64,000 nucleotides of DNA from Macrostomum hystrix (lineage: Eukaryota > Animalia > Platyhelminthes). Position numbers and translations under genes: made by a program. How positions within the stretch are numbered: the stretch's first letter is position 1; the number at the start of each line of letters is the position of its first letter. The stretch is taken from positions 18,600,001 to 18,664,000 of the forward strand of contig CATNEN010000001.1 in the NCBI GenBank assembly GCA_950097015.1, given 5' to 3'. The notes below the pieces were generated by a model. It saw only the letters and a list, made by a program, of their open reading frames with translations, was not told the origin of the DNA and ran no database searches. Below, in pieces: positions 1 to 64,000 of the stretch.

Positions 1-1720
1 ATATAGCTATATAACAGTTTCTTTCTTTCACTGTTTCAATAGAATAGGCACTTGTGAAAGCCCAAGAATAAACAGAAGTTAGACTTGAAGTATCTAGAGC
101 AGAAAATAGGAGTTGTAACCTAGCTATATAGTATATAGGCATTTAAGCCTCACTTGGTACAATTCATTATAATATGGTGCAAAAATATGTATTTTTTGCT
201 AAATAAAAGTAAATGTACACTATGCGCTTTAAAGTAACTCTCTTTTTGTAAAAAATATTCCTGTGGCTTCATAATATATCCTAACTAAGCTACAATGACA
301 TTGCTGATCAAATAGACTTTCACTTAATAATTAACTTATATATAGATAAACCACAAAGTGATGGCGAGTTTGATATCGGTGTTTATATTCACTTTGTCTT
401 GTCTAATGAATTTCAGTGTCTTACTGTGAACAGTTTTTGAGAATTCGTTGATCGAATCGAGAATTCTCACGTACATAATAGCTAATTAATTGAGGATCCG
501 GTCAGGTCAAAGTGAAAGTTTGCAGTGCATGCGCTTTCAAAAACTTTGCTCAGGCCATTCTTTCGCTTTTAAGCTGCAATTTGAAACTAAAAAAATTGAT
601 TCTGACTTCTTATTAAGTTTAGTGCAACTGGCTTCTTCTGAGACAAAACTTTTTATTGCCTGCGGTCAAAATACATGTGTTTGTTAAATTTTACATTCAC
701 GTCGCCTTTTTACGGACTCAAATCGGACGGAAAACGGACCATCACAATTATGCGATTTCTACCTATTCTATATACTCCTAAATACATAGCTATTCGAGAT
801 GTAATGCAATTAAAGCAGTTGCCGCATTATCAATCATTTTATACGGCTATTGAGCGGTTTACTGCAGACGGCCGGAATATGCATGGCCGACCAGAAGATC
901 GAATTGTATACACGCTCAGAATAGTTTGATGATTCCACTATATACTCGTAAATTGCTTCACTGATGCACACAAATTTTATTTCCTAGCTCTCACTGATCA
1001 GTAAAACAGTAAGTATATGTGTAAATAATTTATATCTAAAAACTAAATATTACGATTATACAAACCAAACATTTAACTTGCTGCACTACTAACGTTTAAA
1101 TACGAGTAGTATTTCAAGCATGTTAGGTTCTGTACAGTAGATCAAAAAATTACCTTTTGCGGACTGGAATCGGACTGTTGGAATTACACAATTTTTCATC
1201 TTTTAAATGCATAAGTAACGGAAAATAAAGCCTTTTATGACGTTTTCAGCAGCTAACTCAAGAATTTTTTTATGGAACATCGTCCTCCTCGTCGCCCTTT
1301 TGAGGACTCAAAACGGACCGCGGACGCGTCGGCCTTTTGCGGACTAATTTCGGACTGTACGAATTACACATTTTTTCATCTTTTAAATGCATTTAGAACT
1401 GAAATCAAGGCCTTTTAAGACGTTTTTAGCAGCTAACTCACGAGTAATTTTTTTTGGAACATCGTCCTTCTCGTCGGCCTTTTTCGGACTCAAATCGGAC
1501 CATTTTGGAGCCGGTCGACGCGTCGGCCATTTTCGGACTAAAATCGGACTGTACGAAGTACACATTTTTTCATCTTTTAAATGCATTTATAACTGAAATC
1601 AATACCTCTTAAGACGTTTTCAGCAGCTAATTCGATTTTTTTTTAGCTGAGCTGACATAGGGTTAGATCGGACCGTAGGCGTCGAAAAGACGTCTTTTCG
1701 ACGATGCTTTTTACACCGGG
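1..1720 (-). mobile_element. Terminal arm of a DNA transposon (probably CMC/EnSpm-like); the element lies upstream of 1720
   Basis: Reverse complement of 24905-26563 with scattered substitutions and indels. Ends ...TTTTACACCGGG at 1720, exactly where the BEL pol remnant begins. Has ~185-bp subterminal tandem repeats (~1150-1640) and a 24-bp perfect palindrome (1680-1703). Confidence 0.7.
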
Positions 1721-3171
1721 AAGCGACACAAAGGAAAGTGACTGGCGGTTAAGCCCAGAGCGGTTTTCGAGCTACCGCAAATTGCGCAGCGTGACGGCAT
1801 GGGTTCAACGTTTCATCAGCAATTGTCGACTGCAAAAAGATCAGAGGAGAGTGGAAGAGCTCGAGGTTGCCGAGTTGCAAGATGCCGAGGAGGGGATTCT
1901 GCAAATGGCGCAAGAAGAGACATTCAAAGCTGAAATTTAAAAAATCCGTCATGGAAGGCCAGTCTCGTCAACCAGTCAACTCCGCTGTCTTCAACCGTTC
2001 CTAGACAAAGAGGGGCTTAATGCGAGTTGACGGAAGGTTAAAGTTCGACCAGGCGAAGCTGGGTGACGAAGCTTTTAGTGAAGTGCTACCATGAAGATCA
2101 AGGGCATGGCGGGACCAACCAGACGCTGGCAGCGCTGTCGACGAAGTTTTAGCTGATCAATGGGCGAGAAGCTATTCGTGAATGGGAGAGAGAGTGCGCG
2201 CGGTGCAGAAGGCAAAAGGCTAGGCCCGAAGTACAGCAGATTGCGCCACTACCTGAGGCCAGGCTGAAGAACTCGCTCCGCGCGTTCAGCTACATTGCGG
2301 CGGACTTCGGTGGTCCGTTCGAAACTATTCAAGGACGAGGAAAGCGAAGGATGAAGCGCTATCTGGCTCTCTTCACTTGTCTAGAGACGAGAGCAGTGTA
2401 CCTGGAGATGGCCTACAGCTTGGACTCCGATTCGTTTCTTTCGCGCGCATGATCAACAGGAGAGGACGGCCACTCGAGGTGTACTCAGACAACGGCGGGA
2501 ACTTCGTCAAAGGAGAGCGAGAACTTCGGGAATACGAGCAGCGGGATAAGATCCAGCGAGCGGCAGCTGAGCGCGGCATCAAGTGGCGCTTCCAGCCTCC
2601 GGCAGCTACCCACTTCGGCGGCGCTCACGAGGTAATGATCCGCGCCGTCAAGCGAGCTGTCCTCGCAATCCTCGGCAACGCGGATATCACCGACGAAGAG
2701 CTGCACTCCGCCTTCACGGGCGCGGAGGCGCTAATCAACTCCAGACCGCTGACGTATCAAACTGCGAACCCGAGAGACGACACGCCACTTACGCCAAACC
2801 ATTTCCTGCACGGACAGCTGGGCGGCGACTTCGCGTCGGAGGTGGCGACCGACATCAGCGACAATCCGCGGCGGCGCTGGCGACGTGTGCAAGAACTGGT
2901 GCGGCACTTCTGGCATCGCTGGCTGCGAGAGTGGGTGCCGCAGCTCAACGCCCGGAGCAAGTGGGCCAAGCAGCAGCCGGACCTGGCAGTCGGTGACGTC
3001 GTGCTGGCGCTGCGGCCGGATGCGCCTCGAGGACACTGGCCGCTTGGACGAGTTCTCGATGTCTTCCCCGGACGGGACGGATACGTGCGCGCTGCCAGAG
3101 TAAAAACCAGCGGCGGCACCTTTGTGCGACCCGTGGCCAAGTTGTGTCTGCTGCAGCGGTGTGATGAGTGA
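1721..3171 (+). pseudogene. BEL/Pao LTR-retrotransposon pol remnant (integrase and C-terminal DUF5641-like region), frameshifted
   Basis: Motifs ECARCRRQKA, DFGGPF, YSDNGGNF, PPAATHFGGAHEVMI, EALINSRPL, LTPNHFL, FWHRWLREW, WPLGRV...DGYVR. Stops and frameshifts upstream of ~2440; 5' part cut off by the DNA-transposon end at 1720. Confidence 0.92.
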
Positions 3172-4435
3172 CAACTCCTGTTTATGGACTGTTTAGCTTG
3201 AATTGACTTAATTTGATATTTTTTGCGGTAGCGATTAACAATTTGCAATTGAAACGGTGAGGGTCTTTTGCTAGCCAGTGACCTGCCCCCTGGGGAGGAT
3301 TTTAGGAAACAAGGCAGCGGTGGAGACAATGGGTCCCAGCGCGAAGCTGCTCACGAGTTGTCACGAGATACAGCGGGGAAGAAGGGGAGAAGTCAAAGGC
3401 TGCAACTGAGTGGTCCTATTGGCCTCAGGCTGGCCAGTCCCACCCAACCCATAGGCCACAGGCATGACTGCCGTGCCTACCCCAAGCAGTGCTCGAAACC
3501 GGCTAAAAGTCTAAATGGATGTCGGACTACCCGCAAGCGGATAGGACAGGGCTAGATAGCCTACTGTCATCAGTAGCATGTTCGTAACTGACTCCTAACT
3601 TTGGTAGCAGTGGTCGACTCGGCCTAGGCTCTTGTCTTAGAAATGCGGAAAGGCTATCGGCAAAGCGGATAAATGATCGAAGGTAGCGCCACCACCCAAT
3701 GCGCCTACGTTGCCACCGCAGACATTTGGGAACTTGGGTCCCCGGAGCTCGCAGCTCCCAGTTTGTCACACAGATCTTAGACAAGCCGAAAAATAGAGCA
3801 TTCTGTAACTTCCGTTTTAGACTAGGGTGAAGACCCCAGAATGAATCGAGTCACGCCTCAACAGGGGATTCCTGAAACTGCGCTACAGTGGTCTAGAAAG
3901 GTGGTACTCAGAACCTGAATGAGAAATCCATAGCCAGAATCCTACTCATGAGACGTTAGACACATTCCGTACATTAGGCTACAGCCTACACATTAGATAA
4001 CTAGCAAATCCGAATCTGTGTGAGTTGAGGAAATCAGAGGCAGGAGAGATTAAGCTGAACACTGGCTGAGTGATTATGCAAGTAGGAAATTATTAGATCA
4101 CGCCCCTCGCTCCCATGGCCGCGGTTGCGAGAGGCGGGGAATAGAGGGAGAATTCAATTTGGCAAAGGAACTTGACGCGTACACTGGAATCCGCCGAGAG
4201 AGTGAGGAAAACCGGCCAAGAAATCCCCCACCTCTTAGGCAGAAATCCCCCACCTCTGGGGGCCGCCCGAGCCTCGCAAGGGAGCAATCCCTACCGAAAG
4301 ACGGCAACCCAAAGCCCAATGCTGTTTACCGCGGCGGAGGGTAGCTTCCTCGGAAGCTGGCTAGGGGTTTATCTAGCCCCCGACCGGTTACCCACCCATT
4401 TTTCTATATTTTTCGCCTCACCTTTCCAGCACTGC

Positions 4436-5371
4436 ATGAGTACTACAACAAATCCTGACTCGGCTCGGGAGCCGTCAATTCCCGCGGACGGGGGTCCGTC
4501 TATCCCCCAACCCTCCAACCCGGAGGAAAACCCAACTGCCGCGAACGCCGCGGTAAACTCTCAGCTCCAACCCGGAGCACTCAACTCCACCCCCCTACGG
4601 GGTGAGCCCACCGTCGAAGACTACCGCCTCGTCACCCACCGACGGCCGAATAGGCCCAACGTGAAAAACTCGGAGCGGAAGAGGCAGCAGCCGGATGACC
4701 GCACCGCCACCCCCCTTGACCCGAAAAGAACAAAGGGCAAAGAGACCACCGGCTCGTACGCCAAGGTTGCGGCCGAGCCGAAGTTTAAAATCTGCATCCG
4801 CGCCGAAAGCGGAACGCTGAGCGAGACCCAGACGACAGCTGCCACCAACAAGATCGACAGCTTCCTCTGGGACAATGACACACTCGACATTCAGATCGAG
4901 TCGATTCGCTACGCCAACGGCAATATCATCCTCACCTTTAAGGACGAGGCTTACCTGGAGAAGGCGCTCGCCTGCCTCCAGTGTATCGAGTGGGACCTCG
5001 ACGACTTGGCCCTTCCCAAGATCGTCGTTGAGCGAGCCCGCCCCCCGCCACCGTGCAAGCGTTACCGAGCCTTCTACTCGGGCCCGAGAACTATCGAGGA
5101 GATCCGTGCGCGACTCCTCAGCAAACACCCCGACCTACCGCAGGACGGAATCCGGGCCTTCAAGGAGGTCCCCGCCAAGGATGCAGCCGGCAAGACGCTC
5201 TACATGGGACTGTCTGCCGAATGGGAGGCCGCCCTGCAGAGGAGCGAGTTCGCCGTCTACATGGGAGCGTGGAAGGTCGTTTTCCACATTCTGTCCAGGC
5301 GCAGGCACACCGGCGGCGAGCGACGCCGAGGGGAATCCGAGAGCTCGGATGGCTCAGAGAACGATGCGTAA
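4436..5371 (+). CDS. LINE ORF1 (Gag-like, resembling LOA-clade/DUF4780-type ORF1)
   Basis: Open from ATG 4436, directly upstream of ORF2. Disordered N-terminus, then [15 protein letters not shown]...; the DUF4780 resemblance is from memory. Confidence 0.75.
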
Positions 5372-5401
5372 GCATGTTCTCAGCATCATGCCATCTGAAA
5401 C

Positions 5402-8400
5402 ATGATGAGGCGTGATCGTCTGAGGGCGGGTCCCACGGGCCAGCCCAGTGATGATCTTTCAACACGCAATACTACCAGTAATACACTTTCTTCGCTTACT
5501 GGTAACGCGCTAAATCTGCACATTGTCCAGATCAACCTGCATCATGCAACTGCAGCCTCAAATAATCTAACCGGCGTCTTCGATGGAAAAGACGTTGATA
5601 TCTACCTCATTCAGGAACCATATACCCGCAGAGGCAAGCCGGCCTGTTTGCCAAACGGGTACCAAACCCTTTATTATTGTACCGATGAAACTCCTAGGGC
5701 TATTGCCCTCGTGAAAAGTGACATACCAGTCACCATGATGCCCATGTACTGCTCTAAGGACATATGTACCTTCGCTGCTTTCGACGTAATTCTGGCGTCT
5801 GCCTACCTAGACATCCAGGAGGAGGTCCCGCCACCACGCTTGCAAGAGCTGGCTGACTTCTGCAACCTGGAGAACAGGAAGCTCATCATTAGCTGTGATG
5901 CCAATGCCCACAACACTGCATGGTCCAGCAGTGACACAAACAGGAGAGGTGACCTGCTCATTGATTTCATTAACGCCTCTACCATGCATATCTGCAACAG
6001 AGGCAGAAAGCCCACCTTTGTTATTTCTAACAGACGTGATGTTATAGACCTAACCTTGGCCTCTAGTAACGCCCTGAACCATGTCCAGAACTGGATGGTC
6101 AGGGACGACATACCCTCGCTCTCGGATCACTCGTACATTCAGTACCGAATCTCCGCCGAAGGATCCCGCCTGCCCTGCGCCGACCGCCCCAACCTGAAGA
6201 AGGCTGATTGGCCCGGGTTCCGCAGAGACCTAAGCAACCTCCTGGCCGAGGCAACCGAGGCCCTGCAGGGAACTGATCTGCCCAGCATCGAAAACCGCTG
6301 CAATACTCTCACTAACCTGTTACATACCGCCATTCGTGAAAACGCCCCCAAGGTAAAGCACAGGAAGAAATATTCGCCCTGGTGGAACCCCGAGCTCACC
6401 CGCTTGAAAAAGACCTCGCGCCGGCTGCAACGCCTTGCGCACAGCAGCAACACCCCGGTGGACTGGGAGAACTACCACTCTGCCCTAAGGATCTACAAAA
6501 GCAGCATCCAACGGGCGAAGAAGAACACCTGGAAGGCCTACTGTGCCAGCCTGGAGGGTCAGCACCCTACGGCACGGCTGATCAGGTCACTCAGGCACGA
6601 CAACCTCGCTCAGTGCAACTCTCTCCTGCATCTGGACGGTAACTACACCAGCACCGCAGAAGAATCCTTAAATCTGTTATTCTCTACCTGTTTTCCACAG
6701 GTTGAAAACCCCGAAAATGTGGTGAACGACCACAGACCACAGGATCGCGACCTCTTTCAGCAATGCGCCTCGCCGAGCCTGCTGAGGCTAGCGGCTGACT
6801 CCTTCAAGCCTTTTAAGGCCCCAGGCCCGGACAAGATCAGCCCCTGTATCCTACAGGAGGCGCTTAAACTTCAGAGTTTCTCTGAAGCTCTCTCAAAATT
6901 GATCATTGACTGTTTTGTTACAGGCTACATACCTACCACCTGGAGAACCTCCAGGGTTGTCTTCATCCCCAAACCTGCGAAGGGCGACTATACCAACGTG
7001 AAATCTTTCCGCCCCATTAGCCTCACCTCCTTCTGCGTCAAGCTGATGGAAAGGCTCATTCTATGGAGGCTCCGAGACTGCGACCTGCGGTCAGCCCCCA
7101 TTAGTAAGTACCAGTTCGCTTTCCAACCTGGTAAAACTACCGAGCACGCGCTCCATGTTATTACTTCTGCTATTGAGAAAGCCATCCTTAGCAAGCAACT
7201 CGCTCTCGGGCTGTTTGTTGATATCGAAGGGGCCTTTGACAACGTCAACTTTGGCTCCTTCAGAGATACCCTTTCAGACAGAGGCGTCAGACCCAGCATA
7301 ACTCGCTGGATCGACTTCATGATCCGCAACAGATCCGTTACCTCCACGCTCATGAACATCACCTGCACCCGCGCAGTGATGAAAGGTGGCGCCCAGGGCG
7401 GTGTGCTTACCCCGCTGCTCTGGAACCTCGTCATGGACGAGCTCCTGACGGCTGATGTACCTAGCAGTGTCACCAGGGCCGGCTATGCCGATGACGTCGC
7501 CGCGGTGGTCAGCGGGCCAGACACCAGCACCCTGCGTAACCTGCTATAGCAATTCGCCAACAAGGCAGGAAACTGGGCCACCCAGCATGGCCTCAAAATC
7601 AGCGTCACCAAGACGGTAGCAATTGTCTTCACTCGAAAACGTAAGTGGGACATGCAAAACCTCACCATGTATGGTAGGAACATCCCTTTCGAAAAGGAAA
7701 CCAAGTACCTAGGTGTAACGCTCACGCACGATCTGCGCTGGACAAAACACCTTGGAAACATCATCGGACGAGCAAAACGCTGCTTCGCCCAAGTTCGTAG
7801 GGCCATTGGACCGACCTGGGGCCTCACCCCGAGAACGGTCCGCTGGATCTACACCGGTATCATTAGACCGAGTATTACGTATGCGAGCCTCATCTGGTCC
7901 AGCGTACTGGAACAGAAAACCGCCCGCGACCGACTCTACCAGCTGCAGGGCAGCATCTGCCGTGCCATTGCAGGTGCGTACCCCTCCACCCCATACGAGG
8001 GCCTTAATACTATCTTAAACATGCCTCCGCTCTATTTGTTTATTAGGGCGGAGGCTATGAAGTGCGCCTACCGGCTTATCTGCGATAAATCCATTAAGAA
8101 TACGCCAACCGGATTTATTCCTGACAAATCTCTCATTCCGCATCTGGACTATGTCCGCCGTGACCTTGCACACATCCACATCGACCCCAACGATGTGGAT
8201 AGCCAGCCTCCCTCCCTCATCCTCAGGAGGGGTTTTAGCGCCGTCATCCCTGACCGTGGTAGCACTCAGCTGGACGTCGGCGTAAACCAGCGCAGCCAGG
8301 GTATCCACTGCTTTACCGATGGCTCGCTGAGCAACGGCCTAGCCGGAGCAGGCATTGCCATCTTCCATGAGGGTAAGGCGCTCCTTCAGGAGAGCCTTCA

Positions 8401-9205
8401 CCTTGGTGAGAACACGTCGGTCTTCCAAGCCGAAATCTACGCCATTAACCAATGCGCCAAACACCTCCTCAATGCCAACGTCAGCAGATTCAACATCTGC
8501 ATCTATTCTGACAGTCAAGCCGCCCTCAAGGCTCTGTCTGCCGTCAAACTCTCCACTCGGACGGTCTCTGACTGCCACCGAGACCTGCAGTCACTCGCGG
8601 TCCTTAACAGGATCAGCCTAATCTGGATCCCAGGCCACAGCAACATCCTTGGCAACGAACTCGCGGACAAACTCGCCAAGGATGGCAGCAACCCGGACAA
8701 CAACCACCGCCCGATCAGGGTACCGGTACCTAAATCCCTCATCAACCGCACTGTTGACAGGTGGCTAAATCAGCAACACCAGCTCCACTGGAGTAGCTGC
8801 ACCGACTATAGGCAGACCCGTATGGCCATGCCGATCATTAACCGAAAAGTCTCTGACTTTTTGATTTCACTTAATAGAACTGACCTCAGGGAGATGTGCA
8901 TGGTCATCACGGGCCATGGCTTCTTCCAGAGACACATTTCGCTACAAACTGGCTGCTCCCCCACCTGTCCCTTCTGTGGCATAGGTAAAGAAACCGCTGC
9001 GCATCACGTGACATTCTGCCCCTACTTCGATAAGGCGCGCAACTGGCACCTCGGCCACCCGCAAGGGATGGACGAACTGACCACTCCGGACAACATCCGA
9101 GACCTTCGCGCCTTCGTCCGTGACACCGGCCGGATGAAGGTCGCCGACGCCTCCCCGGCGAACCTGCCGACTGCTGGCGTGGGGTGGGCGCACCCCCAAG
9201 GCTGA
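5402..9205 (+). pseudogene. LINE ORF2 (APE endonuclease, RT, RNase H, CCHC finger) with a single in-frame TAG at 7547-7549
   Basis: QINLHH, IQEP, DANAH, SDH (APE); [32 protein letters not shown] (RT); [33 protein letters not shown] (RNase H); CPFC...H...C. ORFs 5402 and 7652 are in the same frame. Confidence 0.95.
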
Positions 9206-10633
9206 GGCCACCTTCCTTTTACCTTGGGGTTGCGATAGGGGCCTCGCGGCCTATTCGCGGCGTCTCGCCCCCCGCCAGTAGTAGTAAGTAAGTAAGTAGG
9301 CAGAAATGCACACGCTACATCCCGCATTTAGCTCGCAAATCCCTAGCTCCCTACTACTCTCATGCGCGCTTTACAGTTGCCTTCCTGCCGCAGCCTTCAG
9401 CTCGGCCGTGCCAGAGCCCATCCCCCTAGTAAGTTAGCCACTCATGGTTGAGGGCTGTCTAGCGAATAAATAAGAGGAAGAGAAATGCATAGTGAGAAAG
9501 GTTTAAGTTCTTGTTAAATTAGCCCGATGAGTTAAATGATTGCCGTGAATAGATAGTTTATTAGGCTAAAACAAATCTTTGCCCTCGCCCCAATTGCCCA
9601 CTAGCTAAATTAGGATCCCTTAGGGATAACAATTAATAACCGCTGCGCGGGTTACTTATCTGCGATGCTGGTTGACAGGCTGCAGGCGGTTGTTCTCGCT
9701 GGGAAGGGCAATTGAAAGAGGAAGTAGGGACGGGGGTGTCTAGTGCAATTGGCAAGGGGCCAAATCGCAGGAGCACACGGCTCAATTGGAGCTCACCCAA
9801 AGAGGTGGCTTAAATGCTCAGGGGCTATGCAGGTAATTTACCTGTGGCTGTTCTCAGGAGCCTCAGGCTCAGGGGCTAAGTTCTAGACTTTCAGGGGGAG
9901 AGTCCACGGACCGGGTTCCGGGACTAGACCGGGGGAGTGACAGGGAGGAGAAGCTCTCGCTCCGGGGAGGAAAAAGTTTAAGGTTGGGGGAAGGTCCCTT
10001 TTTTTAGGGGCAGCGCAGCGCGCTTTCTTAAATAGTCCTGCAGCTCCGTCAACCTCGCATTCATCAAGATAACCCACATGCTCGCCAGCCTGTCAGCGAG
10101 GAATCGGGTCGGCATTACGCCACCCCAATTGCCCACTGAAGCGGCGGCGAGAATCGCCAGATGCCCCACTAGGAGCGTCTGCCGGCAGTCGGCCAATGAT
10201 TGTGATCCCGCCGGGATATGGGAAGCGCAGGCGCCGACCTGCCTATAGTGTCGTTACATGTATCTAAAGGGGGAAAGGTCATAATCGAGCTTCGGCTCGG
10301 GTTACAGTAAAGAAGAGGGGGACATGAAGAATTACTGCTCACTCTAGACGCATGAGTGATCCCTAAAATCTGATCGCGGTTTGGAGGGGAATCATGACCT
10401 AGACTAGTCCATACAGTATTGCTATGGCCGCGATCAGTCACTTCTACAGGGGACTAGACAGATCCGAGACAAGGGGAATCGGCGGCTACTTAATTCACCT
10501 CCGCCCCAAGTCTGGCCCGAAGATTAATGATGGTGTCCTGCGGCCAGCTGCTATCGCGATTATTGACTTGCTAAAAATGGAAAAATTTGGCTGGCTCACA
10601 TCCCCACTCGATTCCGCAGCACACTCCACATCA

Positions 10634-10653
10634 CTCCACCTTCGCTCACTTTC
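10634..10653 (-). promoter_or_regulatory. Polypurine tract
   Basis: Minus strand GAAAGTGAGCGAAGGTGGAG abuts the 3' LTR. Confidence 0.7.
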
Positions 10654-11625
10654 ACGTAAGGCACTTCGTGCTTACTGTCAGTAGTGGGGTGTCTCGCGAA
10701 TCGAGGGGGCAAAAAGACTTACATTACCCTACTGCATACCGTAAAGAATCCTAAGAAGAAATCCGCTAGAGAAGAAATCCTAGGTTATCGTACGACAATA
10801 CTGCTATAAATAGATTTTGTGCGAGAGTGTAAAAGGTCGGCGCCCCTAGCGACTAAGGGATAGAGTCCTGAGGGGAGGTGGGTGCGCATTCCGGCTGAGT
10901 TAAAGTTGTTCTCGCTGCCCAGGGGTGCCGTGTCCCGGCTCGCCTTCTCCTCCAGGTGGCTGCAGCTGTCCCCGTCTTTCCTTGCCCGGCTTGGTCTCGG
11001 TTGCGCAATCCTGGGAGGCTCCGGCCGTTTTCTCCTTGAGTCCGAGGGTCCGGCCGTGCTCTTCTCCAGGTGGCTCCAGGTTGGTTGGCCCGTTCGCGCC
11101 TTCCCGATTCCGTTGCCGGGCCGTGGTAGCCTCTGATTCGCCGCGCGCCCAGGTGTTTTCAGCTGGCCGGGCCCGAAAATTCTCGTCGGGCCGGTTGCCT
11201 AGCCGTTGCGCGCGGCCCAATCGGCGCTGCAGCTGGTCGCAGCTGGGAAAAACCGCTGCTCAGGCCGCTTTGCGATGCTGTTGCCGGCCGCAGGGTTTCC
11301 TCACCGAAAAGGTCAGGGCCCCAACAACTAAACTGTTACCATGGGCCCCCTAAACTGGTTCTGCCCGGAATTCCCACTTTGCTCCCATTGGCTAGCCGTT
11401 AGACCGCCACGTCTCCCTAAATTAGCCCTATAAAAACAACCTCTTGACGCCCCATTAACCTCAAGCCTGTTATCTCTCCAAACAATCACCTAACCTACAG
11501 CAAGCTTTTCTAAATTCTCCTCGGCTAACCGCTAAGCTGCAAAAAGTAACCTTCGAGAGTTGCCTGCAATCGCCACCTAGTCTGCGTCGCCCGATCGCTT
11601 AATTACGTGCTCTGATTCTTGCACT

Positions 11626-12223
11626 ATGGCCCAGCCGCAGTCTGGAGAAGAAAGGTGAGTTATTTGACTTCTACTCGGCCCCCCAAGGCCGGTTATTAAG
11701 GATAATTGCGAGGGTTTTGTCATAATAATTAGAATAAACAGAGTCCCCCTTACCCACGGCACGCCTACTTACCCCAAAAATTTGAAATTGACCCCGGCCC
11801 AACAGTGTGAAAAACCCCTCCTTAGTTACCGATTGGTTAAATTGAGAGTTATTTAGATTGTAATTTCCCACACTACCCCCTCTCTTCTTTCAGTGACTAC
11901 CTACCCGGATTTTTAAATCCGCCTCGGCGCCGGGCCAGCTCCGGCGAGCCTATAGCGATGTCAATTATTCTGAGTAAGTTTAATCATTAATGTGCCGACA
12001 CTCCCGCACTTCTCTCCCGCCCGCGCTTCGCTATTCGAGACTCTATTGACTAACTACCCTTCTCTTCCACCTTACTCCTGCAGACATGAACGTGCCCGAG
12101 GGCCGCGAAGAGGATGTTGCCGCCATCGCACTTGGCTTCATCCGGGGCCCACTGGGCGTGGCCCTGGCGGCCGGCATCTTCGCTGTCGCTCTGGCGCTGG
12201 CTGTAATCGCCTTCCTACTGTAA
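11626..12223 (+). CDS. Spliced 82-aa protein with C-terminal transmembrane segment, antisense within the LTR element (exons 11626-11654, 11894-11973, 12084-12223)
   Basis: Donors GTGAGT and GTAAGT, pyrimidine-rich CAG acceptors, matching phases (2, 1). TATAAAA at ~11429 and AATAAA at ~12353. Product MAQPQSGEESDYLPGFLNPPRRRASSGEPIAMSIILNMNVPEGREEDVAAIALGFIRGPLGVALAAGIFAVALALAVIAFLL. Confidence 0.72.
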
Positions 12224-12499
12224 TAACCTGGCGCCCACTACCATTTCTGGGCCGGCCACGCCACGTGACGCTGCCCTGCCTAAATTTTTTTTTACTAACT
12301 TGACTATGCCTAACTTTTCAACAACGAATGGTGCTACCGCTCTGGGTTTATAAATAAAATGTGCCAACTTAACATCTTCTGCCATCAATATTTGAATGTG
12401 CGAAATAGAACTCACTATCTTTACCCGACTTCTTTCCTAGATGAAACATTACTACTCAAGTTTTACAACCGCCCACTCTTTAAACAAACATTAAGAAGA

Positions 12500-13075
12500 A
12501 AATTCCCGAAACATACCACCCCGCTCACTTTAGCGGGTTGGTATACCCCCTAAATAGAAGCCGGTATAGCTAAACTCCCGAAACCAAGCATAGAGAACAT
12601 GTAAGATAAGCAAGTTTGCGAAAAGTAGGTGCGAACCCTAGTTTGCGGCAGTTAATACAAAAATGTTTCATGCGAAAATTCTTACGAAGGGGAATTTCAC
12701 CCCACTAAGTATGTTTTTGGATTTTGATTAGTTTATAATAGTTTTTAAGAGGTTTTGGCGCCGAGATGGCCTTTTTGATTTGAACCGCCTTCCCTCCCCT
12801 AAAGAAGCATAGAATTTCCCAAGGCATACCACCCCGCTCACTTTAGCGGGTTGGTGTCCCTCCTAATTTAGAAGCTGTCCTAAATTGAACTCCCACAGAC
12901 CCACCAATATGAAACAAGATAAGGCAGAGGTGCCATGCATGATGTGGTGCGAATAAAAGTAAAATGCTCTTTGAGAAAAGAAGGTGCATACCCTAGTTTG
13001 CTACAATTAGATAAGCATCTCATGCGAACAAATACTAGGGGAATTTCACCCCACTATGTGTATTTTTGTGGTTTT
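12500..13075. repeat. Two diverged ~230-bp direct repeats with a conserved hairpin inside the LTR element
   Basis: CATACCACCCCGCTCACTTTAGCGGGTTGGT at ~12512 and ~12825; GGGGAATTTCACCCCACTA at ~12689 and ~13038. Confidence 0.75.
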
Positions 13076-13324
13076 GGCTAAAATTCTAAGAGTTTTTTTT
13101 GTGTGAGATTTTTGCCAAGGCGGCTTTAGATGAAAAGGGAAAACATGCACAATAGGAGGAAAAGAACAAACGGTGCAGAGTGCGAATTATTACTAAAAGG
13201 AAAAGGAAGAACGGAAGGGAGGGTAGCTCGAGGAAAAAAAAGGGCTCAGGCGAACAAGGGATGTCGAATCATAAGCTGTTGACCCCTGTGCTCCCTGCGA
13301 AAGTTCCAGAAACTGAAAGTCCCC

Positions 13325-13936
13325 TTACTCCGGTCCTGCTTCTCCCCTATCTTCCACTTCCTCCCCAATAGCTGTGCTCTCTGCCTCCACTCCACTTTCT
13401 TCTTCTCCATCCATTAACCTTACCATGCGGCCGAGGGTACTATTGCCCGGCGGCGACAGCGAGGCGGCTGAGCTCCCCAGCTCCCAGCTCCTTCCAGGCA
13501 CAGAGCTGTGTCCTGACTCCTGAGTCGGGCCGGCTTCGCCGCGTTGCAGCCACAGTCTCACCAGCTGATGTTCGAACTCAGCCCTGCCCGGAATCCAGGT
13601 TGACCGCAGCCAGGGCACTAGGGCTTCCGGCACCGACATGCCCCATTCTTCCGGCGGGCTGTACTCCGGCCACCGGAGGTACTGCGGCAGGGCTTCCTCG
13701 TACTCGTCCCGCGGCGGACAGGGGTCTCGCTCTTCTCCCCACGCTTGCGCCAGCCAACGCGACTCCGCCAGCCGGCAGGCGAGGGCGAGGTCCACGCCCA
13801 CTTGAGCTGCTTGTCCTAGCAGTGGCAGCAACCACAGGCGGACCATTAGCCAGGTGCGCCTGCCAGCGAGTTCTCGGCGGCAGTCAGTTGCAGCTACATC
13901 GAGCCACCATGCTAAAGCCATCTCTCTACTTGCCAT
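13325..13936 (-). CDS. ORF3 of the LTR element, 203-aa Trp-rich protein of unknown function
   Basis: ATG-initiated intact ORF in env-like position downstream of pro; 12 Trp; acidic tail; TTTAG|GC acceptor-like site just before the ATG. Confidence 0.55.
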   Translation of the reverse strand: MASREMALAWWLDVAATDCRRELAGRRTWLMVRLWLLPLLGQAAQVGVDLALACRLAESRWLAQAWGEERDPCPPRDEYEEALPQYLRWPEYSPPEEWGMSVPEALVPWLRSTWIPGRAEFEHQLVRLWLQRGEAGPTQESGHSSVPGRSWELGSSAASLSPPGNSTLGRMVRLMDGEEESGVEAESTAIGEEVEDRGEAGPE

Positions 13937-14082
13937 GCCTAAACTAGTTTCTTGGTCTTTTAGCGAGAGTAAACTTTCCCTACTTAATTTTCCCGGCCCT
14001 TACTTGAATAAGTCGACAACCAGAGAAGGGGTGGGGTGGGCGAGGAAAGAAAATTGTGATTAACCCTAGGTCACGGTGACCC

Positions 14083-14634
14083 TCATTTAAAAATAGCCTT
14101 CCGCCTGAGTGAAAATGGGAGAAATTGGCGATAAATGATTAATTGGCGCGAGTCAAAGTCAATGATGGCATGATGGTGAGCCAACCAGGAGGCGCCGAGC
14201 AGGGGAGAGCAGTCGCCCTCAACCACTAGGAACAGTGTGTCCAGCGCTTCGGTGCCAACCTGTAATTTGACTTTGACCTGCGCCTGTGCAACAATTGGTG
14301 TGCCATTGTAAGCAAAAAGGGAAAATTGCGGGGGTTCGAATGGGTAGTGTCGGAAGATCGATGACAACGAGCCCGGGAGCACATTCACCATGGACCCAGT
14401 GTCGATAAGGAGGTCCAGGGGTGCCCCATCCACCTCCAAGGCTACCCACACCTCACTAAGCTTCTCAGAGCGATTCGGGCGGGTGCGCACTTGGGTGGGG
14501 ACTCGGCCGAGTGAATTCACTCGGACTTCTCGGAGGTCGGAGGCGGCGGTTGCCGCCGCTCCGACGGTCGGGCTGCGGGCTGGGTCGCGGAGCCGTTGGC
14601 CTGCCTCCAATTGGCGGCCCCGTTCCCATTTCCC
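14083..14634 (-). CDS. Retropepsin-like aspartic protease, expressed as Gag-Pro by -1 frameshift
   Basis: LLIDTGS...PLLGASWL motifs; -1 frame overlapping the gag 3' end; terminates at 14083 with no RT downstream. Confidence 0.88.
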   Translation of the reverse strand, partial: GKWERGRQLEAGQRLRDPARSPTVGAAATAASDLREVRVNSLGRVPTQVRTRPNRSEKLSEVWVALEVDGAPLDLLIDTGSMVNVLPGSLSSIFRHYPFEPPQFSLFAYNGTPIVAQAQVKVKLQVGTEALDTLFLVVEGDCSPLLGASWLAHHHAIIDFDSRQLIIYRQFLPFSLRRKAIFK

Positions 14635-15575
14635 ATCGCCACCTCACGATTCGCTTCTCTAGCGGCCCCGTGTTCTGCACGCTTCGGGTGCCACTGATGC
14701 CCGGTTGGGTGTGGGCAGAGAGGGGGGGTGGGGTTGGGCTTGGCTTCCCGCAGCTGCTGAGAAATCTCAGCTAGCTGCTGGGTCACCTTGGTTAATTCTG
14801 CCAACAGCCTGTGCTGCGGCTCTGGCTGATCCGGTTCGTCATCTAACTCTGTCCTGATTTGGCGCACCCGCCGGCGAGGATCCCGCTCCACCGCCATTTC
14901 ATGCGCCTGCGTGGCAGCACGCAGTTCGGCGGCGGCGGCCTCAGCCGTGGCAAACTCCATCCGCATGATGGGTGCCAACACCTCGGGTGGGGCCACTATC
15001 CCCTCCATAAATGAGGCCAACAAGGCGCGCTCGAAGTGCGCACCGTGGCCGTTGGGGGTGGCCTGCAGGGCCGCTGTTCTGAGTCTATCGGCGAAGGCGG
15101 GGTACGTCTCGTCCCGTCCTTGCTTCAAATTACGCCCACTCAGCAACCGGGCGTAGGGGGTGCAGGCGCCACTAAGGGCCTCGGTCAGATCCTGCACGAA
15201 TCTAATGTAGGTCACCCGGCGGGGCAATCCTAGCGCCTCGGTGAGGGGCTCGCCACTCAGGTGAGCGAGGAGGGTGAGGATCTTTTCCTCCTCGGTTTCA
15301 AGGGCCTCCGCCTCCAGCTTCAGGCTGAATCGGCGCAGCCAGAGGGGAAAAGAATCCTCCCGGGACTCATACGGTTCAATGGCGACTTTGACCCGGTGAT
15401 TCCGAGGTCGCCGCACTTCTAATCGCTCTAAAAGCAGCGCTAGGCGCTCCACAGGGTCGGCTTGCTGTGCTGCAGCAGCCGCTGGGGGTTCGGCGCGCGC
15501 CGCAGCTGCGGCGCGGCCTCTGGGTGAGCGGTTGACTCCAACCACTTCCACCACCTCACCCTCCTGGTCGGACAT
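14517..15575 (-). CDS. Gag (capsid-like) of the Gypsy-like element
   Basis: Intact ORF from ATG 15575; capsid-type signatures (FPLWLRRF, LLAHLSGEP, LKQGRDETYPAFADRL, FMEGI). Confidence 0.85.
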   Translation of the reverse strand: MSDQEGEVVEVVGVNRSPRGRAAAAARAEPPAAAAAQQADPVERLALLLERLEVRRPRNHRVKVAIEPYESREDSFPLWLRRFSLKLEAEALETEEEKILTLLAHLSGEPLTEALGLPRRVTYIRFVQDLTEALSGACTPYARLLSGRNLKQGRDETYPAFADRLRTAALQATPNGHGAHFERALLASFMEGIVAPPEVLAPIMRMEFATAEAAAAELRAATQAHEMAVERDPRRRVRQIRTELDDEPDQPEPQHRLLAELTKVTQQLAEISQQLREAKPNPTPPLCPHPTGHQWHPKRAEHGAAREANREVAMGNGNGAANWRQANGSATQPAARPSERRQPPPPTSEKSE

Positions 15576-16888
15576 TTTCGGCCAAAAGAGGAATGAGGGT
15601 TTTGCGAATGAAAAAGAGGGGGGGTCTGTCGCTAATGCAACAATGGGGGAGGGGAGGAAAAGGAAAACACAGATCACGACCGGAGATCGTGCGGGGGGAA
15701 AGAAAAACGAGCCTGAGCTGTGAAGTCACCAGCCCTGATTAATTATGTGGGTGAATTCCTACTCCTAGCAACCCTACAGCAAAAAGGCAATTAAAGGTCA
15801 ATTAGAGAGAAAAAGGGCCCAGGGCCCTGGCTAGCTTTGCTTCCAGCCTTGGCCTCTGACAACTGTTTGCGCGCACTGAAGTTTGGGACATAGAAGTCTA
15901 GGTTTTAACTTAGCACTCGTTCTGCAATCCTATAGCGGACTGTTACACTATAGGTACGGCGGAGTCAGCACCACCACAGGCTTGCGCCTGCAGCAGCCTG
16001 CCCAAGGGTCATCAGCCGACCTAGGAAAGCCGGATCTACTGCATATGGCAGCTTCCCATATCACCCACATGTCACCTCGATGGGTAGACTATATGGGGTG
16101 CTCTGTCCAAGGTCTTTGGCCTACCCACCCCACCTCGGAAAGTACACGATCCAATAGGGTTCATTTCAAGAAGGGTCAATCCCCGGTGCTAGGGGAGTCA
16201 TCGGTTCCTGGCTGCATTGCCAGGGGCTCCCGTCGCTCGGTTAGAAGGCCGTAGGGACAATGCCCGGCTCTTTGTTAAGACTGGCCCAACCTGGTCTCCC
16301 TGTAGCCTAAGAGAACCGTGCCGACCAAATTCTAGCCCGTCCTTAGGGTCGAACAAGAGACTATGCACAGCTTCGGGGCGCTAGCGCGGGTGTCGTTAGA
16401 CTCGACGGCTGCTTTCTGGAAAACGGTATGGTCGCCGGATCCCAGCCCCCTAACAGGTCCTTGCCTAAGGCAGACTTGGTCAAAGTTATGCAGCACTTTC
16501 GTATGCGAGTACTCGGAAGCAGGCCCCCCGCGACACCGGTAAGTCAACGTTTATACTAGGAACCCATCAGGCAGTACTACGCATCCTACGGTAACCACAT
16601 AACCCGAAGACACTCTAGCATGAAATCCGCTCACACAGCCTACTCTTAGTAGAAAGACACTAATCAGAAATTTTTGAGATTCTAACAAAAACCTTACATT
16701 AGATTGAAATCAATTTGCAACTGTTCAAAGAATTAGTTGACAGTTACTAGAGCTGAAATTCGGTCTTTAGAGATAAGATTCCGGCATACGGATAATGAAA
16801 TCTAGAAGGAGCCCTTACGGCTAGCTACTACAGAAATCTGCAGCGCTAAACTAAATTGAAATTTCAAGTTCGTTTCGCGCCCTTTCTA

Positions 16889-16909
16889 GATCCCACCTCG
16901 ATGCCACCA
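16889..16909 (-). promoter_or_regulatory. Primer binding site (tRNA-Leu-like)
   Basis: Minus strand reads TGGTGGCATCGAGGTGGGATC starting 2 nt inside the 5' LTR boundary; resembles the complement of a tRNA-Leu 3' end (TGGTGGCAGCGGTGGGA), imperfectly. Confidence 0.7.
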
Positions 16910-16911
16910 TT

Positions 16912-18664
16912 TGAAACGGTGCGGGTCTTTTGCTAGCCAGTGACCTGCCCCCTGGGGAGGATTTTAGGAAACAAGGCAGCGGTGGAGACAATGGGTCCCA
17001 GCGCGAAGCTGCTCACGAGTTGTCACGAGATACAGCGGGGAAGAAGGGGAGAAGTCAAAGGCTGCAACTGAGTGGTCCTATTGGCCTCAGGCTGGCCAGT
17101 CCCACCCAACCCATAGGCCACAGGCATGACTGCCGTGCCTACCCCAAGCAGTGCTCGAAACCGGCTAAAAGTCTAAATGGATGTCGGACTACCCGCAAGC
17201 AGATAGGACAGGGCTAGATAGCCTACTGTCATCAGTAGCATGTTCGTAACTGACTCCTAACTTTGGTAGCAGTGGTCGACTCGGCCTAGGCTCTTGTCTT
17301 AGAAATGCGGAAAGGCTATCGGCAAAGCGGATAAATGATCGAAGGTAGCGCCACCACCCAATGCGCCTACGTTGCCACCGCAGACATTTGGGAACTTGGG
17401 TCCCCGGAGCTCGCAGCTCCCAGTTTGTCACACAGATCTTAGACAAGCCGAAAAATAGAGCATTCTGTAACTTCCGTTTTAGACTAGGGTGAAGACCCCA
17501 GAATGAATCGAGTCACGCCTCAACAGGGGATTCCTGAAACTGCGCTACAGTGGTCTAGAAAGGTGGTACTCAGAACCTGAATGAGAAATCCATAGCCAGA
17601 ATCCTACTCATGAGACGTTAGACACATTCCGTACATTAGGCTACAGCCTACACATTAGATAACTAGCAAATCCGAATCTGTGTGAGTTGAGGAAATCAGA
17701 GGCAGGAGAGATTAAGCTGAACACTGGCTGAGTGATTATGCAAGTAGGAAATTATTAGATCACGCCCCTCGCTCCCATGGCCGCGGTTGCGAGAGGCGGG
17801 GAATAGAGGGAGAATTCAATTTGGCAAAGGAACTTGACGCGTACACTGGAATCCGCCGAGAGAGTGAGGAAAACCGGCCAAGAAATCCCCCACCTCTTAG
17901 GCAGAAATGCACACGCTACATCCCGCATTTAGCTCGCAAATCCCTAGCTCCCTACTACTCTCATGCGCGCTTTACAGTTGCCTTCCTGCCGCAGCCTTCA
18001 GCTCGGCCGTGCCAGAGCCCATCCCCCTAGGGCTTTAGGGGCAGCGCAGCGCGCTTTCTTAAATAGTCCTGCAGCTCCGTCAACCTCGCATTCATCAAGA
18101 TAACCCACATGCTCGCCAGCCTGTCAGCGAGGAATCGGGTCGGCATTACGCCACCCCAATTGCCCACTGAAGCGGCGGCGAGAATCGCCAGATGCCCCAC
18201 TAGGAGCGTCTGCCGGCAGTCGGCCAATGATTGTGATCCCGCCGGGATATGGGAAGCGCAGGCGCCGACCTGCCTATAGTGTCGTTACATGTATCTAAAG
18301 GGGGAAAGGTCATAATCGAGCTTCGGCTCGGGTTACAGTAAAGAAGAGGGGGACATGAAGAATTACTGCTCACTCTAGACGCATGAGTGATCCCTAAAAT
18401 CTGATCGCGGTTTGGAGGGGAATCATGACCTAGACTAGTCCATACAGTATTGCTATGGCCGCGATCAGTCACTTCTACAGGGGACTAGACAGATCCGAGA
18501 CAAGGGGAATCGGCGGCTACTTAATTCACCTCCGCCCCAAGTCTGGCCCGAAGATTAATGATGGTGTCCTGCGGCCAGCTGCTATCGCGATTATTGACTT
18601 GCTAAAAATGGAAAAATTTGGCTGGCTCACATCCCCACTCGATTCCGCAGCACACTCCACATCA
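16912..18664 (-). repeat. 5' LTR (1753 bp, internally deleted)
   Basis: TGAAACGG...CCACATCA followed by the TSD CAAT; direct repeat of the left LTR. Confidence 0.93.
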
Positions 18665-20010
18665 CAATTACAGCTCATCATTGCTAGTTCTTCGGTTGCT
18701 TGAAGTTAATTTATTTTGTTTTTCAGTGACAGCGATTTTCGTCATGATTGCTTTCTTGTGGTGGGAATCTTGCGTTTAATTTTGACACTGTTTTATGCTT
18801 CTGCTGCTTGCACGCTTCAGCGTTCCGAAAGTTTCTTTTTTCTAATGCGCTTGGTTTTGAGTTTGCACACGGTACAGTATAGGATGCTTCTCATTAATTT
18901 AAGTTTTTTCGGGCTATGCGATCTTAGTTCTCACAAAAATTTAATATTTTTTTTCAATATATATTTTATTAGTTACGTTTGTTTAAGGACGCGAAATGTC
19001 CTATGAGCTGTTTTTTTTACAGAATTAGTGGAATTTTAATAGATGCGAGGCGTTTGGTTTGTTGAAAGTTTTTAAGAAGCTTTTTGCGGGTTCGCTGCTG
19101 TCTATCTGCTTGTCTTTGGTAGCATTGCTTGTTACTACTCGTAGTTATGTTGCGTCGACCTAGTTTCGTTTTTTGGCCTATTTCGCTAGCTGTTATGCGT
19201 TTGGCTTCCAGGTTTTGCTGATGGCAGTTTTGTTTGAGATGTTTTTTGCGCGAGTCTGCTTCTTAATCATTATTTCTTTATTGAATTTTGCCAAGTTATT
19301 CGGATAGCTAGCGCGTATTGCATATCCTAGTTTTTTTGCAATGCGTCAATTCAATTCGTACATAGAATTATTTTTCGTTTCGATTGCAGCGAATTTTCTT
19401 AATGCGTAAACCTTTGTTAGTCGTGTTTTTTCAATAAGTTTTTCAAGTTCTCATCAGAGCTACTGTATTAGCAGGTTGACTTATCGGTTTCTCATTCACA
19501 ATCATTTTGCTTTTTTTAGTTTTTGGTGTCAGCGTTATCTGCGAAATCTGCTAGTTTTTTCCTGATAGAGTGCTATCAGGAATGGGGGTATGTTGTGAAG
19601 GCTTTTCCCTCTTTTGTACTGTATATGTACGCAAGTCCACCACTCAGCCTACTCCGCCTGCCCCACCCCATTTTTGATTTGAGGTTGGCCGCACTGGAGC
19701 TTTTATAAATGTGGAATGTTGACTTATAATAGTTAAGGAGTTGTTTTTCGCGCTCAGCGTTTTTTGTGGCAGATTATAGTCAATTAACAAATTTACGAGT
19801 CATCGTTGTTGAAGCCTTAATTTATCTTATAGTCTGCTGAACACTTTCCACGCTCTGTTCCATAGGTTCTTTTAGGTAGGTAATAGTATAGTCAGTAGTA
19901 TCTTCTCCAAGTTAGGTATTTTTGGAGTCTGGAACTGCGCGGTTGCTCATAAACTGCGAATCTTGCTCACACATACTTGCTCTGGTTAAATTCAATGCTC
20001 GCTACTCACC

Positions 20011-22015
20011 ATGGCTGACATGGAAACTGATCCAACTCGCGAACCGGAGCCTCCGGAATTGAGCACCCAGAGGATCATGGATGCTCAGGCACTTGCCACT
20101 GTCACCGTTACTGACAGTACCACCGGGACTGTAGCTGCCTCCGCGGACACTCCGGGTCCGAACGCTGCCACCACTTCTAACTCTGCCGCTGTAACCTCGA
20201 CTGCCACCCAGACTCCCTCGTCAGCGAATGAATCGCTCTTCCCGACGACTCCACGTCCCAGGAAGAAGAGGTCCAGGCAATCATATGATCCAAGTCCAAA
20301 ACAGCCCACTTATAGAAAATCTCCAATAGAAGGCAAAGCAGTGGCATTGCCAAAAAATCTCGGTCTGGTTCATAGTCTTGACAACTCACCGACACCTGCT
20401 CTGACGACACAGCTTCGGGGACATGCGATGAGCCCGAGGGCGAATATGTATCTCTTTTGTCGGACGAGGAGCCGCCGGGCATGTTTAAGACGCCAGACGG
20501 TCGTGTCTCCAACGCTATGGCAACTCCACCCGCATCGAGTCTTCCGATGGCGCCATCGTCGGCGCCGGCGGGCCGTCCGGTGTCTACGCCGCACAAGCTC
20601 GGTTCGGCTGAGGCTGCTGCTGCCGCCACTGCTGCAAGACACATGAAACAACCAAAGTAACGACTCCTAAGTCACCAAATATACTCGACTCCAATAACAA
20701 TACTCCAACAGCCGACATCCTCCTGTATGCACCGGGAAGCACTGATCTGGCAGTGCCCCCCTTTAGTCTGCCTACGAAGCTGTGCCAGGATGGGCAACAC
20801 GGCTACAAATACTATGATGCCAGTTCTCACTATAAACTATAAAGTCCTTTCCTCACCAACCCGACGAAAGGAAACGCGTATACTGGTACGGACCAGAGTA
20901 CTCCTACTCCGACGTTGCACTGAAGGAAAAAAATAATTGGCATCCTTTTATCTTGCACATCAAAGAATATCAAACTAAGATTCTTGACCTACCGGGCTTC
21001 AATTCGTGTCTGGTTAACTTTACACACGCCATGATGTTGACATTCCATGGCACAGCGACGATGAGCCAGAACTAGGCAAGGATCCGACCATCGCCCCTGT
21101 ATCCTTCGGTGCGGTGCGGAGGTTCAAGGTCAAGAGGAACAACGACGACAATATAATCTGACTACCTGACCCTACCTGGCTCTGTTATTATTATGAGCGG
21201 AAGCAGCCAGCGTAGGACAAAGCATTGCGTCCCGGCCACGCCACTAGATCAGTTGGGCCAGCGAGTGTCCCTGACATTCAGGGTCACTGACTCGACACTG
21301 CGACGCATCCACCTTCTACGGTGCCGAAACCGCCGGCCGCATCACTAGCGGCGCAGCAGCGGCGGCGGCGACAAGATCGACGGCAGCTGCACCGGCCCTG
21401 GAGAGGACGGCGACGGCAGCGGCGGCAACGCCTGCGCGGCCTGGTGCCGCGGCAGATGTTGCTGTCTCCTCGGTCCCTCGGCAGAGGGGAATGCCTAGCC
21501 AAGGTGGCGGTGCGCAAAGCCAAAGTGCAGCTAGTCAACGTACCAACGTAGTTGCCGGCAAAGCTGGTTTGCGTAACCAACGAGGACGACCGGACCACTT
21601 TTCTGGCATCTGTCCGGTCGTCTTCGAGGTAGCAGAACAAGCGGCCCGCAACCAGCTAAAATTCTGCCAATGGCTCGGCACAAACTTTGCGGGCACCGCT
21701 CGCGCGAACAACACGCGCTGTGTTTTCAAGCAGGCCGCATATCTGGTTATACCTGCCTCCGAACAAGATCATTAATATTTCTTTTATGATCCGTTGACGG
21801 AACCCCTGTTCGAGGAGCAAGCCTTGGCCCGCTGGTTACCACTATCTAGACCTCTTGACGCCCGGCACTGAGCTGACCAGCTAAACGAGCCGAGACCACA
21901 TTCGTGGTCTGAGATGTCGATCTATACGTACAAGTGGATGATTTAAAGGCAATTTTAGAAGCCAACAATATTCCCGGTGTCATCGGGGCACAAAAAATTA
22001 CTCGGTGTACTAACA
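20011..22015 (+). pseudogene. Decayed retroelement Gag/LINE-ORF1-like coding remnant
   Basis: Low-complexity N-terminal ORF, then interrupted segments NQLKFCQWL...AAYLVIP and TTFVV*DVDLYVQVDDLKAILEANNIPGVIGAQKITR, reminiscent of LINE ORF1; several stops and frameshifts. Confidence 0.35.
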
Positions 22016-23604
22016 GTCAACCCTCCAGGCTACTGAGGGACTTTGTGAGGCAGTGTATAAATTAGGATTTTTTTATCATTTAAATTTCCGCCATTTTTAC
22101 GCTCTAACTTTTAATCGTTTTATCACTCAGAGCTCGTTGCTCGTTATATGCGCCCCTGCTGGTTATGCACCCACCCCCTTTTTGTGTATATATACAATGC
22201 GATGTTAAACCCTCTGATAACCGACTCTCCCCCCCGTTCTCAGCGATAATAAACTCAAGCAATAACATTTCCTACTTATTTCCGTGTTTTTCTGTTAAAT
22301 AAACCGAGTTCCTTAGTCATTTTCCTAATAGGAATAACAATTAGATTCCTTTACCTTCCCAATCCTCTCCCAAAAGATCTCTCGTCGGCCTTCCTTACCC
22401 AAACCCACCCTACGATCCTTTTTAAATCCCGGTATACCATCCTAAAATCCTGCCTACAATCCACCTGAAGTCTATCTGAAGTCCACCTGAAGTCCCTAAA
22501 TACCCCCCTGAAGTCCCAAACTCAGCCTATATCCTCCTAATGAGACTATACTAATCCCGGACTCCATAGAAAAAAATAAGTGAGAGTGTGAAAGCGCTCA
22601 CTAGGCAACTTCAATCCATCCTAATACGCCCCACGGACTGTGTGCCCCAGATCAGTAACCTTAGCCCTCGTGCCAGCAGCAGTAAATTCCGTTCCCCTTA
22701 GTAGCTAGTGTCTTGCCGCTCGGGCATTAGCGCTACCTTGGGTATACCCGAACTCGTGGAAAATACCTACTCTCACCCTCATAAATTACGCTACCATCCC
22801 CCCCAAATACTCAGCTCACCAATCCCAAATTCCATAAATAGAGAGAACTGAGGTAATTAACTCGAAACAGAATCTAACGCGCGGTTACTAACATGCATTT
22901 TCGGCTGTTAGTATACTACCAACAAACATTTTTTTGTATATTGATTATTATTATTTCCGCAACTTTTATGGAATTAAAATGCTTTTTTATGGAATTATGG
23001 AATTTTTATGGAATCATTAGCTGGTGTCTAGATTTTTATATCACAACTGTCTTTATCTTAAGTCATAAGCATGCGACGTATTAATAAATTTAAAGACCTT
23101 GACCATAGTACGAGCGTATAATTTATTATAGTTGCTTTGAGATGTTAGTCTCTATAGGTGTGCTCAAGAGTCGGACGATGCTCAATATCCCGACTAATTA
23201 AGTTTTGTGGGGGAATAAACAAGGTGAGAGAGGGTGCAGCGGTCTTGCGGTTTTAAGTGTACATTCATGGGAGCCATGTGTTTACGCAACTCCATAGCCA
23301 GCACCGACGCGCTTGCAGATAAGCCTCCGCCCCTGGACAAAGCAGGCGGTGTCTTTGATCTTCGTACCTGGGGGTAGCTAAAGGTGTGCCAAAGCAAGAA
23401 CTATTAGAAATCGCTGCGAAAACAAGTTGATCAGAGTGTGCGGGGACTGAGACAGCAAACAATGACTGGGAGAATTTCATATAAATAAATGCAATTATTA
23501 AATTAAATATCTTACAAAGAAATTCTTGAATTCGCGCCTATATAAAGCTGGTGAATCTTAAGCAGCCAGCTAAAGGACTAATGCAAAAAGTTTAAGTCTA
23601 GAAC

Positions 23605-24372
23605 ATGAAGCCTGCGACAAGGAATGCTACATTTGAAGTCTGCACCACCTGCAACAAGTGCGTTCTTGGTGAACTAAACGCAAAGCAGCACGCAAAGTGT
23701 TCAACGACAAATTGGTTGGCATGCTGGCAATGCGGCATCGTGCAGCAACTGGTTGGCAGAGGGACAGCAAACCAATTTTTGAAGACTCATCCCAGCCATG
23801 CAATGCTAGCAAGCGGTGATGCGGGCAGGAAGGACTGCCGGCGAATGATCATGCACGAGGCGCGAAAGCTGAGACAGAGGCATCCGGCAGCCAGTGGAGC
23901 TCTTAGCCAAGTCATCCGGGACGTTGTCAGCGGAAGTGCCAACAGTTCTGGAGAGGAATTTCAACATAAGCCACTAAGGGTTCCTAAAATTCGTGGCAAA
24001 AGGATGGAGCTTTACGGCTCCAGTCCTATGCTGATTGAGGAGAGCTCCTTTAATGGTGAAGATGAGCAGCTTCAGGCTGACACGGCTGGTGGCGCACCGA
24101 GGGAAATCCACAACTCCAGCCCCGTGCTGATGATGGAAGGCTCTGAATGTGCTGGCGAGCATGTAGATGCTGTCCCTGTCAATGATCTACCTGCTCAACC
24201 TGCTGCTGCTGCTGCAATACCTGTCGTAATCGCTGAGCCGGTCGAAAATCTGCCTGGTCAAACTGCTGCTTTTGTCCTGCCACTGCTGCCCGATTATGCC
24301 GAGATGGCTCCTGCTGATGGTTTCGAACCTGCGTTCGATCTAGGAGCAGTTCTAGATGAGATCGAACAGTAG
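23605..24372 (+). CDS. 255-aa intronless protein with Cys/His-rich N-terminus and acidic C-terminus, function unknown
   Basis: Intact ATG-TAG ORF with TATATAAA ~60 bp upstream; CTTCNKC...HAKC...CWQC...HPSH. Confidence 0.55.
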   Translation: MKPATRNATFEVCTTCNKCVLGELNAKQHAKCSTTNWLACWQCGIVQQLVGRGTANQFLKTHPSHAMLASGDAGRKDCRRMIMHEARKLRQRHPAASGALSQVIRDVVSGSANSSGEEFQHKPLRVPKIRGKRMELYGSSPMLIEESSFNGEDEQLQADTAGGAPREIHNSSPVLMMEGSECAGEHVDAVPVNDLPAQPAAAAAIPVVIAEPVENLPGQTAAFVLPLLPDYAEMAPADGFEPAFDLGAVLDEIEQ

Positions 24373-24904
24373 CAAGTGCCGCAGGGACTATCAGCTCCGG
24401 TTTTCAACCTTCTGCTGCCAACGGTAACTGGCAGGGGCTACGTGGTTTATTTTGATACACAAAAACTGACTCTGATGCCCCTGTGACATTATTAATTCAG
24501 CTCTTGTTGCAAATAACTTAGAACATATGGCGCTTTGCTCAAACTAGACTTGACAAAATTGAAATAAAATATAGAGCGAAGGGGGAGCTGCTTAACTTCT
24601 CAAAACGCTAGTCAATTGAAACTAGAAAATTAGATTTCCTTTAAACAACCCAATTTTAAAAAATCGATTGAATCGCAATATTTTAGGATTTTTTTCTGTT
24701 TTATGAAAATACGAGTATTCTGTTTGATTAACGGAACAAATGAGTGCAACGCAGTGAAATGTACTTGTTATTCCTATCCTCAAAGCAGTCCCAGCTATTA
24801 TTGTTCTGCAGCTAGAGCTAAATGTGAGTGCTACGCTCGTACTTACTGTTTCGAATAAATGAAAAGCTCAACTCATTTTTCGATGAAAATTCGATCTTTG
24901 CCTT

Positions 24905-26563
24905 CCCGGTGTAAAAGTCATCGTCCGCCGGACGTCTTTCGGACCCCTACGGTCCCATTTTGGCCTTCGTCAGCTCAGCTAAAAAATCGAGTTAGCTGCT
25001 GAAAACGTCTTAAGAGGTCTTGATTTCAGTTATAAATGCATTTAAAAGATGAAAAAATGTGTACTTCGTACAGTCCGACTTTAGTCCGAAAATGGCCGAC
25101 GAGAAGGACGATGTTCTAAAAAAAATTACTCGTGACTTAGCTGCTAAAAACGTCTTAAAAGGCCTTGATTTCAGTTCTAAATGCATTTAAAAGATAAAAA
25201 ATTTGTAATTCGCACAGTCCGAAATTAGTCCGCAAAAGGCCGACGCGTCCGCGGTCCGTTTTGAGTCCTCAATAGGCGACGAGGAGGACGATGTTCCATA
25301 AAAAAATTCTTGAGTTAGCTGCTGAAAACGTCATAAAAGGCTTTATTTTCCGTTACTTATGCATTTAAAAGATGAAAAATTGTGTAATTCCAACAGTCCA
25401 ATTCCAGTCCGCAAAAGGTAATTTTTTGATCTACTGTACAGAACCTAACATGCTTGAAATACTACTCGTATTTAAACGTTAGTAGTGCAGCAAGTTAAAT
25501 GTTTGGTTTATATAATCGTAATATTTAGTTTTTAGATATAAATTATTTACTATACATATACTTACTGTTTTACTGATCAGTGAGAGCTAGGAAATAAAAT
25601 TTGTGTGCATCAGTGAAACAATTTACGAGTATATAGTGGAATCATCAAAATATTCTGAGCGTGTATACAATTCGATCTTCTGGTCGGCCATGCATATTCC
25701 GGCTGTCTGCAGTAAACCGCTCAATAGCCGTATAAAATGATTGATACTGCGGCAACTGCTTTAATTGCATTACATCTCGAATAGCTATGTATTTAGGAGT
25801 ATATAGAATAGGTAGAAATCGCATAATTGTGATGGTCCGTTTTCCGTCCGATTTGAGTCCGTAAAAAGGCGACGTGAATGTAAATTTTAACAAACACATG
25901 TATTTTGACCGCAGGCAATAAAAAGTTTTGTCGCAGAAGAAGCCAGTTGCACTAAACTTAATAAGAAGTAGGAATCAATTTTTTTGTTTCAAATTGCAGC
26001 TTAAAAACGAAAGAATGGCCTGAGCAAAGTTTTTGAAAGCGCATGCACTGCAAACTTTCACTTTGACCTGACCGGATCCTCAATTAATTAGCTATTATGT
26101 ACGTGAGAATTCTCGATTCGATCAACGAATTCTCAAAAACTATTCACAGTAAGACACTAAAAGTCATTAGACAAGACAAAGTGAATATAGATATCAAACT
26201 CGCCATCACTTTGTGGTTTATATATAAGTTAATAGTTAAGTGAAACTGAAAGTCCATTTGATCAGCAATGTCAGTGTAGCTTAGTTAGGATATATTATAA
26301 AGCTACAGGAATATTTTTTTCAAAAAAGAGTGTTATTTTAAAGCGCATAGTGTATATTTACTTTAATTTAGCAAAAAATACATATTTTTGCAACTATAAT
26401 GAATTGTACCATGTGAGGCTTAAATGTCTATATACTATATAGCAAGGTTACAACTCCTATTTTCTGCTCTAGATACTCCAAGTCTAACTTCTGTTTATTC
26501 TTGGGCTTTCATAAGTGCCTATTTTATTGAAACAGTGAAAGAAAGAAACTGTTATATAGCTAT
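24905..26563 (+). mobile_element. Terminal arm (CCCGGTGTAAAA...) of a DNA transposon extending rightwards
   Basis: Inverted copy of 1-1720 with the same subterminal tandem repeats. Confidence 0.7.
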
Positions 26564-26949
26564 GATATGAGAACTAATTGTCATGAAAAATGTATTATTA
26601 CTTATTAGCTGGTTTAGGTATGTGGCATGCAGTTTTGGACATGCTTAGGCATTAAGAAACAAAGATCTGTCAGTTAACAGTGAGCTATAGTCAATCATGC
26701 CTTTCATAATCTTGGATGGCAGCAGCATTCAGGCTAGCTCTTGTTGGCCAAGCACCAGATACAGTAGAAGTTCCAGTAAGCTCTCGTACATGCAGATTGA
26801 GAATCTTGCCATTCCTTAACCTGTTTGAAAAGGATAAGGTGGTTAAGAGAGTTGTTGGTTAGCTTGTTGGTTTTAAATGTATTAAACAGAGCAGAAAAAT
26901 AAATAACATAGCACATATATTATATATAGGCTAAGTAATTAATATAATT

Positions 26950-27120
26950 TATTATACCTATCCGGCCAATTGTGCAGTATGGTCAAGAGCACAGCCACAG
27001 CTATTGTGCAGCATACGCTTAAATCTAAAGGCTGCACATGGCTGTTCAGTCCATGGACTGAGGGATGCCAGACCCACCTTAAGTTCAAATAGCTAATATT
27101 GGTACCCATTTTACAGCTAG
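26950..27120 (-). mobile_element. SINE family B fragment
   Basis: Reverse-complement similarity to the body of 55149-55422. Confidence 0.6.
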
Positions 27121-27134
27121 CTCGGATAAACAGA

Positions 27135-27523
27135 GGGGCGGATAGCTCGGTCTGTAAGGTGTCGGACTCTGGATCAGATGGTCCTGGGTTCAACTCCCGA
27201 CCTAGTCTAGAACTATTCGTGCAGCCTTTGGCAAGCTGCTTTGCCCTGATGTGCACACAGTCTACTCAGCTGCAAATGAGTACCGATATTTCGTCGGGGA
27301 ATAATAATTCCGGCTGGCGTGAAATAAGGCAGTTCTGTGCGGCAATTCAGTGGGTTTGGATGCTGCCGATATGTTTGGAAAAAATAAATTCCATTGCTGA
27401 CACGCGGCTGTCAACCGGTGTCCGAGAGGGCCAGGGAGTACATTAGGTGTGCAGTCCCCACCTGCTAGTGTGCTTGACACAACACCTGCACTGGCCCTTG
27501 TGTCTAGTGTCATTATTATTATT
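27135..27523 (+). mobile_element. tRNA-derived SINE (family A)
   Basis: tRNA-like head with A box and B box (GGTTCAACTCC), conserved-type central body, (ATT)n tail. Confidence 0.75.
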
Positions 27524-27989
27524 ACCAGTTATAGCAGTTACCAGTATTAGCTGTGGTAACTTATAGTAAGTGTAGCCTACCCCCAGTCGATGGACTGTAC
27601 TGGCTGTAGTCCATAGCCGTACACAGTCTTCAGATGCACCACACAATAGTTGCAGCTGTGCTGTCGGCTACACATCTGGCCCATAGTGACAGTTGTAATT
27701 AGTTAATGGATTATTATTAATTTTATAACAGGGTGAACTGAAGCAAGCAAGTTAGGCCTCTTGCCAAAGGGCATAAGTTGTACCAGTAGAGTTAGGAATC
27801 AAACCCCCACCCTAATTCCCCCTGCCTCATCTATCCAATGTCTAATCACTGCCCTTTCTCAGATTCCTACATTTAATACAGCCGTCGTCTTTTAGGTTCT
27901 GTAAGTGGCCCACTGGCTCATTGCCGACCCCTAGCTGCTAAATACCAGACCAAATAACTCAAGTATACACTGGGGTCACTGGCTAGATT

Positions 27990-28178
27990 TGCAGCCGACA
28001 GCACAGCGGAGCTATTGCGCGGCTCATCTGAAGACTGCGTACAGCTGTACAGTCCATTGACTGGGGGGACACCACACCCACCTTCAATTATCCCAGCAAA
28101 TGCTGGTACCATTTAACAGCTGGGTGAACTAAAGCAATGCAGAGTTAATTAAGTGTCTTGCTAAAGGACACAAATTGT
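27990..28178 (-). mobile_element. SINE family B fragment (further degenerate pieces at ~27560-27800)
   Basis: CACCCACCTTCAATTATCCCAGCAAATGCTGGTACCATTTAACAGCTGGGTGAAC block shared with the other copies. Confidence 0.7.
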
Positions 28179-28982
28179 CTCACATGAATGCAGCAGACCA
28201 AATAACCCTAGCTAGTACCAACAGCTAGAAATAGCTAGTGAATGCTATAATTTTTATGACACATTAGGGTCTGACATACAGAGGTAGTATATATGTTTAG
28301 TAAGTTTTTAAGTTAAAAAATACATGCATAGTACCTTTTTAGACAAACTGAACCTGTACACATGTATTATTTAAACCAATGGCTCAAAATTAATTTGAGT
28401 TACAATTGATAGTAGCTATCAATTGTGGGTTAGGTGTTTAGTATTTCACAAAAGGATCATGATTAGTCAAGCCCTTACTATGTGACCAGCAGTTCTCAGA
28501 TGCACTGATGTAAGGAAAGCAGTTGCTATAGGTAGTACTGCCTTAAGCCAGTCAAAAATGCCACCATTCCAGCTAGTGTGATAAGTACCTGTTCAATAAT
28601 GTTGAATATTTTAATAGCTGAAAAACTTATTACTATCAGCCATTTAAATTAGTCTGATAAAAAATGTTCGAGCTACAATTAAAACCAGTAACTCACCAGT
28701 CAGCTGAATTTATTTAATAGAACACTCTTGCCGAAACCTAGTCTTGTTTCGTCTGTCTTTGAATTTCTTTTATTTGTTTAATTCCTTCGAGATTCTTTTG
28801 ATTGCTTCTCATTTGATTCGTCTGAGATTTCAGTGCTGAGCGCTCTTAAAAATCGATAATCATACAAAGATCTGTTCATACGATCTTGATTAAAAAGATA
28901 CAAATTTGAGTAAAACCACTTAATTTCAGATAAGTGGAATTCCGTTTTATTGGAAAATATGGAAAGGAAATATGGAAATGAT

Positions 28983-29122
28983 CAGCAGCAGCAGCATGGA
29001 AATGATCAGCAGCAGCAGCAGCAGCAGGCCCAGCAGCAGCAGCAGGCCCAGCAGCAGCAGCAGCCCCAGCAGCAGCAGCAGCCCCAGCAGCAGCAGCCCC
29101 AGCAGCAGCAGAGCCAGCAGCA
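28983..29122 (+). repeat. Interrupted (CAG)n microsatellite
   Basis: CAG runs broken by GCC/CCC units. Confidence 0.9.
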
Positions 29123-31474
29123 GGGCCCTGGCTCACCGTGGCTTCTTGAGCCACACACGGTGGGCCAGGGTCAACGTGTTGTGTGGAAGGTGAAGGTAGG
29201 TGCCGGGGCATCTGCCAACTTCACCCCGCCCCGGCACCTACCTTCCGGTGGAAGGAAATAAAAAGGTTTGTTAAAGCACTTTTTGCTATTTTATACCAAT
29301 AGTTCTTCGCAATTCTTGATGGTTTTTTAACAATTCTTAAAATATGCTTTTAAACATTCTAAAAAAGATATACCCGGTGTTGCAGGTTTTACTTTCCTTT
29401 AAAAACTTCATATTGGTGCTACGTGGTAAAGCTAAATATCTTTCTAGCCATTAGCTACACGTCGTTTAACATGCTGCAATTCACTAAACAAATGCTAACA
29501 CAATATTACAATAAAGCAAAATGCACTCACCTTTAATATGACAGTAATTAAATGCTATAACGTTAGTCGTTTTGTCGTACGTGCCGCACTTCGTGTTTAA
29601 CCATGCAGCTCATTCCATAAGCCAACTTCAAGCATTCGCTTAGAGTTGGATGCATGCCCTTGTTGCCATTGGAGAAAGCATTTATTAAAGTTGCATATTT
29701 GTACTAAATAATGATATTTGCGTTGCATGCCAAATATTAATTACGTATTTAAATTATAACATTTGCGCCTTAAAACTCATTTTCGCCTTTCAGAGCATAT
29801 ATCGAGAGCTAGCTGCGCCAATATATATCTGCATGATCGTTGATAAAGCTAAAGATAAAGATAATAAAGATAAAGCACGATCATAGCTGCATGCATTTTT
29901 GGATATCTACGCCTTCTTGTCTTTATTTATTTCACACTTATTTATTTCGCACATGCACTGCATGCATAAGTATTTATAAATTGCTTTAGCTTTGCACTGA
30001 GCTATTGCACCATGCTTTGTGTTTCTGCACTTAACATGCATGCATGCTTAGCTTCTTAGGATGACTTGATATAATAGCTGGCTATATCGCATCTGTCCCT
30101 TGAAGGCTTGCTGAAATGTAGCTGAAATTCATAGTTGACCAGGGATCAAATTTCAACCGAAAGCAAAAACTGTATACTGTCAAATTCCAATTTTAGTTTT
30201 CCCCGTTCCAGAAAATCCTGAGACGTGTGTTGCAAGGTGGTGGGCAGAAAATGTACCGACGAGACATCGCTCTTAGCTTTTACCTCGGATGTACAGGTAT
30301 GCAGTTACTTTCTTCTTAAGCAGTTTGAGTTTAAATTCACATTAGGAATTCAAAATGAGATAAATGAATTGATCTAACCCTCTGCAGCATGGGGAATTTC
30401 AGTCAGCGTCGAGCACAAGTTGGCCCAGCGTCCCGGCTAGCTGCATCTGGCCGAGTTTAGCAGGTTAGAGAATGACAGCGACCTTCACGAACTCGTCATG
30501 TCAATAGAGTTCCACGGCTGCACTCGAACAACGTTAAGTGTGCTTTTTGTTTTTTAGTTTATGAAATAATGTGCAGCAACTATTAGTTTATTTATAGTAT
30601 AACAGGCTATATTTGAATTCGTGCTAAAAATATGCTGTGCGTATACTTATAATATTCGACTTATGTGATTTGTTAAGATGAAAAGAAATATACCGTGTGT
30701 ATGCTGAGTGTATTGGGAATATTGCTATAAATAGAGGCGGGAAGTGATAAAGACAGTAACCGTTTCGTGCCCATTATTAAGAAACAGTTCAATTCTCCTC
30801 GTGAGCAATCTTAACAAAGCCTTACTTATTTCTAAAGTAAGTGGAAGCCGTTGAAACCGATCCGGGGAAGCCCGAGTACAGACTGGCCAGAGAGCCTGAA
30901 TTATCTGACAAAACTTGTCTGAGTCACCTGAGAGCATTGTCTCCAGATCTAACTAGATTTAATATCTAGAATATAACTGGCAGGAGGCCAGAAATATCGT
31001 GACAAAGAGCCACGCTACCCAAACTATCTGTAGTTTGCAAAAGTCCACACGAGCAGGGGTGTGGTATAATGTATATGTCACTCTAAAATGATTGACAGGC
31101 AATAAGTCAGAAGTTTAGGCCAATTACTTACAGTATGAGGAGAGTTTGAATTACTAGAACAGTGCAATTGTAAAAGAAGCACTACAACAATAGTATAGCA
31201 TTTATAAGTACTCGTAGAACTCATACTTTTATAGGAAACAGTCGGTCTCAATTACATGTCTTCAAAATCAAGGCTTAATCACAGATGATAAGTCATGCAT
31301 GGACAATATGAGAAAACACAAGAAAACAGAACAAAACATGGCCGTAAGAAACAATAGTTTACATGAGTGAAGTAGCGCAACTGACAATCAGGCAATCCGT
31401 GATGTAATTCTGAGTCATTGTCTGGATCATGTGATTTCTAGGGCAATGTAGGGATTTCTGAGGTATTAATTAAA

Positions 31475-32305
31475 TTATGGGATTTCTGATTTACATGTCA
31501 TTTTGTCTGTAATTTTTCTAAAAAAAAAATTTACTTTCTCGTGGTCGAAGTGAAATTTGTAAAAGTGCTTGTCTCTTGGGTGGGTCTTGGTGATAAGCTT
31601 GTCCTCGTAGTAATGCCTCAGCGCTCGCTTCATCGTTTCAAAGCTCATGTCCCGCCGCTTGTAACTGCCCCAGGCCTCTGCTAGGCCGGTTGGGTTTAGA
31701 ATTTGGAAAATGCCCTCCAGCTTGTTCTCCCAGCGCAAGCAGTGAGGCGACAGGTCAGCGACAGACGGAGTTTCGAGTAACTGGTACAGAAACTCCCACA
31801 GCCAAAAATTCCTGTCTGAGGTTGGGCAATGCTAAGTTTTGATAGCTAATTGTTGTTAAATACTAAAGATTCTCAAATCCCAAATTTTCGCAGCTCAAAA
31901 ACACTAACCGATGCCAGCACGCTTCTTCCTTGTTCTTTTTATGACGCCTGGCGGCTGCACATGCGTTGGGAGATGCGAAGTGGGCGGATCAAGCGAATGA
32001 ACCCAGCAAAGGGAGCAATCAATCGCCGAAGCATTCAGTCGCTGCTGCGGATGCTGTTGCTGTCCGATGGACCAGATGGACTCCGATGCGCTCATGGCCC
32101 CAGTGTCATCTTCGTTGGCAACCGGCTTGTACAAATCGAAGAGGGCAGCGCTTTCGTAAGACTGGAGGTCACTGAATTCGCAGCGCATCACGGCGAAGTC
32201 CAAATTGTCTAGACTGCCCAGGTCATCGACGGGCTGGTAAGAATAAATGGGTTTGCGATTAGCTTGTCTCCCGTGAACAATCAATCTAGACACCGTGTCC
32301 CATAG
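31475..32305 (-). CDS. Divergent ETS-domain transcription-factor-like gene (exons ~32305-31909 and 31815-31475; true ends uncertain)
   Basis: FWLWEFLYQLL...LRWENKLEGIFQILNPTGLAEAWGSYKRRDMSFETMKRALRHYYEDKLITK...YKF is the ETS winged-helix signature. A phase-1 intron (31908-31816) joins a basic upstream exon in frame. Confidence 0.88.
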
Positions 32306-34070
32306 CTAGACAATCTAGCCACTCTCCGCAATCAAGTGTTGCTATAGTAACTGTCTTTCTAGCTATAAGCTAGCTACCTAGAAAATCTACGAGATTTTGA
32401 TATACTCCTAGTAGATACCCACTGTCTCCCATAGAACAAACAGTCACTGTCTCGAATCATATAGATTTACCTTTAGGGATTCAGTTGTATTTCGGCTATC
32501 AAAATTCATTGTCCCAGTGTCTGGCGCAGCCTCTAAGAGGAACCAGTTAATATTACTCTTGGCCGCTTCCGCTTTGTTGCTTATAGTTGTTGGAAAAAAT
32601 ATTGTGGCCGTGTCTCCGCTTTAGACAGCTAGCCAAATCAAGTTACAATGTAAGGTATCTATGCTATCCTAAAGCAAGGACCTCTGAATACAAGCATCGA
32701 TCTATTTATAGATGCTATTTATAGAAGTCCTTGCCCTAAAGAAACGCTTTGTTTGTCTAGTCTAGACTCTAGTGACTCTAGACTCTTATCTCTGCTGTGT
32801 ATTTTACTTCCCCTCTGGATCTCTCAAAATTTAGTTGGGTTAGACCATGAAATTCCCCAGGCTATTGTATTGTCTACCATTACGGTTGTAGACAATAATC
32901 AGTAAATATATTTCTAATTGCCATTGTCAATGACAGTTGTTGTTGCTGTTTTGTTGTTGTATTGTCTATGACACTGATCCCTTTACAAATTTGGTAATAT
33001 ACGTTTATAATTTTGATTAAGGGCAATCATTCTAGACAGATAAATACTCGTATGTAAATTGGGTTTAAAACATTCCGAATTTCTTCCAGATATTCTCCAT
33101 GAACACCTGACGCCCGGTACACGGTCAGGTGCGTCGAGAAATGGAAGCTGCGGATGACATTGATATTAGTGTCTATTCTAAGATTGCTCCTCAGAAGTTC
33201 GAGCGTCATTAAACTGTTGCCGTACTGTTTAGTTTAGCGGCATAATCACTGCAATATAACTGTTCGGCGTGAGAAATAAATTCGATAATAAGTTTTTACT
33301 AATTAATAGTCACAACAGGCATTTTGTACGAAAGAAAAACTCAAAGTGCCTTTATCAGGTAAAGGCGGGCTCTTTTATTATTGCTCTTTAAGCTTTCCCA
33401 TTTTTATTTCTGTAATTTACTGTTCGTCTGTTCAATTTCACTCTTCTTCAGTTGCTTTGCATTTAGTACCCTGCAGATATTTAATTCTACAAAACATTCC
33501 GGTTTGATTGCTATCCAAATCCTATCCCAGGCCTATCCCATATGTATACAGATACTTGGTGTTTACTTTTTTTCTCCCGCTATGCATCCTTTTACTATTT
33601 ATACAGAAAATTAAACGTTCTTTGTGCGGCAATTAAGCAGCCACAGTCAGACAAATTCTTTATACTGAACTGCGTTAGAAATTTATATTTATTTTCGTTG
33701 ACTCTTACTTCTTTAATTTCGAAATTTAAACGTTATGCAGCAAAACATAATGCTGACACAGCTAGTGCTTTCACCTACGATCGAATCTTTTGGGATCGTT
33801 TTCCTGAAGGCGGCTCATCTATGTCTACAATACTTAATAAGTTAATAATACTGAGCTGGCACAACTGAGCCAAAAAATCTTGTCAGCTTGCGCATCAGAG
33901 GCCGCACCAAGTGCGCAGTTGCTGTTAGAATTTAAGAAATGAATCAGCGTTAAAATTTATAATGCCGGTCGCCCTCACAATTGAGCGACCTGCTTTACGA
34001 GCGTAAATCGACGACTCTCCAAATCACTCCGCCATTATGTAAACACATTACCATAGAATTACATACCACC

Positions 34071-34269
34071 ATAATAATAATAATAATTGATTACACCTGC
34101 CCCAATTGGGCCAGATGTGCAGCCGACAGCACAGCTGCAGCTATGGCGCGGCGCATCTGAAGGTTGCGTACAGCTGTTCAGTCCATGGACTGGCGGGACG
34201 CCACACCCACCTTTCAAGTATCCCAGCTGATGCTGGTACCCATTTAACAGCTGGTTGAACTGAAGCAAT
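34071..34269 (-). mobile_element. SINE family B, 5'-truncated at the minisatellite
   Basis: Tail (ATA)n on the plus strand plus the family-B body. Confidence 0.75.
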
Positions 34270-34271
34270 TC

Positions 34272-35308
34272 AGGGATCATTGTTAACTGGGGGATCATGA
34301 TCAACTGGGGGATCTTTGTTAACTGGGGGATCATTGTCAACAGGGGAGGTACATTGTCAACTGTGGGATCATTGTCAACTGGGGGATCATTGTCAACTGA
34401 GTGATCATAATCAACTGACTGATCATTGTCAACTTGTGGATCATTGTCAACTGTGGGATCATTGTCAACTGGGGGATCATCATAAACTGGGGGATCATAA
34501 TCAAATAGGGGATCATTGTCAACTGGGGGATCATTGTCAACTGTGGGATCATTGTCAACTGGGGGATCATTGTCAACTGGGTGATCATTGTCAACTGGGG
34601 GATAATTGTCAACTGAGTGATCATTGTCAACTTGTGGATCATTGTCAACTGGGAATCATTGTCAACTGTGGGATTATTGTCAACTGGGGGATCATTGTCA
34701 ACTGAGTGATCATAATCAACTGACTGATCATTATCAACTTGTGGATCATTGTCAACTGTGGGATCATTGTCAACTGGGGGATCATCATCAACTGGGGGAT
34801 ACTTGTCAACTGGCTGATCATAATCAACTCAGAGATCATAATCAACTGAGTGATCATAATCAACTGACTGATCATTGTCAACTTGTGGATCATTGTCAAC
34901 TGTGGGATCATTGTCAACTGGGGGATCATCATCAACTGAAGGATCATCAACTGGGGGATCATTGTCAACTGGGTGATCATAATCAACTGAGTGATCATAA
35001 TCAACTGAGTGATCATTATTAAGTGGGGGATCATTGTCAACTGGCGGATCATGGTCAACTGGGGGATAATTGTCGACTGGGGGATTATTGTCAACTGTGG
35101 GATCATTGTCAACTGGGGGATCATCATCAACTGGGGGATCATCATCAACTGGGGGATCATCATCAATTGGGGTATCATCATCAACTGGGGATCATCATCA
35201 ACTGGGGGATCATCATCAACTGGGGGATCATCATCAACTGGGGTATCATCATCAACTGGGGGATCATCATCAACTGGGGGATCATCATCAACTGGGGGAT
35301 CATCATCA
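34272..35308. repeat. 18-bp minisatellite, consensus GATCATTGTCAACTGGGG (~57 units)
   Basis: Direct tandem units with variants (GATCATCATCAACTGGGG at the 3' end) and occasional shortened units. Confidence 0.95.
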
Positions 35309-36263
35309 AATTTATTTGACTCGAACTTATTAACCTGGAAAGTCACCTAGAAAAGTTTATCTTAACTCTGACTATGTCAGTATTGTATGGCTGTCGTCGG
35401 TGTCCCAATAGATTTGAGCACAGTTTATCGAGTCGGATTCAATTGAAAATCAACCTAGAAATGATTTCCTACACGACTGAGTTGGTTTCATGATTTCAAA
35501 TGATTTCCTCATGATGAAGGAAAGTTCATCTTCAAGCTCATCATGAAGTTTTCAAGCTTTTTTAAAACAAATTTAAGTCTATCTAAGTAAAATAGTCCCT
35601 GTTCATAAATTCCCCATTGCCCTTCTCCGAAACTTCGAAAGCCATGCAGGAACGCCGTGGCACATCGGGTGGGACTGATCGGGTGGGAAGCACAGACCAA
35701 ATTGATAAGATAAGGCTTTCCTTCCGTCTGTGGTGGGGAGACCCACATGCATTACGTTCTAAATATTCTTATCAGTTTTTATTTGAGCTGCTCCTTCCTC
35801 TTTTGGCTGTTCAAGTCCTGTGACTCACTTCAATTGGTTTTAGATCCCTAAAAGACTGGGGGCGCGAGTCAGTTCCGAACTTCCGCAGAACTCTGCCGCT
35901 AAAAGTACTCTTTTATTTGTCTCGAAAAATTAAAATATGTACAGATTTGTAAAGATATGTACAGTCTGTTAGGAAAAGATATTTGCTGAGTTATAAAACT
36001 ATTAAATTATATTTACTTGCTTGATGATTCTGGAGCATCCTGTTTGCTTTATTACTTTATTATGCCAATGAGTACGAGTACATTAAGCGATTAAAAAAAT
36101 TATGACACAAATTCCAAGAAACTTTTCAGAAAAGTAACCATTTTCTCAATGCGCCATTGCTTTATTTGTAATAAAGAATATACATAATTAAACATGATTG
36201 TTACATGATTAAAGATTTAGCAAAATAAACTAAGCGACGAGTCATAATAACATGCGTGTCTTT

Positions 36264-37739
36264 CTAGTCTCGAAGCCATGGGTTCTTCACAAGATCATCA
36301 TTATCGATACCTCTACCAGTCGTATAGTCGAACGTCAGTTCTGTGCCCGTTGCAACATATTTATTTGTCACGAAATAAATGACGGGTCGCAGCCCCTGGT
36401 CGATAATAATGAGCTTTGCTTTACAGTTAGGAGCAGTAGAAGAATGGTTCAGGTACCTTCCCAATCCATCACTGTTGCTGGCGTCAATTACCCATAATTT
36501 GCCGTTAACTTCAAACTCAAATAGCATCCAGTCGGAGTTAGGTTCACATTCGCGTCTAATCGCTTCCTGTTCGTTCAGCAGGATTCCGGCGAATTGATCG
36601 ACAAACGCCCCCGCAGCTAGGTTGATTCTCGCAAAGGCGCCCAGTCCCTTCTCACCCGCAGGTGCAACAGCGATCGCGGTGTCTGTCTTCCCGTTGATGC
36701 CCAGTATGCGCTCGGTTGTATCTCTAGTGGATGTCGGGGGACGATAATCGACACTAGATCGGCTGAGCCTCTGAGCCGGCCTCTTCTTAACGGTCGGGTC
36801 AGGCAAAGGCTGTGCAGGGGGTGTAGTTAAACACAATTTAATTGTCAACTGCCTTTTATGCTTTTTTTTTTTTTTCATGCTTCTAAATCGCCCTTTTCTC
36901 CATCGCCTCTCTCACATTTCACTTGCTTGCTGACATCTCGTTTGCATCTTATCTCACTTAATCGGCCTCTACTTTTTACTCCCTCTTAATCCTCTCCTCT
37001 CTCATTAAGTTACTCAAAGAAAAACGATTACAGAAAAGGAAACTTTGCCCCAAAATCAGCTTTATACAGCCACACCATCTAACCGCACTCAATTGATTGA
37101 CGAACCTCTAATGGACATACTGCTAGGGCGATTCGTAAAGATTGATCCACGCGTGAGTTGCCTTCGCCCTCTTCCTCGCTGTCGGAGAAGGATAATTCGA
37201 CGTTGACCTCAGGGACAGCGCGTTTGTTAGTCTGAAAAATTAAACATTTTAAATATTTTCTCATGCAGAAACATGAGAATGTGCATAACAGAAATTAAGA
37301 CGCGGGCAACATTGCAAAGATTATAGTGGGAGATTATAGTTGCAGAGGGGAGAAGGAGAATACTTAGAAGGACAAGTTATTGAACAGGCAGGTAACATAC
37401 ATTATCATTCACCTGAAGTTCAGCCGTTGATGGAATTGCGCAAGAATGTCGCTTGAATCGGACTATAAGTCCCGGGCCAGTTTCGCAGGTCACCCTGACC
37501 TGATCAGCGCGTTGGGAAGTCTGGCAATGTATGCGTGCAATACGTGAGTGTACAATAGAAATATAACAAAAGAATAAAGGAAAAGTTGTAAACTTTTTAC
37601 AATCTCAAATAATTTGCTGCCTCTGAATTCTCACCTCATTGAGGGCGGTCGATACGCGCTTTAAACGAATTTTTAAACCGGGCGCTGCTGTGTCTGCACT
37701 TCCGCAGTCAAATATTAGCCACTGATCACTCATATCCAT
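36264..37739 (-). CDS. SET8/PR-Set7 (KMT5A)-like lysine methyltransferase, 294 aa (exons 37739-37635, 37520-37413, 37231-37106, 36809-36264)
   Basis: KGLG, IDAS...GLGRYLNHS, PNC, ELTFDY and the C-terminal PWL typical of SET8; three phase-0 GT-AG introns give a continuous ORF. Confidence 0.88.
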
Positions 37740-37867
37740 GAAATATTCAATACTTTTGTGATGACAATAAATCGCAAAATAATTTCCTGTGTAGTGTGTA
37801 ATGACTCTGAACGGGTTTGGGTGGGACCGATCAAGTGGGGTGGGGAGGGGAGCACACAGACTTTTTA

Positions 37868-37903
37868 TTTCTAGAAGTTTCTAGAAGTTGTTATTTCTAG
37901 AAG
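37868..37903. promoter_or_regulatory. Heat-shock-element-like array upstream of the SET gene
   Basis: tTTCt-aGAAg-tTTCt-aGAAg (four inverted nGAAn units) plus another TTCTAGAA, ~130 bp upstream of ATG 37739. Confidence 0.55.
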
Positions 37904-38565
37904 TCTCTGGGAGCACAGACCAAATGGATAAGATAAGGCAGGCTTTCCTTCTGTCTGTGGTGGGGAGACCAGTCATCAGTTTATCAGTTTTTATTTGAGC
38001 TGCTCCTTCCTCTTTTGGCCGTGCAAGTCCTGTGACCATGCAGAAGAGCTCTACTAGCTAGGCTGCTAGATGTTTACCGTTTCTAGCAGTCACTTCAATT
38101 AATGGGAATTAAGTGATTCTGGAAGCATGCTTGTTGCTAAACACTAAGCTTCTAAGTCAATGAGTACGCGTACAATAAAAGCAATTACGAAGATAATGAC
38201 ACGCTTTCGAATGCCTTATAAAATTAAATTCGATTTAAGAATTTCGTAAAAATGTGCGAAAGAACAAAGTTTTGGCATTAAAGTGTCAACGCGTTCTTCA
38301 GGCAACGGACGGCAAGAAAAATGGACTCCTGTTATCGGAGACCACACACCGCCTCAAATAAACCTTATCGCTTATCATTCCCGATTCCCGGTATTTATTT
38401 TGCTATTCGGCCTTTGCTGCTCAATATCAGTATACAGTTTACAGGGATACAGGGAGTATACAGTTTTTTACATTTGTACATTTTTATGTCTGTAGTCAAA
38501 TTGATGCAAAACATTAACAGTCAAAATTACATTTGCTGACAAGGGTGGAACAGAATGCGATTCCA

Positions 38566-41319
38566 CTAATCAACACCAGAGAGAGGAATCACCAGCCATG
38601 CCTTTCCGGTCTTGCGCGGGAACAGAAAGCACTTCCTGTGGGGAGTGCCAGTAACAAAAGATCGTGTTTTACAATAGACTCCGATACCCAGTTTTGAGGA
38701 CGGATATGGATAGTCATACAAGTCCTTTTGCAGCGACAACATATTGCCAGTTACTTGGTCACCAAGAACAGAAGAAATCCGAACAACTGAGCCATTCACG
38801 AAGCAACAGTTGTCGGGCATCTTAACAGAGTACTTAATGGGCTGAATTGGGTTGCTGACTAGTAAGTCGCGAAGTGAAAGCATTTGATTTAGCAAGTAAG
38901 ATGATACAAAGCGCGTTACTCGAAGGCGACCCTTTAAGTGAGAGAGGTAGTTCTCATATGGAAAGGCCGAAAAGTTGGACACATTTCCACGTTTCCTCGC
39001 GTATTGAAACAAGTGCAAAAGAACGTGAGCATTGTGAGTCATGAAACTGTTGCCGTACAGTTGAGCTGCGTCATACACAAAAAGTTTCAAGGCAGATTCA
39101 GCGGCATCAAGAAGTTCAGGCTGTGGGCTATCAGAGCAAAGAACATAACAGGCGAAGTGAAATAGAAGAAAATGCCTGTACAACTCTGTTGGCAGAAATT
39201 TGCGAAAAAAATACGGGCCCACATACAAAGTCCACGTGCGGAACTCGCTGGCTTTGAAATGTCCGAGTTCTCGGTCGATTCTCCAACGGCGTCTTTGGAA
39301 ATTTGTCGGTGTATATATAGCACGTGATTCGGCAAAATCAGAAAGTGCGGAAACTTGATCCGGCCTAATTTTGCGCCGCCGTCCGTCATCCACCGCAAAG
39401 AGGAATGTGAAAAGACGCCTAGCGACGCCTAGAAAGAGCAGGTGCATTGGCTCCGGTGGGCAAGCATCAGGTAGTTGCAAGCCTGGCAGTGACAGGAGCG
39501 GACTTGGTTCATGCCGCTGGTTGGATTCCCTGCAGTAGTTGTTGGCGATAAAGACTAGTAATAATAATAATTGATTACACCTGCCCCAATCGACAGCACA
39601 GCCGCAGCTAATGCGCGGCGCATCTGAAGGCTGCGTACGGCTGTTCAGTCCATGGACTGGGAGGACGCCATACATCCACCTTCAATTACCCCAGCTAATG
39701 CTGGTACCTATTTAACAGCTGGGTGAACCGAAGCACTGCAGAGTTAAGTGTCTTGCTAAAGGACACAAATTTTTTTAGTGGAGTCGGGAATAGAGCTATT
39801 GTATATTACTGTATATTGAATATTGTATATTTCATATTGTATATAGCAAGTATGTGAATAATTTTTGAGATTTAAAAGGACAGCCATTATATAGACAGTC
39901 TGAATCGGAATCACATTTCTTTAGTTGCCATATCCCGATACAGCCATTTGCATATTTATATGATTAACTGATTCACGTATTAAGACAACGTCAGGTCAGG
40001 TTCGTAGACATGTAAAAAACATGTCAGATATCCTGCCATGTAGGCATATACAGATGTATAAGCTGGTATACAAAATTCACAAAAGCACACACACATACAC
40101 ACAACCCCATGCACACACACGCACCTATTAAAACGGTAATCCTCAGCTGTGCGACACTCTCCGACTTCGACAGGGTAGACTATTCGCCGGTCGACCGTCT
40201 GGGCTACCACTCTGCAGTAGGGGCAGCCGTGATGTGCGTTGTGGCCCAAAGTTGCGGTAATGAAGGACCGCGCTGGCGTGTCGCAAATGAACGTGATGTT
40301 CCTGATGTGGATTAGCACCCCATCAACTTCGACAAAGTCGGTCATGAAGGACTGCAGCTCCTTGATGAAGTCGGCCAGGTACTCGGTAAGAGGTGGTTTA
40401 CCCAACCCAGCATACACAGCAACAGGAAGTGGGCGACAGAATCTCGAAAACTTAACGATAATAGGCCATGCCGCGTAGTTTGACGAATTGTAAATCGGCA
40501 TTCCGTCAATGCCAACATCACTGTCCAGTTCCAACCTTGCTCTGTCATTCTGGGTGGCTTCCGGATTTCCAAGATCCAACATGCCGCCGCGAATCAGGAA
40601 CGCCAGGTTCGAAGCAATACCGATGTAGGAAAAGTGTCCACTACCCATGGTGTACTTTTGTATTTGTACTGCTTCAGCCGAAGGTTCTTTGCGCAGACGG
40701 TGCACTGTTCTTGCGACCGGCAGGCCTCGGCAGACTAGAACATTGAGCAGGAACTGCATCGTTCGATGTGAGATGTTGTAACGAACGAAGAATATTAGAA
40801 GCTCCTCATTCAGGCTCTCCAATGATGGCTTTGCTGTTTGGCCTGGGTCCCCATCTTCCGCATCTGTTGACAAGTGATCGGCGTAGTCGAACTCATCAGC
40901 CTCACTTTCGTCGAAAGCCTCGTTAATAGCTGATAAATGCATGGGGTCACAGGCATTGACACCGGCACTGGTAGAATCAGGCCGCGAATCCTCAGGTGGA
41001 ATGAGGCTTGCGCCATCTGCATGGGAAGATGCAACCTCCTGATTGAAAATAAAGAGGAAAAAAAGAAGACGATGAAACTGTGCATAAAATTCGAGGCAAT
41101 CAATCAAACCTATCACCCTGTCAATCCTGCCTGTCTGCCCCACCCTCGTCAAATTTCTTTACAAAATTGCATGAAACTTAAATAGAATCTCAATAAGAAT
41201 TGAAAACTCACTTGGTCCATTACTAAATCACTGTCCGCAAGGTCAAGTAGGTTCTTTGTGAACCAATTTTGAAACTTTCGTCGTGGGTTCGTGTCACCTT
41301 TAGTCCGTCTTTTAGACAT
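38566..41319 (-). CDS. EnSpm/CACTA-like (CMC superfamily) transposase, 661 aa (exons 41319-41212, 41038-40125, 39529-38566)
   Basis: IDGMPIYNSS..WPI, CDTPARSF...GHNAHHGCPYC, EPMHLLFLGV, FKASEFRTW, THNAHVLLHL, FSAFPYENYL; exon phases join without stops. Confidence 0.88.
39557..39792 (-). mobile_element. SINE family B inside transposase intron 2
   Basis: Family-B body and tail between transposase exons 2 and 3. Confidence 0.78.
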
Positions 41320-41743
41320 TTTGTGAGTAAGTGATGGTTATGAAAGGCTAATAGATGGGATATATTGAAAATAAAATTGCTGTAAATTAACCCGGGAAAA
41401 TAATATTACTAGAGCCTAGAGGTCTGTAAATTACAATTCATTAGTTTACTAAAATTGCTAGTTTACTTGCCTTTGTCGAGACTCGGCTCGAGCCGGCTCG
41501 GCTCGGCTCGCTCTTGGCTCGGATTGGCTCTGTCGGATGCCGCGCGGCGCGGGCAAGTTTTCATTGGCTTGTGTCCAATAAAGCTTTGAGAAGGCGGGGA
41601 CCCACCTGTGGCATATCTGCACGTATGGCTCATATATAAATAGATGATCAATCGTTGTTGAGCAATTTTATAGTTGCAACTTCTCCCACCAGATCACTAA
41701 AATTCCCTCAACTAACTTCCTTCAACCTTCCTTCAACAAAAAA

Positions 41744-42088
41744 ATGAATAGCAACAGCAGCGACAGCAACAGCATCAACAGCAGCCAATGCCATGTCCAT
41801 GGCCTGGATGTTCATGACGATGTCAATGAGTTAAAATTTCATTTGTTCCCGGCACAGTTCCGGGCGAACGTTCTGGCCAATGCCACCACCAAACTGGATG
41901 AGGCCATCCAGTCGTGCCTCGTCGCTGCGGAAGAGATGGCGGCGACAGTGGCCTGGACGCCCGCACGGCGCCGGGCACAGGACGCGCTGAATGAAGCAAC
42001 GCGTCGTGTGAATCTGGCCATGATTCGGATGGCCAGAGCTCGCCGCATAGCGGCGGGCCTGGACCCATATGTGAGTAGTCGCTTTTGA
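41744..42088 (+). CDS. Small helical protein of unknown function, divergent from the transposase (may splice at ~42070)
   Basis: ATG ORF ~100 bp after TATATAAA; GTGAGT donor-like site near its end. Confidence 0.45.
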   Translation: MNSNSSDSNSINSSQCHVHGLDVHDDVNELKFHLFPAQFRANVLANATTKLDEAIQSCLVAAEEMAATVAWTPARRRAQDALNEATRRVNLAMIRMARARRIAAGLDPYVSSRF

Positions 42089-43241
42089 ATATAATTATTA
42101 TTAGAATATTTATTAACGCATCTGATCTGATAACCGAGCTAATAAGCTAAATGAAACTGAAACCCATCTTTTATATCGCAGCCGGGCGTCCTGTGAATCG
42201 CTGCAGGGCAGCAGATCGGCCGGCTGACCGGGACCAGCTGACCAATTTAAGTGGCGATAATTGCACTTATTGACAATAATAATTTATAAATAACTGTATT
42301 AATGTTGTGTTTAATATTTTTGCACAAATACGCACGCGCACATTTTTAGATAAATAAATGTTCAAAAAATACCCATTTACACAAAAAATACACAAGCCAT
42401 AATTTTTCATCGCCGTCTTCAATTTTTTGTGTGCCACTGGCACTGGTTGGTTGGATTTCTGTAGTTGTTGACTTGACAATAAGGAATAGTTTTGTATATA
42501 TACAATACATAGTATTAGTATGTATGTGAAACCTTATTGAGAAATCAAAGGACATCAGGACAATTACACAGTCTGAATCAAGACAGTCTGAATCGGAATC
42601 ATAGTTCTTAATCATAGTCGTACAAATCGTGTATATGAGAGACGGTTACAAGACAGCATACATTGTTGATAACGCATTCCTAATTATTTAGCCATTTAGT
42701 TGAAAAAAACACATGAAAGAAATTAATTCTGTTGTCAGCTTCTGTAGGCTCACCATATACATAGTAGGCGTGTCTAGCAATTCTAGTAATCATGAGTTCT
42801 GAGTTCTGACCGGCAGATTGTAATGATATCATTGCAACGATTGCTAGATAAGCTAGACTATCATGCATATTGTAATATTTGCATCGCAACGGAAAAAAAG
42901 AATCACCATCAACGCTAGTAGATGGTGATCAACGATATTAAACGCAAACTACAGTAAATACCCGGTAAATTACAGATACTTAAGGTAAGTAAATTACAAT
43001 AAATTCAATTACTACAAAAGCTAGTTTGCCTTTGTCGAGTCATTCGCTCGAGCCGTTCGCTATTGGCTCAGCTCGCTCTAACCGGATTGGCTCTGTCGGA
43101 TTCCACGCTTTTGCATTAGCTCTTGTCCAGTAAAGCTTTGAGAAGGCGGGGTCCCAACGGAGCATATCTGCACGTACGTAGCTCGTATATGAATAGTTGA
43201 TCAATCTTTGTTGAGCAACTTTATAGTCTCTAGAAAATTTC

Positions 43242-46200
43242 ACCCGTGTTGACACGGTAGTCAGCCTAAGAAACGATTTCGGAGCATGCACGAGGAGCGC
43301 ATCATAGGCTACTCGGCGCATGCTCCGTGTTCTAAGAGCATGCTCTTTCAGTTTAATTAGGCTCGATAGTCCAATTTAATAGGGAGGATCTACGCTACAC
43401 TGCAGAAATAGACGCTTAGTATTAGTTATATAGCAAGTAGTTATATAGCAATTAGCTATATATAAATGTATTTTTAGTAGTAGTATTTTAATTTGTACAG
43501 TATTTAAATGTGAGAATCTATTCTAAATGCCAAAAAGACTCTTGACAATTCAAGATAGAAGAGAAGCTCTCTACTGCATTATTGTAATCCTTTATGATAT
43601 CTATTTAGGGGTCCAATGGTGCACAATAGAATCGATAATTGGCTTGAACAAAACTGTCAGTTAGTTAATAAAAAGGCTAGAACTAGTTTAGCTGCATGCC
43701 TGTATAGTATTTTTTGAACTAAAATTGCATTCTAGCTGTCTTAAATGGGCAAGTATTAATATTAGGCCTAATATTAGCTAGGCCTATTAGCTTTCTTTTT
43801 GGATTTAGGCCCAATTTAAATTGTTGATGTACCTGATCCCCTAAATTTATAATTACTTCTATGTATTGACTTGTAAATGAATAATTCAGCTAGCTTACTA
43901 TCACATACTAGGCTTATAGCTATAGTCAAAGGCTTAAATAAATAACCATAAATTATTCCAATGCCATTGCAATGTCTATATGCATAAGTAACCAAGGCTT
44001 TTACATATAATTTATTAAATATAAAATCAAATGTCCATAGCTCTATAATCTATATATACAGTCCATTTCATAAGCTAATATAGCCTGCCTGTCTAAGGCA
44101 ATAAATAGGCAGGGGCTAGATAGTAGAGCTTGTAGTAGGCTAGCTGGTAGGGCTAGCTAGTAGGGGCAGGCTGGTAGGGGCTAGATGGTAGAGCTGTTAG
44201 GGGATAGCTAGTAGGGGCTAGATAGTAGAGCTGTTAGGGGATAACTGGTAGTGGCTAGCATAGGCCTAGATAATAGAGTTAGGGGATAGCATAGTTGGTA
44301 AGGCTAGCTAGTAGGGGCAGGCTGGTAGGGGCTAGATGGTAGAGCTGTTAGGGGATAACTGGTAGTGGCTAGCATAGGCCTAGATAATAGAGTTAGGGAA
44401 TAGCATAGTTGGTAGGGATAGCTAGTAGGGGCTAGATGGTAGAGCTGTTAGGGGATAGCTGGTAGCAGCTAGCATAGGCCTAGATAATAGAGTTAGGGGA
44501 TAGCTGGTAGGGCTAGCTAGTAGGGGCAGGCTGGTAGGGGCTAGATGGTAGAGCTGTTAGGGGATAACTGGTAGCCTAGGGGCTAGATAGTAGAGCTGTT
44601 AGGGGATAGCTAGTAGGGGCTAGATAGTAGATCTGTTAGGGGATAACTGGTAGTGGCTAGCATAGGCCTAGATAATAGAGTTAGGGGATAGCATAGTTGG
44701 TAAGGCTAGCTAGTAGGGGCAGGCTGGTAGGGGCTAGATGGTAGAGCTGTTAGGGGATAGCTGGTAGCAGCTAGCATAGGCCTAGATAATAGAGTTAGGG
44801 GATAACTGGTAGGGCTAGCTAGCCAGTAGGGGCAGGCTGGTAGGGGCTAGATGGTAGAGCTGTTAGGGGATAACTGGTAGCCTAGGGGCTAGATAGTAGA
44901 GCTGTTAGGGGATAGCTAGTAGGGGCTAGATAGTAGATCTGTTAGGGGATAACTGGTAGTGGCTAGCATAGGCCTAGATAATAGAGTTAGGGGATAGCAT
45001 AGTTGGTAAGGCTAGCTAGTAGGGGCAGGATGGTAGGGGCTAGATGGTAGAGCTGTTAGGGGATAACTGGTAGTGGCTAGCATAGGCCTAGATAATAGAG
45101 TTAGGGAATAGCATAGTTGGTAGGGATAGCTAGTAGGGGCTAGATGGTAGAGCTGTTAGGGGATAGCTGGTAGCAGCTAGCATAGGCCTAGATAATAGAG
45201 TTAGGGGATAGCTGGTAGGGCTAGCTAGTAGGGGCAGGCTGTTAGGGGCTAGATGGTAGAGCTGTTAGGGGATAACTGGTAGCCTAGGGGCTAGATAGTA
45301 GAGCTGTTAGGGGATAGCTAGTAGGGGCTAGATAGTAGAGCTGTTAGGGGATAGCTAGTAGGGGCTAGATAGTAGAGCTGTTAGGGGATAACTGGTAGTG
45401 GCTAGCATAGGCCTAGATAATAGAGTTAGGGGATAACTGGTAGGGCTAGCTAGCCAGTAGGGGCAGGCTGGTAGGGGCTAGATGGTAGAGCTGTTAGGGG
45501 ATAACTGGTAGCCTAGGGGCTAGATAGTAGAGCTGTTAGGGGATAGCTAGTAGGGGCTAGATAGTAGAGCTGTTAGGGGATAACTGGTAGTGGCTAGCAT
45601 AGGCCTAGATAATAGAGTTAGGGGATAGCATAGTTGGTAGGGCTAGCTAGTAGGGGCTAGATGGTAGAGCTGTTAGGGGATAACTGGTAGTGGCTAGCAT
45701 AGGCCTAGATAATAGAGTTAGGGAATAGCATAGTTGGTAGGGCTAGCTAGTAGGGGCAGGCTGGTAGGGGCTAGATGGTAGAGCTGTTAGGGGATAACTG
45801 GTAGTGGCTAGCATAGGCCTAGATAATAGAGTTAGGGGATAGCATAGTTGGTAGGGCTAGCTAGTAGGGGCAGGCTGGTAGGGGCTAGATGGTAGAGCTG
45901 TTAGGGGATAACTGGTAGTGGCTAGCATAGGCCTAGATAATAGAGTTAGGGGATAGCATAGTTGGTAGGGCTAGCTAGTAGGGGCAGGCTGGTAGGGGCT
46001 AGATGGTAGAGCTGTTAGGGGATAACTGGTAGTGGCTAGCATAGGCCTAGATAATAGAGTTAGGGAATAGCATAGTTGGTAGGGATAGCTAGTAGGGGCT
46101 AGATGGTAGAGCTGTTAGGGGATAGCTGGTAGCAGCTAGCATAGGCCTAGATAATAGAGTTAGGGGATAGCTGTTAGGGGATAACTGGTAGCCTAGGGGC

Positions 46201-47291
46201 TAGATAGTAGAGCTGTTAGGGGATAGCTAGTAGGGGCTAGATAGTAGATCTGTTAGGGGATAACTGGTAGTGGCTAGCATAGGCCTAGATAATAGAGTTA
46301 GGGGATAGCATAGTTGGTAAGGCTAGCTAGTAGGGGCAGGCTGGTAGGGGCTAGATGGTAGAGCTGTTAGGGGATAGCTGGTAGCAGCTAGCATAGGCCT
46401 AGATAATAGAGTTAGGGAATAGCATAGTTGGTAGGGCTAGCTAGTAGGGGCTAGATGGTAGAGCTGTTAGGGGATAGCTGGTAGCAGCTAGCATAGGCCT
46501 AGATAATAGAGTTAGGGGATAACTGGTAGGGCTAGCTAGCCAGTAGGGGCAGGCTGGTAGGGGCTAGATGGTAGAGCTGTTAGGGGATAACTGGTAGCCT
46601 AGGGGCTAGATAGTAGAGCTGTTAGGGGATAGCTAGTAGGGGCTAGATAGTAGAGCTGTTAGGGGATAACTGGTAGTGGCTAGCATAGGCCTAGATAATA
46701 GAGTTAGGGGATAGCATAGTTGGTAGGGCTAGCTAGTAGGGGCAGGCTGGTAGGGGCTAGATAGTAGAGCTGTTAGGTGATAGCTGGTAGGGCTAGTTAG
46801 TAGGGGATAGCTAATAGGGGCTAGCTGGTAGGGGCTAGATAGTAGAGCTGTTAGGGGATAGCTGGAAGGGCTAGCTAGTAGAGGCTAGATGGTAGAGCTG
46901 TTAGGGGCTAGCTGGTAGGGGCTGGAATAAATAAGAGAGTTAGGGGATAGCTGGTTGGGGCTAGGTAGTAGAACTTTTAGGGGATAGCTGGTAGGGCTAC
47001 TTAGTAGGGGATAGCTGGTAGGGGCTAGATAGTAGAGCTGTTAGGGGATAGCTGGTAGGGGCTAGAAAAAAAATAATAGAGTTTGAGGCTAGCTGGTAGG
47101 GGCTAGAAAAGATAATAGAGCTGTTAGGGGATAGCTGGTAAGGCTAGCTAGTAGGGGCTAGCTGATAGGGGCTGGTAGAGGCAAGCTAGTGGGGTTGGTT
47201 GGAGCTAGCTTGTAGGGCTGGCAGGGCAGGTTGGGGTTGGGGCTAGCTGGCAGGCTGGTTGGGGCTAGATGGTAGGGCTTGTTGGGGCAGG
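43242..47291 (+). repeat. Left TIR: ~860 bp unique sequence plus a G-rich CTAG/TTAGGGG satellite
   Basis: Reverse complement of 58676-61320; the outer part is near-identical and the satellite differs in unit number and order. Confidence 0.92.
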
Positions 47292-47666
47292 CTGGTAGGT
47301 GCTAGCAGTATGTGCTGGCTAGTAGGGGCAAGCTGGTAGGGCTGGTAGCTCATAAGGGCTACTGATAAGGTTAGCTGGTAGGGTCTAGCAGGTAGAGCTT
47401 GCTGGCAGGGGCTTGCTCTAGCTGTCAGGGGCTAACTGAAATATGGCAAGAGATGCTATGAACCTAAGTATGAACCTAACTATGAACCTATGAACCTAAC
47501 CTAAGCTAGTGGGAACATAAATGGGTTTGGCAAGAACACGGGATGTGGCAGATCGCTGGAGTGAAAATAGTTTTGCGGAAATTTAGCATCTTTGTTTTTT
47601 TACGTCTAGATCTATTTGTGTATTTATAAATTCATTCGTTGTACTTTTACGCTTCTTTCAGCAAAT

Positions 47667-49765
47667 ATGCGCTGGCGAAAGGCATCGGCTTGGAACATTT
47701 TTGTTTCCAGGCGCTATAAGCTTATGTCAGGATCATTTGCTGGTTGGTATTTGCTTAAATTTGTTTCAACTTTTTATGCAGTTATTTTGTAGACCGTTCT
47801 TGTGCACTGGCGCCCAAACTCAATTGCTCATGCTCTGTGTAAAGTATGAAGTCCGCTCGAGAGTAGTTTAGTGTGGTGCGAAGAATCGTAAGGCCCCAGC
47901 TGGCCAAGCTTGCGACTTTTTATTTTAGCAAACCGTGGGGTGGTGCAACTATCGATTGGCATATCGATGTTCATATCGCGTGCATTGGCCCAACCAATTA
48001 TCTGCCTGCGATATGTACATCGATATGCCAATCGATAGTTGCACCACCCCACGGTTTGCTCAAATAAAAAGTCGCAAGCTTGGCCAGCTGGGGCCTTACG
48101 ATTCTTCGCACCACACTAAACTACTCTCGAGCGGACTTCATACTTTACACTCTGCAAACGTGCATCGCTGTTTATATATTAAGTATTGAAATACCAATAG
48201 TGTACGCTCGTACAAAATGCACCCTGTGCCTAGACAAAATTTTAGGTAATCGGCAAATGTAAATTTCGAAGCACCTGGAGGCCTTTACATTTCGCTCACA
48301 TTTAAACACTTCCATTAAAAAAACAATTTTAGTTCGAATTCAAGCGCTCCGAAAGGCTTTCCGCGCCTTGAGCAAGACACAGCTAGCTGATCTACGTAGG
48401 GAAGTTGCTTTAAGGAATCTGCAGTGTACTGCCGAGAAAAGTTCCGCGCGAATTAAAGCATATGCCGAAAAATTAGTACGCAGCAGGCAAAATTTTGTCG
48501 GGTATTAGCTCTATACCTGTCACCTTAATCTCTGCCAAAGAGGTTATTTTTTCGTTTTTTTGTTGCAGATGCAAACTTGTGAGACTGCTAATGTTTCTGT
48601 GGCTATTTGCCTTGGCCTGCCGAGCGGTGACTTTCACGTCTTCGAAACGACGAATGTTTTTGGAAGCGTAAAAAAATCCGGCCTGCACAATGTAAGCAAC
48701 AGGGTTAGCTCGGATCTTGATTATATTTTTGTTAAAACTTTATTATCACAAAATTCAAATTCACTGCAATTTAATTCTGTCTATTGCACTCGTAGCTAAT
48801 GTCTGAGGAGAGCAGCCACACTAGAAAACAGTCCGTCGCTGATCTCCGTCGGAAAGTTGGAAAGTTTTTGGTGCAAAAATTCTGTGAGTATATTTCTGTT
48901 AAGTAAACGGACCTTTTGACCAAATTAACGAACTTGTTTAAATATTTGGCAATCTTGTAGGCTTGCAATTCAATGAAGTAGATCCTTTAAGCGTCGTCTG
49001 GCATTCAATTTTTTTATTGCATTCAACGGTTTATTTTAGTTAGTTGCTCATGCTTACCGCTATTTTCGATTAAAGCGCTAGCTTCTCCAACTCCAAACTG
49101 TCCTGAAACAAATAGCCTTACATTAAGGATTAAGGATTAAGGATTATAATAACAATTGCTTCTGATACCACTGGCGTTTCTCTTCTAATCACCAATTTTT
49201 AGTTGCTGCTGGTGGCTCTGGACGGTTGCAGTATAAGAAGTACTGCAAGAATTGGCTTCACTGGCCAGCTGGGGTGCCAGCAGACCAACCACCAAAAATG
49301 CTTAAGGCGGAACATCTAAACACATTGTGGGCTAATAGAGATACCATTTGCTTCTCTATTAGCCCCATTGTCGAGGATTTATCGCGTATCTCAAACGGCC
49401 AGGTTGCTGCAGACCAGAGCATCGTCGGTCAGAGCATCGCTGACCAGAGCATCGTCGGTCAGAGCATCGCTGGCCAGAGCATCGCCGGTCAGAGCATCGC
49501 TAGCCAGAGCATCGCTGGTCAGAGCATCGTCGGTCAGAGCATCGCTGGCCAGAGCATCGCCGGTCAGAGCATCGCTGGCCAGAGCATCGCCGGTCAGAGC
49601 ATCGCTGGCCAGAGCATCGCCGGTCAGAGCATCGCTGACCAGAGCAGCGGCATTCGAATCATTCGAGTTATCAACGGGCAAGCCACCTGTGCCACCTCTG
49701 TGGCGAGTCAAATTGTTCGAGTCGTCGGAACCAACAATGCAGTCCGTGATCTGTTTCAGTTATGA
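47667..49765 (+). CDS. HMG-box-like protein, 330 aa (exons 47667-47742, 48333-48475, 48569-48691, 48796-48883, 49203-49765), second gene of the KDZ element
   Basis: Four GT-AG introns with matching phases (1, 0, 0, 1). N-terminus RKASAWNIFVSRRY...RIQALRKAFRALSKTQLADLRREVA resembles HMG-box helices; later HWPAGVP motif and (SIAGQ)n repeat. Confidence 0.68.
47838..48149. mobile_element. 312-bp MITE with ~140-bp TIRs, TGT...ACA ends and 5-bp TSD CTCTG
   Basis: Almost perfect hairpin; CTCTG at 47833-47837 and 48150-48154; lies in intron 1 of the HMG-like gene. Confidence 0.88.
49414..49646 (+). repeat. 15-bp coding tandem repeat (CAGAGCATCGCTGGC), about 15 units encoding QSIAG
   Basis: In frame within the last exon of the HMG-like gene. 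Confidence 0.9.
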
Positions 49766-52700
49766 CTTATGACTCATCAATTTTGCTCAAACCAAGCGGT
49801 AATCAGCCAGCCCGCTAAGACTGAGAGATGTCCACCAGGTGATTGTTGAAGCCTCGACGGCCAGTTCCGGCAAACTTAAAACGGAACATTATGTGCAATC
49901 TCGAATTAGCTATGATGGAAACTTATCACGGATAAAGCATATTGTATTAAATACAATCTCCAGCATACAAGCGCGCGAAAAAAATATTTTTTTCCTGTGT
50001 TGTGCATTTAACTGAATTAAAACATTTATTTTGCTCAAATTTGCATTTTTCTTTGATGATGCAGATTGCTATGTCTCAATTGCTTAAACGGCTGCTAAAA
50101 CCAGTGATACCGTTTATTTTACTTTTTATCATAAATGAAAGTTTCACAGCTTTTTTAATACAAAGTTACGAGCGTAATTCTGTTCGATTAAATATTTTTT
50201 TGCCAAAAAAATGACTTAAAAAGCAACAAAGTGCATACGTAGCCTCGCGCCACTTCATTAAATACAATAAGTATTGTACGCATGTTTTGCGATTCTAGCA
50301 CATTTGAAGGGTCGTAATTTTCAATATTACGAGCGTATTTATTACTTTGGTGCTTCATTTCGTCTCAAATGGCAAGGTGCATTCGGCCTGAACTTGCGAT
50401 TGTATCTACCTTGATTGGGATTGCGATTGAGTTTGCCTCGGAGTCGGGTAAACGACTGCAGAATGAAGCTGGCAATTTCAAGCAATGATGCAATGATGCT
50501 CATGGAAAGCCAGAGTTCATGGCAATGGCCTAATTGAAACTCGCGGCTACTGTGTCTATGGCTGCATGAGTGTTGTGTCGTTGCTGTTGGATGCTGAAAC
50601 TCATGGTCGCAAAAAAGGCGGCGTATCAAACGACTCGGCAACGACGCCTTAGCGTAATCTTCTGAGCTTCTTAAGATTTTAGGCGCGCCATTACAGAGAG
50701 CGCCGGATCCAAGATGGCTGACAGGTCAATGTCAGCGCCGCTGCCCTCTCTATTTCATTGGCCCTCGGGAGCGTGCTCAGCGCTGGATTTGACACGAAAC
50801 AGATGGATTAGTCTGCTGTCTGCTAACGGGGTGATATTTTTTACCCCTTCCTATGAAAGGTGTTTACGGACCCGGAGGGGTCTAATTGCTAGCTTAATTT
50901 ACTAAAGCCAAAATATGCAAAACAGGGGAGGGAAATAGGAGAGGGCGAGTCGAGTGAGAGGTGCGAATCGCAGGTCAGACGGGCGGTAGGCGCAGCCAGG
51001 AAAGGAGAGGCGATTCAGCGGGGAATTATAGGTGGCTTGACCCTGGGTCAGTTCGGGTCGAAAAAAGTAGACACTGACCCACGCCCAGACCACACGTACG
51101 CATCATGACAAAGAATCATTTGCGTACGCCCGCACGTGTGATGTGCCGGCTGACGAGACAGTGAAATTCAGTATTTAGTACATTCAGTATATATTCTCGA
51201 ACGACCGTGTCTGACAGGACACGTGCATTGTACTGAACTGCTCCTAATCGATCTACTCCACCTCTGATGTATGGTACCTGTTGGTGTGCCTGAGTGGCCA
51301 AGATCCCAGGGACCAGGGTTGTGAGAGGTAAGAACTGCTAGGCAGGGCTGCCACCAGCCACCTACAGGACACTACAATTGACTGGCCCTACCGAAACGCG
51401 GCTGTCGCTCTGTTCAGAGAAGTACTTTAGGTAGTATGGCCGAAGATAGTAGGGATTCTCAGGGAATAGATTGGTCAGCAAGAGAGGACTTTTGCATAGG
51501 GGATTCTTAGGGATGCAGCACTAGACATGCAGTGGGCACTACCCAAGGTAGAGTGTGTCCGATGGGAAACAGTCAGCGCACTTCTTATCCATTAATGGTG
51601 TGCTTCAATGCATGCGTTCTCGTGCATGTGCAGTCCCTAACTATTCCTATAATAGTATACGTTAGGATTACATTGGGCGCTTGGATGAAGGGTCTATGAC
51701 TTTGCTAGCAGGAAAATGCTAGCCGAATTTTGCTAGCAGGAATATTGGCTAGTGAGGTTTTTGCTAGCCAAACTTTGCTGGCAGAGATTTTGTTCGCGGA
51801 TTTTTACGTGATGATCACAGAATGCAGGCATGCGTAAGCGTATATTTGGCGCGAAACCTCTGAATAAGTCGTACATGCACAGTGAGCATGCAGTGGAACG
51901 TTTACATGTACTCCATATCATCTTAACAAAAACGTGTATTGCCTTGCGTTGTCTTTATGAACGTACACATTTACGTTTATCGTCAAATACGCAAAGAATT
52001 CAGACATTTCGGTTTTTTAGAGTTGCAGCCACTGTTGCCGTGTCACAGTGTACGCGCGATCGCGTGTCCAGTAATGTATCCATAAAGTAGTGTTTCTGCA
52101 CTTTGCACCCCTAGCTTCTCTCTCTGCGCATGTTAGCTTAATTGTCTCGTTACGATTGACTAAGCTAATGGAACTGACACTTTTTATGGTGTTGAACGAT
52201 CTTAAAATTCGAAATTTCATAATTAATTAGCCTGCATCCTAGCTCGGAAAATTTATGATTTTCCCACATAAGTTTGAACAGACTTGCAGGTATGGAGATG
52301 TCGAAATGACAGACAGAGTAATTAAAAAATTAGCACGATCAACTTCACTTGGAGACTAGCATAACGTTAGCTGCAGAGTTGGTATTTGTAATTGTAATTT
52401 CTATCAAGTGGACAATACGATTCAGATAGTAGTGGGAAAAAAAGAAAGTGGGACCCGCGGCTACTTGATGAGACTGTTGCCAAGCGATTAAAACCTTGTT
52501 TAAAAAAGAGCAGCTAATTGCTGGAAGCATGGCTTACAGGGTGACTGCGCTCTTAACATTTTTTCTTCCTCATTTATAAAAACATCCGATATTTCTTAAC
52601 TTTCCTCTGATTTTCCAGACCCGAATCTTTGTACTCGTATATTTCTTGATACATGGATTAGATCATGTATTGCAGATAAAGTTTTACGTTTCACTAGTTT

Positions 52701-53522
52701 CACTATACACGCAACTTGAGCAAGTGAATATTATTGTACTGAGTGGTTGATTTTAATCATTCCTAACTTTCATATTTTCTATATTTCATCGCACAAATAA
52801 ATAAACTCACTATAATCGTATAGTGAGTTATATGAGTTATATATATATATACTTGTTATATATTTTGTCCCTTTCTTAAGAACAGAAAATCAGCGACTCT
52901 TTTTGAGTGCGCTAATACTGCTGCTAATTAAAACCGTGTATTGGTATTAGTTGCTTCTTGCAGCAGGACAATTAATACCATGTACTTCGTGACGTTTGTC
53001 GTTAACATTTCAGAAACTTGCAGCTTTTAAATGATTGTCATAGACTGTCTCGAAGATTATACGAGATTATGCTGCTCGTACTGCGCAAATGCAAAATTAA
53101 AAAAGCGGTAGCCAGCTCTCCTCACTCGACATAGATACATGCATGCGTAGAAAGCACACAAGCGATTAGTTATCCTCTTTTGATAATAGAAGACATAATA
53201 CGGAAGACATTAAATCTCGGCTTGATGTTAATTTTAAATATTAATGTAAAACATTAAATAATTTCGCTTTCAGCGTATAAACTAGAATTTTTTCTTGGCA
53301 GCTCTGTTCAATAATTTTTATAATAGGTTAGCTTTTACAGGATGTTGAGTTTATTTAAAAATAAAATGTATTTATAATAACATAATGCCTTCAATCGAGT
53401 GGGAAAACAAAAAACTGGGTGTAGCAGAGTTTTAAAATGTTATACGTTCAAGACCGGGCTAAAGGATCAGAAGATTAACAAAGTTTTAAAAAATAATATC
53501 TGATTTCAGAATATCATGATTC

Positions 53523-56500
53523 TTAATCATCCTCGGCATCAGAGGTCTCGGTATCTTCTTCATCATCGGAAGACTCGGTAATCTCAGCTTCTTGGTCGAT
53601 CAGATCCACCTCATTGGGTGGCACTGCTCCAGCGTTACCTAAGTGTTAAGAATTCGCTATATATATTCTGTGATCTTAAAAGTAACCTAAATTATAAAAC
53701 CGAAACTATACCACAAAGCTTACAGGCCGCTGAGAGAAATCGAGAGAAGATATCTTCCGACGGGAAAATACTGATATGCTGTTTTAAAAGTTGTTCAATT
53801 CCATTGGCCCTGAGAACTCTTAAAGTCAGCAGGGGACGATGAGCATTGATCTCAACTTCTGATCTCGTGCGCAGGAGTGCATCAACAAAAAAGCGAGATG
53901 CCCGCCGAACCTCCTCTTGAACCAAAGAAGATTCCTCTTCGATTCTTCTTTGAAGCTGCAGCAACTTAACTGCTTGACGTTTCCTTGCGATATCCACCAT
54001 TGAAGTGTCACCATTATCAGTTGCCAGAATGCTGTTGAAATTCAAAGTACAGCCTGGCGGACAACTTGCGTTGTACCGTTCAAGAAGTACATTAGCCCTT
54101 GCAGATATTTTGCTGAGTCGTTTGTTAAGGACTCGATTGAACTTTTGACCACTTTCTCTAGCTGCCCGACAAATTAAAAATTCTCGCTCGCAAGCCAACT
54201 CTTGAAGTTCGAGAATCGTCTGGTCTGTGTGGTCCGTCCTGGCATTCTCCTTAACAGATTGCTCGATAAGTTCATTTTCCCAGACTTTGGCCAACGCTAG
54301 GAAGGTTTCAACGTCACCTAAAAATTAAATAACAGGGATTAATTTTGTCAGATTAATAACGTATTCTAATTAGTAAAGTGCGGTCAGAAAGCCCGAGGCT
54401 TTTAAGTCATATTTCAAGGTTGTGCTTTGATTAAATTGCGCCTTTGCTTTAATTATGAACTTCAATTACGCAAATTTATATCTAATTGGTTTTAAAATTT
54501 TTAATTATTACATAAAAACGTATACTAATAACCCACAGTTCATTTCGGTCAAAACGCAAAACTGTCGAACATCAGAATTGAAACGCTGCCAAGCTCGCTT
54601 CTCAACAAGCCGTCGTCCAAACAACCAGGAGCCTAAGTAATTTTAAAGTAAACATCTTGCTTCGGAAAATATAAAGTTCACTTCCTTGCAATAAAAAACT
54701 GTAAGTAAATGACTCACTAATAGTTCGAATTTTCTCGAAGTTGACCGAATCCGCCCAGTAGTTCAGGAACTCGCGGCGATTTGGATGAGTCATTTCTTTC
54801 AATTGCGGACCAAAGCGTCTAGCAGAAGACCATATGCGCTCACAGCTCTCACCGTCAGTCAAACCTGCGCCATTTACGGATCGAATTCCGAATTTCGTAT
54901 GGCAGCTTTCCTTGTGACCGTATGCATGGAAAGCCGGAATGGCGAAGGACAGCCTGTCATCATTGAAATGACTGGCCAGCTTGCAGCTGATGTCGTACGA
55001 CACGACCAATTTCTGATGGCTCGGAATGTCTGCCAACGCTTTCGATACCATTGCTTGGGAATACGCGAGCCTAAATTGAGGCAGGTTTTCAACTACATTG
55101 TAATTAGTTTTTAATGAGTTAAAATTAACTAAGTATTATTTTTAAGAAGGGGTTGTAGACTAGTGGTTAGAGCGTCGGACTCACGACTTGAAGGTCGGGG
55201 GTTCGATTCCCGACTCCACCGGTACAAGTTGTTTCCTTTAGCAAGCCATTTAATTCTGCCCTGCTTCAGTTCATCCAGCTGTAAAATCGGTACCAGCATT
55301 AGCTGGGGTAATTGAAGGTGGGTGTGGTGGTCCTTAATTCCGTGGACTAAACAGCCCTACGCAGCCTTCAGATGCGGCTGCGCTGTTAGCTGCACATCTG
55401 GCCCAGTTTGTGCAGGCATTATTAACTATGTATTCTTATTTTAATTAATACTAACATATTAATTATTATTTTTTCTGAAGAGAAAAAAACGAAAAGAAAG
55501 GAAGAAAAAGAAGAAATAAAAGATGAAATCAGAAAGGAGGACTGTACAAGATATTCGTGCATACCGGGCAAGATATTCGGATTATTAATTTTGAGTATAC
55601 AGTCGCCAGGCTACAAGTTTAGACCTTAAAATTATAGAGTTAGGCAGGGCGCAAAAGCTTAGTAATGATACATAACGAATGAGCTTAAATACGTTCGTAG
55701 CTGCAACATGTATAAAAGGTACACAGATTTCTCTGTGGCAAGGCGCACCTTTCTCCTGGTGTAACGATGTCGGCCAGATATGTTACGCTAGAATGGCGGC
55801 AGGAGCCACAGAAAAGGCCAAAAACATCGAGTTTGTTTTTGTCGGATGCAGTAACGAGCCCTTTGCCCCGACCACCGGCTGTCCAATTAGGGCAGTGATT
55901 TCGGTTTTGCCCAGCTGGTCTGCTGAAATCGACATCGACGAAAAAACCGGACGCAAGCGGAATCGCCGCTTTTCCAGCACGTTTTCGATGTCTTATGCCG
56001 AAGCAGCCGTCCAGCATAAGAAAAGTCGGTGTCGAGACTTGAGTTTCGGGCATCAGCGTGTTATCATCGGGATTGGGTCCTTGCGAGCTTTCACTTCGAG
56101 TGCTCGGAGTGGGATCCTAATCATTAAAGGAATCAAAATAACTTATTTACGCTTGAAAGCCGATGTACGAACACTTGCTTTGAGCTTAAGATGGCAGAAA
56201 TAGTTTCACGTCACTGACGAAATGCATTACCAACTTACAAAAAAACATGCTGGACACGATGTCTTCTGTCCCCACCGAATGTCTTGCAAAAGTCGCCGAA
56301 ATGCTCGAAAGCTTCCAGTGGTGTTCAATGTACGAAAAAGATTGATCTGCGCAATCGTTACAGCAAAAATGGAATAAAGACGGCTAATTTTTGTACAGAA
56401 GGAAGTTTCAGTTTTATTTACGATAGCTAGATCTGCTCGAGCCTTCAGTTACCTTCGTTGGCGGAGATAGCCAAGCGGAGCTTCTGCAATTTTTCCATGC

Positions 56501-58181
56501 AGCACAGAGTGATGATAACGATGCTGTACAACTTGATGATACGCAATCGAAGAACAGCAACAAGTTGATGTGGACAGCGATAACCTCCTTGACAGTTTCG
56601 GTCAGAGGTTGCGTCGGCCAGAAGCCATGCGACAGTAGCGTGTTCCGCAATGTTAAGCACGAGCAAGACTCCACTTGCAGGGTCAATTGACCTACAATGT
56701 TGGCAAGGGCATCAATATTTAGACAGAAGTCTTAAGAATAGCGTTAACAAATACTTAAAAATGGCCTAATTGTCTATCTGACATCAACTGTCACTTTACC
56801 TTCATCTGTTAATGCAGTCACAACTTGCGTGCTGATATCATCGCAGACACAAGTGGTTCTTCGAACCAAAAGTATTGGCGTCGAGACCACCATGTAAGTT
56901 GTACCCTGAAAAGAACATGAAGAAATCGAAATAAAGGATGGGTCGCATTATTAAGCTTGAAGTGCAAGTTTGATCTTAATTGCAATCTCGGCTCTGTAAA
57001 ATGCAATCCTTAAGTTTGACTTAGGGATACGCTAGCTTTATATAACGTGCCGAGAAATCAGTAACGTGACATTATGAAAACGCTAAATATAAAAAACAGC
57101 AAAACAGCACAGAACTTACATCCCATATCTTCACAACATGGGGTGGACTGTGTGAGTGAGCGATATTGAGACAGTGCTCACACACTTGTAGTAGGTGACA
57201 GCTCTCGCACCTAAACTCTCCAACCAAAGCTTTACAAAGCGAGCACAGGTTATTTACTTCATTTCGAAAAAACGAGGCAAATCCATCTGCCAGCTCTGTG
57301 GCTAGACTTTTCCAGCCGTCCTCCTCAAGCTCACGCCGAGTGTCATATCGACTTGGCCCACCATCGGCCTCTTCTGCAGGTGGCTCATAGTCATCATGAT
57401 CCACATTTTCATCGATGTAGTCACTGCCAACAGCCGCAACAGTGACGCCAGTAACAGTCAGAAAACTAAAATTGCGTCGAAGAAGCTTAATAAACAAAAA
57501 ACTTTACACATTGCAAAGGTTCTTGCTGAGAAAAAATCGCATGCAAAGATTTCAGATCAAGGCTGACAAGTTTCGTTTTTGTTCTGCAAAAGAAACAAGC
57601 CTTAAAACGCTATCCGATTTTTGGGCTATCTATACAGTACAAGCCTATACTGCATTTGCCAAGTTTACAGCAAATTAGCAAGACTAAAACTAAACTAAGC
57701 TATTAAAAATTACCACAAATTCCATATAAAAAGTTTTTATATGAATATCTGGGGAATCTCAAAAACTTCTAAGAATTCTTCTGGTTCAAAATCGTCGCCT
57801 TCCTCGATAGCACTAGGCGTGGGTGCATTTATTGACTTCATGTCAATATCGCTAAAATTGTGGAGGAATTAAATTACTTTATTCAATTGAATTCTAAACA
57901 ATACATTATTTTAGTCAAGAGTAGTAAGATGAGCACAACAGATAAATTCATTTAAAAATTACTCATTCGACTAAATCCTGTGTTTTGAAAAACTAAATAT
58001 TTGATAACGAAATAAAAGAGTTTACATCTCTTCGAGATGAAAAATGTAAAAACACGAAATTTCTAAGACTCAAAACAAACCTTTTTACTGCAGGATGTTC
58101 GATTTTTTCACGAACTTTTCTTCGCTTTAACGCATGAAATATGACTTCCTTACTGGTACTGACTAGATATTTTTTTGACAT
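53523..58181 (-). CDS. KDZ transposase with N-terminal Cys-cluster (CxC-like) domain, about 10 exons, apparently intact
   Basis: CSLC...CESC...CEHC...H...H; LLSHGFWPTQP; SCPAC; LDGCF; GLFCGSCRH; GER|LAY; YDISC; IPAFHAYGH..C; GAGLTDGESCERIWS; acidic tail ending at TAA 53523. The junctions checked keep frame; the 5' exon(s) are less certain. Confidence 0.9.
55149..55422 (+). mobile_element. Full-length tRNA-derived SINE (family B) in a KDZ transposase intron
   Basis: A box (TAGACTAGTGG), B box (GGTTCGATTCC), conserved body, ATT tail. Confidence 0.85.
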
Positions 58182-58354
58182 TGCAATTAATCTGAAAAGC
58201 AGTGTAAAGTGATGTAAATAAACGTTCAATTAGACAATCAATATTACTATCGAAATCATTTTATAGTATTTAATAATTAGTAAGTAATAGTAATTGGTAA
58301 TGTAAGGAACTAAATTACTCCTGCCTCCACATTCCCGTATCCCATATCCAGCCA

Positions 58355-61320
58355 GAAACAGCTAGCGCCACCAGCTAGCACTACCAGCTAGCCCTACCAG
58401 CTATCTCCTAACCGCTCTATTATCTAGCCCCGTCCTAGCAACCATCCAGCCCTACAAGCTAGCCCCTACCAGCCCTACAAGCTAGCCCATACCAGCCCTA
58501 CAAGCTCAACCAGCTAGCCCCTACTAACTAGCCCTACCAGCTATCACCTAACAGCTCTACTATCTAGCCCCTACCAGCTATCCCATACTAACTAGCCCTA
58601 CCAGCTATCCCCTACTAACTAGCCCTACCAGCTATCCCCTACTAACTAGCCCTACCAGCTATCCCCTACTAACTAGCCCCTGCCCCAACAAGCCCTACCA
58701 TCTAGCCCCAACCAGCCTGCCAGCTAGCCCCAACCCCAACCTGCCCTGCCAGCCCTACAAGCTAGCTCCAACCAACCCCACTAGCTTGCCTCTACCAGCC
58801 CCTATCAGCTAGCCCCTACTAGCTAGCCTTACCAGCTATCCCCTAACAGCTCTATTATCTTTTCTAGCCCCTACCAGCTAGCCTCAAACTCTATTATTTT
58901 TATTCTAGCCACTACCAGTTATCCCCTAACAGCTCTACTATCTAGCCCCTACTAGCTATCCCCTAACAGCTCTACTATCTAGCCCCTAGGCTACCAGTTA
59001 TCCCCTAACAGCTCTACCATCTAGCCCCTACCAGCCTGCCCCTACTAGCTAGCCCTACCAGCTATCCCCTAACTCTATTATCTAGGCCTATGCTAGCCAC
59101 TACCAGTTATCCCCTAACAGCTCTACCATCTAGCCCCTACTAGCTAGCCCTACCAACTATGCTATCCCCTAACTCTATTATCTAGGCCTATGCTAGCCAC
59201 TACCAGTTATCCCCTAACAGCTCTACTATCTAGCCCCTACTAGCTATCCCCTAACAGCTCTACTATCTAGCCCCTAGGCTACCAGTTATCCCCTAACAGC
59301 TCTACCATCTAGCCCCTACCAGCCTGCCCCTACTGGCTAGCTAGCCCTACCAGTTATCCCCTAACTCTATTATCTAGGCCTATGCTAGCTGCTACCAGCT
59401 ATCCCCTAACAGCTCTACCATCTAGCCCCTACTAGCTAGCCCTACCAACTATGCTATTCCCTAACTCTATTATCTAGGCCTATGCTAGCCACTACCAGTT
59501 ATCCCCTAACAGCTCTACCATCTAGCCCCTACCAGCCTGCCCCTACTAGCTAGCCTTACCAACTATGCTATCCCCTAACTCTATTATCTAGGCCTATGCT
59601 AGCCACTACCAGTTATCCCCTAACAGCTCTACTATCTAGCCCCTACTAGCTATCCCCTAACAGCTCTACTATCTAGCCCCTAGGCTACCAGTTATCCCCT
59701 AACAGCTCTACCATCTAGCCCCTACCAGCCTGCCCCTACTAGCTAGCCCTACCAGCTATCCCCTAACTCTATTATCTAGGCCTATGCTAGCTGCTACCAG
59801 CTATCCCCTAACAGCTCTACCATCTAGCCCCTACCAGCCTGCCCCTACTAGCTAGCCTTACCAACTATGCTATCCCCTAACTCTATTATCTAGGCCTATG
59901 CTAGCCACTACCAGTTATCCCCTAACAGATCTACTATCTAGCCCCTACTAGCTATCCCCTAACAGCTCTACTATCTAGCCCCTAGGCTACCAGTTATCCC
60001 CTAACAGCTCTACCATCTAGCCCCTACCAGCCTGCCCCTACTAGCTAGCCCTACCAGCTATCCCCTAACTCTATTATCTAGGCCTATGCTAGCTGCTACC
60101 AGCTATCCCCTAACAGCTCTACCATCTAGCCCCTACTAGCTATCCCTACCAACTATGCTATTCCCTAACTCTATTATCTAGGCCTATGCTAGCCACTACC
60201 AGTTATCCCCTAACAGCTCTACCATCTAGCCCCTACCAGCCTGCCCCTACTAGCTAGCCTTACCAACTATGCTATCCCCTAACTCTATTATCTAGGCCTA
60301 TGCTAGCCACTACCAGTTATCCCCTAACAGCTCTACTATCTAGCCCCTACTAGCTATCCCCTAACAGCTCTACCATCTAGCCCCTACCAGCCTGCCCCTA
60401 CTAGCTAGCCCTACCAGCTAGCCTACTACAAGCTCTACTATCTAGCCCCTGCCTATTTATTGCCTTAGACAGGCAGGCTATATTAGCTTATGAAATGGAC
60501 TGTATATATAGATTATAGAGCTATGGACATTTGATTTTATATTTAATAAATTATATGTAAAAGCCTTGGTTACTTATGCATATAGACATTGCAATGGCAT
60601 TGGAATAATTTATGGTTATTTATTTAAGCCTTTGACTATAGCTATAAGCCTAGTATGTGATAGTAAGCTAGCTGAATTATTCATTTACAAGTCAATACAT
60701 AGAAGTAATTATAAATTTAGGGGATCAGGTACATCAACAATTTAAATTGGGCCTAAATCCAAAAAGAAAGCTAATAGGCCTAGCTAATATTAGGCCTAAT
60801 ATTAATACTTGCCCATTTAAGACAGCTAGAAATACAATTTTAGTTCAAAAAATACTATACAGGCATGCAGCTAAACTAGTTCTAGCCTTTTTATTAACTA
60901 ACTGACAGTTTTGTTCAAGCCAATTATCGATTCTATTGTGCACCATTGGACCACTAAATAGATATCATAAAGGATTACAATAATGCAGTAGAGAGCTTCT
61001 CTTCTATCTTGAATTGTCAAGAGTCTTTTTGGCATTTAGAATAGATTCTCACATTTAAATACTGTACAAATTAAAATACTACTACTAAAAATACATTTAT
61101 ATATAGCTAATTGCTATATAACTACTTGCTATATAACTAATACTAAGCGTCTATTTCTGCAGTGTAGCGTAGATCCTCCCTATTAAATTGGACTATCGAG
61201 CCTAATTAAACTGAAAGAGCATGCTCTTAGAACACGGAGCATGCGCCGAGTAGCCTATGATGCGCTCCTCGTGCATGCTCCGAAATCGTTTCTTAGGCTG
61301 ACTACCGTGTCAACACGGGT
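58355..61320 (-). repeat. Right TIR with C-rich satellite
   Basis: Mirror image of the left arm. Confidence 0.92.
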
Positions 61321-61381
61321 GAAAATTTCTAGCTACTTAGTCACTCAAATTCTTATTTTGAAGCTATTATAAAAGCTTAAA

Positions 61382-61759
61382 ATGCAGTCCAATCGCTATA
61401 TTGTAATTTTCTCTAATAATGGTGAAATTTTAGAAGTAGATGAGACAGAGATTATGCTTGAAGAATACCAGGATTTTGACTGGGCCAGCATGGAGCCTTC
61501 GAAACTGTACTCAGCTACGAGAATTGAGGTGAGGGCAGAGTACAGTGGCGAATGGTATGACGCCGTTCTCCTCCAGGTGGTCACTGACCCAGAAGTGGAC
61601 AGCACGCCAACCGTCCTTCACCTGCGGAGAATGCGCACCATCAAGAAGAAAAGTGTGGACTCGCTGCTGAAGGCCGTTTGTCGGGTGAATGCCGGGCGCC
61701 ACCGAAGCCGATTGGGAGCCATTCAGGTAGGACACTACAACTTTTACTATAACAGATAG
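61382..61759 (+). CDS. Probable first exon of a gene with a Tudor/SH3-like N-terminus (candidate EnSpm accessory ORF)
   Basis: YIVIF...VRAEYSGEWYDAVLLQV; CAG|GTAGGA donor at ~61726; lies just downstream of the second promoter copy once the KDZ insertion is removed. Confidence 0.45.
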   Translation: MQSNRYIVIFSNNGEILEVDETEIMLEEYQDFDWASMEPSKLYSATRIEVRAEYSGEWYDAVLLQVVTDPEVDSTPTVLHLRRMRTIKKKSVDSLLKAVCRVNAGRHRSRLGAIQVGHYNFYYNR

Positions 61760-62566
61760 TCTGTTAATAAACAGCAGACATTTATATTAATTATCCAAGT
61801 AGACTCACTGCTTAAACCATTCACAGATCAAAGCCGCACTCATTCATTTGCTCACAGACTCACTGATTTCTGTGATTCATTTACAGACGCTCTCATTTAT
61901 TCATTTACTGACTCTGGTTCATTCACGAACAGACTTTATCCACACAAATTGAGTTTTTCAATAAGCAGAATAGCTGCCTGTGATGGCCTGGGCTGCAGAC
62001 CCTCAGTCTGCACGCCTGGCCGGGAACTTTGACTGCACAAAACTAACTGTGTCCTGTCTGCTTGCACTCAGTATGGGGGCCACTGACTGACTCATGGGCG
62101 CTGTACGCTTCTCAACTCACTGCGCACCGAGTTTCCCGTTGTACGTTCACATGCCTTCCCCTGCCACCTAACGGCCGTGGACTAGCCGGCCCCAGCTCAC
62201 GGTAAAAATTAGACGGCTAGCCCAGGTCACCTCACCGTGCCATGAGTCCGGCTAGACGAGTGCAGCTCATGAGCTCCCTGTGGGAACGTGAAGCGTGGGA
62301 ACCCCATGATGAAGCGTGGTTGGCTGGGAGGGGTTGTTTACGCGAACTTGGGAACGAACTAGACGATGGTGCCATACATCCCTATTTGAGCGGGGGACAA
62401 AGGGGAACGAGCTGTTTTTCCTCTTCCCACCAAAACTCGAATAGTAAAGAGCTCGTCGAGTCAAAACTTCAAATCTAATTCTATATACTATACTAGCTAG
62501 AATTGTTAAATAGAAACCTTTTTTATTAGCTCAAATAAGAACTGACAGGTAAGCCAAGTTTAGGTG

Positions 62567-62998
62567 CCCATGTCGGTTTAATATTTTCCTATTTGTAATA
62601 ATGTATTGTAAGAGTTTGTGGCATGTCAAAATCAATCCATATTTGTTATTTGACCCATGTCAGTTTAATATTTTCGTATTTGTAATAATGTATTGTAAGA
62701 GTTTGTGGCATGTCAAAATCAATCCATATTTGTTATTTGACCCATGTCGGTTTAATATTTTCGTATTTGTAATAATGTATTGTAAGAGTTTGTGGCATGT
62801 CAAAATCAATCCATATTTGTTATTTGACCCATGTCGGTTAAATATATTTTCCTATTTGTAATAATGTATTGTAAGAGTTTGTGGCATGTCAAAATCAATC
62901 CATATTTGTTATTTGACCCATGTCAGTTTAATATTTTCGTATTTGTAATAATGTATTGTAAGAGTTTGTGGCATGTCAAAATCAATCCATATTTGTTA
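62567..62998. repeat. 87-bp tandem repeat, about 5 copies
   Basis: CCCATGTCGGTTTAATATTTTC...ATTTGTTATTTGA repeated almost perfectly. Confidence 0.95.
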
Positions 62999-64000
62999 CT
63001 GCTGTATAATAATCTACATAGTTGGAAATTGCTGGTATTATAAATATTACTATCAATATTTATAGTAGTAATAGCTCATTAATGCTGCCTGCTAAACAAG
63101 CTTTTCATGCAGATCTAAACAGTGGCATACATTGCATAGAAATCCATTCCAGGGGTCATTACTGTCTCGGGTGTCACGGCAAGCTCATGCTGATAATTTT
63201 CGCTAATTTTTGGTGCTCAGAATTCTGTTGAGTAATTGTAATGGGGCTCCAACCCCTCAGCCACATAGATCGTCACAGCGTCACCTATCCTATATGCAGA
63301 GGATAGGCCACCCTCTCCCATTCAAATGCACGCTCTCCTATTTCCCCTGTGTTAGGCAGATTTCTGGTAACCCATACTACTAGTGTTCGGCTACTAGTAG
63401 CTAGTATGACCCCCTCGCCTACGCCATTCAGATCAAGGTGTCAAATCTTAGATAGTCCAACTCTTAATCACCCACACTGCACCCACACCTGCAGCCCGGA
63501 GAAATATGTAACATGCCCTGTGGCCTGTGACTATGACCTGTTAAGAGTGCCTTCAAGGAAGTGAATATTTCAGTCAAACCAATACAGAAAAGTTGCGACA
63601 CAGACTACTAGATGAGGAGTAGTATCAACTGTTAGCCGTTCTTACTCTGCATCTGGCGCAGGAGAAAAGGGGAATGACGGAGAGATCGGGAGAGAGAGCA
63701 GATGAAAAAAGCACTGTGGAAAGCGGCAGAATTTGAATGTAATTGAAAGTTAGAAACAGGAACAGCCTCTATTTGTCAAAGTCAGTGTGTTAAATATAAG
63801 GAAAATGCCTGACCATAGCGGGCATGTCTCCTCGAGGCTGATGTAGAGAGGAGAATCTGAGAATCACATGGAATCGAGTCCTCGTTTAATTATTGTTATT
63901 AGCATGTAGCATTAATAGAATGGGACCATATAGGGCCAAAACACCTGTTTATAAAAAATGAGGGCCATTGCATTTGAATTCACATTGAACTGTAACTTTC

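What the first reader, a model, noticed from the sequence alone, without database searches (positions are those of the whole stretch)
11626..12223. Intron-containing antisense gene for a small membrane protein inside an LTR retrotransposon
Seen: its own TATA box, two canonical introns, a poly(A) signal and an 82-aa product with a PPRRR basic patch and a C-terminal hydrophobic anchor of ~25 aa. Antisense orientation explains how the introns survive reverse transcription. Inference: an accessory gene, possibly analogous to small transmembrane or fusogen-like proteins used by some env-less retroelements, or a membrane-targeting factor for Gag particles.
Basis: partly seen in the sequence, partly recalled or inferred. 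Interest (0 to 1): 0.85.

Follow-up and report, generated by a model that had tools for sequence, protein, structure and literature searches.

The report
Backwards membrane-protein gene in defective retrotransposon
A young jumping gene that lacks its own polymerase, probably from a flatworm-like animal, carries backwards near its end a likely real two-intron gene for a small protein predicted to hang in a membrane by its tail; backwards extra genes are already known from plant and fungal elements, and this one lacks the layout of the known cell-fusion proteins.

Summary
At 11626-12223 (+) there are a TATA box, an ATG-free leader, two GT-AG introns, an 82-codon frame and AATAAA. The donor of intron 1 and both acceptors are the strongest + strand sites in the element's 6.3-kb interior; 1 of 900 shuffles gave as good a model. 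Exon 3 is coding-like; exons 1-2, with the PPRRR patch, are not beyond chance. The gene lies antisense, next to the 3' LTR, in a young Gypsy-type element (LTRs 99.8-100% alike, 4-bp TSD) that encodes Gag, protease and a sense orphan ORF but no RT, RNase H or integrase. Its nearest named Gag relatives are Macrostomum elements (24-28%). The product ends in a 35-residue hydrophobic helix with no tail, so it is predicted to be tail-anchored and fails four of five sORF2/FAST features tested. Best reading: an element-borne accessory gene of the known antisense-ORF kind, likely a membrane tether for the element's particles. One copy only: no expression, conservation or homolog could be shown. The scan has noted spliced antisense genes in LTR elements of other genomes, mostly fungal; none of the notes I saw was for a membrane protein.

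The parts
3250..18664 (-). Non-autonomous Gypsy-type LTR retroelement (TG...CA ends, 4-bp target duplication CAAT at 3246-3249 and 18665-18668)
   Evidence: no RT/RNase H/integrase in the interior
16912..18664 (-). 5' LTR; lacks a 573-nt segment present in the 3' LTR
16890..16909 (-). Primer-binding site (begins TGG, 2 nt from the LTR)
   Evidence: priming tRNA not identified (no tRNA gene in window)
14520..15575 (-). gag, 352 aa, zinc knuckle degenerate
   Evidence: 8 relatives at E<=0.001, 24-31% identity; 3 of 8 named Macrostomum lignano; alignment
14083..14643 (-). Aspartyl protease ORF in another frame, ending just after the domain
   Evidence: PF13975 E 2.9e-4, below curated cut-off; tblastn to P0005 E 1e-7
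13325..13936 (-). Sense orphan ORF3, 203 aa, no membrane helix; strong acceptor 170 nt upstream at 14105
   Evidence: coding-like, 0 of 500 shuffles; acceptor rank 2 of 468; no Pfam, no homolog, poor fold
12500..13097 (.). Diverged tandem duplication (73-87%) with an identical 31-nt hairpin in both units; candidate cis element
   Evidence: no Rfam match
11387..11435 (+). Promoter-like motifs: reversed CCAAT box and TATA box
   Evidence: 9 of 1898 window ATGs have TATA, clean leader and AATAAA at matching distances
11626..11654 (+). Exon 1 coding part, ATG in strong context
11655..11893 (+). Intron 1, 239 nt
   Evidence: best of 45 + strand and above all 47 - strand donor-acceptor pairs in the element
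11894..11973 (+). Exon 2, holds PPRRR; weak coding signal
11974..12083 (+). Intron 2, 110 nt, strong acceptor and branch-like motif, ordinary donor
12084..12223 (+). Exon 3 coding part: acidic patch, then 35-residue hydrophobic helix to the stop
   Evidence: GC3 0.76; 0 of 2000 shuffles; one helix, mean pLDDT 90
12353..12358 (+). Poly(A) signal AATAAA
10788..11259 (-). Coding-like sense stretch without a start codon, head to head with the antisense promoter; possible decayed gene
   Evidence: 2 of 500 shuffles
10634..10650 (-). Polypurine tract
3250..10633 (-). 3' LTR (about 2.3 kb), split by a LINE
4247..9296 (+). Nested LINE (endonuclease, RT, RNase H), 11-bp target duplication; not part of the LTR element

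Best explanation
A Gypsy-type element without its own reverse transcriptase carries, antisense between its last sense ORF and the 3' LTR, a two-intron unit that is likely its own accessory gene, predicted to make an 82-residue tail-anchored membrane protein that would tether the element's Gag particles to an internal membrane. Shown: gene anatomy, position, hydrophobic end, absence of RT/RNase H/integrase, near-identical LTRs. Established logic: the packaged genomic RNA is the minus strand, so + strand introns and the + strand poly(A) signal are not used on it and are copied intact; RT and integrase must come in trans from an autonomous relative; a single C-terminal helix with no tail is inserted after translation with the N-terminal part in the cytosol (recalled knowledge of tail-anchored proteins). 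Inferred: that the unit is transcribed and spliced, that it is a fixed part of the family rather than of this copy, and that the 47 cytosolic residues bind Gag or particle RNA. My odds: real gene now or recently 0.85; regular part of the element family 0.6; tether role 0.25.
For: Splice-site ranks and exon/intron GC pattern; best two-intron model in the window, 1 of 900 shuffles; spliced frame scores 13.7 bits against -9 to -50 for the other five frames and above 708 of 708 overlapping non-coding windows; exon 3 above 2000 of 2000 shuffles, its non-membrane part above 1995 of 2000; single long helix. Flanked by LTRs with 2 mismatches in 997 nt and none in 133- and 632-nt blocks, and an intact TSD; no terminal repeats bracketing the gene among the 20 direct families and 25 inverted pairs listed. 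Same slot, orientation and own-promoter layout as Grande gene23 and related antisense ORFs. The element keeps Gag and protease frames open, so it still makes particle proteins in principle.
Against: One copy only; no second copy in the window, none in metagenome contigs for the hairpin, no homolog of exon 3 among 137 candidates of 31-100 aa. Exons 1+2 have no coding bias beyond chance and exon 2 alone scores best in another frame. This locus rearranges fast (a LINE in one LTR, a 573-nt loss in the other), so a late insertion of the gene is possible. Sequence past the stop stays GC-rich and is borderline coding-like in another frame (90 of 2000), so the tail-less form may be peculiar to this copy. 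The Gag zinc knuckle is degenerate. Characterised antisense ORFs of LTR elements are nuclear or DNA-binding, not membrane proteins.
Confidence: 0.45

Rival explanations
1. Passenger: a small host gene (or one carried in by another transposon, such as a Helitron) was captured with its promoter, introns and poly(A) signal and does nothing for the element.
For: A complete promoter-to-poly(A) unit with host-type signals; the locus takes insertions readily; a GC-rich hairpin followed 12 nt later by CTAA lies downstream on the same strand, as at Helitron 3' ends (the Helitron rule is recalled).
Against: No homolog or family for exon 3; no bracketing repeats among those listed; similarity between the two hairpin units runs on past CTAA, so they look like a tandem duplication rather than element ends; transduced genes are usually sense.
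Confidence: 0.2
2. Shortened fusogen-like gene: the family form has a cytoplasmic tail behind the helix (N-out, C-in, like sORF2/FAST) and this copy is broken near its stop.
For: Acidic residues just before the helix; GC stays 0.63 for 60 nt past the stop; another frame is open from 12207 to 12350 and scores best there (90 of 2000 shuffles); size is within the 63-107 aa range of sORF2-like proteins.
Against: No myristoylation motif, 47-residue N-terminal part against about 30, antisense with own promoter whereas all 105 sORF2-like hits were sense; the past-stop signal is borderline; the frame ends in two stops in a row.
Confidence: 0.12
3. The antisense RNA is what matters (dsRNA or small-RNA self-regulation), or the gene is already decaying; the protein is incidental.
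For: Weak coding signal in exons 1-2; antisense non-coding transcripts are known from micropia and others; this copy's 5' LTR has lost a segment.
Against: Exon 3 is strongly coding-like and two introns keep one frame from a strong-context ATG to a stop.
Confidence: 0.1
4. Selfish membrane-active cargo: a small helix that oligomerises and harms or alters cells (poison, viroporin-like), giving the element a drive in stem or germ cells.
For: Unusually long hydrophobic helix with small residues spaced four apart; an alternative acceptor at 12440 would give a 73-aa product without the helix; flatworm Burro elements carry apoptosis-related domains.
Against: No family match; the alternative acceptor lies beyond the poly(A) signal; no partner gene identified.
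Confidence: 0.08
5. Chance alignment of signals in non-coding element DNA.
For: Post hoc search; strong-looking sites also occur on the other strand; 9 stretches in the six frames of the window reach hydropathy 2.5.
Against: Splice, coding, promoter and hydropathy signals coincide; 0 of 900 shuffles gave an equal model with a membrane helix.
Confidence: 0.05

Closest known systems
Antisense additional ORFs between pol and the 3' LTR (aORF-3R): maize Grande gene23, rice RIRE2, Silene Retand, bean PvRetro13 (PMC7264820, PMC11963269)
   Same: Gypsy element, antisense, in the 3' interior, own internal promoter (Grande), no known homolog; some Retand elements are non-autonomous and the region often holds tandem repeats.
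   Different: Those are plant elements with longer, nuclear or TRP28/SMC/PMD-domain products; the passages I read mention no introns. Here: animal host, two introns, 82-aa membrane-anchored product.
brtn of Boty-like elements, Botrytis cinerea (Zhao et al. 2011; seen only as cited in PMC7264820 and PMC8365987)
   Same: Antisense extra gene in a Gypsy element outside plants.
   Different: Fungal and autonomous; I could not read the paper, so its intron content and product are unchecked.
sORF2/FAST-like proteins of Drosophila MDG1-group and other insect LTR elements (PMC11952523)
   Same: Env-less LTR element with a small single-helix membrane protein of similar size.
   Different: sORF2 is sense, unspliced, with central helix, basic patch and tail behind it and mostly N-myristoylated; none of that holds here.
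Small transmembrane ORF3s and non-autonomous TelKA2n of bdelloid rotifer LTR elements (PMC5408684)
   Same: Invertebrate LTR elements with orphan accessory ORFs, one family lacking most of pol.
   Different: The Vesta4 ORF3 is 220-230 aa with two helices; the passages seen describe no antisense gene.
Macrostomum lignano Ty3/Gypsy elements (PMC12801592)
   Same: Nearest named Gag relatives.
   Different: That survey starts from RT, so RT-less elements like this one would be missed (inference); the words ORF and antisense do not occur in its main text.

Membership tests
Ty3/Gypsy LTR retrotransposon | LTRs with TG...CA, TSD, PBS, PPT | tested here: met
Ty3/Gypsy LTR retrotransposon | Gypsy-type Gag and aspartyl protease | tested here: met
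Ty3/Gypsy LTR retrotransposon | RT, RNase H, integrase in the order RT-RH-IN | tested here: not met
   none in 10635-16911: non-autonomous, clade cannot be set by RT
Antisense additional ORF (aORF-3R) | Antisense to gag, between the coding region and the 3' LTR | tested here: met
Antisense additional ORF (aORF-3R) | Own internal antisense promoter | tested here: inconclusive
   TATA and CCAAT motifs present; activity not shown
Antisense additional ORF (aORF-3R) | Present and conserved in most copies of the family | not testable with these tools
   no host genome held; no second copy found
Antisense additional ORF (aORF-3R) | TRP28, SMC or PMD domain, or nuclear product, as in plant members | tested here: not met
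   no Pfam match in exons 2 and 3; membrane helix instead
sORF2/FAST-like fusogen | Small (63-200 aa) with one membrane helix | tested here: met
sORF2/FAST-like fusogen | Central helix with a C-terminal cytoplasmic tail | tested here: not met
   stop follows the helix directly; whether sister copies share this stop is unknown
sORF2/FAST-like fusogen | Polybasic patch just C-terminal of the helix | tested here: not met
   basic patch is 25 residues N-terminal of the helix; acidic patch adjoins it
sORF2/FAST-like fusogen | N-myristoylation motif MGxxxS/T (most members) | tested here: not met
   residue 2 is Ala
sORF2/FAST-like fusogen | Sense to gag-pol, no separate promoter | tested here: not met
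   antisense with own TATA box
sORF2/FAST-like fusogen | Drives cell-cell fusion or capsid transfer | not testable with these tools
   needs an assay
Tail-anchored membrane protein (definition recalled) | No signal peptide, single helix at the extreme C-terminus | tested here: met
   hydropathy profile, fold of exon 3; no dedicated topology predictor was run

The most novel reading that the evidence does not exclude
An RT-less Gypsy satellite of a flatworm-like animal has replaced pol with a kit of orphan accessory genes, among them a spliced antisense gene for a membrane protein unrelated to Env or FAST that moves or docks its particles at membranes, possibly between stem and germ cells: a third, independent route to an envelope-like function.
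Probability: 0.12. Interest if true: 0.8.

Novelty: new variant of a known kind. Interest (0 to 1): 0.45.

Why it matters
Antisense accessory genes of LTR elements are widespread and their function is an open question; the described ones are mostly plant or fungal and nuclear. A small membrane-anchored, spliced example in an animal would widen the class and is easy to test (82 residues, one helix). It would also show that RT-anchored and ORF-length-based surveys miss both such elements and such genes. Nine literature searches listed no paper whose title, abstract start or read passages described a spliced antisense membrane-protein gene in an animal LTR element; the library lacks most subscription journals and Repbase reports.

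Tried and rejected
No host genome is held, so copies could not be collected. No RNA holder was listed for 10700-14000; this says nothing about expression, and no reads could be laid. Word-indexed searches found nothing for Gag (7995 candidates), exon 3 (137 candidates, 31-100 aa only) or ORF3 (693 candidates); longer forms were not searched. Neither Gag nor ORF3 is in the collection as an exact sequence. The protein atlas gave no answer. The 31-nt hairpin had 0 exact matches in metagenome contigs; a scan with P0003 gave 3 loci matching only the zinc knuckle, which I did not use. Rfam over 9200-18800: 1 chance-level match. PDB sequence search of exon 3: 5 matches, best E 0.39. ORF3 fold was uninformative (pLDDT 42); no fold search was run on it or on the single helix. 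No verdict on self-association of the helix: the complex job did not run. Lack of AATAAA on the sense strand of the interior (0 seen, 1.7 expected, 19% of 500 shuffles also 0) is not significant. Rejected: exon-2-skipping form (also 82 codons, but in the poorly scoring frame without a helix); a sense-strand gene using 11772/11642 (no model among the 8 best one-intron models listed, none with two introns); a decayed RT in the interior. Of the Macrostomum paper's 5 supplementary files I saw only part 1 of 8 of file 5; the rest may bear on family assignment.

Full report
1. Observation. A TATA box lies at 11429, the leader holds no ATG, and AATAAA is at 12353. Scored with a recalled generic animal splice matrix, donor 11655 is the best of 297 + strand GT sites and acceptors 11893 and 12083 the best two of 390 AG sites in the element's interior; in the whole window 3 of 6577 donors and 6 and 14 of 8825 acceptors score as high, while donor 11974 is ordinary (309 of 6577). 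A scan for two-intron small genes over both strands of the window ranked this model first (26.7; next locus 16.2), and 0 of 300, 0 of 300 and 1 of 300 shuffles at three block sizes reached it, none with a membrane helix. The limits of that scan were chosen after seeing the gene. A three-periodic model trained on six other ORFs of the window, which picked the right frame in 6 of 6 leave-one-out controls, gave the spliced frame 13.7 bits against -9 to -50 for the other frames. The signal comes from exon 3 (0 of 2000 shuffles; 5 of 2000 for its non-membrane part); exons 1+2 are not beyond chance (212 of 2000) and exon 2 alone prefers another frame. Strong-looking splice pairs also arise on the opposite strand (14.8 and 12.1, against 16.7 for intron 1 and 10.0 for intron 2). 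I put the chance reading at about 5%.

2. The element. Self-comparison and end inspection define an element on the minus strand from 18664 to 3250, with TG...CA ends, a 4-bp duplication, a PBS and a PPT. The LTRs differ at 2 of 997 positions and at none in two further blocks of 133 and 632 nt, so the insertion is young. Since then a LINE has entered the 3' LTR and the two LTRs have come to differ by 573 nt; I read this as a loss from the 5' LTR because the segment holds a sense poly(A) signal. The 6.3-kb interior holds gag (352 aa), a protease frame, a 203-aa sense orphan ORF, a duplicated hairpin region, the antisense gene and a coding-like remnant; no RT, RNase H or integrase was found. The RT at 5399-9205 belongs to the LINE. 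Gag has 8 relatives at E<=0.001 among 1.84 billion representatives, 24-31% identical; 3 of the 8 are named Macrostomum lignano proteins, 1 is a JGI hypothetical protein and 4 are unnamed; they carry Retrotrans_gag or PNMA and mostly zinc-knuckle matches. This points to a flatworm-like host but does not identify it. The knuckle of this Gag is degenerate.

3. The product. Residues 19-23 are PPRRR, 42-47 are mostly acidic, and 48-82 are hydrophobic with one Arg. AlphaFold2 on exon 3 alone gives one helix of 38 residues at mean pLDDT 90, which for a lone hydrophobic peptide is expected and says nothing about function. No family, solved relative or homolog was found. With nothing behind the helix the protein should be inserted after translation, N-terminus in the cytosol (recalled rule for tail-anchored proteins). 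One caution: GC stays high for about 60 nt past the stop and another frame there is open and borderline coding-like, so this copy may be shorter than the family form; one copy cannot settle it.

4. Mechanism. The genomic RNA is the minus strand, so the gene's introns and poly(A) signal are ignored during packaging and copied intact; that the gene lies between near-identical LTRs with no bracketing repeats among those listed fits its being copied with the element, though a late insertion is not excluded at so active a locus. The element can supply only Gag, protease and accessory products and must borrow RT and integrase (inference). The simplest use for a tail-anchored protein with a short charged cytosolic arm in such an element is to dock particles at the ER or nuclear envelope; I give that step about 25%, the element-borne gene about 60%. 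Rivals: passenger gene (20%), shortened fusogen-like gene (12%), regulatory RNA or decay (10%), selfish membrane-active cargo (8%), chance (5%).

5. Comparison. It works, by layout, like the antisense ORFs between pol and the 3' LTR of Grande, RIRE2, Retand and Boty; Grande gene23 has its own promoter and a nuclear product, and the review calls for a look at antisense spliced transcripts (PMC7264820, parts 1-2 of 3 read; PMC11963269 and PMC4408406, passages; PMC8365987, passages; the brtn paper itself not held). Family-wide conservation, the feature that marks those ORFs as functional, could not be tested. It is not a member of the sORF2/FAST group: it meets size and single helix but fails helix position, basic patch position, myristoylation and orientation (PMC11952523, abstract, sections 7, 8, 10 and passages; PMC13486581, passages); that paper notes its own search would miss non-canonical forms. 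Rotifer elements with small membrane ORF3s and planarian Burro elements show that invertebrate LTR elements do collect accessory genes (PMC5408684 and PMC6431247, passages). The Macrostomum survey is RT-anchored (PMC12801592, parts 1-2 of 6, passages and one supplement part). PMC12477816 (passages) added nothing.

6. Earlier notes of this scan. None for this genome or sequence. Eight notes on other genomes describe spliced antisense genes in LTR elements, most of them fungal and cysteine-rich and one a zinc-finger/OTU gene; one describes a RING cassette in a flatworm element. They are unchecked leads; I followed only the pointer to Boty/brtn, as far as citing papers allowed.

7. Verdict. A likely real gene and an unusual element, but a variant of a known arrangement, resting on one copy with no expression, conservation or homology data. 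Interest 0.45.

Noticed in passing
window 13325-13936 (-): Sense orphan ORF of 203 aa in the env slot, Trp-rich with an acidic end, coding-like, with a strong acceptor at 14105; no family or homolog.
   Followed up: partly
window 10788-11259 (-): Coding-like stretch without a start codon, head to head with the antisense promoter; may be a decayed third accessory gene.
   Followed up: partly
window 12500-13097: Old tandem duplication in which a 31-nt hairpin is identical while the rest has diverged by 13-27%; candidate packaging or other cis signal.
   Followed up: partly
window 9430-10002: 573 nt present in the 3' LTR and missing from the 5' LTR; holds a sense-strand AATAAA and has intron-like ends on the + strand, but the 5' LTR junction is not an exact splice. 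This copy may have lost its start-site region.
   Followed up: partly
window 4247-9296 (+): Young LINE with endonuclease, RT and RNase H inserted in the 3' LTR; ORF2 is interrupted by one stop at 7547-7549.
   Followed up: no
window 2257-3171 (+): BEL/Pao integrase end (DUF5641, rve) just left of the insertion site.
   Followed up: no
window 3-1723 and 24902-26563: 1.7-kb inverted repeats (92%) that bracket the whole nest of elements.
   Followed up: no
window 43225-61337: Giant inverted-repeat element with tandem-array arms and a KDZ transposase domain at 54602-55135.
   Followed up: no
window 36264-41158 (-): SET-domain and DUF4218 ORFs, probably another large DNA transposon.
   Followed up: no
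window 34233-35350, 49385-49684, 28959-29132, 62494-63085: Tandem arrays of 18, 15, CAG-rich and 87-nt units.
   Followed up: no

Follow-up and report, generated by a model that had tools for sequence, protein, structure and literature searches.

A complete 18-kb KDZ transposon with inverted satellite arms and a convergent second gene in the flatworm Macrostomum hystrix

The Kyakuja elements of agaricomycete fungi have a 7-bp target duplication and 5'-CA...TG-3' tips, were reported to be without TIRs and, in many cases, carry a TET/JBP gene (Kojima, 2025; PMC12730594). The Zisupton/Dileera elements, such as fish Zisupton (Bohne, 2012), show 8-bp duplications and short TIRs, and canonical Zisupton possesses CxC4 and SWIM domains. 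The Cryptococcus elements KDZ1-3 have a size of 9-11 kb with a TIR of 236 bp in KDZ1, and KDZ mobility was shown experimentally in this organism, which is the only proven case that we found in the literature (bioRxiv 10.1101/2024.08.15.608186). KDZ proteins are moreover found in echinoderms, amphioxus, fish, molluscs, cnidarians and sponges. The initial annotation of the DNA analyzed here, which described KDZ transposases mainly from fungi and as fish Zisupton, therefore drew their distribution too narrowly, while its assignment of the element to KDZ stood, and an animal host is in itself no novelty.

The element described here is a complete 18-kb cut-and-paste DNA transposon of this known class in the flatworm M. 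hystrix, and it is very probably autonomous. It is located in a 64-kb window (the whole stretch of DNA that was analyzed) of contig CATNEN010000001.1 (assembly GCA_950097015.1), and all coordinates are positions in this window. It encompasses 18,081 bp (43241..61321, no strand assigned) from the left tip, CACCCGTG..., starting at 43241, to the right tip, ...CACGGGTG, ending at 61321, and identical tips are present in five genomic copies. The ends are as sharply defined as had been claimed, but each lies one base further out than the initially given 43242-61320; the outermost C is common to 10/10 arm ends in the genome. The claimed direct repeat is AAAATTT on both flanks (43234..43240 and 61322..61328), and in eight paralogous copies of the host repeat that are not interrupted this sequence is present once. 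An eighth matching base was ruled out at all copies, and the duplication thus comprises 7 bp everywhere.

The genome-wide search with the outer TIR revealed four further copies on three contigs, all with paired arms. Each copy of the family has its own perfect 7-bp duplication; the five duplications differ from each other, derive from mostly AT-rich targets and are embedded in unrelated flanks. Empty sites were found as eight paralogous host-repeat copies that are without the element and in which the flanks are joined with an overlap of exactly 7 bp, and these prove the insertion. The cores of the copies are 99.5-99.85% identical, which agrees with the description of the element as young. Recent insertions of the family, at five or more sites, each duplicated 7 bp of the target; neither a transposition event nor an excision footprint was seen directly in the one assembly analyzed.

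The transposase gene is encoded on the minus strand (53297..58192) in 10 exons defined by RNA contigs. Exon 1 extends from at least 58192 to 58081 and is followed by exons 2-5 (57465-57120, 56905-56800, 56691-56453, 56346-56239) and exons 6-10 (56116-55749, 55070-54718, 54632-54537, 54317-53724, 53638-53297). The nine splice joints, each of them GT..AG in minus-strand orientation, were found in RNA contigs from three runs (X2-X4), and the transposase gene of the family is transcribed and correctly spliced. The CDS runs from 58181 to 53523 and encodes 808 amino acids. Its frame, computed across the RNA-defined exons, is unbroken in the window copy, extending to all exons what had been noted for the junctions checked initially, and it is also open in two sister copies; relative to the window transposase, copies c2 and c4 show substitutions only. 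All five KDZ core motifs reported at first are present on the minus strand, namely CPAC, DGCF, YDISC, FHAYGH and GLTDGESCERIWS.

Domain searches were done exon by exon. The Pfam KDZ profile (PF18758) scores 27.2 bits on exon 6 over profile positions 3-103 and 91 bits on exon 7 over positions 102-215, both above the cut-off of 26.6. With exon 4 alone, CxC1 (PF18802) reaches 24.9 bits (E 2.3e-5), slightly less than its cut-off of 26.9, and the domain may reach into exon 3. The transposase retains the conserved D, D, H, C and E residues, and of the positions shared by at least 90% of the 10-18 KDZ relatives compared only one has changed, from Q to H. In contrast to canonical Zisupton, neither SWIM nor CxC4 matches any long open stretch of the transposase gene in the exon-by-exon Pfam search, and neither was found in the relatives from Macrostomum lignano, the species to which all of the closest protein matches of the element belong. 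Intron 6 contains a SINE-like dispersed repeat (55141..55540), for which the RNA contigs show a depth of hundreds to thousands and many loose ends, indicating that many other loci transcribe it as well.

With its 7-bp duplication and CA..TG tips, present in 5/5 copies, the element fits the fungal Kyakuja rather than Zisupton or Dileera, as a match of signature. The KDZ transposase is likewise shared with Kyakuja; unlike Kyakuja, the flatworm element has TIRs of 3-4 kb and a different partner gene and is without a TET/JBP gene. With Zisupton/Dileera it has in common the large multi-exon KDZ transposase gene, the big size, extra ORFs, TIRs and target duplications, whereas its duplications are 7 bp instead of 8 bp in length and its arms of 3-4 kb contrast with their short TIRs. 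In a tree calculated from exon 7, the fungal rows of which were Pucciniales, Tilletia and Calocera only, with no named Kyakuja, the flatworm transposases form their own clade (support 98/100) apart from the fish, echinoderm, mollusc, cnidarian and Puccinia/Melampsora clade. A MITE family of ~440 bp shares a 14-nt tip with the element; three of its six complete copies show perfect 7-bp duplications, and these MITEs have only the first ~120 nt of the element end and are without satellite.

The initial annotation had proposed two convergent genes, of which the transposase is backed by RNA contigs and the partner by conservation. The partner gene is located on the plus strand (47667..49765), with a five-exon model derived from GT..AG sites and conservation rather than RNA; the putative exons 1-5 are ~47667-47762, 48272/81-48475/501, 48509/41-48691, 48796-48883 and 49203-49765. 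By eye, exon 1 together with exon 2 resembles an HMG box, and the end of exon 4 together with exon 5 resembles a GTF2I repeat, both as leads only. Intron 1 hosts a palindromic MITE-like dispersed repeat (47837..48150) that occurs at more than 25 other loci with 82-98% identity and is missing from the homologous intron at another KDZ locus, L063. The last exon contains an in-frame 15-bp tandem repeat encoding QSIAG units (49415..49646, plus strand), the copy number of which varies between the copies. Between both genes lies a spacer (49766..53296) with fragments of older dispersed repeats at ~51253-51600 and ~51840-52320.

Homologues of the last partner exon (31-58% identity) were found in the same genome at 13 other KDZ loci, which represent ten identity groups, and at all of these they are convergent with the transposase and 4-8 kb downstream of it. 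Three partner exons are conserved at 47-55% identity, in contrast to the introns, and some elements of sister families have open partner frames of 348-404 amino acids. The second gene travels tail to tail with the transposase across many KDZ families of the genome. Pfam searches covering all exon-sized open stretches, in the window as well as at locus L063, returned no partner-exon match even at E 10, Pfam GTF2I (PF02946) had no match in the whole genome in six frames, and hhalign of the partner against the amphioxus KDZ-GTF2I-chromo fusion P0209 gave no match either. No recognisable domain was obtained with a profile of four partner homologues against PDB sequences, in the ESM Atlas or by AlphaFold on the alignment of the last partner exon (pLDDT 43.7). 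The protein-homologue search with the conserved part of this exon yielded no identity, within a length window that may exclude the full protein. An assignment as GTF2I-repeat or HMG-box protein is not supported by Pfam at the level of single exons; intron 4 divides the candidate domain.

The inverted homology of the arms covers 43241-47291 and 58679-61321, in line with the TIRs of ~4.0 and ~2.6 kb measured initially, and the arms reach ~4.2 and ~3.0 kb when the satellite is counted to its end. Over the outer 1,582 nt the identity between the arms amounts to 99.75% (3 mismatches, 1 gap). The left arm begins with a non-repetitive outer part of 870 bp (43241..44110, plus strand) containing short palindromes such as GAGCATGCTC; it has its inverted counterpart in the right outer arm (60452..61321, minus strand) and is 99-100% identical in all ten arms. 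It is followed by a G-rich satellite array (44111..47440, plus strand) with sub-units of 14, 23 and 37 nt, higher-order units of 114, 228 and ~300-400 nt and 111 occurrences of TAGGGG. The right array (58350..60451, minus strand) is its mirror, with a plus strand that is rich in C and contains CCCCTA 66 times; TAGGGG and its complement occur once each in the 10.9-kb core. Long inverted arms built of tandem repeats, proposed at first as Foldback-like modular arms, are thus what is observed. Across the copies the arms are 2.5 to 7.6 kb in length. In genome searches, 122 of 124 satellite matches fall within the five copies and the outer 859 nt of the arm were found only at these elements; with both probes no arms-only or solo-arm copies were detected.

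Mechanistically, the transposase would combine a B-box-like finger and a CxC zinc cluster with a KDZ core of predicted RNase-H/DDE type. It may recognize the CACCCGTGTTGACA tips and the nearby palindromes, and would excise the element and re-insert it by a staggered cut of 7 bp. The partner protein may act as a DNA-binding helper, and the polar TAGGGG arrays would most likely provide multiple binding sites uniting both ends. The arrays could lengthen and shorten by slippage or unequal exchange.

Alternatively, the arrays might be selfish filler that grew inside ordinary TIRs and has no role in transposition, so that only the outer few hundred bases matter. This is a serious possibility, toward which we nevertheless do not lean. 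The array lengths, which range from ~1.6 to 6.7 kb both within copies and from one copy to another, have no visible effect, and the satellite-free MITEs sharing only the first ~120 nt still show 7-bp duplications. On the other hand, the arrays are kept in both arms of 5/5 copies with strictly mirrored polarity and the satellite is found almost nowhere else in the genome search; the protein-binding repeat arrays of other transposon classes may, by analogy, also speak for a function.

Besides the reading as an autonomous element, the window copy could be a passenger with an own transposase that is impaired or silent, moving only with the enzyme of a sister copy within a mobile family. The RNA contigs differ from the window at four places and carry the sister-copy letters there, with C, G and GG at 53474, 54141 and 58129-30 as in copies c2-c4, and the transcription evidence therefore applies to the family and not to the window copy itself; this copy furthermore has three private amino-acid changes (L18, F632, N779). 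Against this stand its fully open frame of 808 amino acids, in which all highly conserved core residues are kept, and the fact that window letters missing from the contigs do not mean silence, because contigs lose rare variants. We regard the passenger role as rather doubtful, and the early wording of a complete, possibly active element is in agreement with cores of 99.5-99.85% identity, spliced mRNA in three runs and the open frame.

A joint reading goes further, by which the KDZ elements of Macrostomum would constitute a separate two-component branch that is still active today and needs both transposase and partner, the latter reading the TAGGGG arrays and pairing the ends; taken as a whole it is unlikely. 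Far less probable is a composite like Drosophila FB-NOF, in which two independent foldback elements would flank a captured gene pair and the arms would be the mobile unit. The arms do resemble those of Foldback in being modular and built of tandem arrays that vary in length, but this candidate was rejected as no arms-only or solo-arm copies exist in the searches, the outer 859 nt occur only at the five elements, the satellite is almost confined to them, and the tips and the 7-bp duplication as well as the partner gene are seen again in other KDZ families and MITEs. An assembly artefact or a segmental duplication was dismissed as practically inconceivable. Long inverted repeats and satellites are easily misassembled, but the five copies, spread over three contigs, lie between unrelated flanks and each has a different duplication, eight empty sites exist and independent RNA runs match the core.

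To our knowledge, no KDZ transposase was studied biochemically. The family supplies exact ends, a known duplication, empty sites, an expressed open transposase, natural deletion derivatives and related MITEs, i.e., the parts that a transposition assay needs. If the two-component reading is true, this would be an active family in a flatworm genus that is culturable and transformable (transgenic) in the laboratory. The occurrence of the 7-bp/CA..TG signature of fungal Kyakuja also in an animal lineage bears on the subdivision of KDZ. While the class itself is known, the kilobase satellite arms and the conserved partner gene appear to be new for a KDZ element; we found no description of either in the literature, as the initial annotation had presumed for the architecture. 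This raises the question what purpose satellite arms of this length and a conserved second gene serve in a cut-and-paste element.

Drosophila Foldback (FB) and Galileo have kilobase inverted arms of short tandem repeats, the number of which varies between copies and arms, and their transposases belong to superfamilies other than KDZ; arms-only copies of FB are common. The flatworm element resembles both in its long inverted tandem-repeat arms of variable length, but unlike Foldback it has no arms-only copies in the genome searches and its transposase is of a different superfamily, and the likeness is therefore one of architecture only and not of family. Two-gene transposons are known as PIF/Harbinger with a Myb-like ORF, En/Spm with TnpA and TnpD, and MuDR, and in En/Spm, Ac and Foldback the subterminal repeat arrays serve as binding sites. 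Although its proteins are unrelated to those of PIF/Harbinger, En/Spm and MuDR, the flatworm element is like these systems in combining a transposase with a second element-encoded protein, here a putative helper, and with subterminal repeat arrays.

Self-comparison revealed hundreds of inverted matches within 42000-62500, the longest of which (100% and 99% complementary) lie at both ends of the stretch 43242-61320, described in the initial annotation as a young KDZ transposon with satellite-filled foldback TIRs and two convergent genes. The ten arm ends of the genome all start with CACCCGTGTTGACACGG, the initial C being part of the element, so that the element spans 43241-61321 (18,081 bp); the annotated ends were exact except that they lay one base too far in on each side. 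On both sides it is flanked by the target duplication AAAATTT (43234-43240 and 61322-61328). The inverted homology extends over 43241-47291 and 58679-61321, and within the outer 1,582 nt the left and right arms differ by three mismatches and one gap. Each arm consists of an outer non-repetitive segment of 870 bp and, inward of it, a tandem array with sub-units of 14, 23 and 37 nt and higher-order units of 114, 228 and about 300-400 nt. Strand polarity of the array is strong, the GC skew being +0.5 in the left arm and -0.5 in the right: TAGGGG occurs 111 times in the left array and its complement 66 times in the right array, each being found once in the 10.9-kb core between the arms. Self-comparison, repeat units and TAGGGG counts thus confirm paired, satellite-filled TIRs of several kilobases.

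A search of the whole genome (220 Mb, 42 contigs) located the outer 859 nt at five places only, always as a facing pair. Besides the window copy (18.1 kb), these are the full-length copies c2 (C1:10.14 Mb, 16.6 kb, duplication GTTTAAT) and c3 (C8:3.84 Mb, 19.4 kb, AAATTTT), copy c4 with a deletion and a nested insertion (C1:11.09 Mb, 21.1 kb, GTTTAAA) and the rearranged copy c5, which is deleted and partly inverted (C41:2.83 Mb, 9.3 kb, GCTATGC). All five pairs are bordered by a perfect 7-bp direct repeat, each of its own sequence, and in no case does an eighth base match. The unique cores are 99.5-99.85% identical, and expansion and contraction of the satellite give arms of about 2.5 to 7.6 kb. 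Of the 124 matches that a genome search returned for the satellite, 122 fall within the five copies, the remaining two being weak and at the same single locus. Copy c4 lacks the equivalent of window 47618-51452, partner gene included, with its transposase frame still open, and carries its nested insertion of 2.07 kb (G000:C1:11095312-11097386) between the equivalents of window 51650 and 51647. An A-rich tail closes this insertion, which contains a helicase-like open stretch.

The window copy is itself inserted inside another repeat, of which eight uninterrupted copies match both flanks contiguously. In all eight, the left- and right-flank matches overlap by exactly 7 bases (e.g., C1:16221759-16222158 for one flank and 16222152-16222551 for the other), which proves, by the classical comparison with empty sites, that the insertion duplicated 7 bp. 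The targets are mostly AT-rich and often near-palindromic. Copies, duplications and empty sites, which the initial annotation proposed to collect, were thus all obtained, and core identity together with the individual perfect repeats shows that the element is young and that its family spread recently. The host repeat (window 34000-43240 and 61322-64000) is young as well, with at least eight further copies that are 92-100% identical. Upstream of the element there are a SET-domain ORF (36264-36878, minus strand, Pfam SET E 1e-12) and a weak DUF4218-like ORF (38566-39675); the host repeat is probably another large cargo-carrying transposon. The G+C content is 51-59% over window 2000-22000, with a single 46% dip at 12-13 kb, compared with about 40% in the rest of the window.

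Pfam was searched against separate open stretches and exons, and the spliced frame was checked by script only. On the minus strand, KDZ (PF18758, cut-off 26.6 bits) is matched at 55688-56116 (profile positions 3-103, 27.2 bits) and at 54605-55135 (positions 102-215, 91 bits), which substantiates the transposase identity; CxC1 at 56417-56731, also on the minus strand, scores 24.9 bits, slightly below its cut-off of 26.9. About 40% of the core's words are present in three public RNA runs from one study. The assembled RNA contigs on 52341-58340 skip nine stretches, all of which are minus-strand GT..AG introns after allowed shifts, and the nine joints agree with splice candidates predicted beforehand by homology to a Macrostomum lignano protein. 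The frame of the window copy is open from the ATG at 58181 to the stop at 53525-53523 (808 aa, 10 exons), the RNA contigs ending at 53297, so that the spliced transposase with an uninterrupted frame holds as described. Wherever 90% or more of the relatives compared (10-18) agree in a column, the residue is retained, with one Q-to-H change as the exception; the retained residues include the D of DGCF, YD, FHxYxH and GLxDGExxERxW. Compared with the window copy, the transposases of c2 and c4 show substitutions only, that of c3 is frameshifted by a 5-bp deletion in exon 1 and that of c5 is broken by the rearrangement.

At the four places where the RNA contigs depart from the window sequence, their letters are those of sister copies, and one RNA run also has the c2/c5 letter at 57419, so the family is transcribed, and probably by more than one of its copies. 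As the RNA letters match sister copies rather than the window copy, transcription is assigned to the element family, and it is at this level that the transposase gene is expressed and spliced. Intron 6 contains a SINE-like dispersed repeat (55141-55540), where contig depth lies in the hundreds to thousands and the flanks are highly varied, which means that this repeat is transcribed from many loci. In run X1, which carries another organism label (share 0.05), a contig joins 54148 to 54349, skipping 200 bases; the joint has the non-canonical ends CC..GT, coincides with no intron and may represent a deletion variant or a chimeric contig.

The second gene is on the plus strand, where short open stretches follow one another from a start at 47667 to 49765. 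Elsewhere in the genome there are homologues (31-58% identity) of the conserved part of the final stretch, and 13 of these lie on the downstream side of a KDZ transposase exon, at a distance of 4-8 kb and in the opposite orientation; the 13 loci form ten groups, in which this transposase exon shares 48-76% identity with that of the window element. In the sister family L063/L064 (transposase exon 71% identical), three partner exons are 47-55% identical in protein and two more are recognisably alike by eye, whereas the introns do not align. GT..AG sites permit one open five-exon path. Intron 1 harbors a nested palindromic dispersed repeat (47837-48150; 314 bp, two inverted halves of ~150 bp, more than 25 loci at 82-98% identity) that is absent from L063/L064, and the last exon terminates in an in-frame 15-bp tandem repeat of variable copy number between element copies, at whose position L063/L064 has a different low-complexity repeat. 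The convergent homologues, the conservation of exons and not introns and the open path show that the partner gene is genuine and a constituent of this type of element, as the claim of a second, convergent gene had it, and that it has been inherited together with the transposase. For its fold, no match was obtained by Pfam per exon, homologous-protein search, ESM Atlas, PDB profile, hhalign against the amphioxus protein P0209 or PF02946 (GTF2I) genome-wide, and the AlphaFold model of the last exon was of low confidence. In this Branchiostoma lanceolatum KDZ protein (P0209, 1082 aa), the KDZ core is followed by a GTF2I-like repeat (31.5 bits, Pfam-significant) and a chromodomain. It is an independent link of KDZ transposases to GTF2I repeats and keeps a GTF2I-like fold as a candidate for the partner protein.

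The element shares its first 14 nt and, at 72% identity, about 120 nt of subterminal motifs with MITE-like elements of ~437-447 bp (L012-L021, e.g., G000:C3:13826274 and G000:C8:143391; 90-98% alike), whose other tip is imperfect (CAGCCGTG). Six of ten MITE copies are complete, with a perfect 7-bp duplication in three, a one-base offset in two and none in one. They may be mobilised by the transposase of the element or of a sister KDZ family. Mechanistically, the transposase would bind the 14-nt tip and nearby palindromes, both shared with the ~440-bp MITEs, and then cut and paste the element, with the partner protein as putative DNA-binding helper. The polar TAGGGG arrays could act as multi-site landing pads pairing the two ends; the main rival to this role is that the arrays are mere filler.

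The closest relatives of the transposase exon are M. lignano proteins (73% identity), followed by proteins from echinoderms, amphioxus, fish, molluscs, cnidarians and sponges, showing that KDZ proteins are common in animals, in agreement with the literature (PMC9297572). In a maximum-likelihood tree of the exon-7 part only, all Macrostomum sequences, from the window genome and M. lignano, form one clade (98/100), and the other animals with Pucciniales, Tilletia and Calocera proteins a separate one (98/100). The window genome contains many KDZ families; two of them are sister to the window family, and M. lignano PAA55188 joins these three. In the same part, locus L043 (G000:C9:692575-692943) is nearly identical to M. 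lignano PAA89046 (branch lengths 0.02), whereas the window family reaches only ~75% identity with its best M. lignano match; the species may be very close, the families may have survived unevenly or there may have been transfer from one species to another. Overall, the initial reading is supported with small corrections, the ends being one base wider and KDZ proteins common in animals: the element is a well-preserved member of the known KDZ class and is probably still active.

The literature search yielded no paper on KDZ elements in Macrostomum, on foldback-like satellite arms in a KDZ element or on a conserved partner gene of animal KDZ elements. Three features make the build unusual: satellite arms of kilobase length, the conserved partner gene and, for an animal lineage, a duplication of 7 bp. 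Cryptococcus KDZ1-3 measure 9-11 kb, have TIRs of 236 bp and extra ORFs, and make 8-bp duplications (bioRxiv 10.1101/2024.08.15.608186), and 8-bp duplications are also reported for Zisupton and Dileera (PMC12730594). Canonical Zisupton possesses SWIM and CxC4 domains, neither of which was found in the element by exon-level search. Kyakuja, compared by its published description, has 7-bp duplications, CA..TG tips and no TIRs (PMC12730594); it thus shares its end signature with the element, which in contrast carries TIRs of kilobase length.
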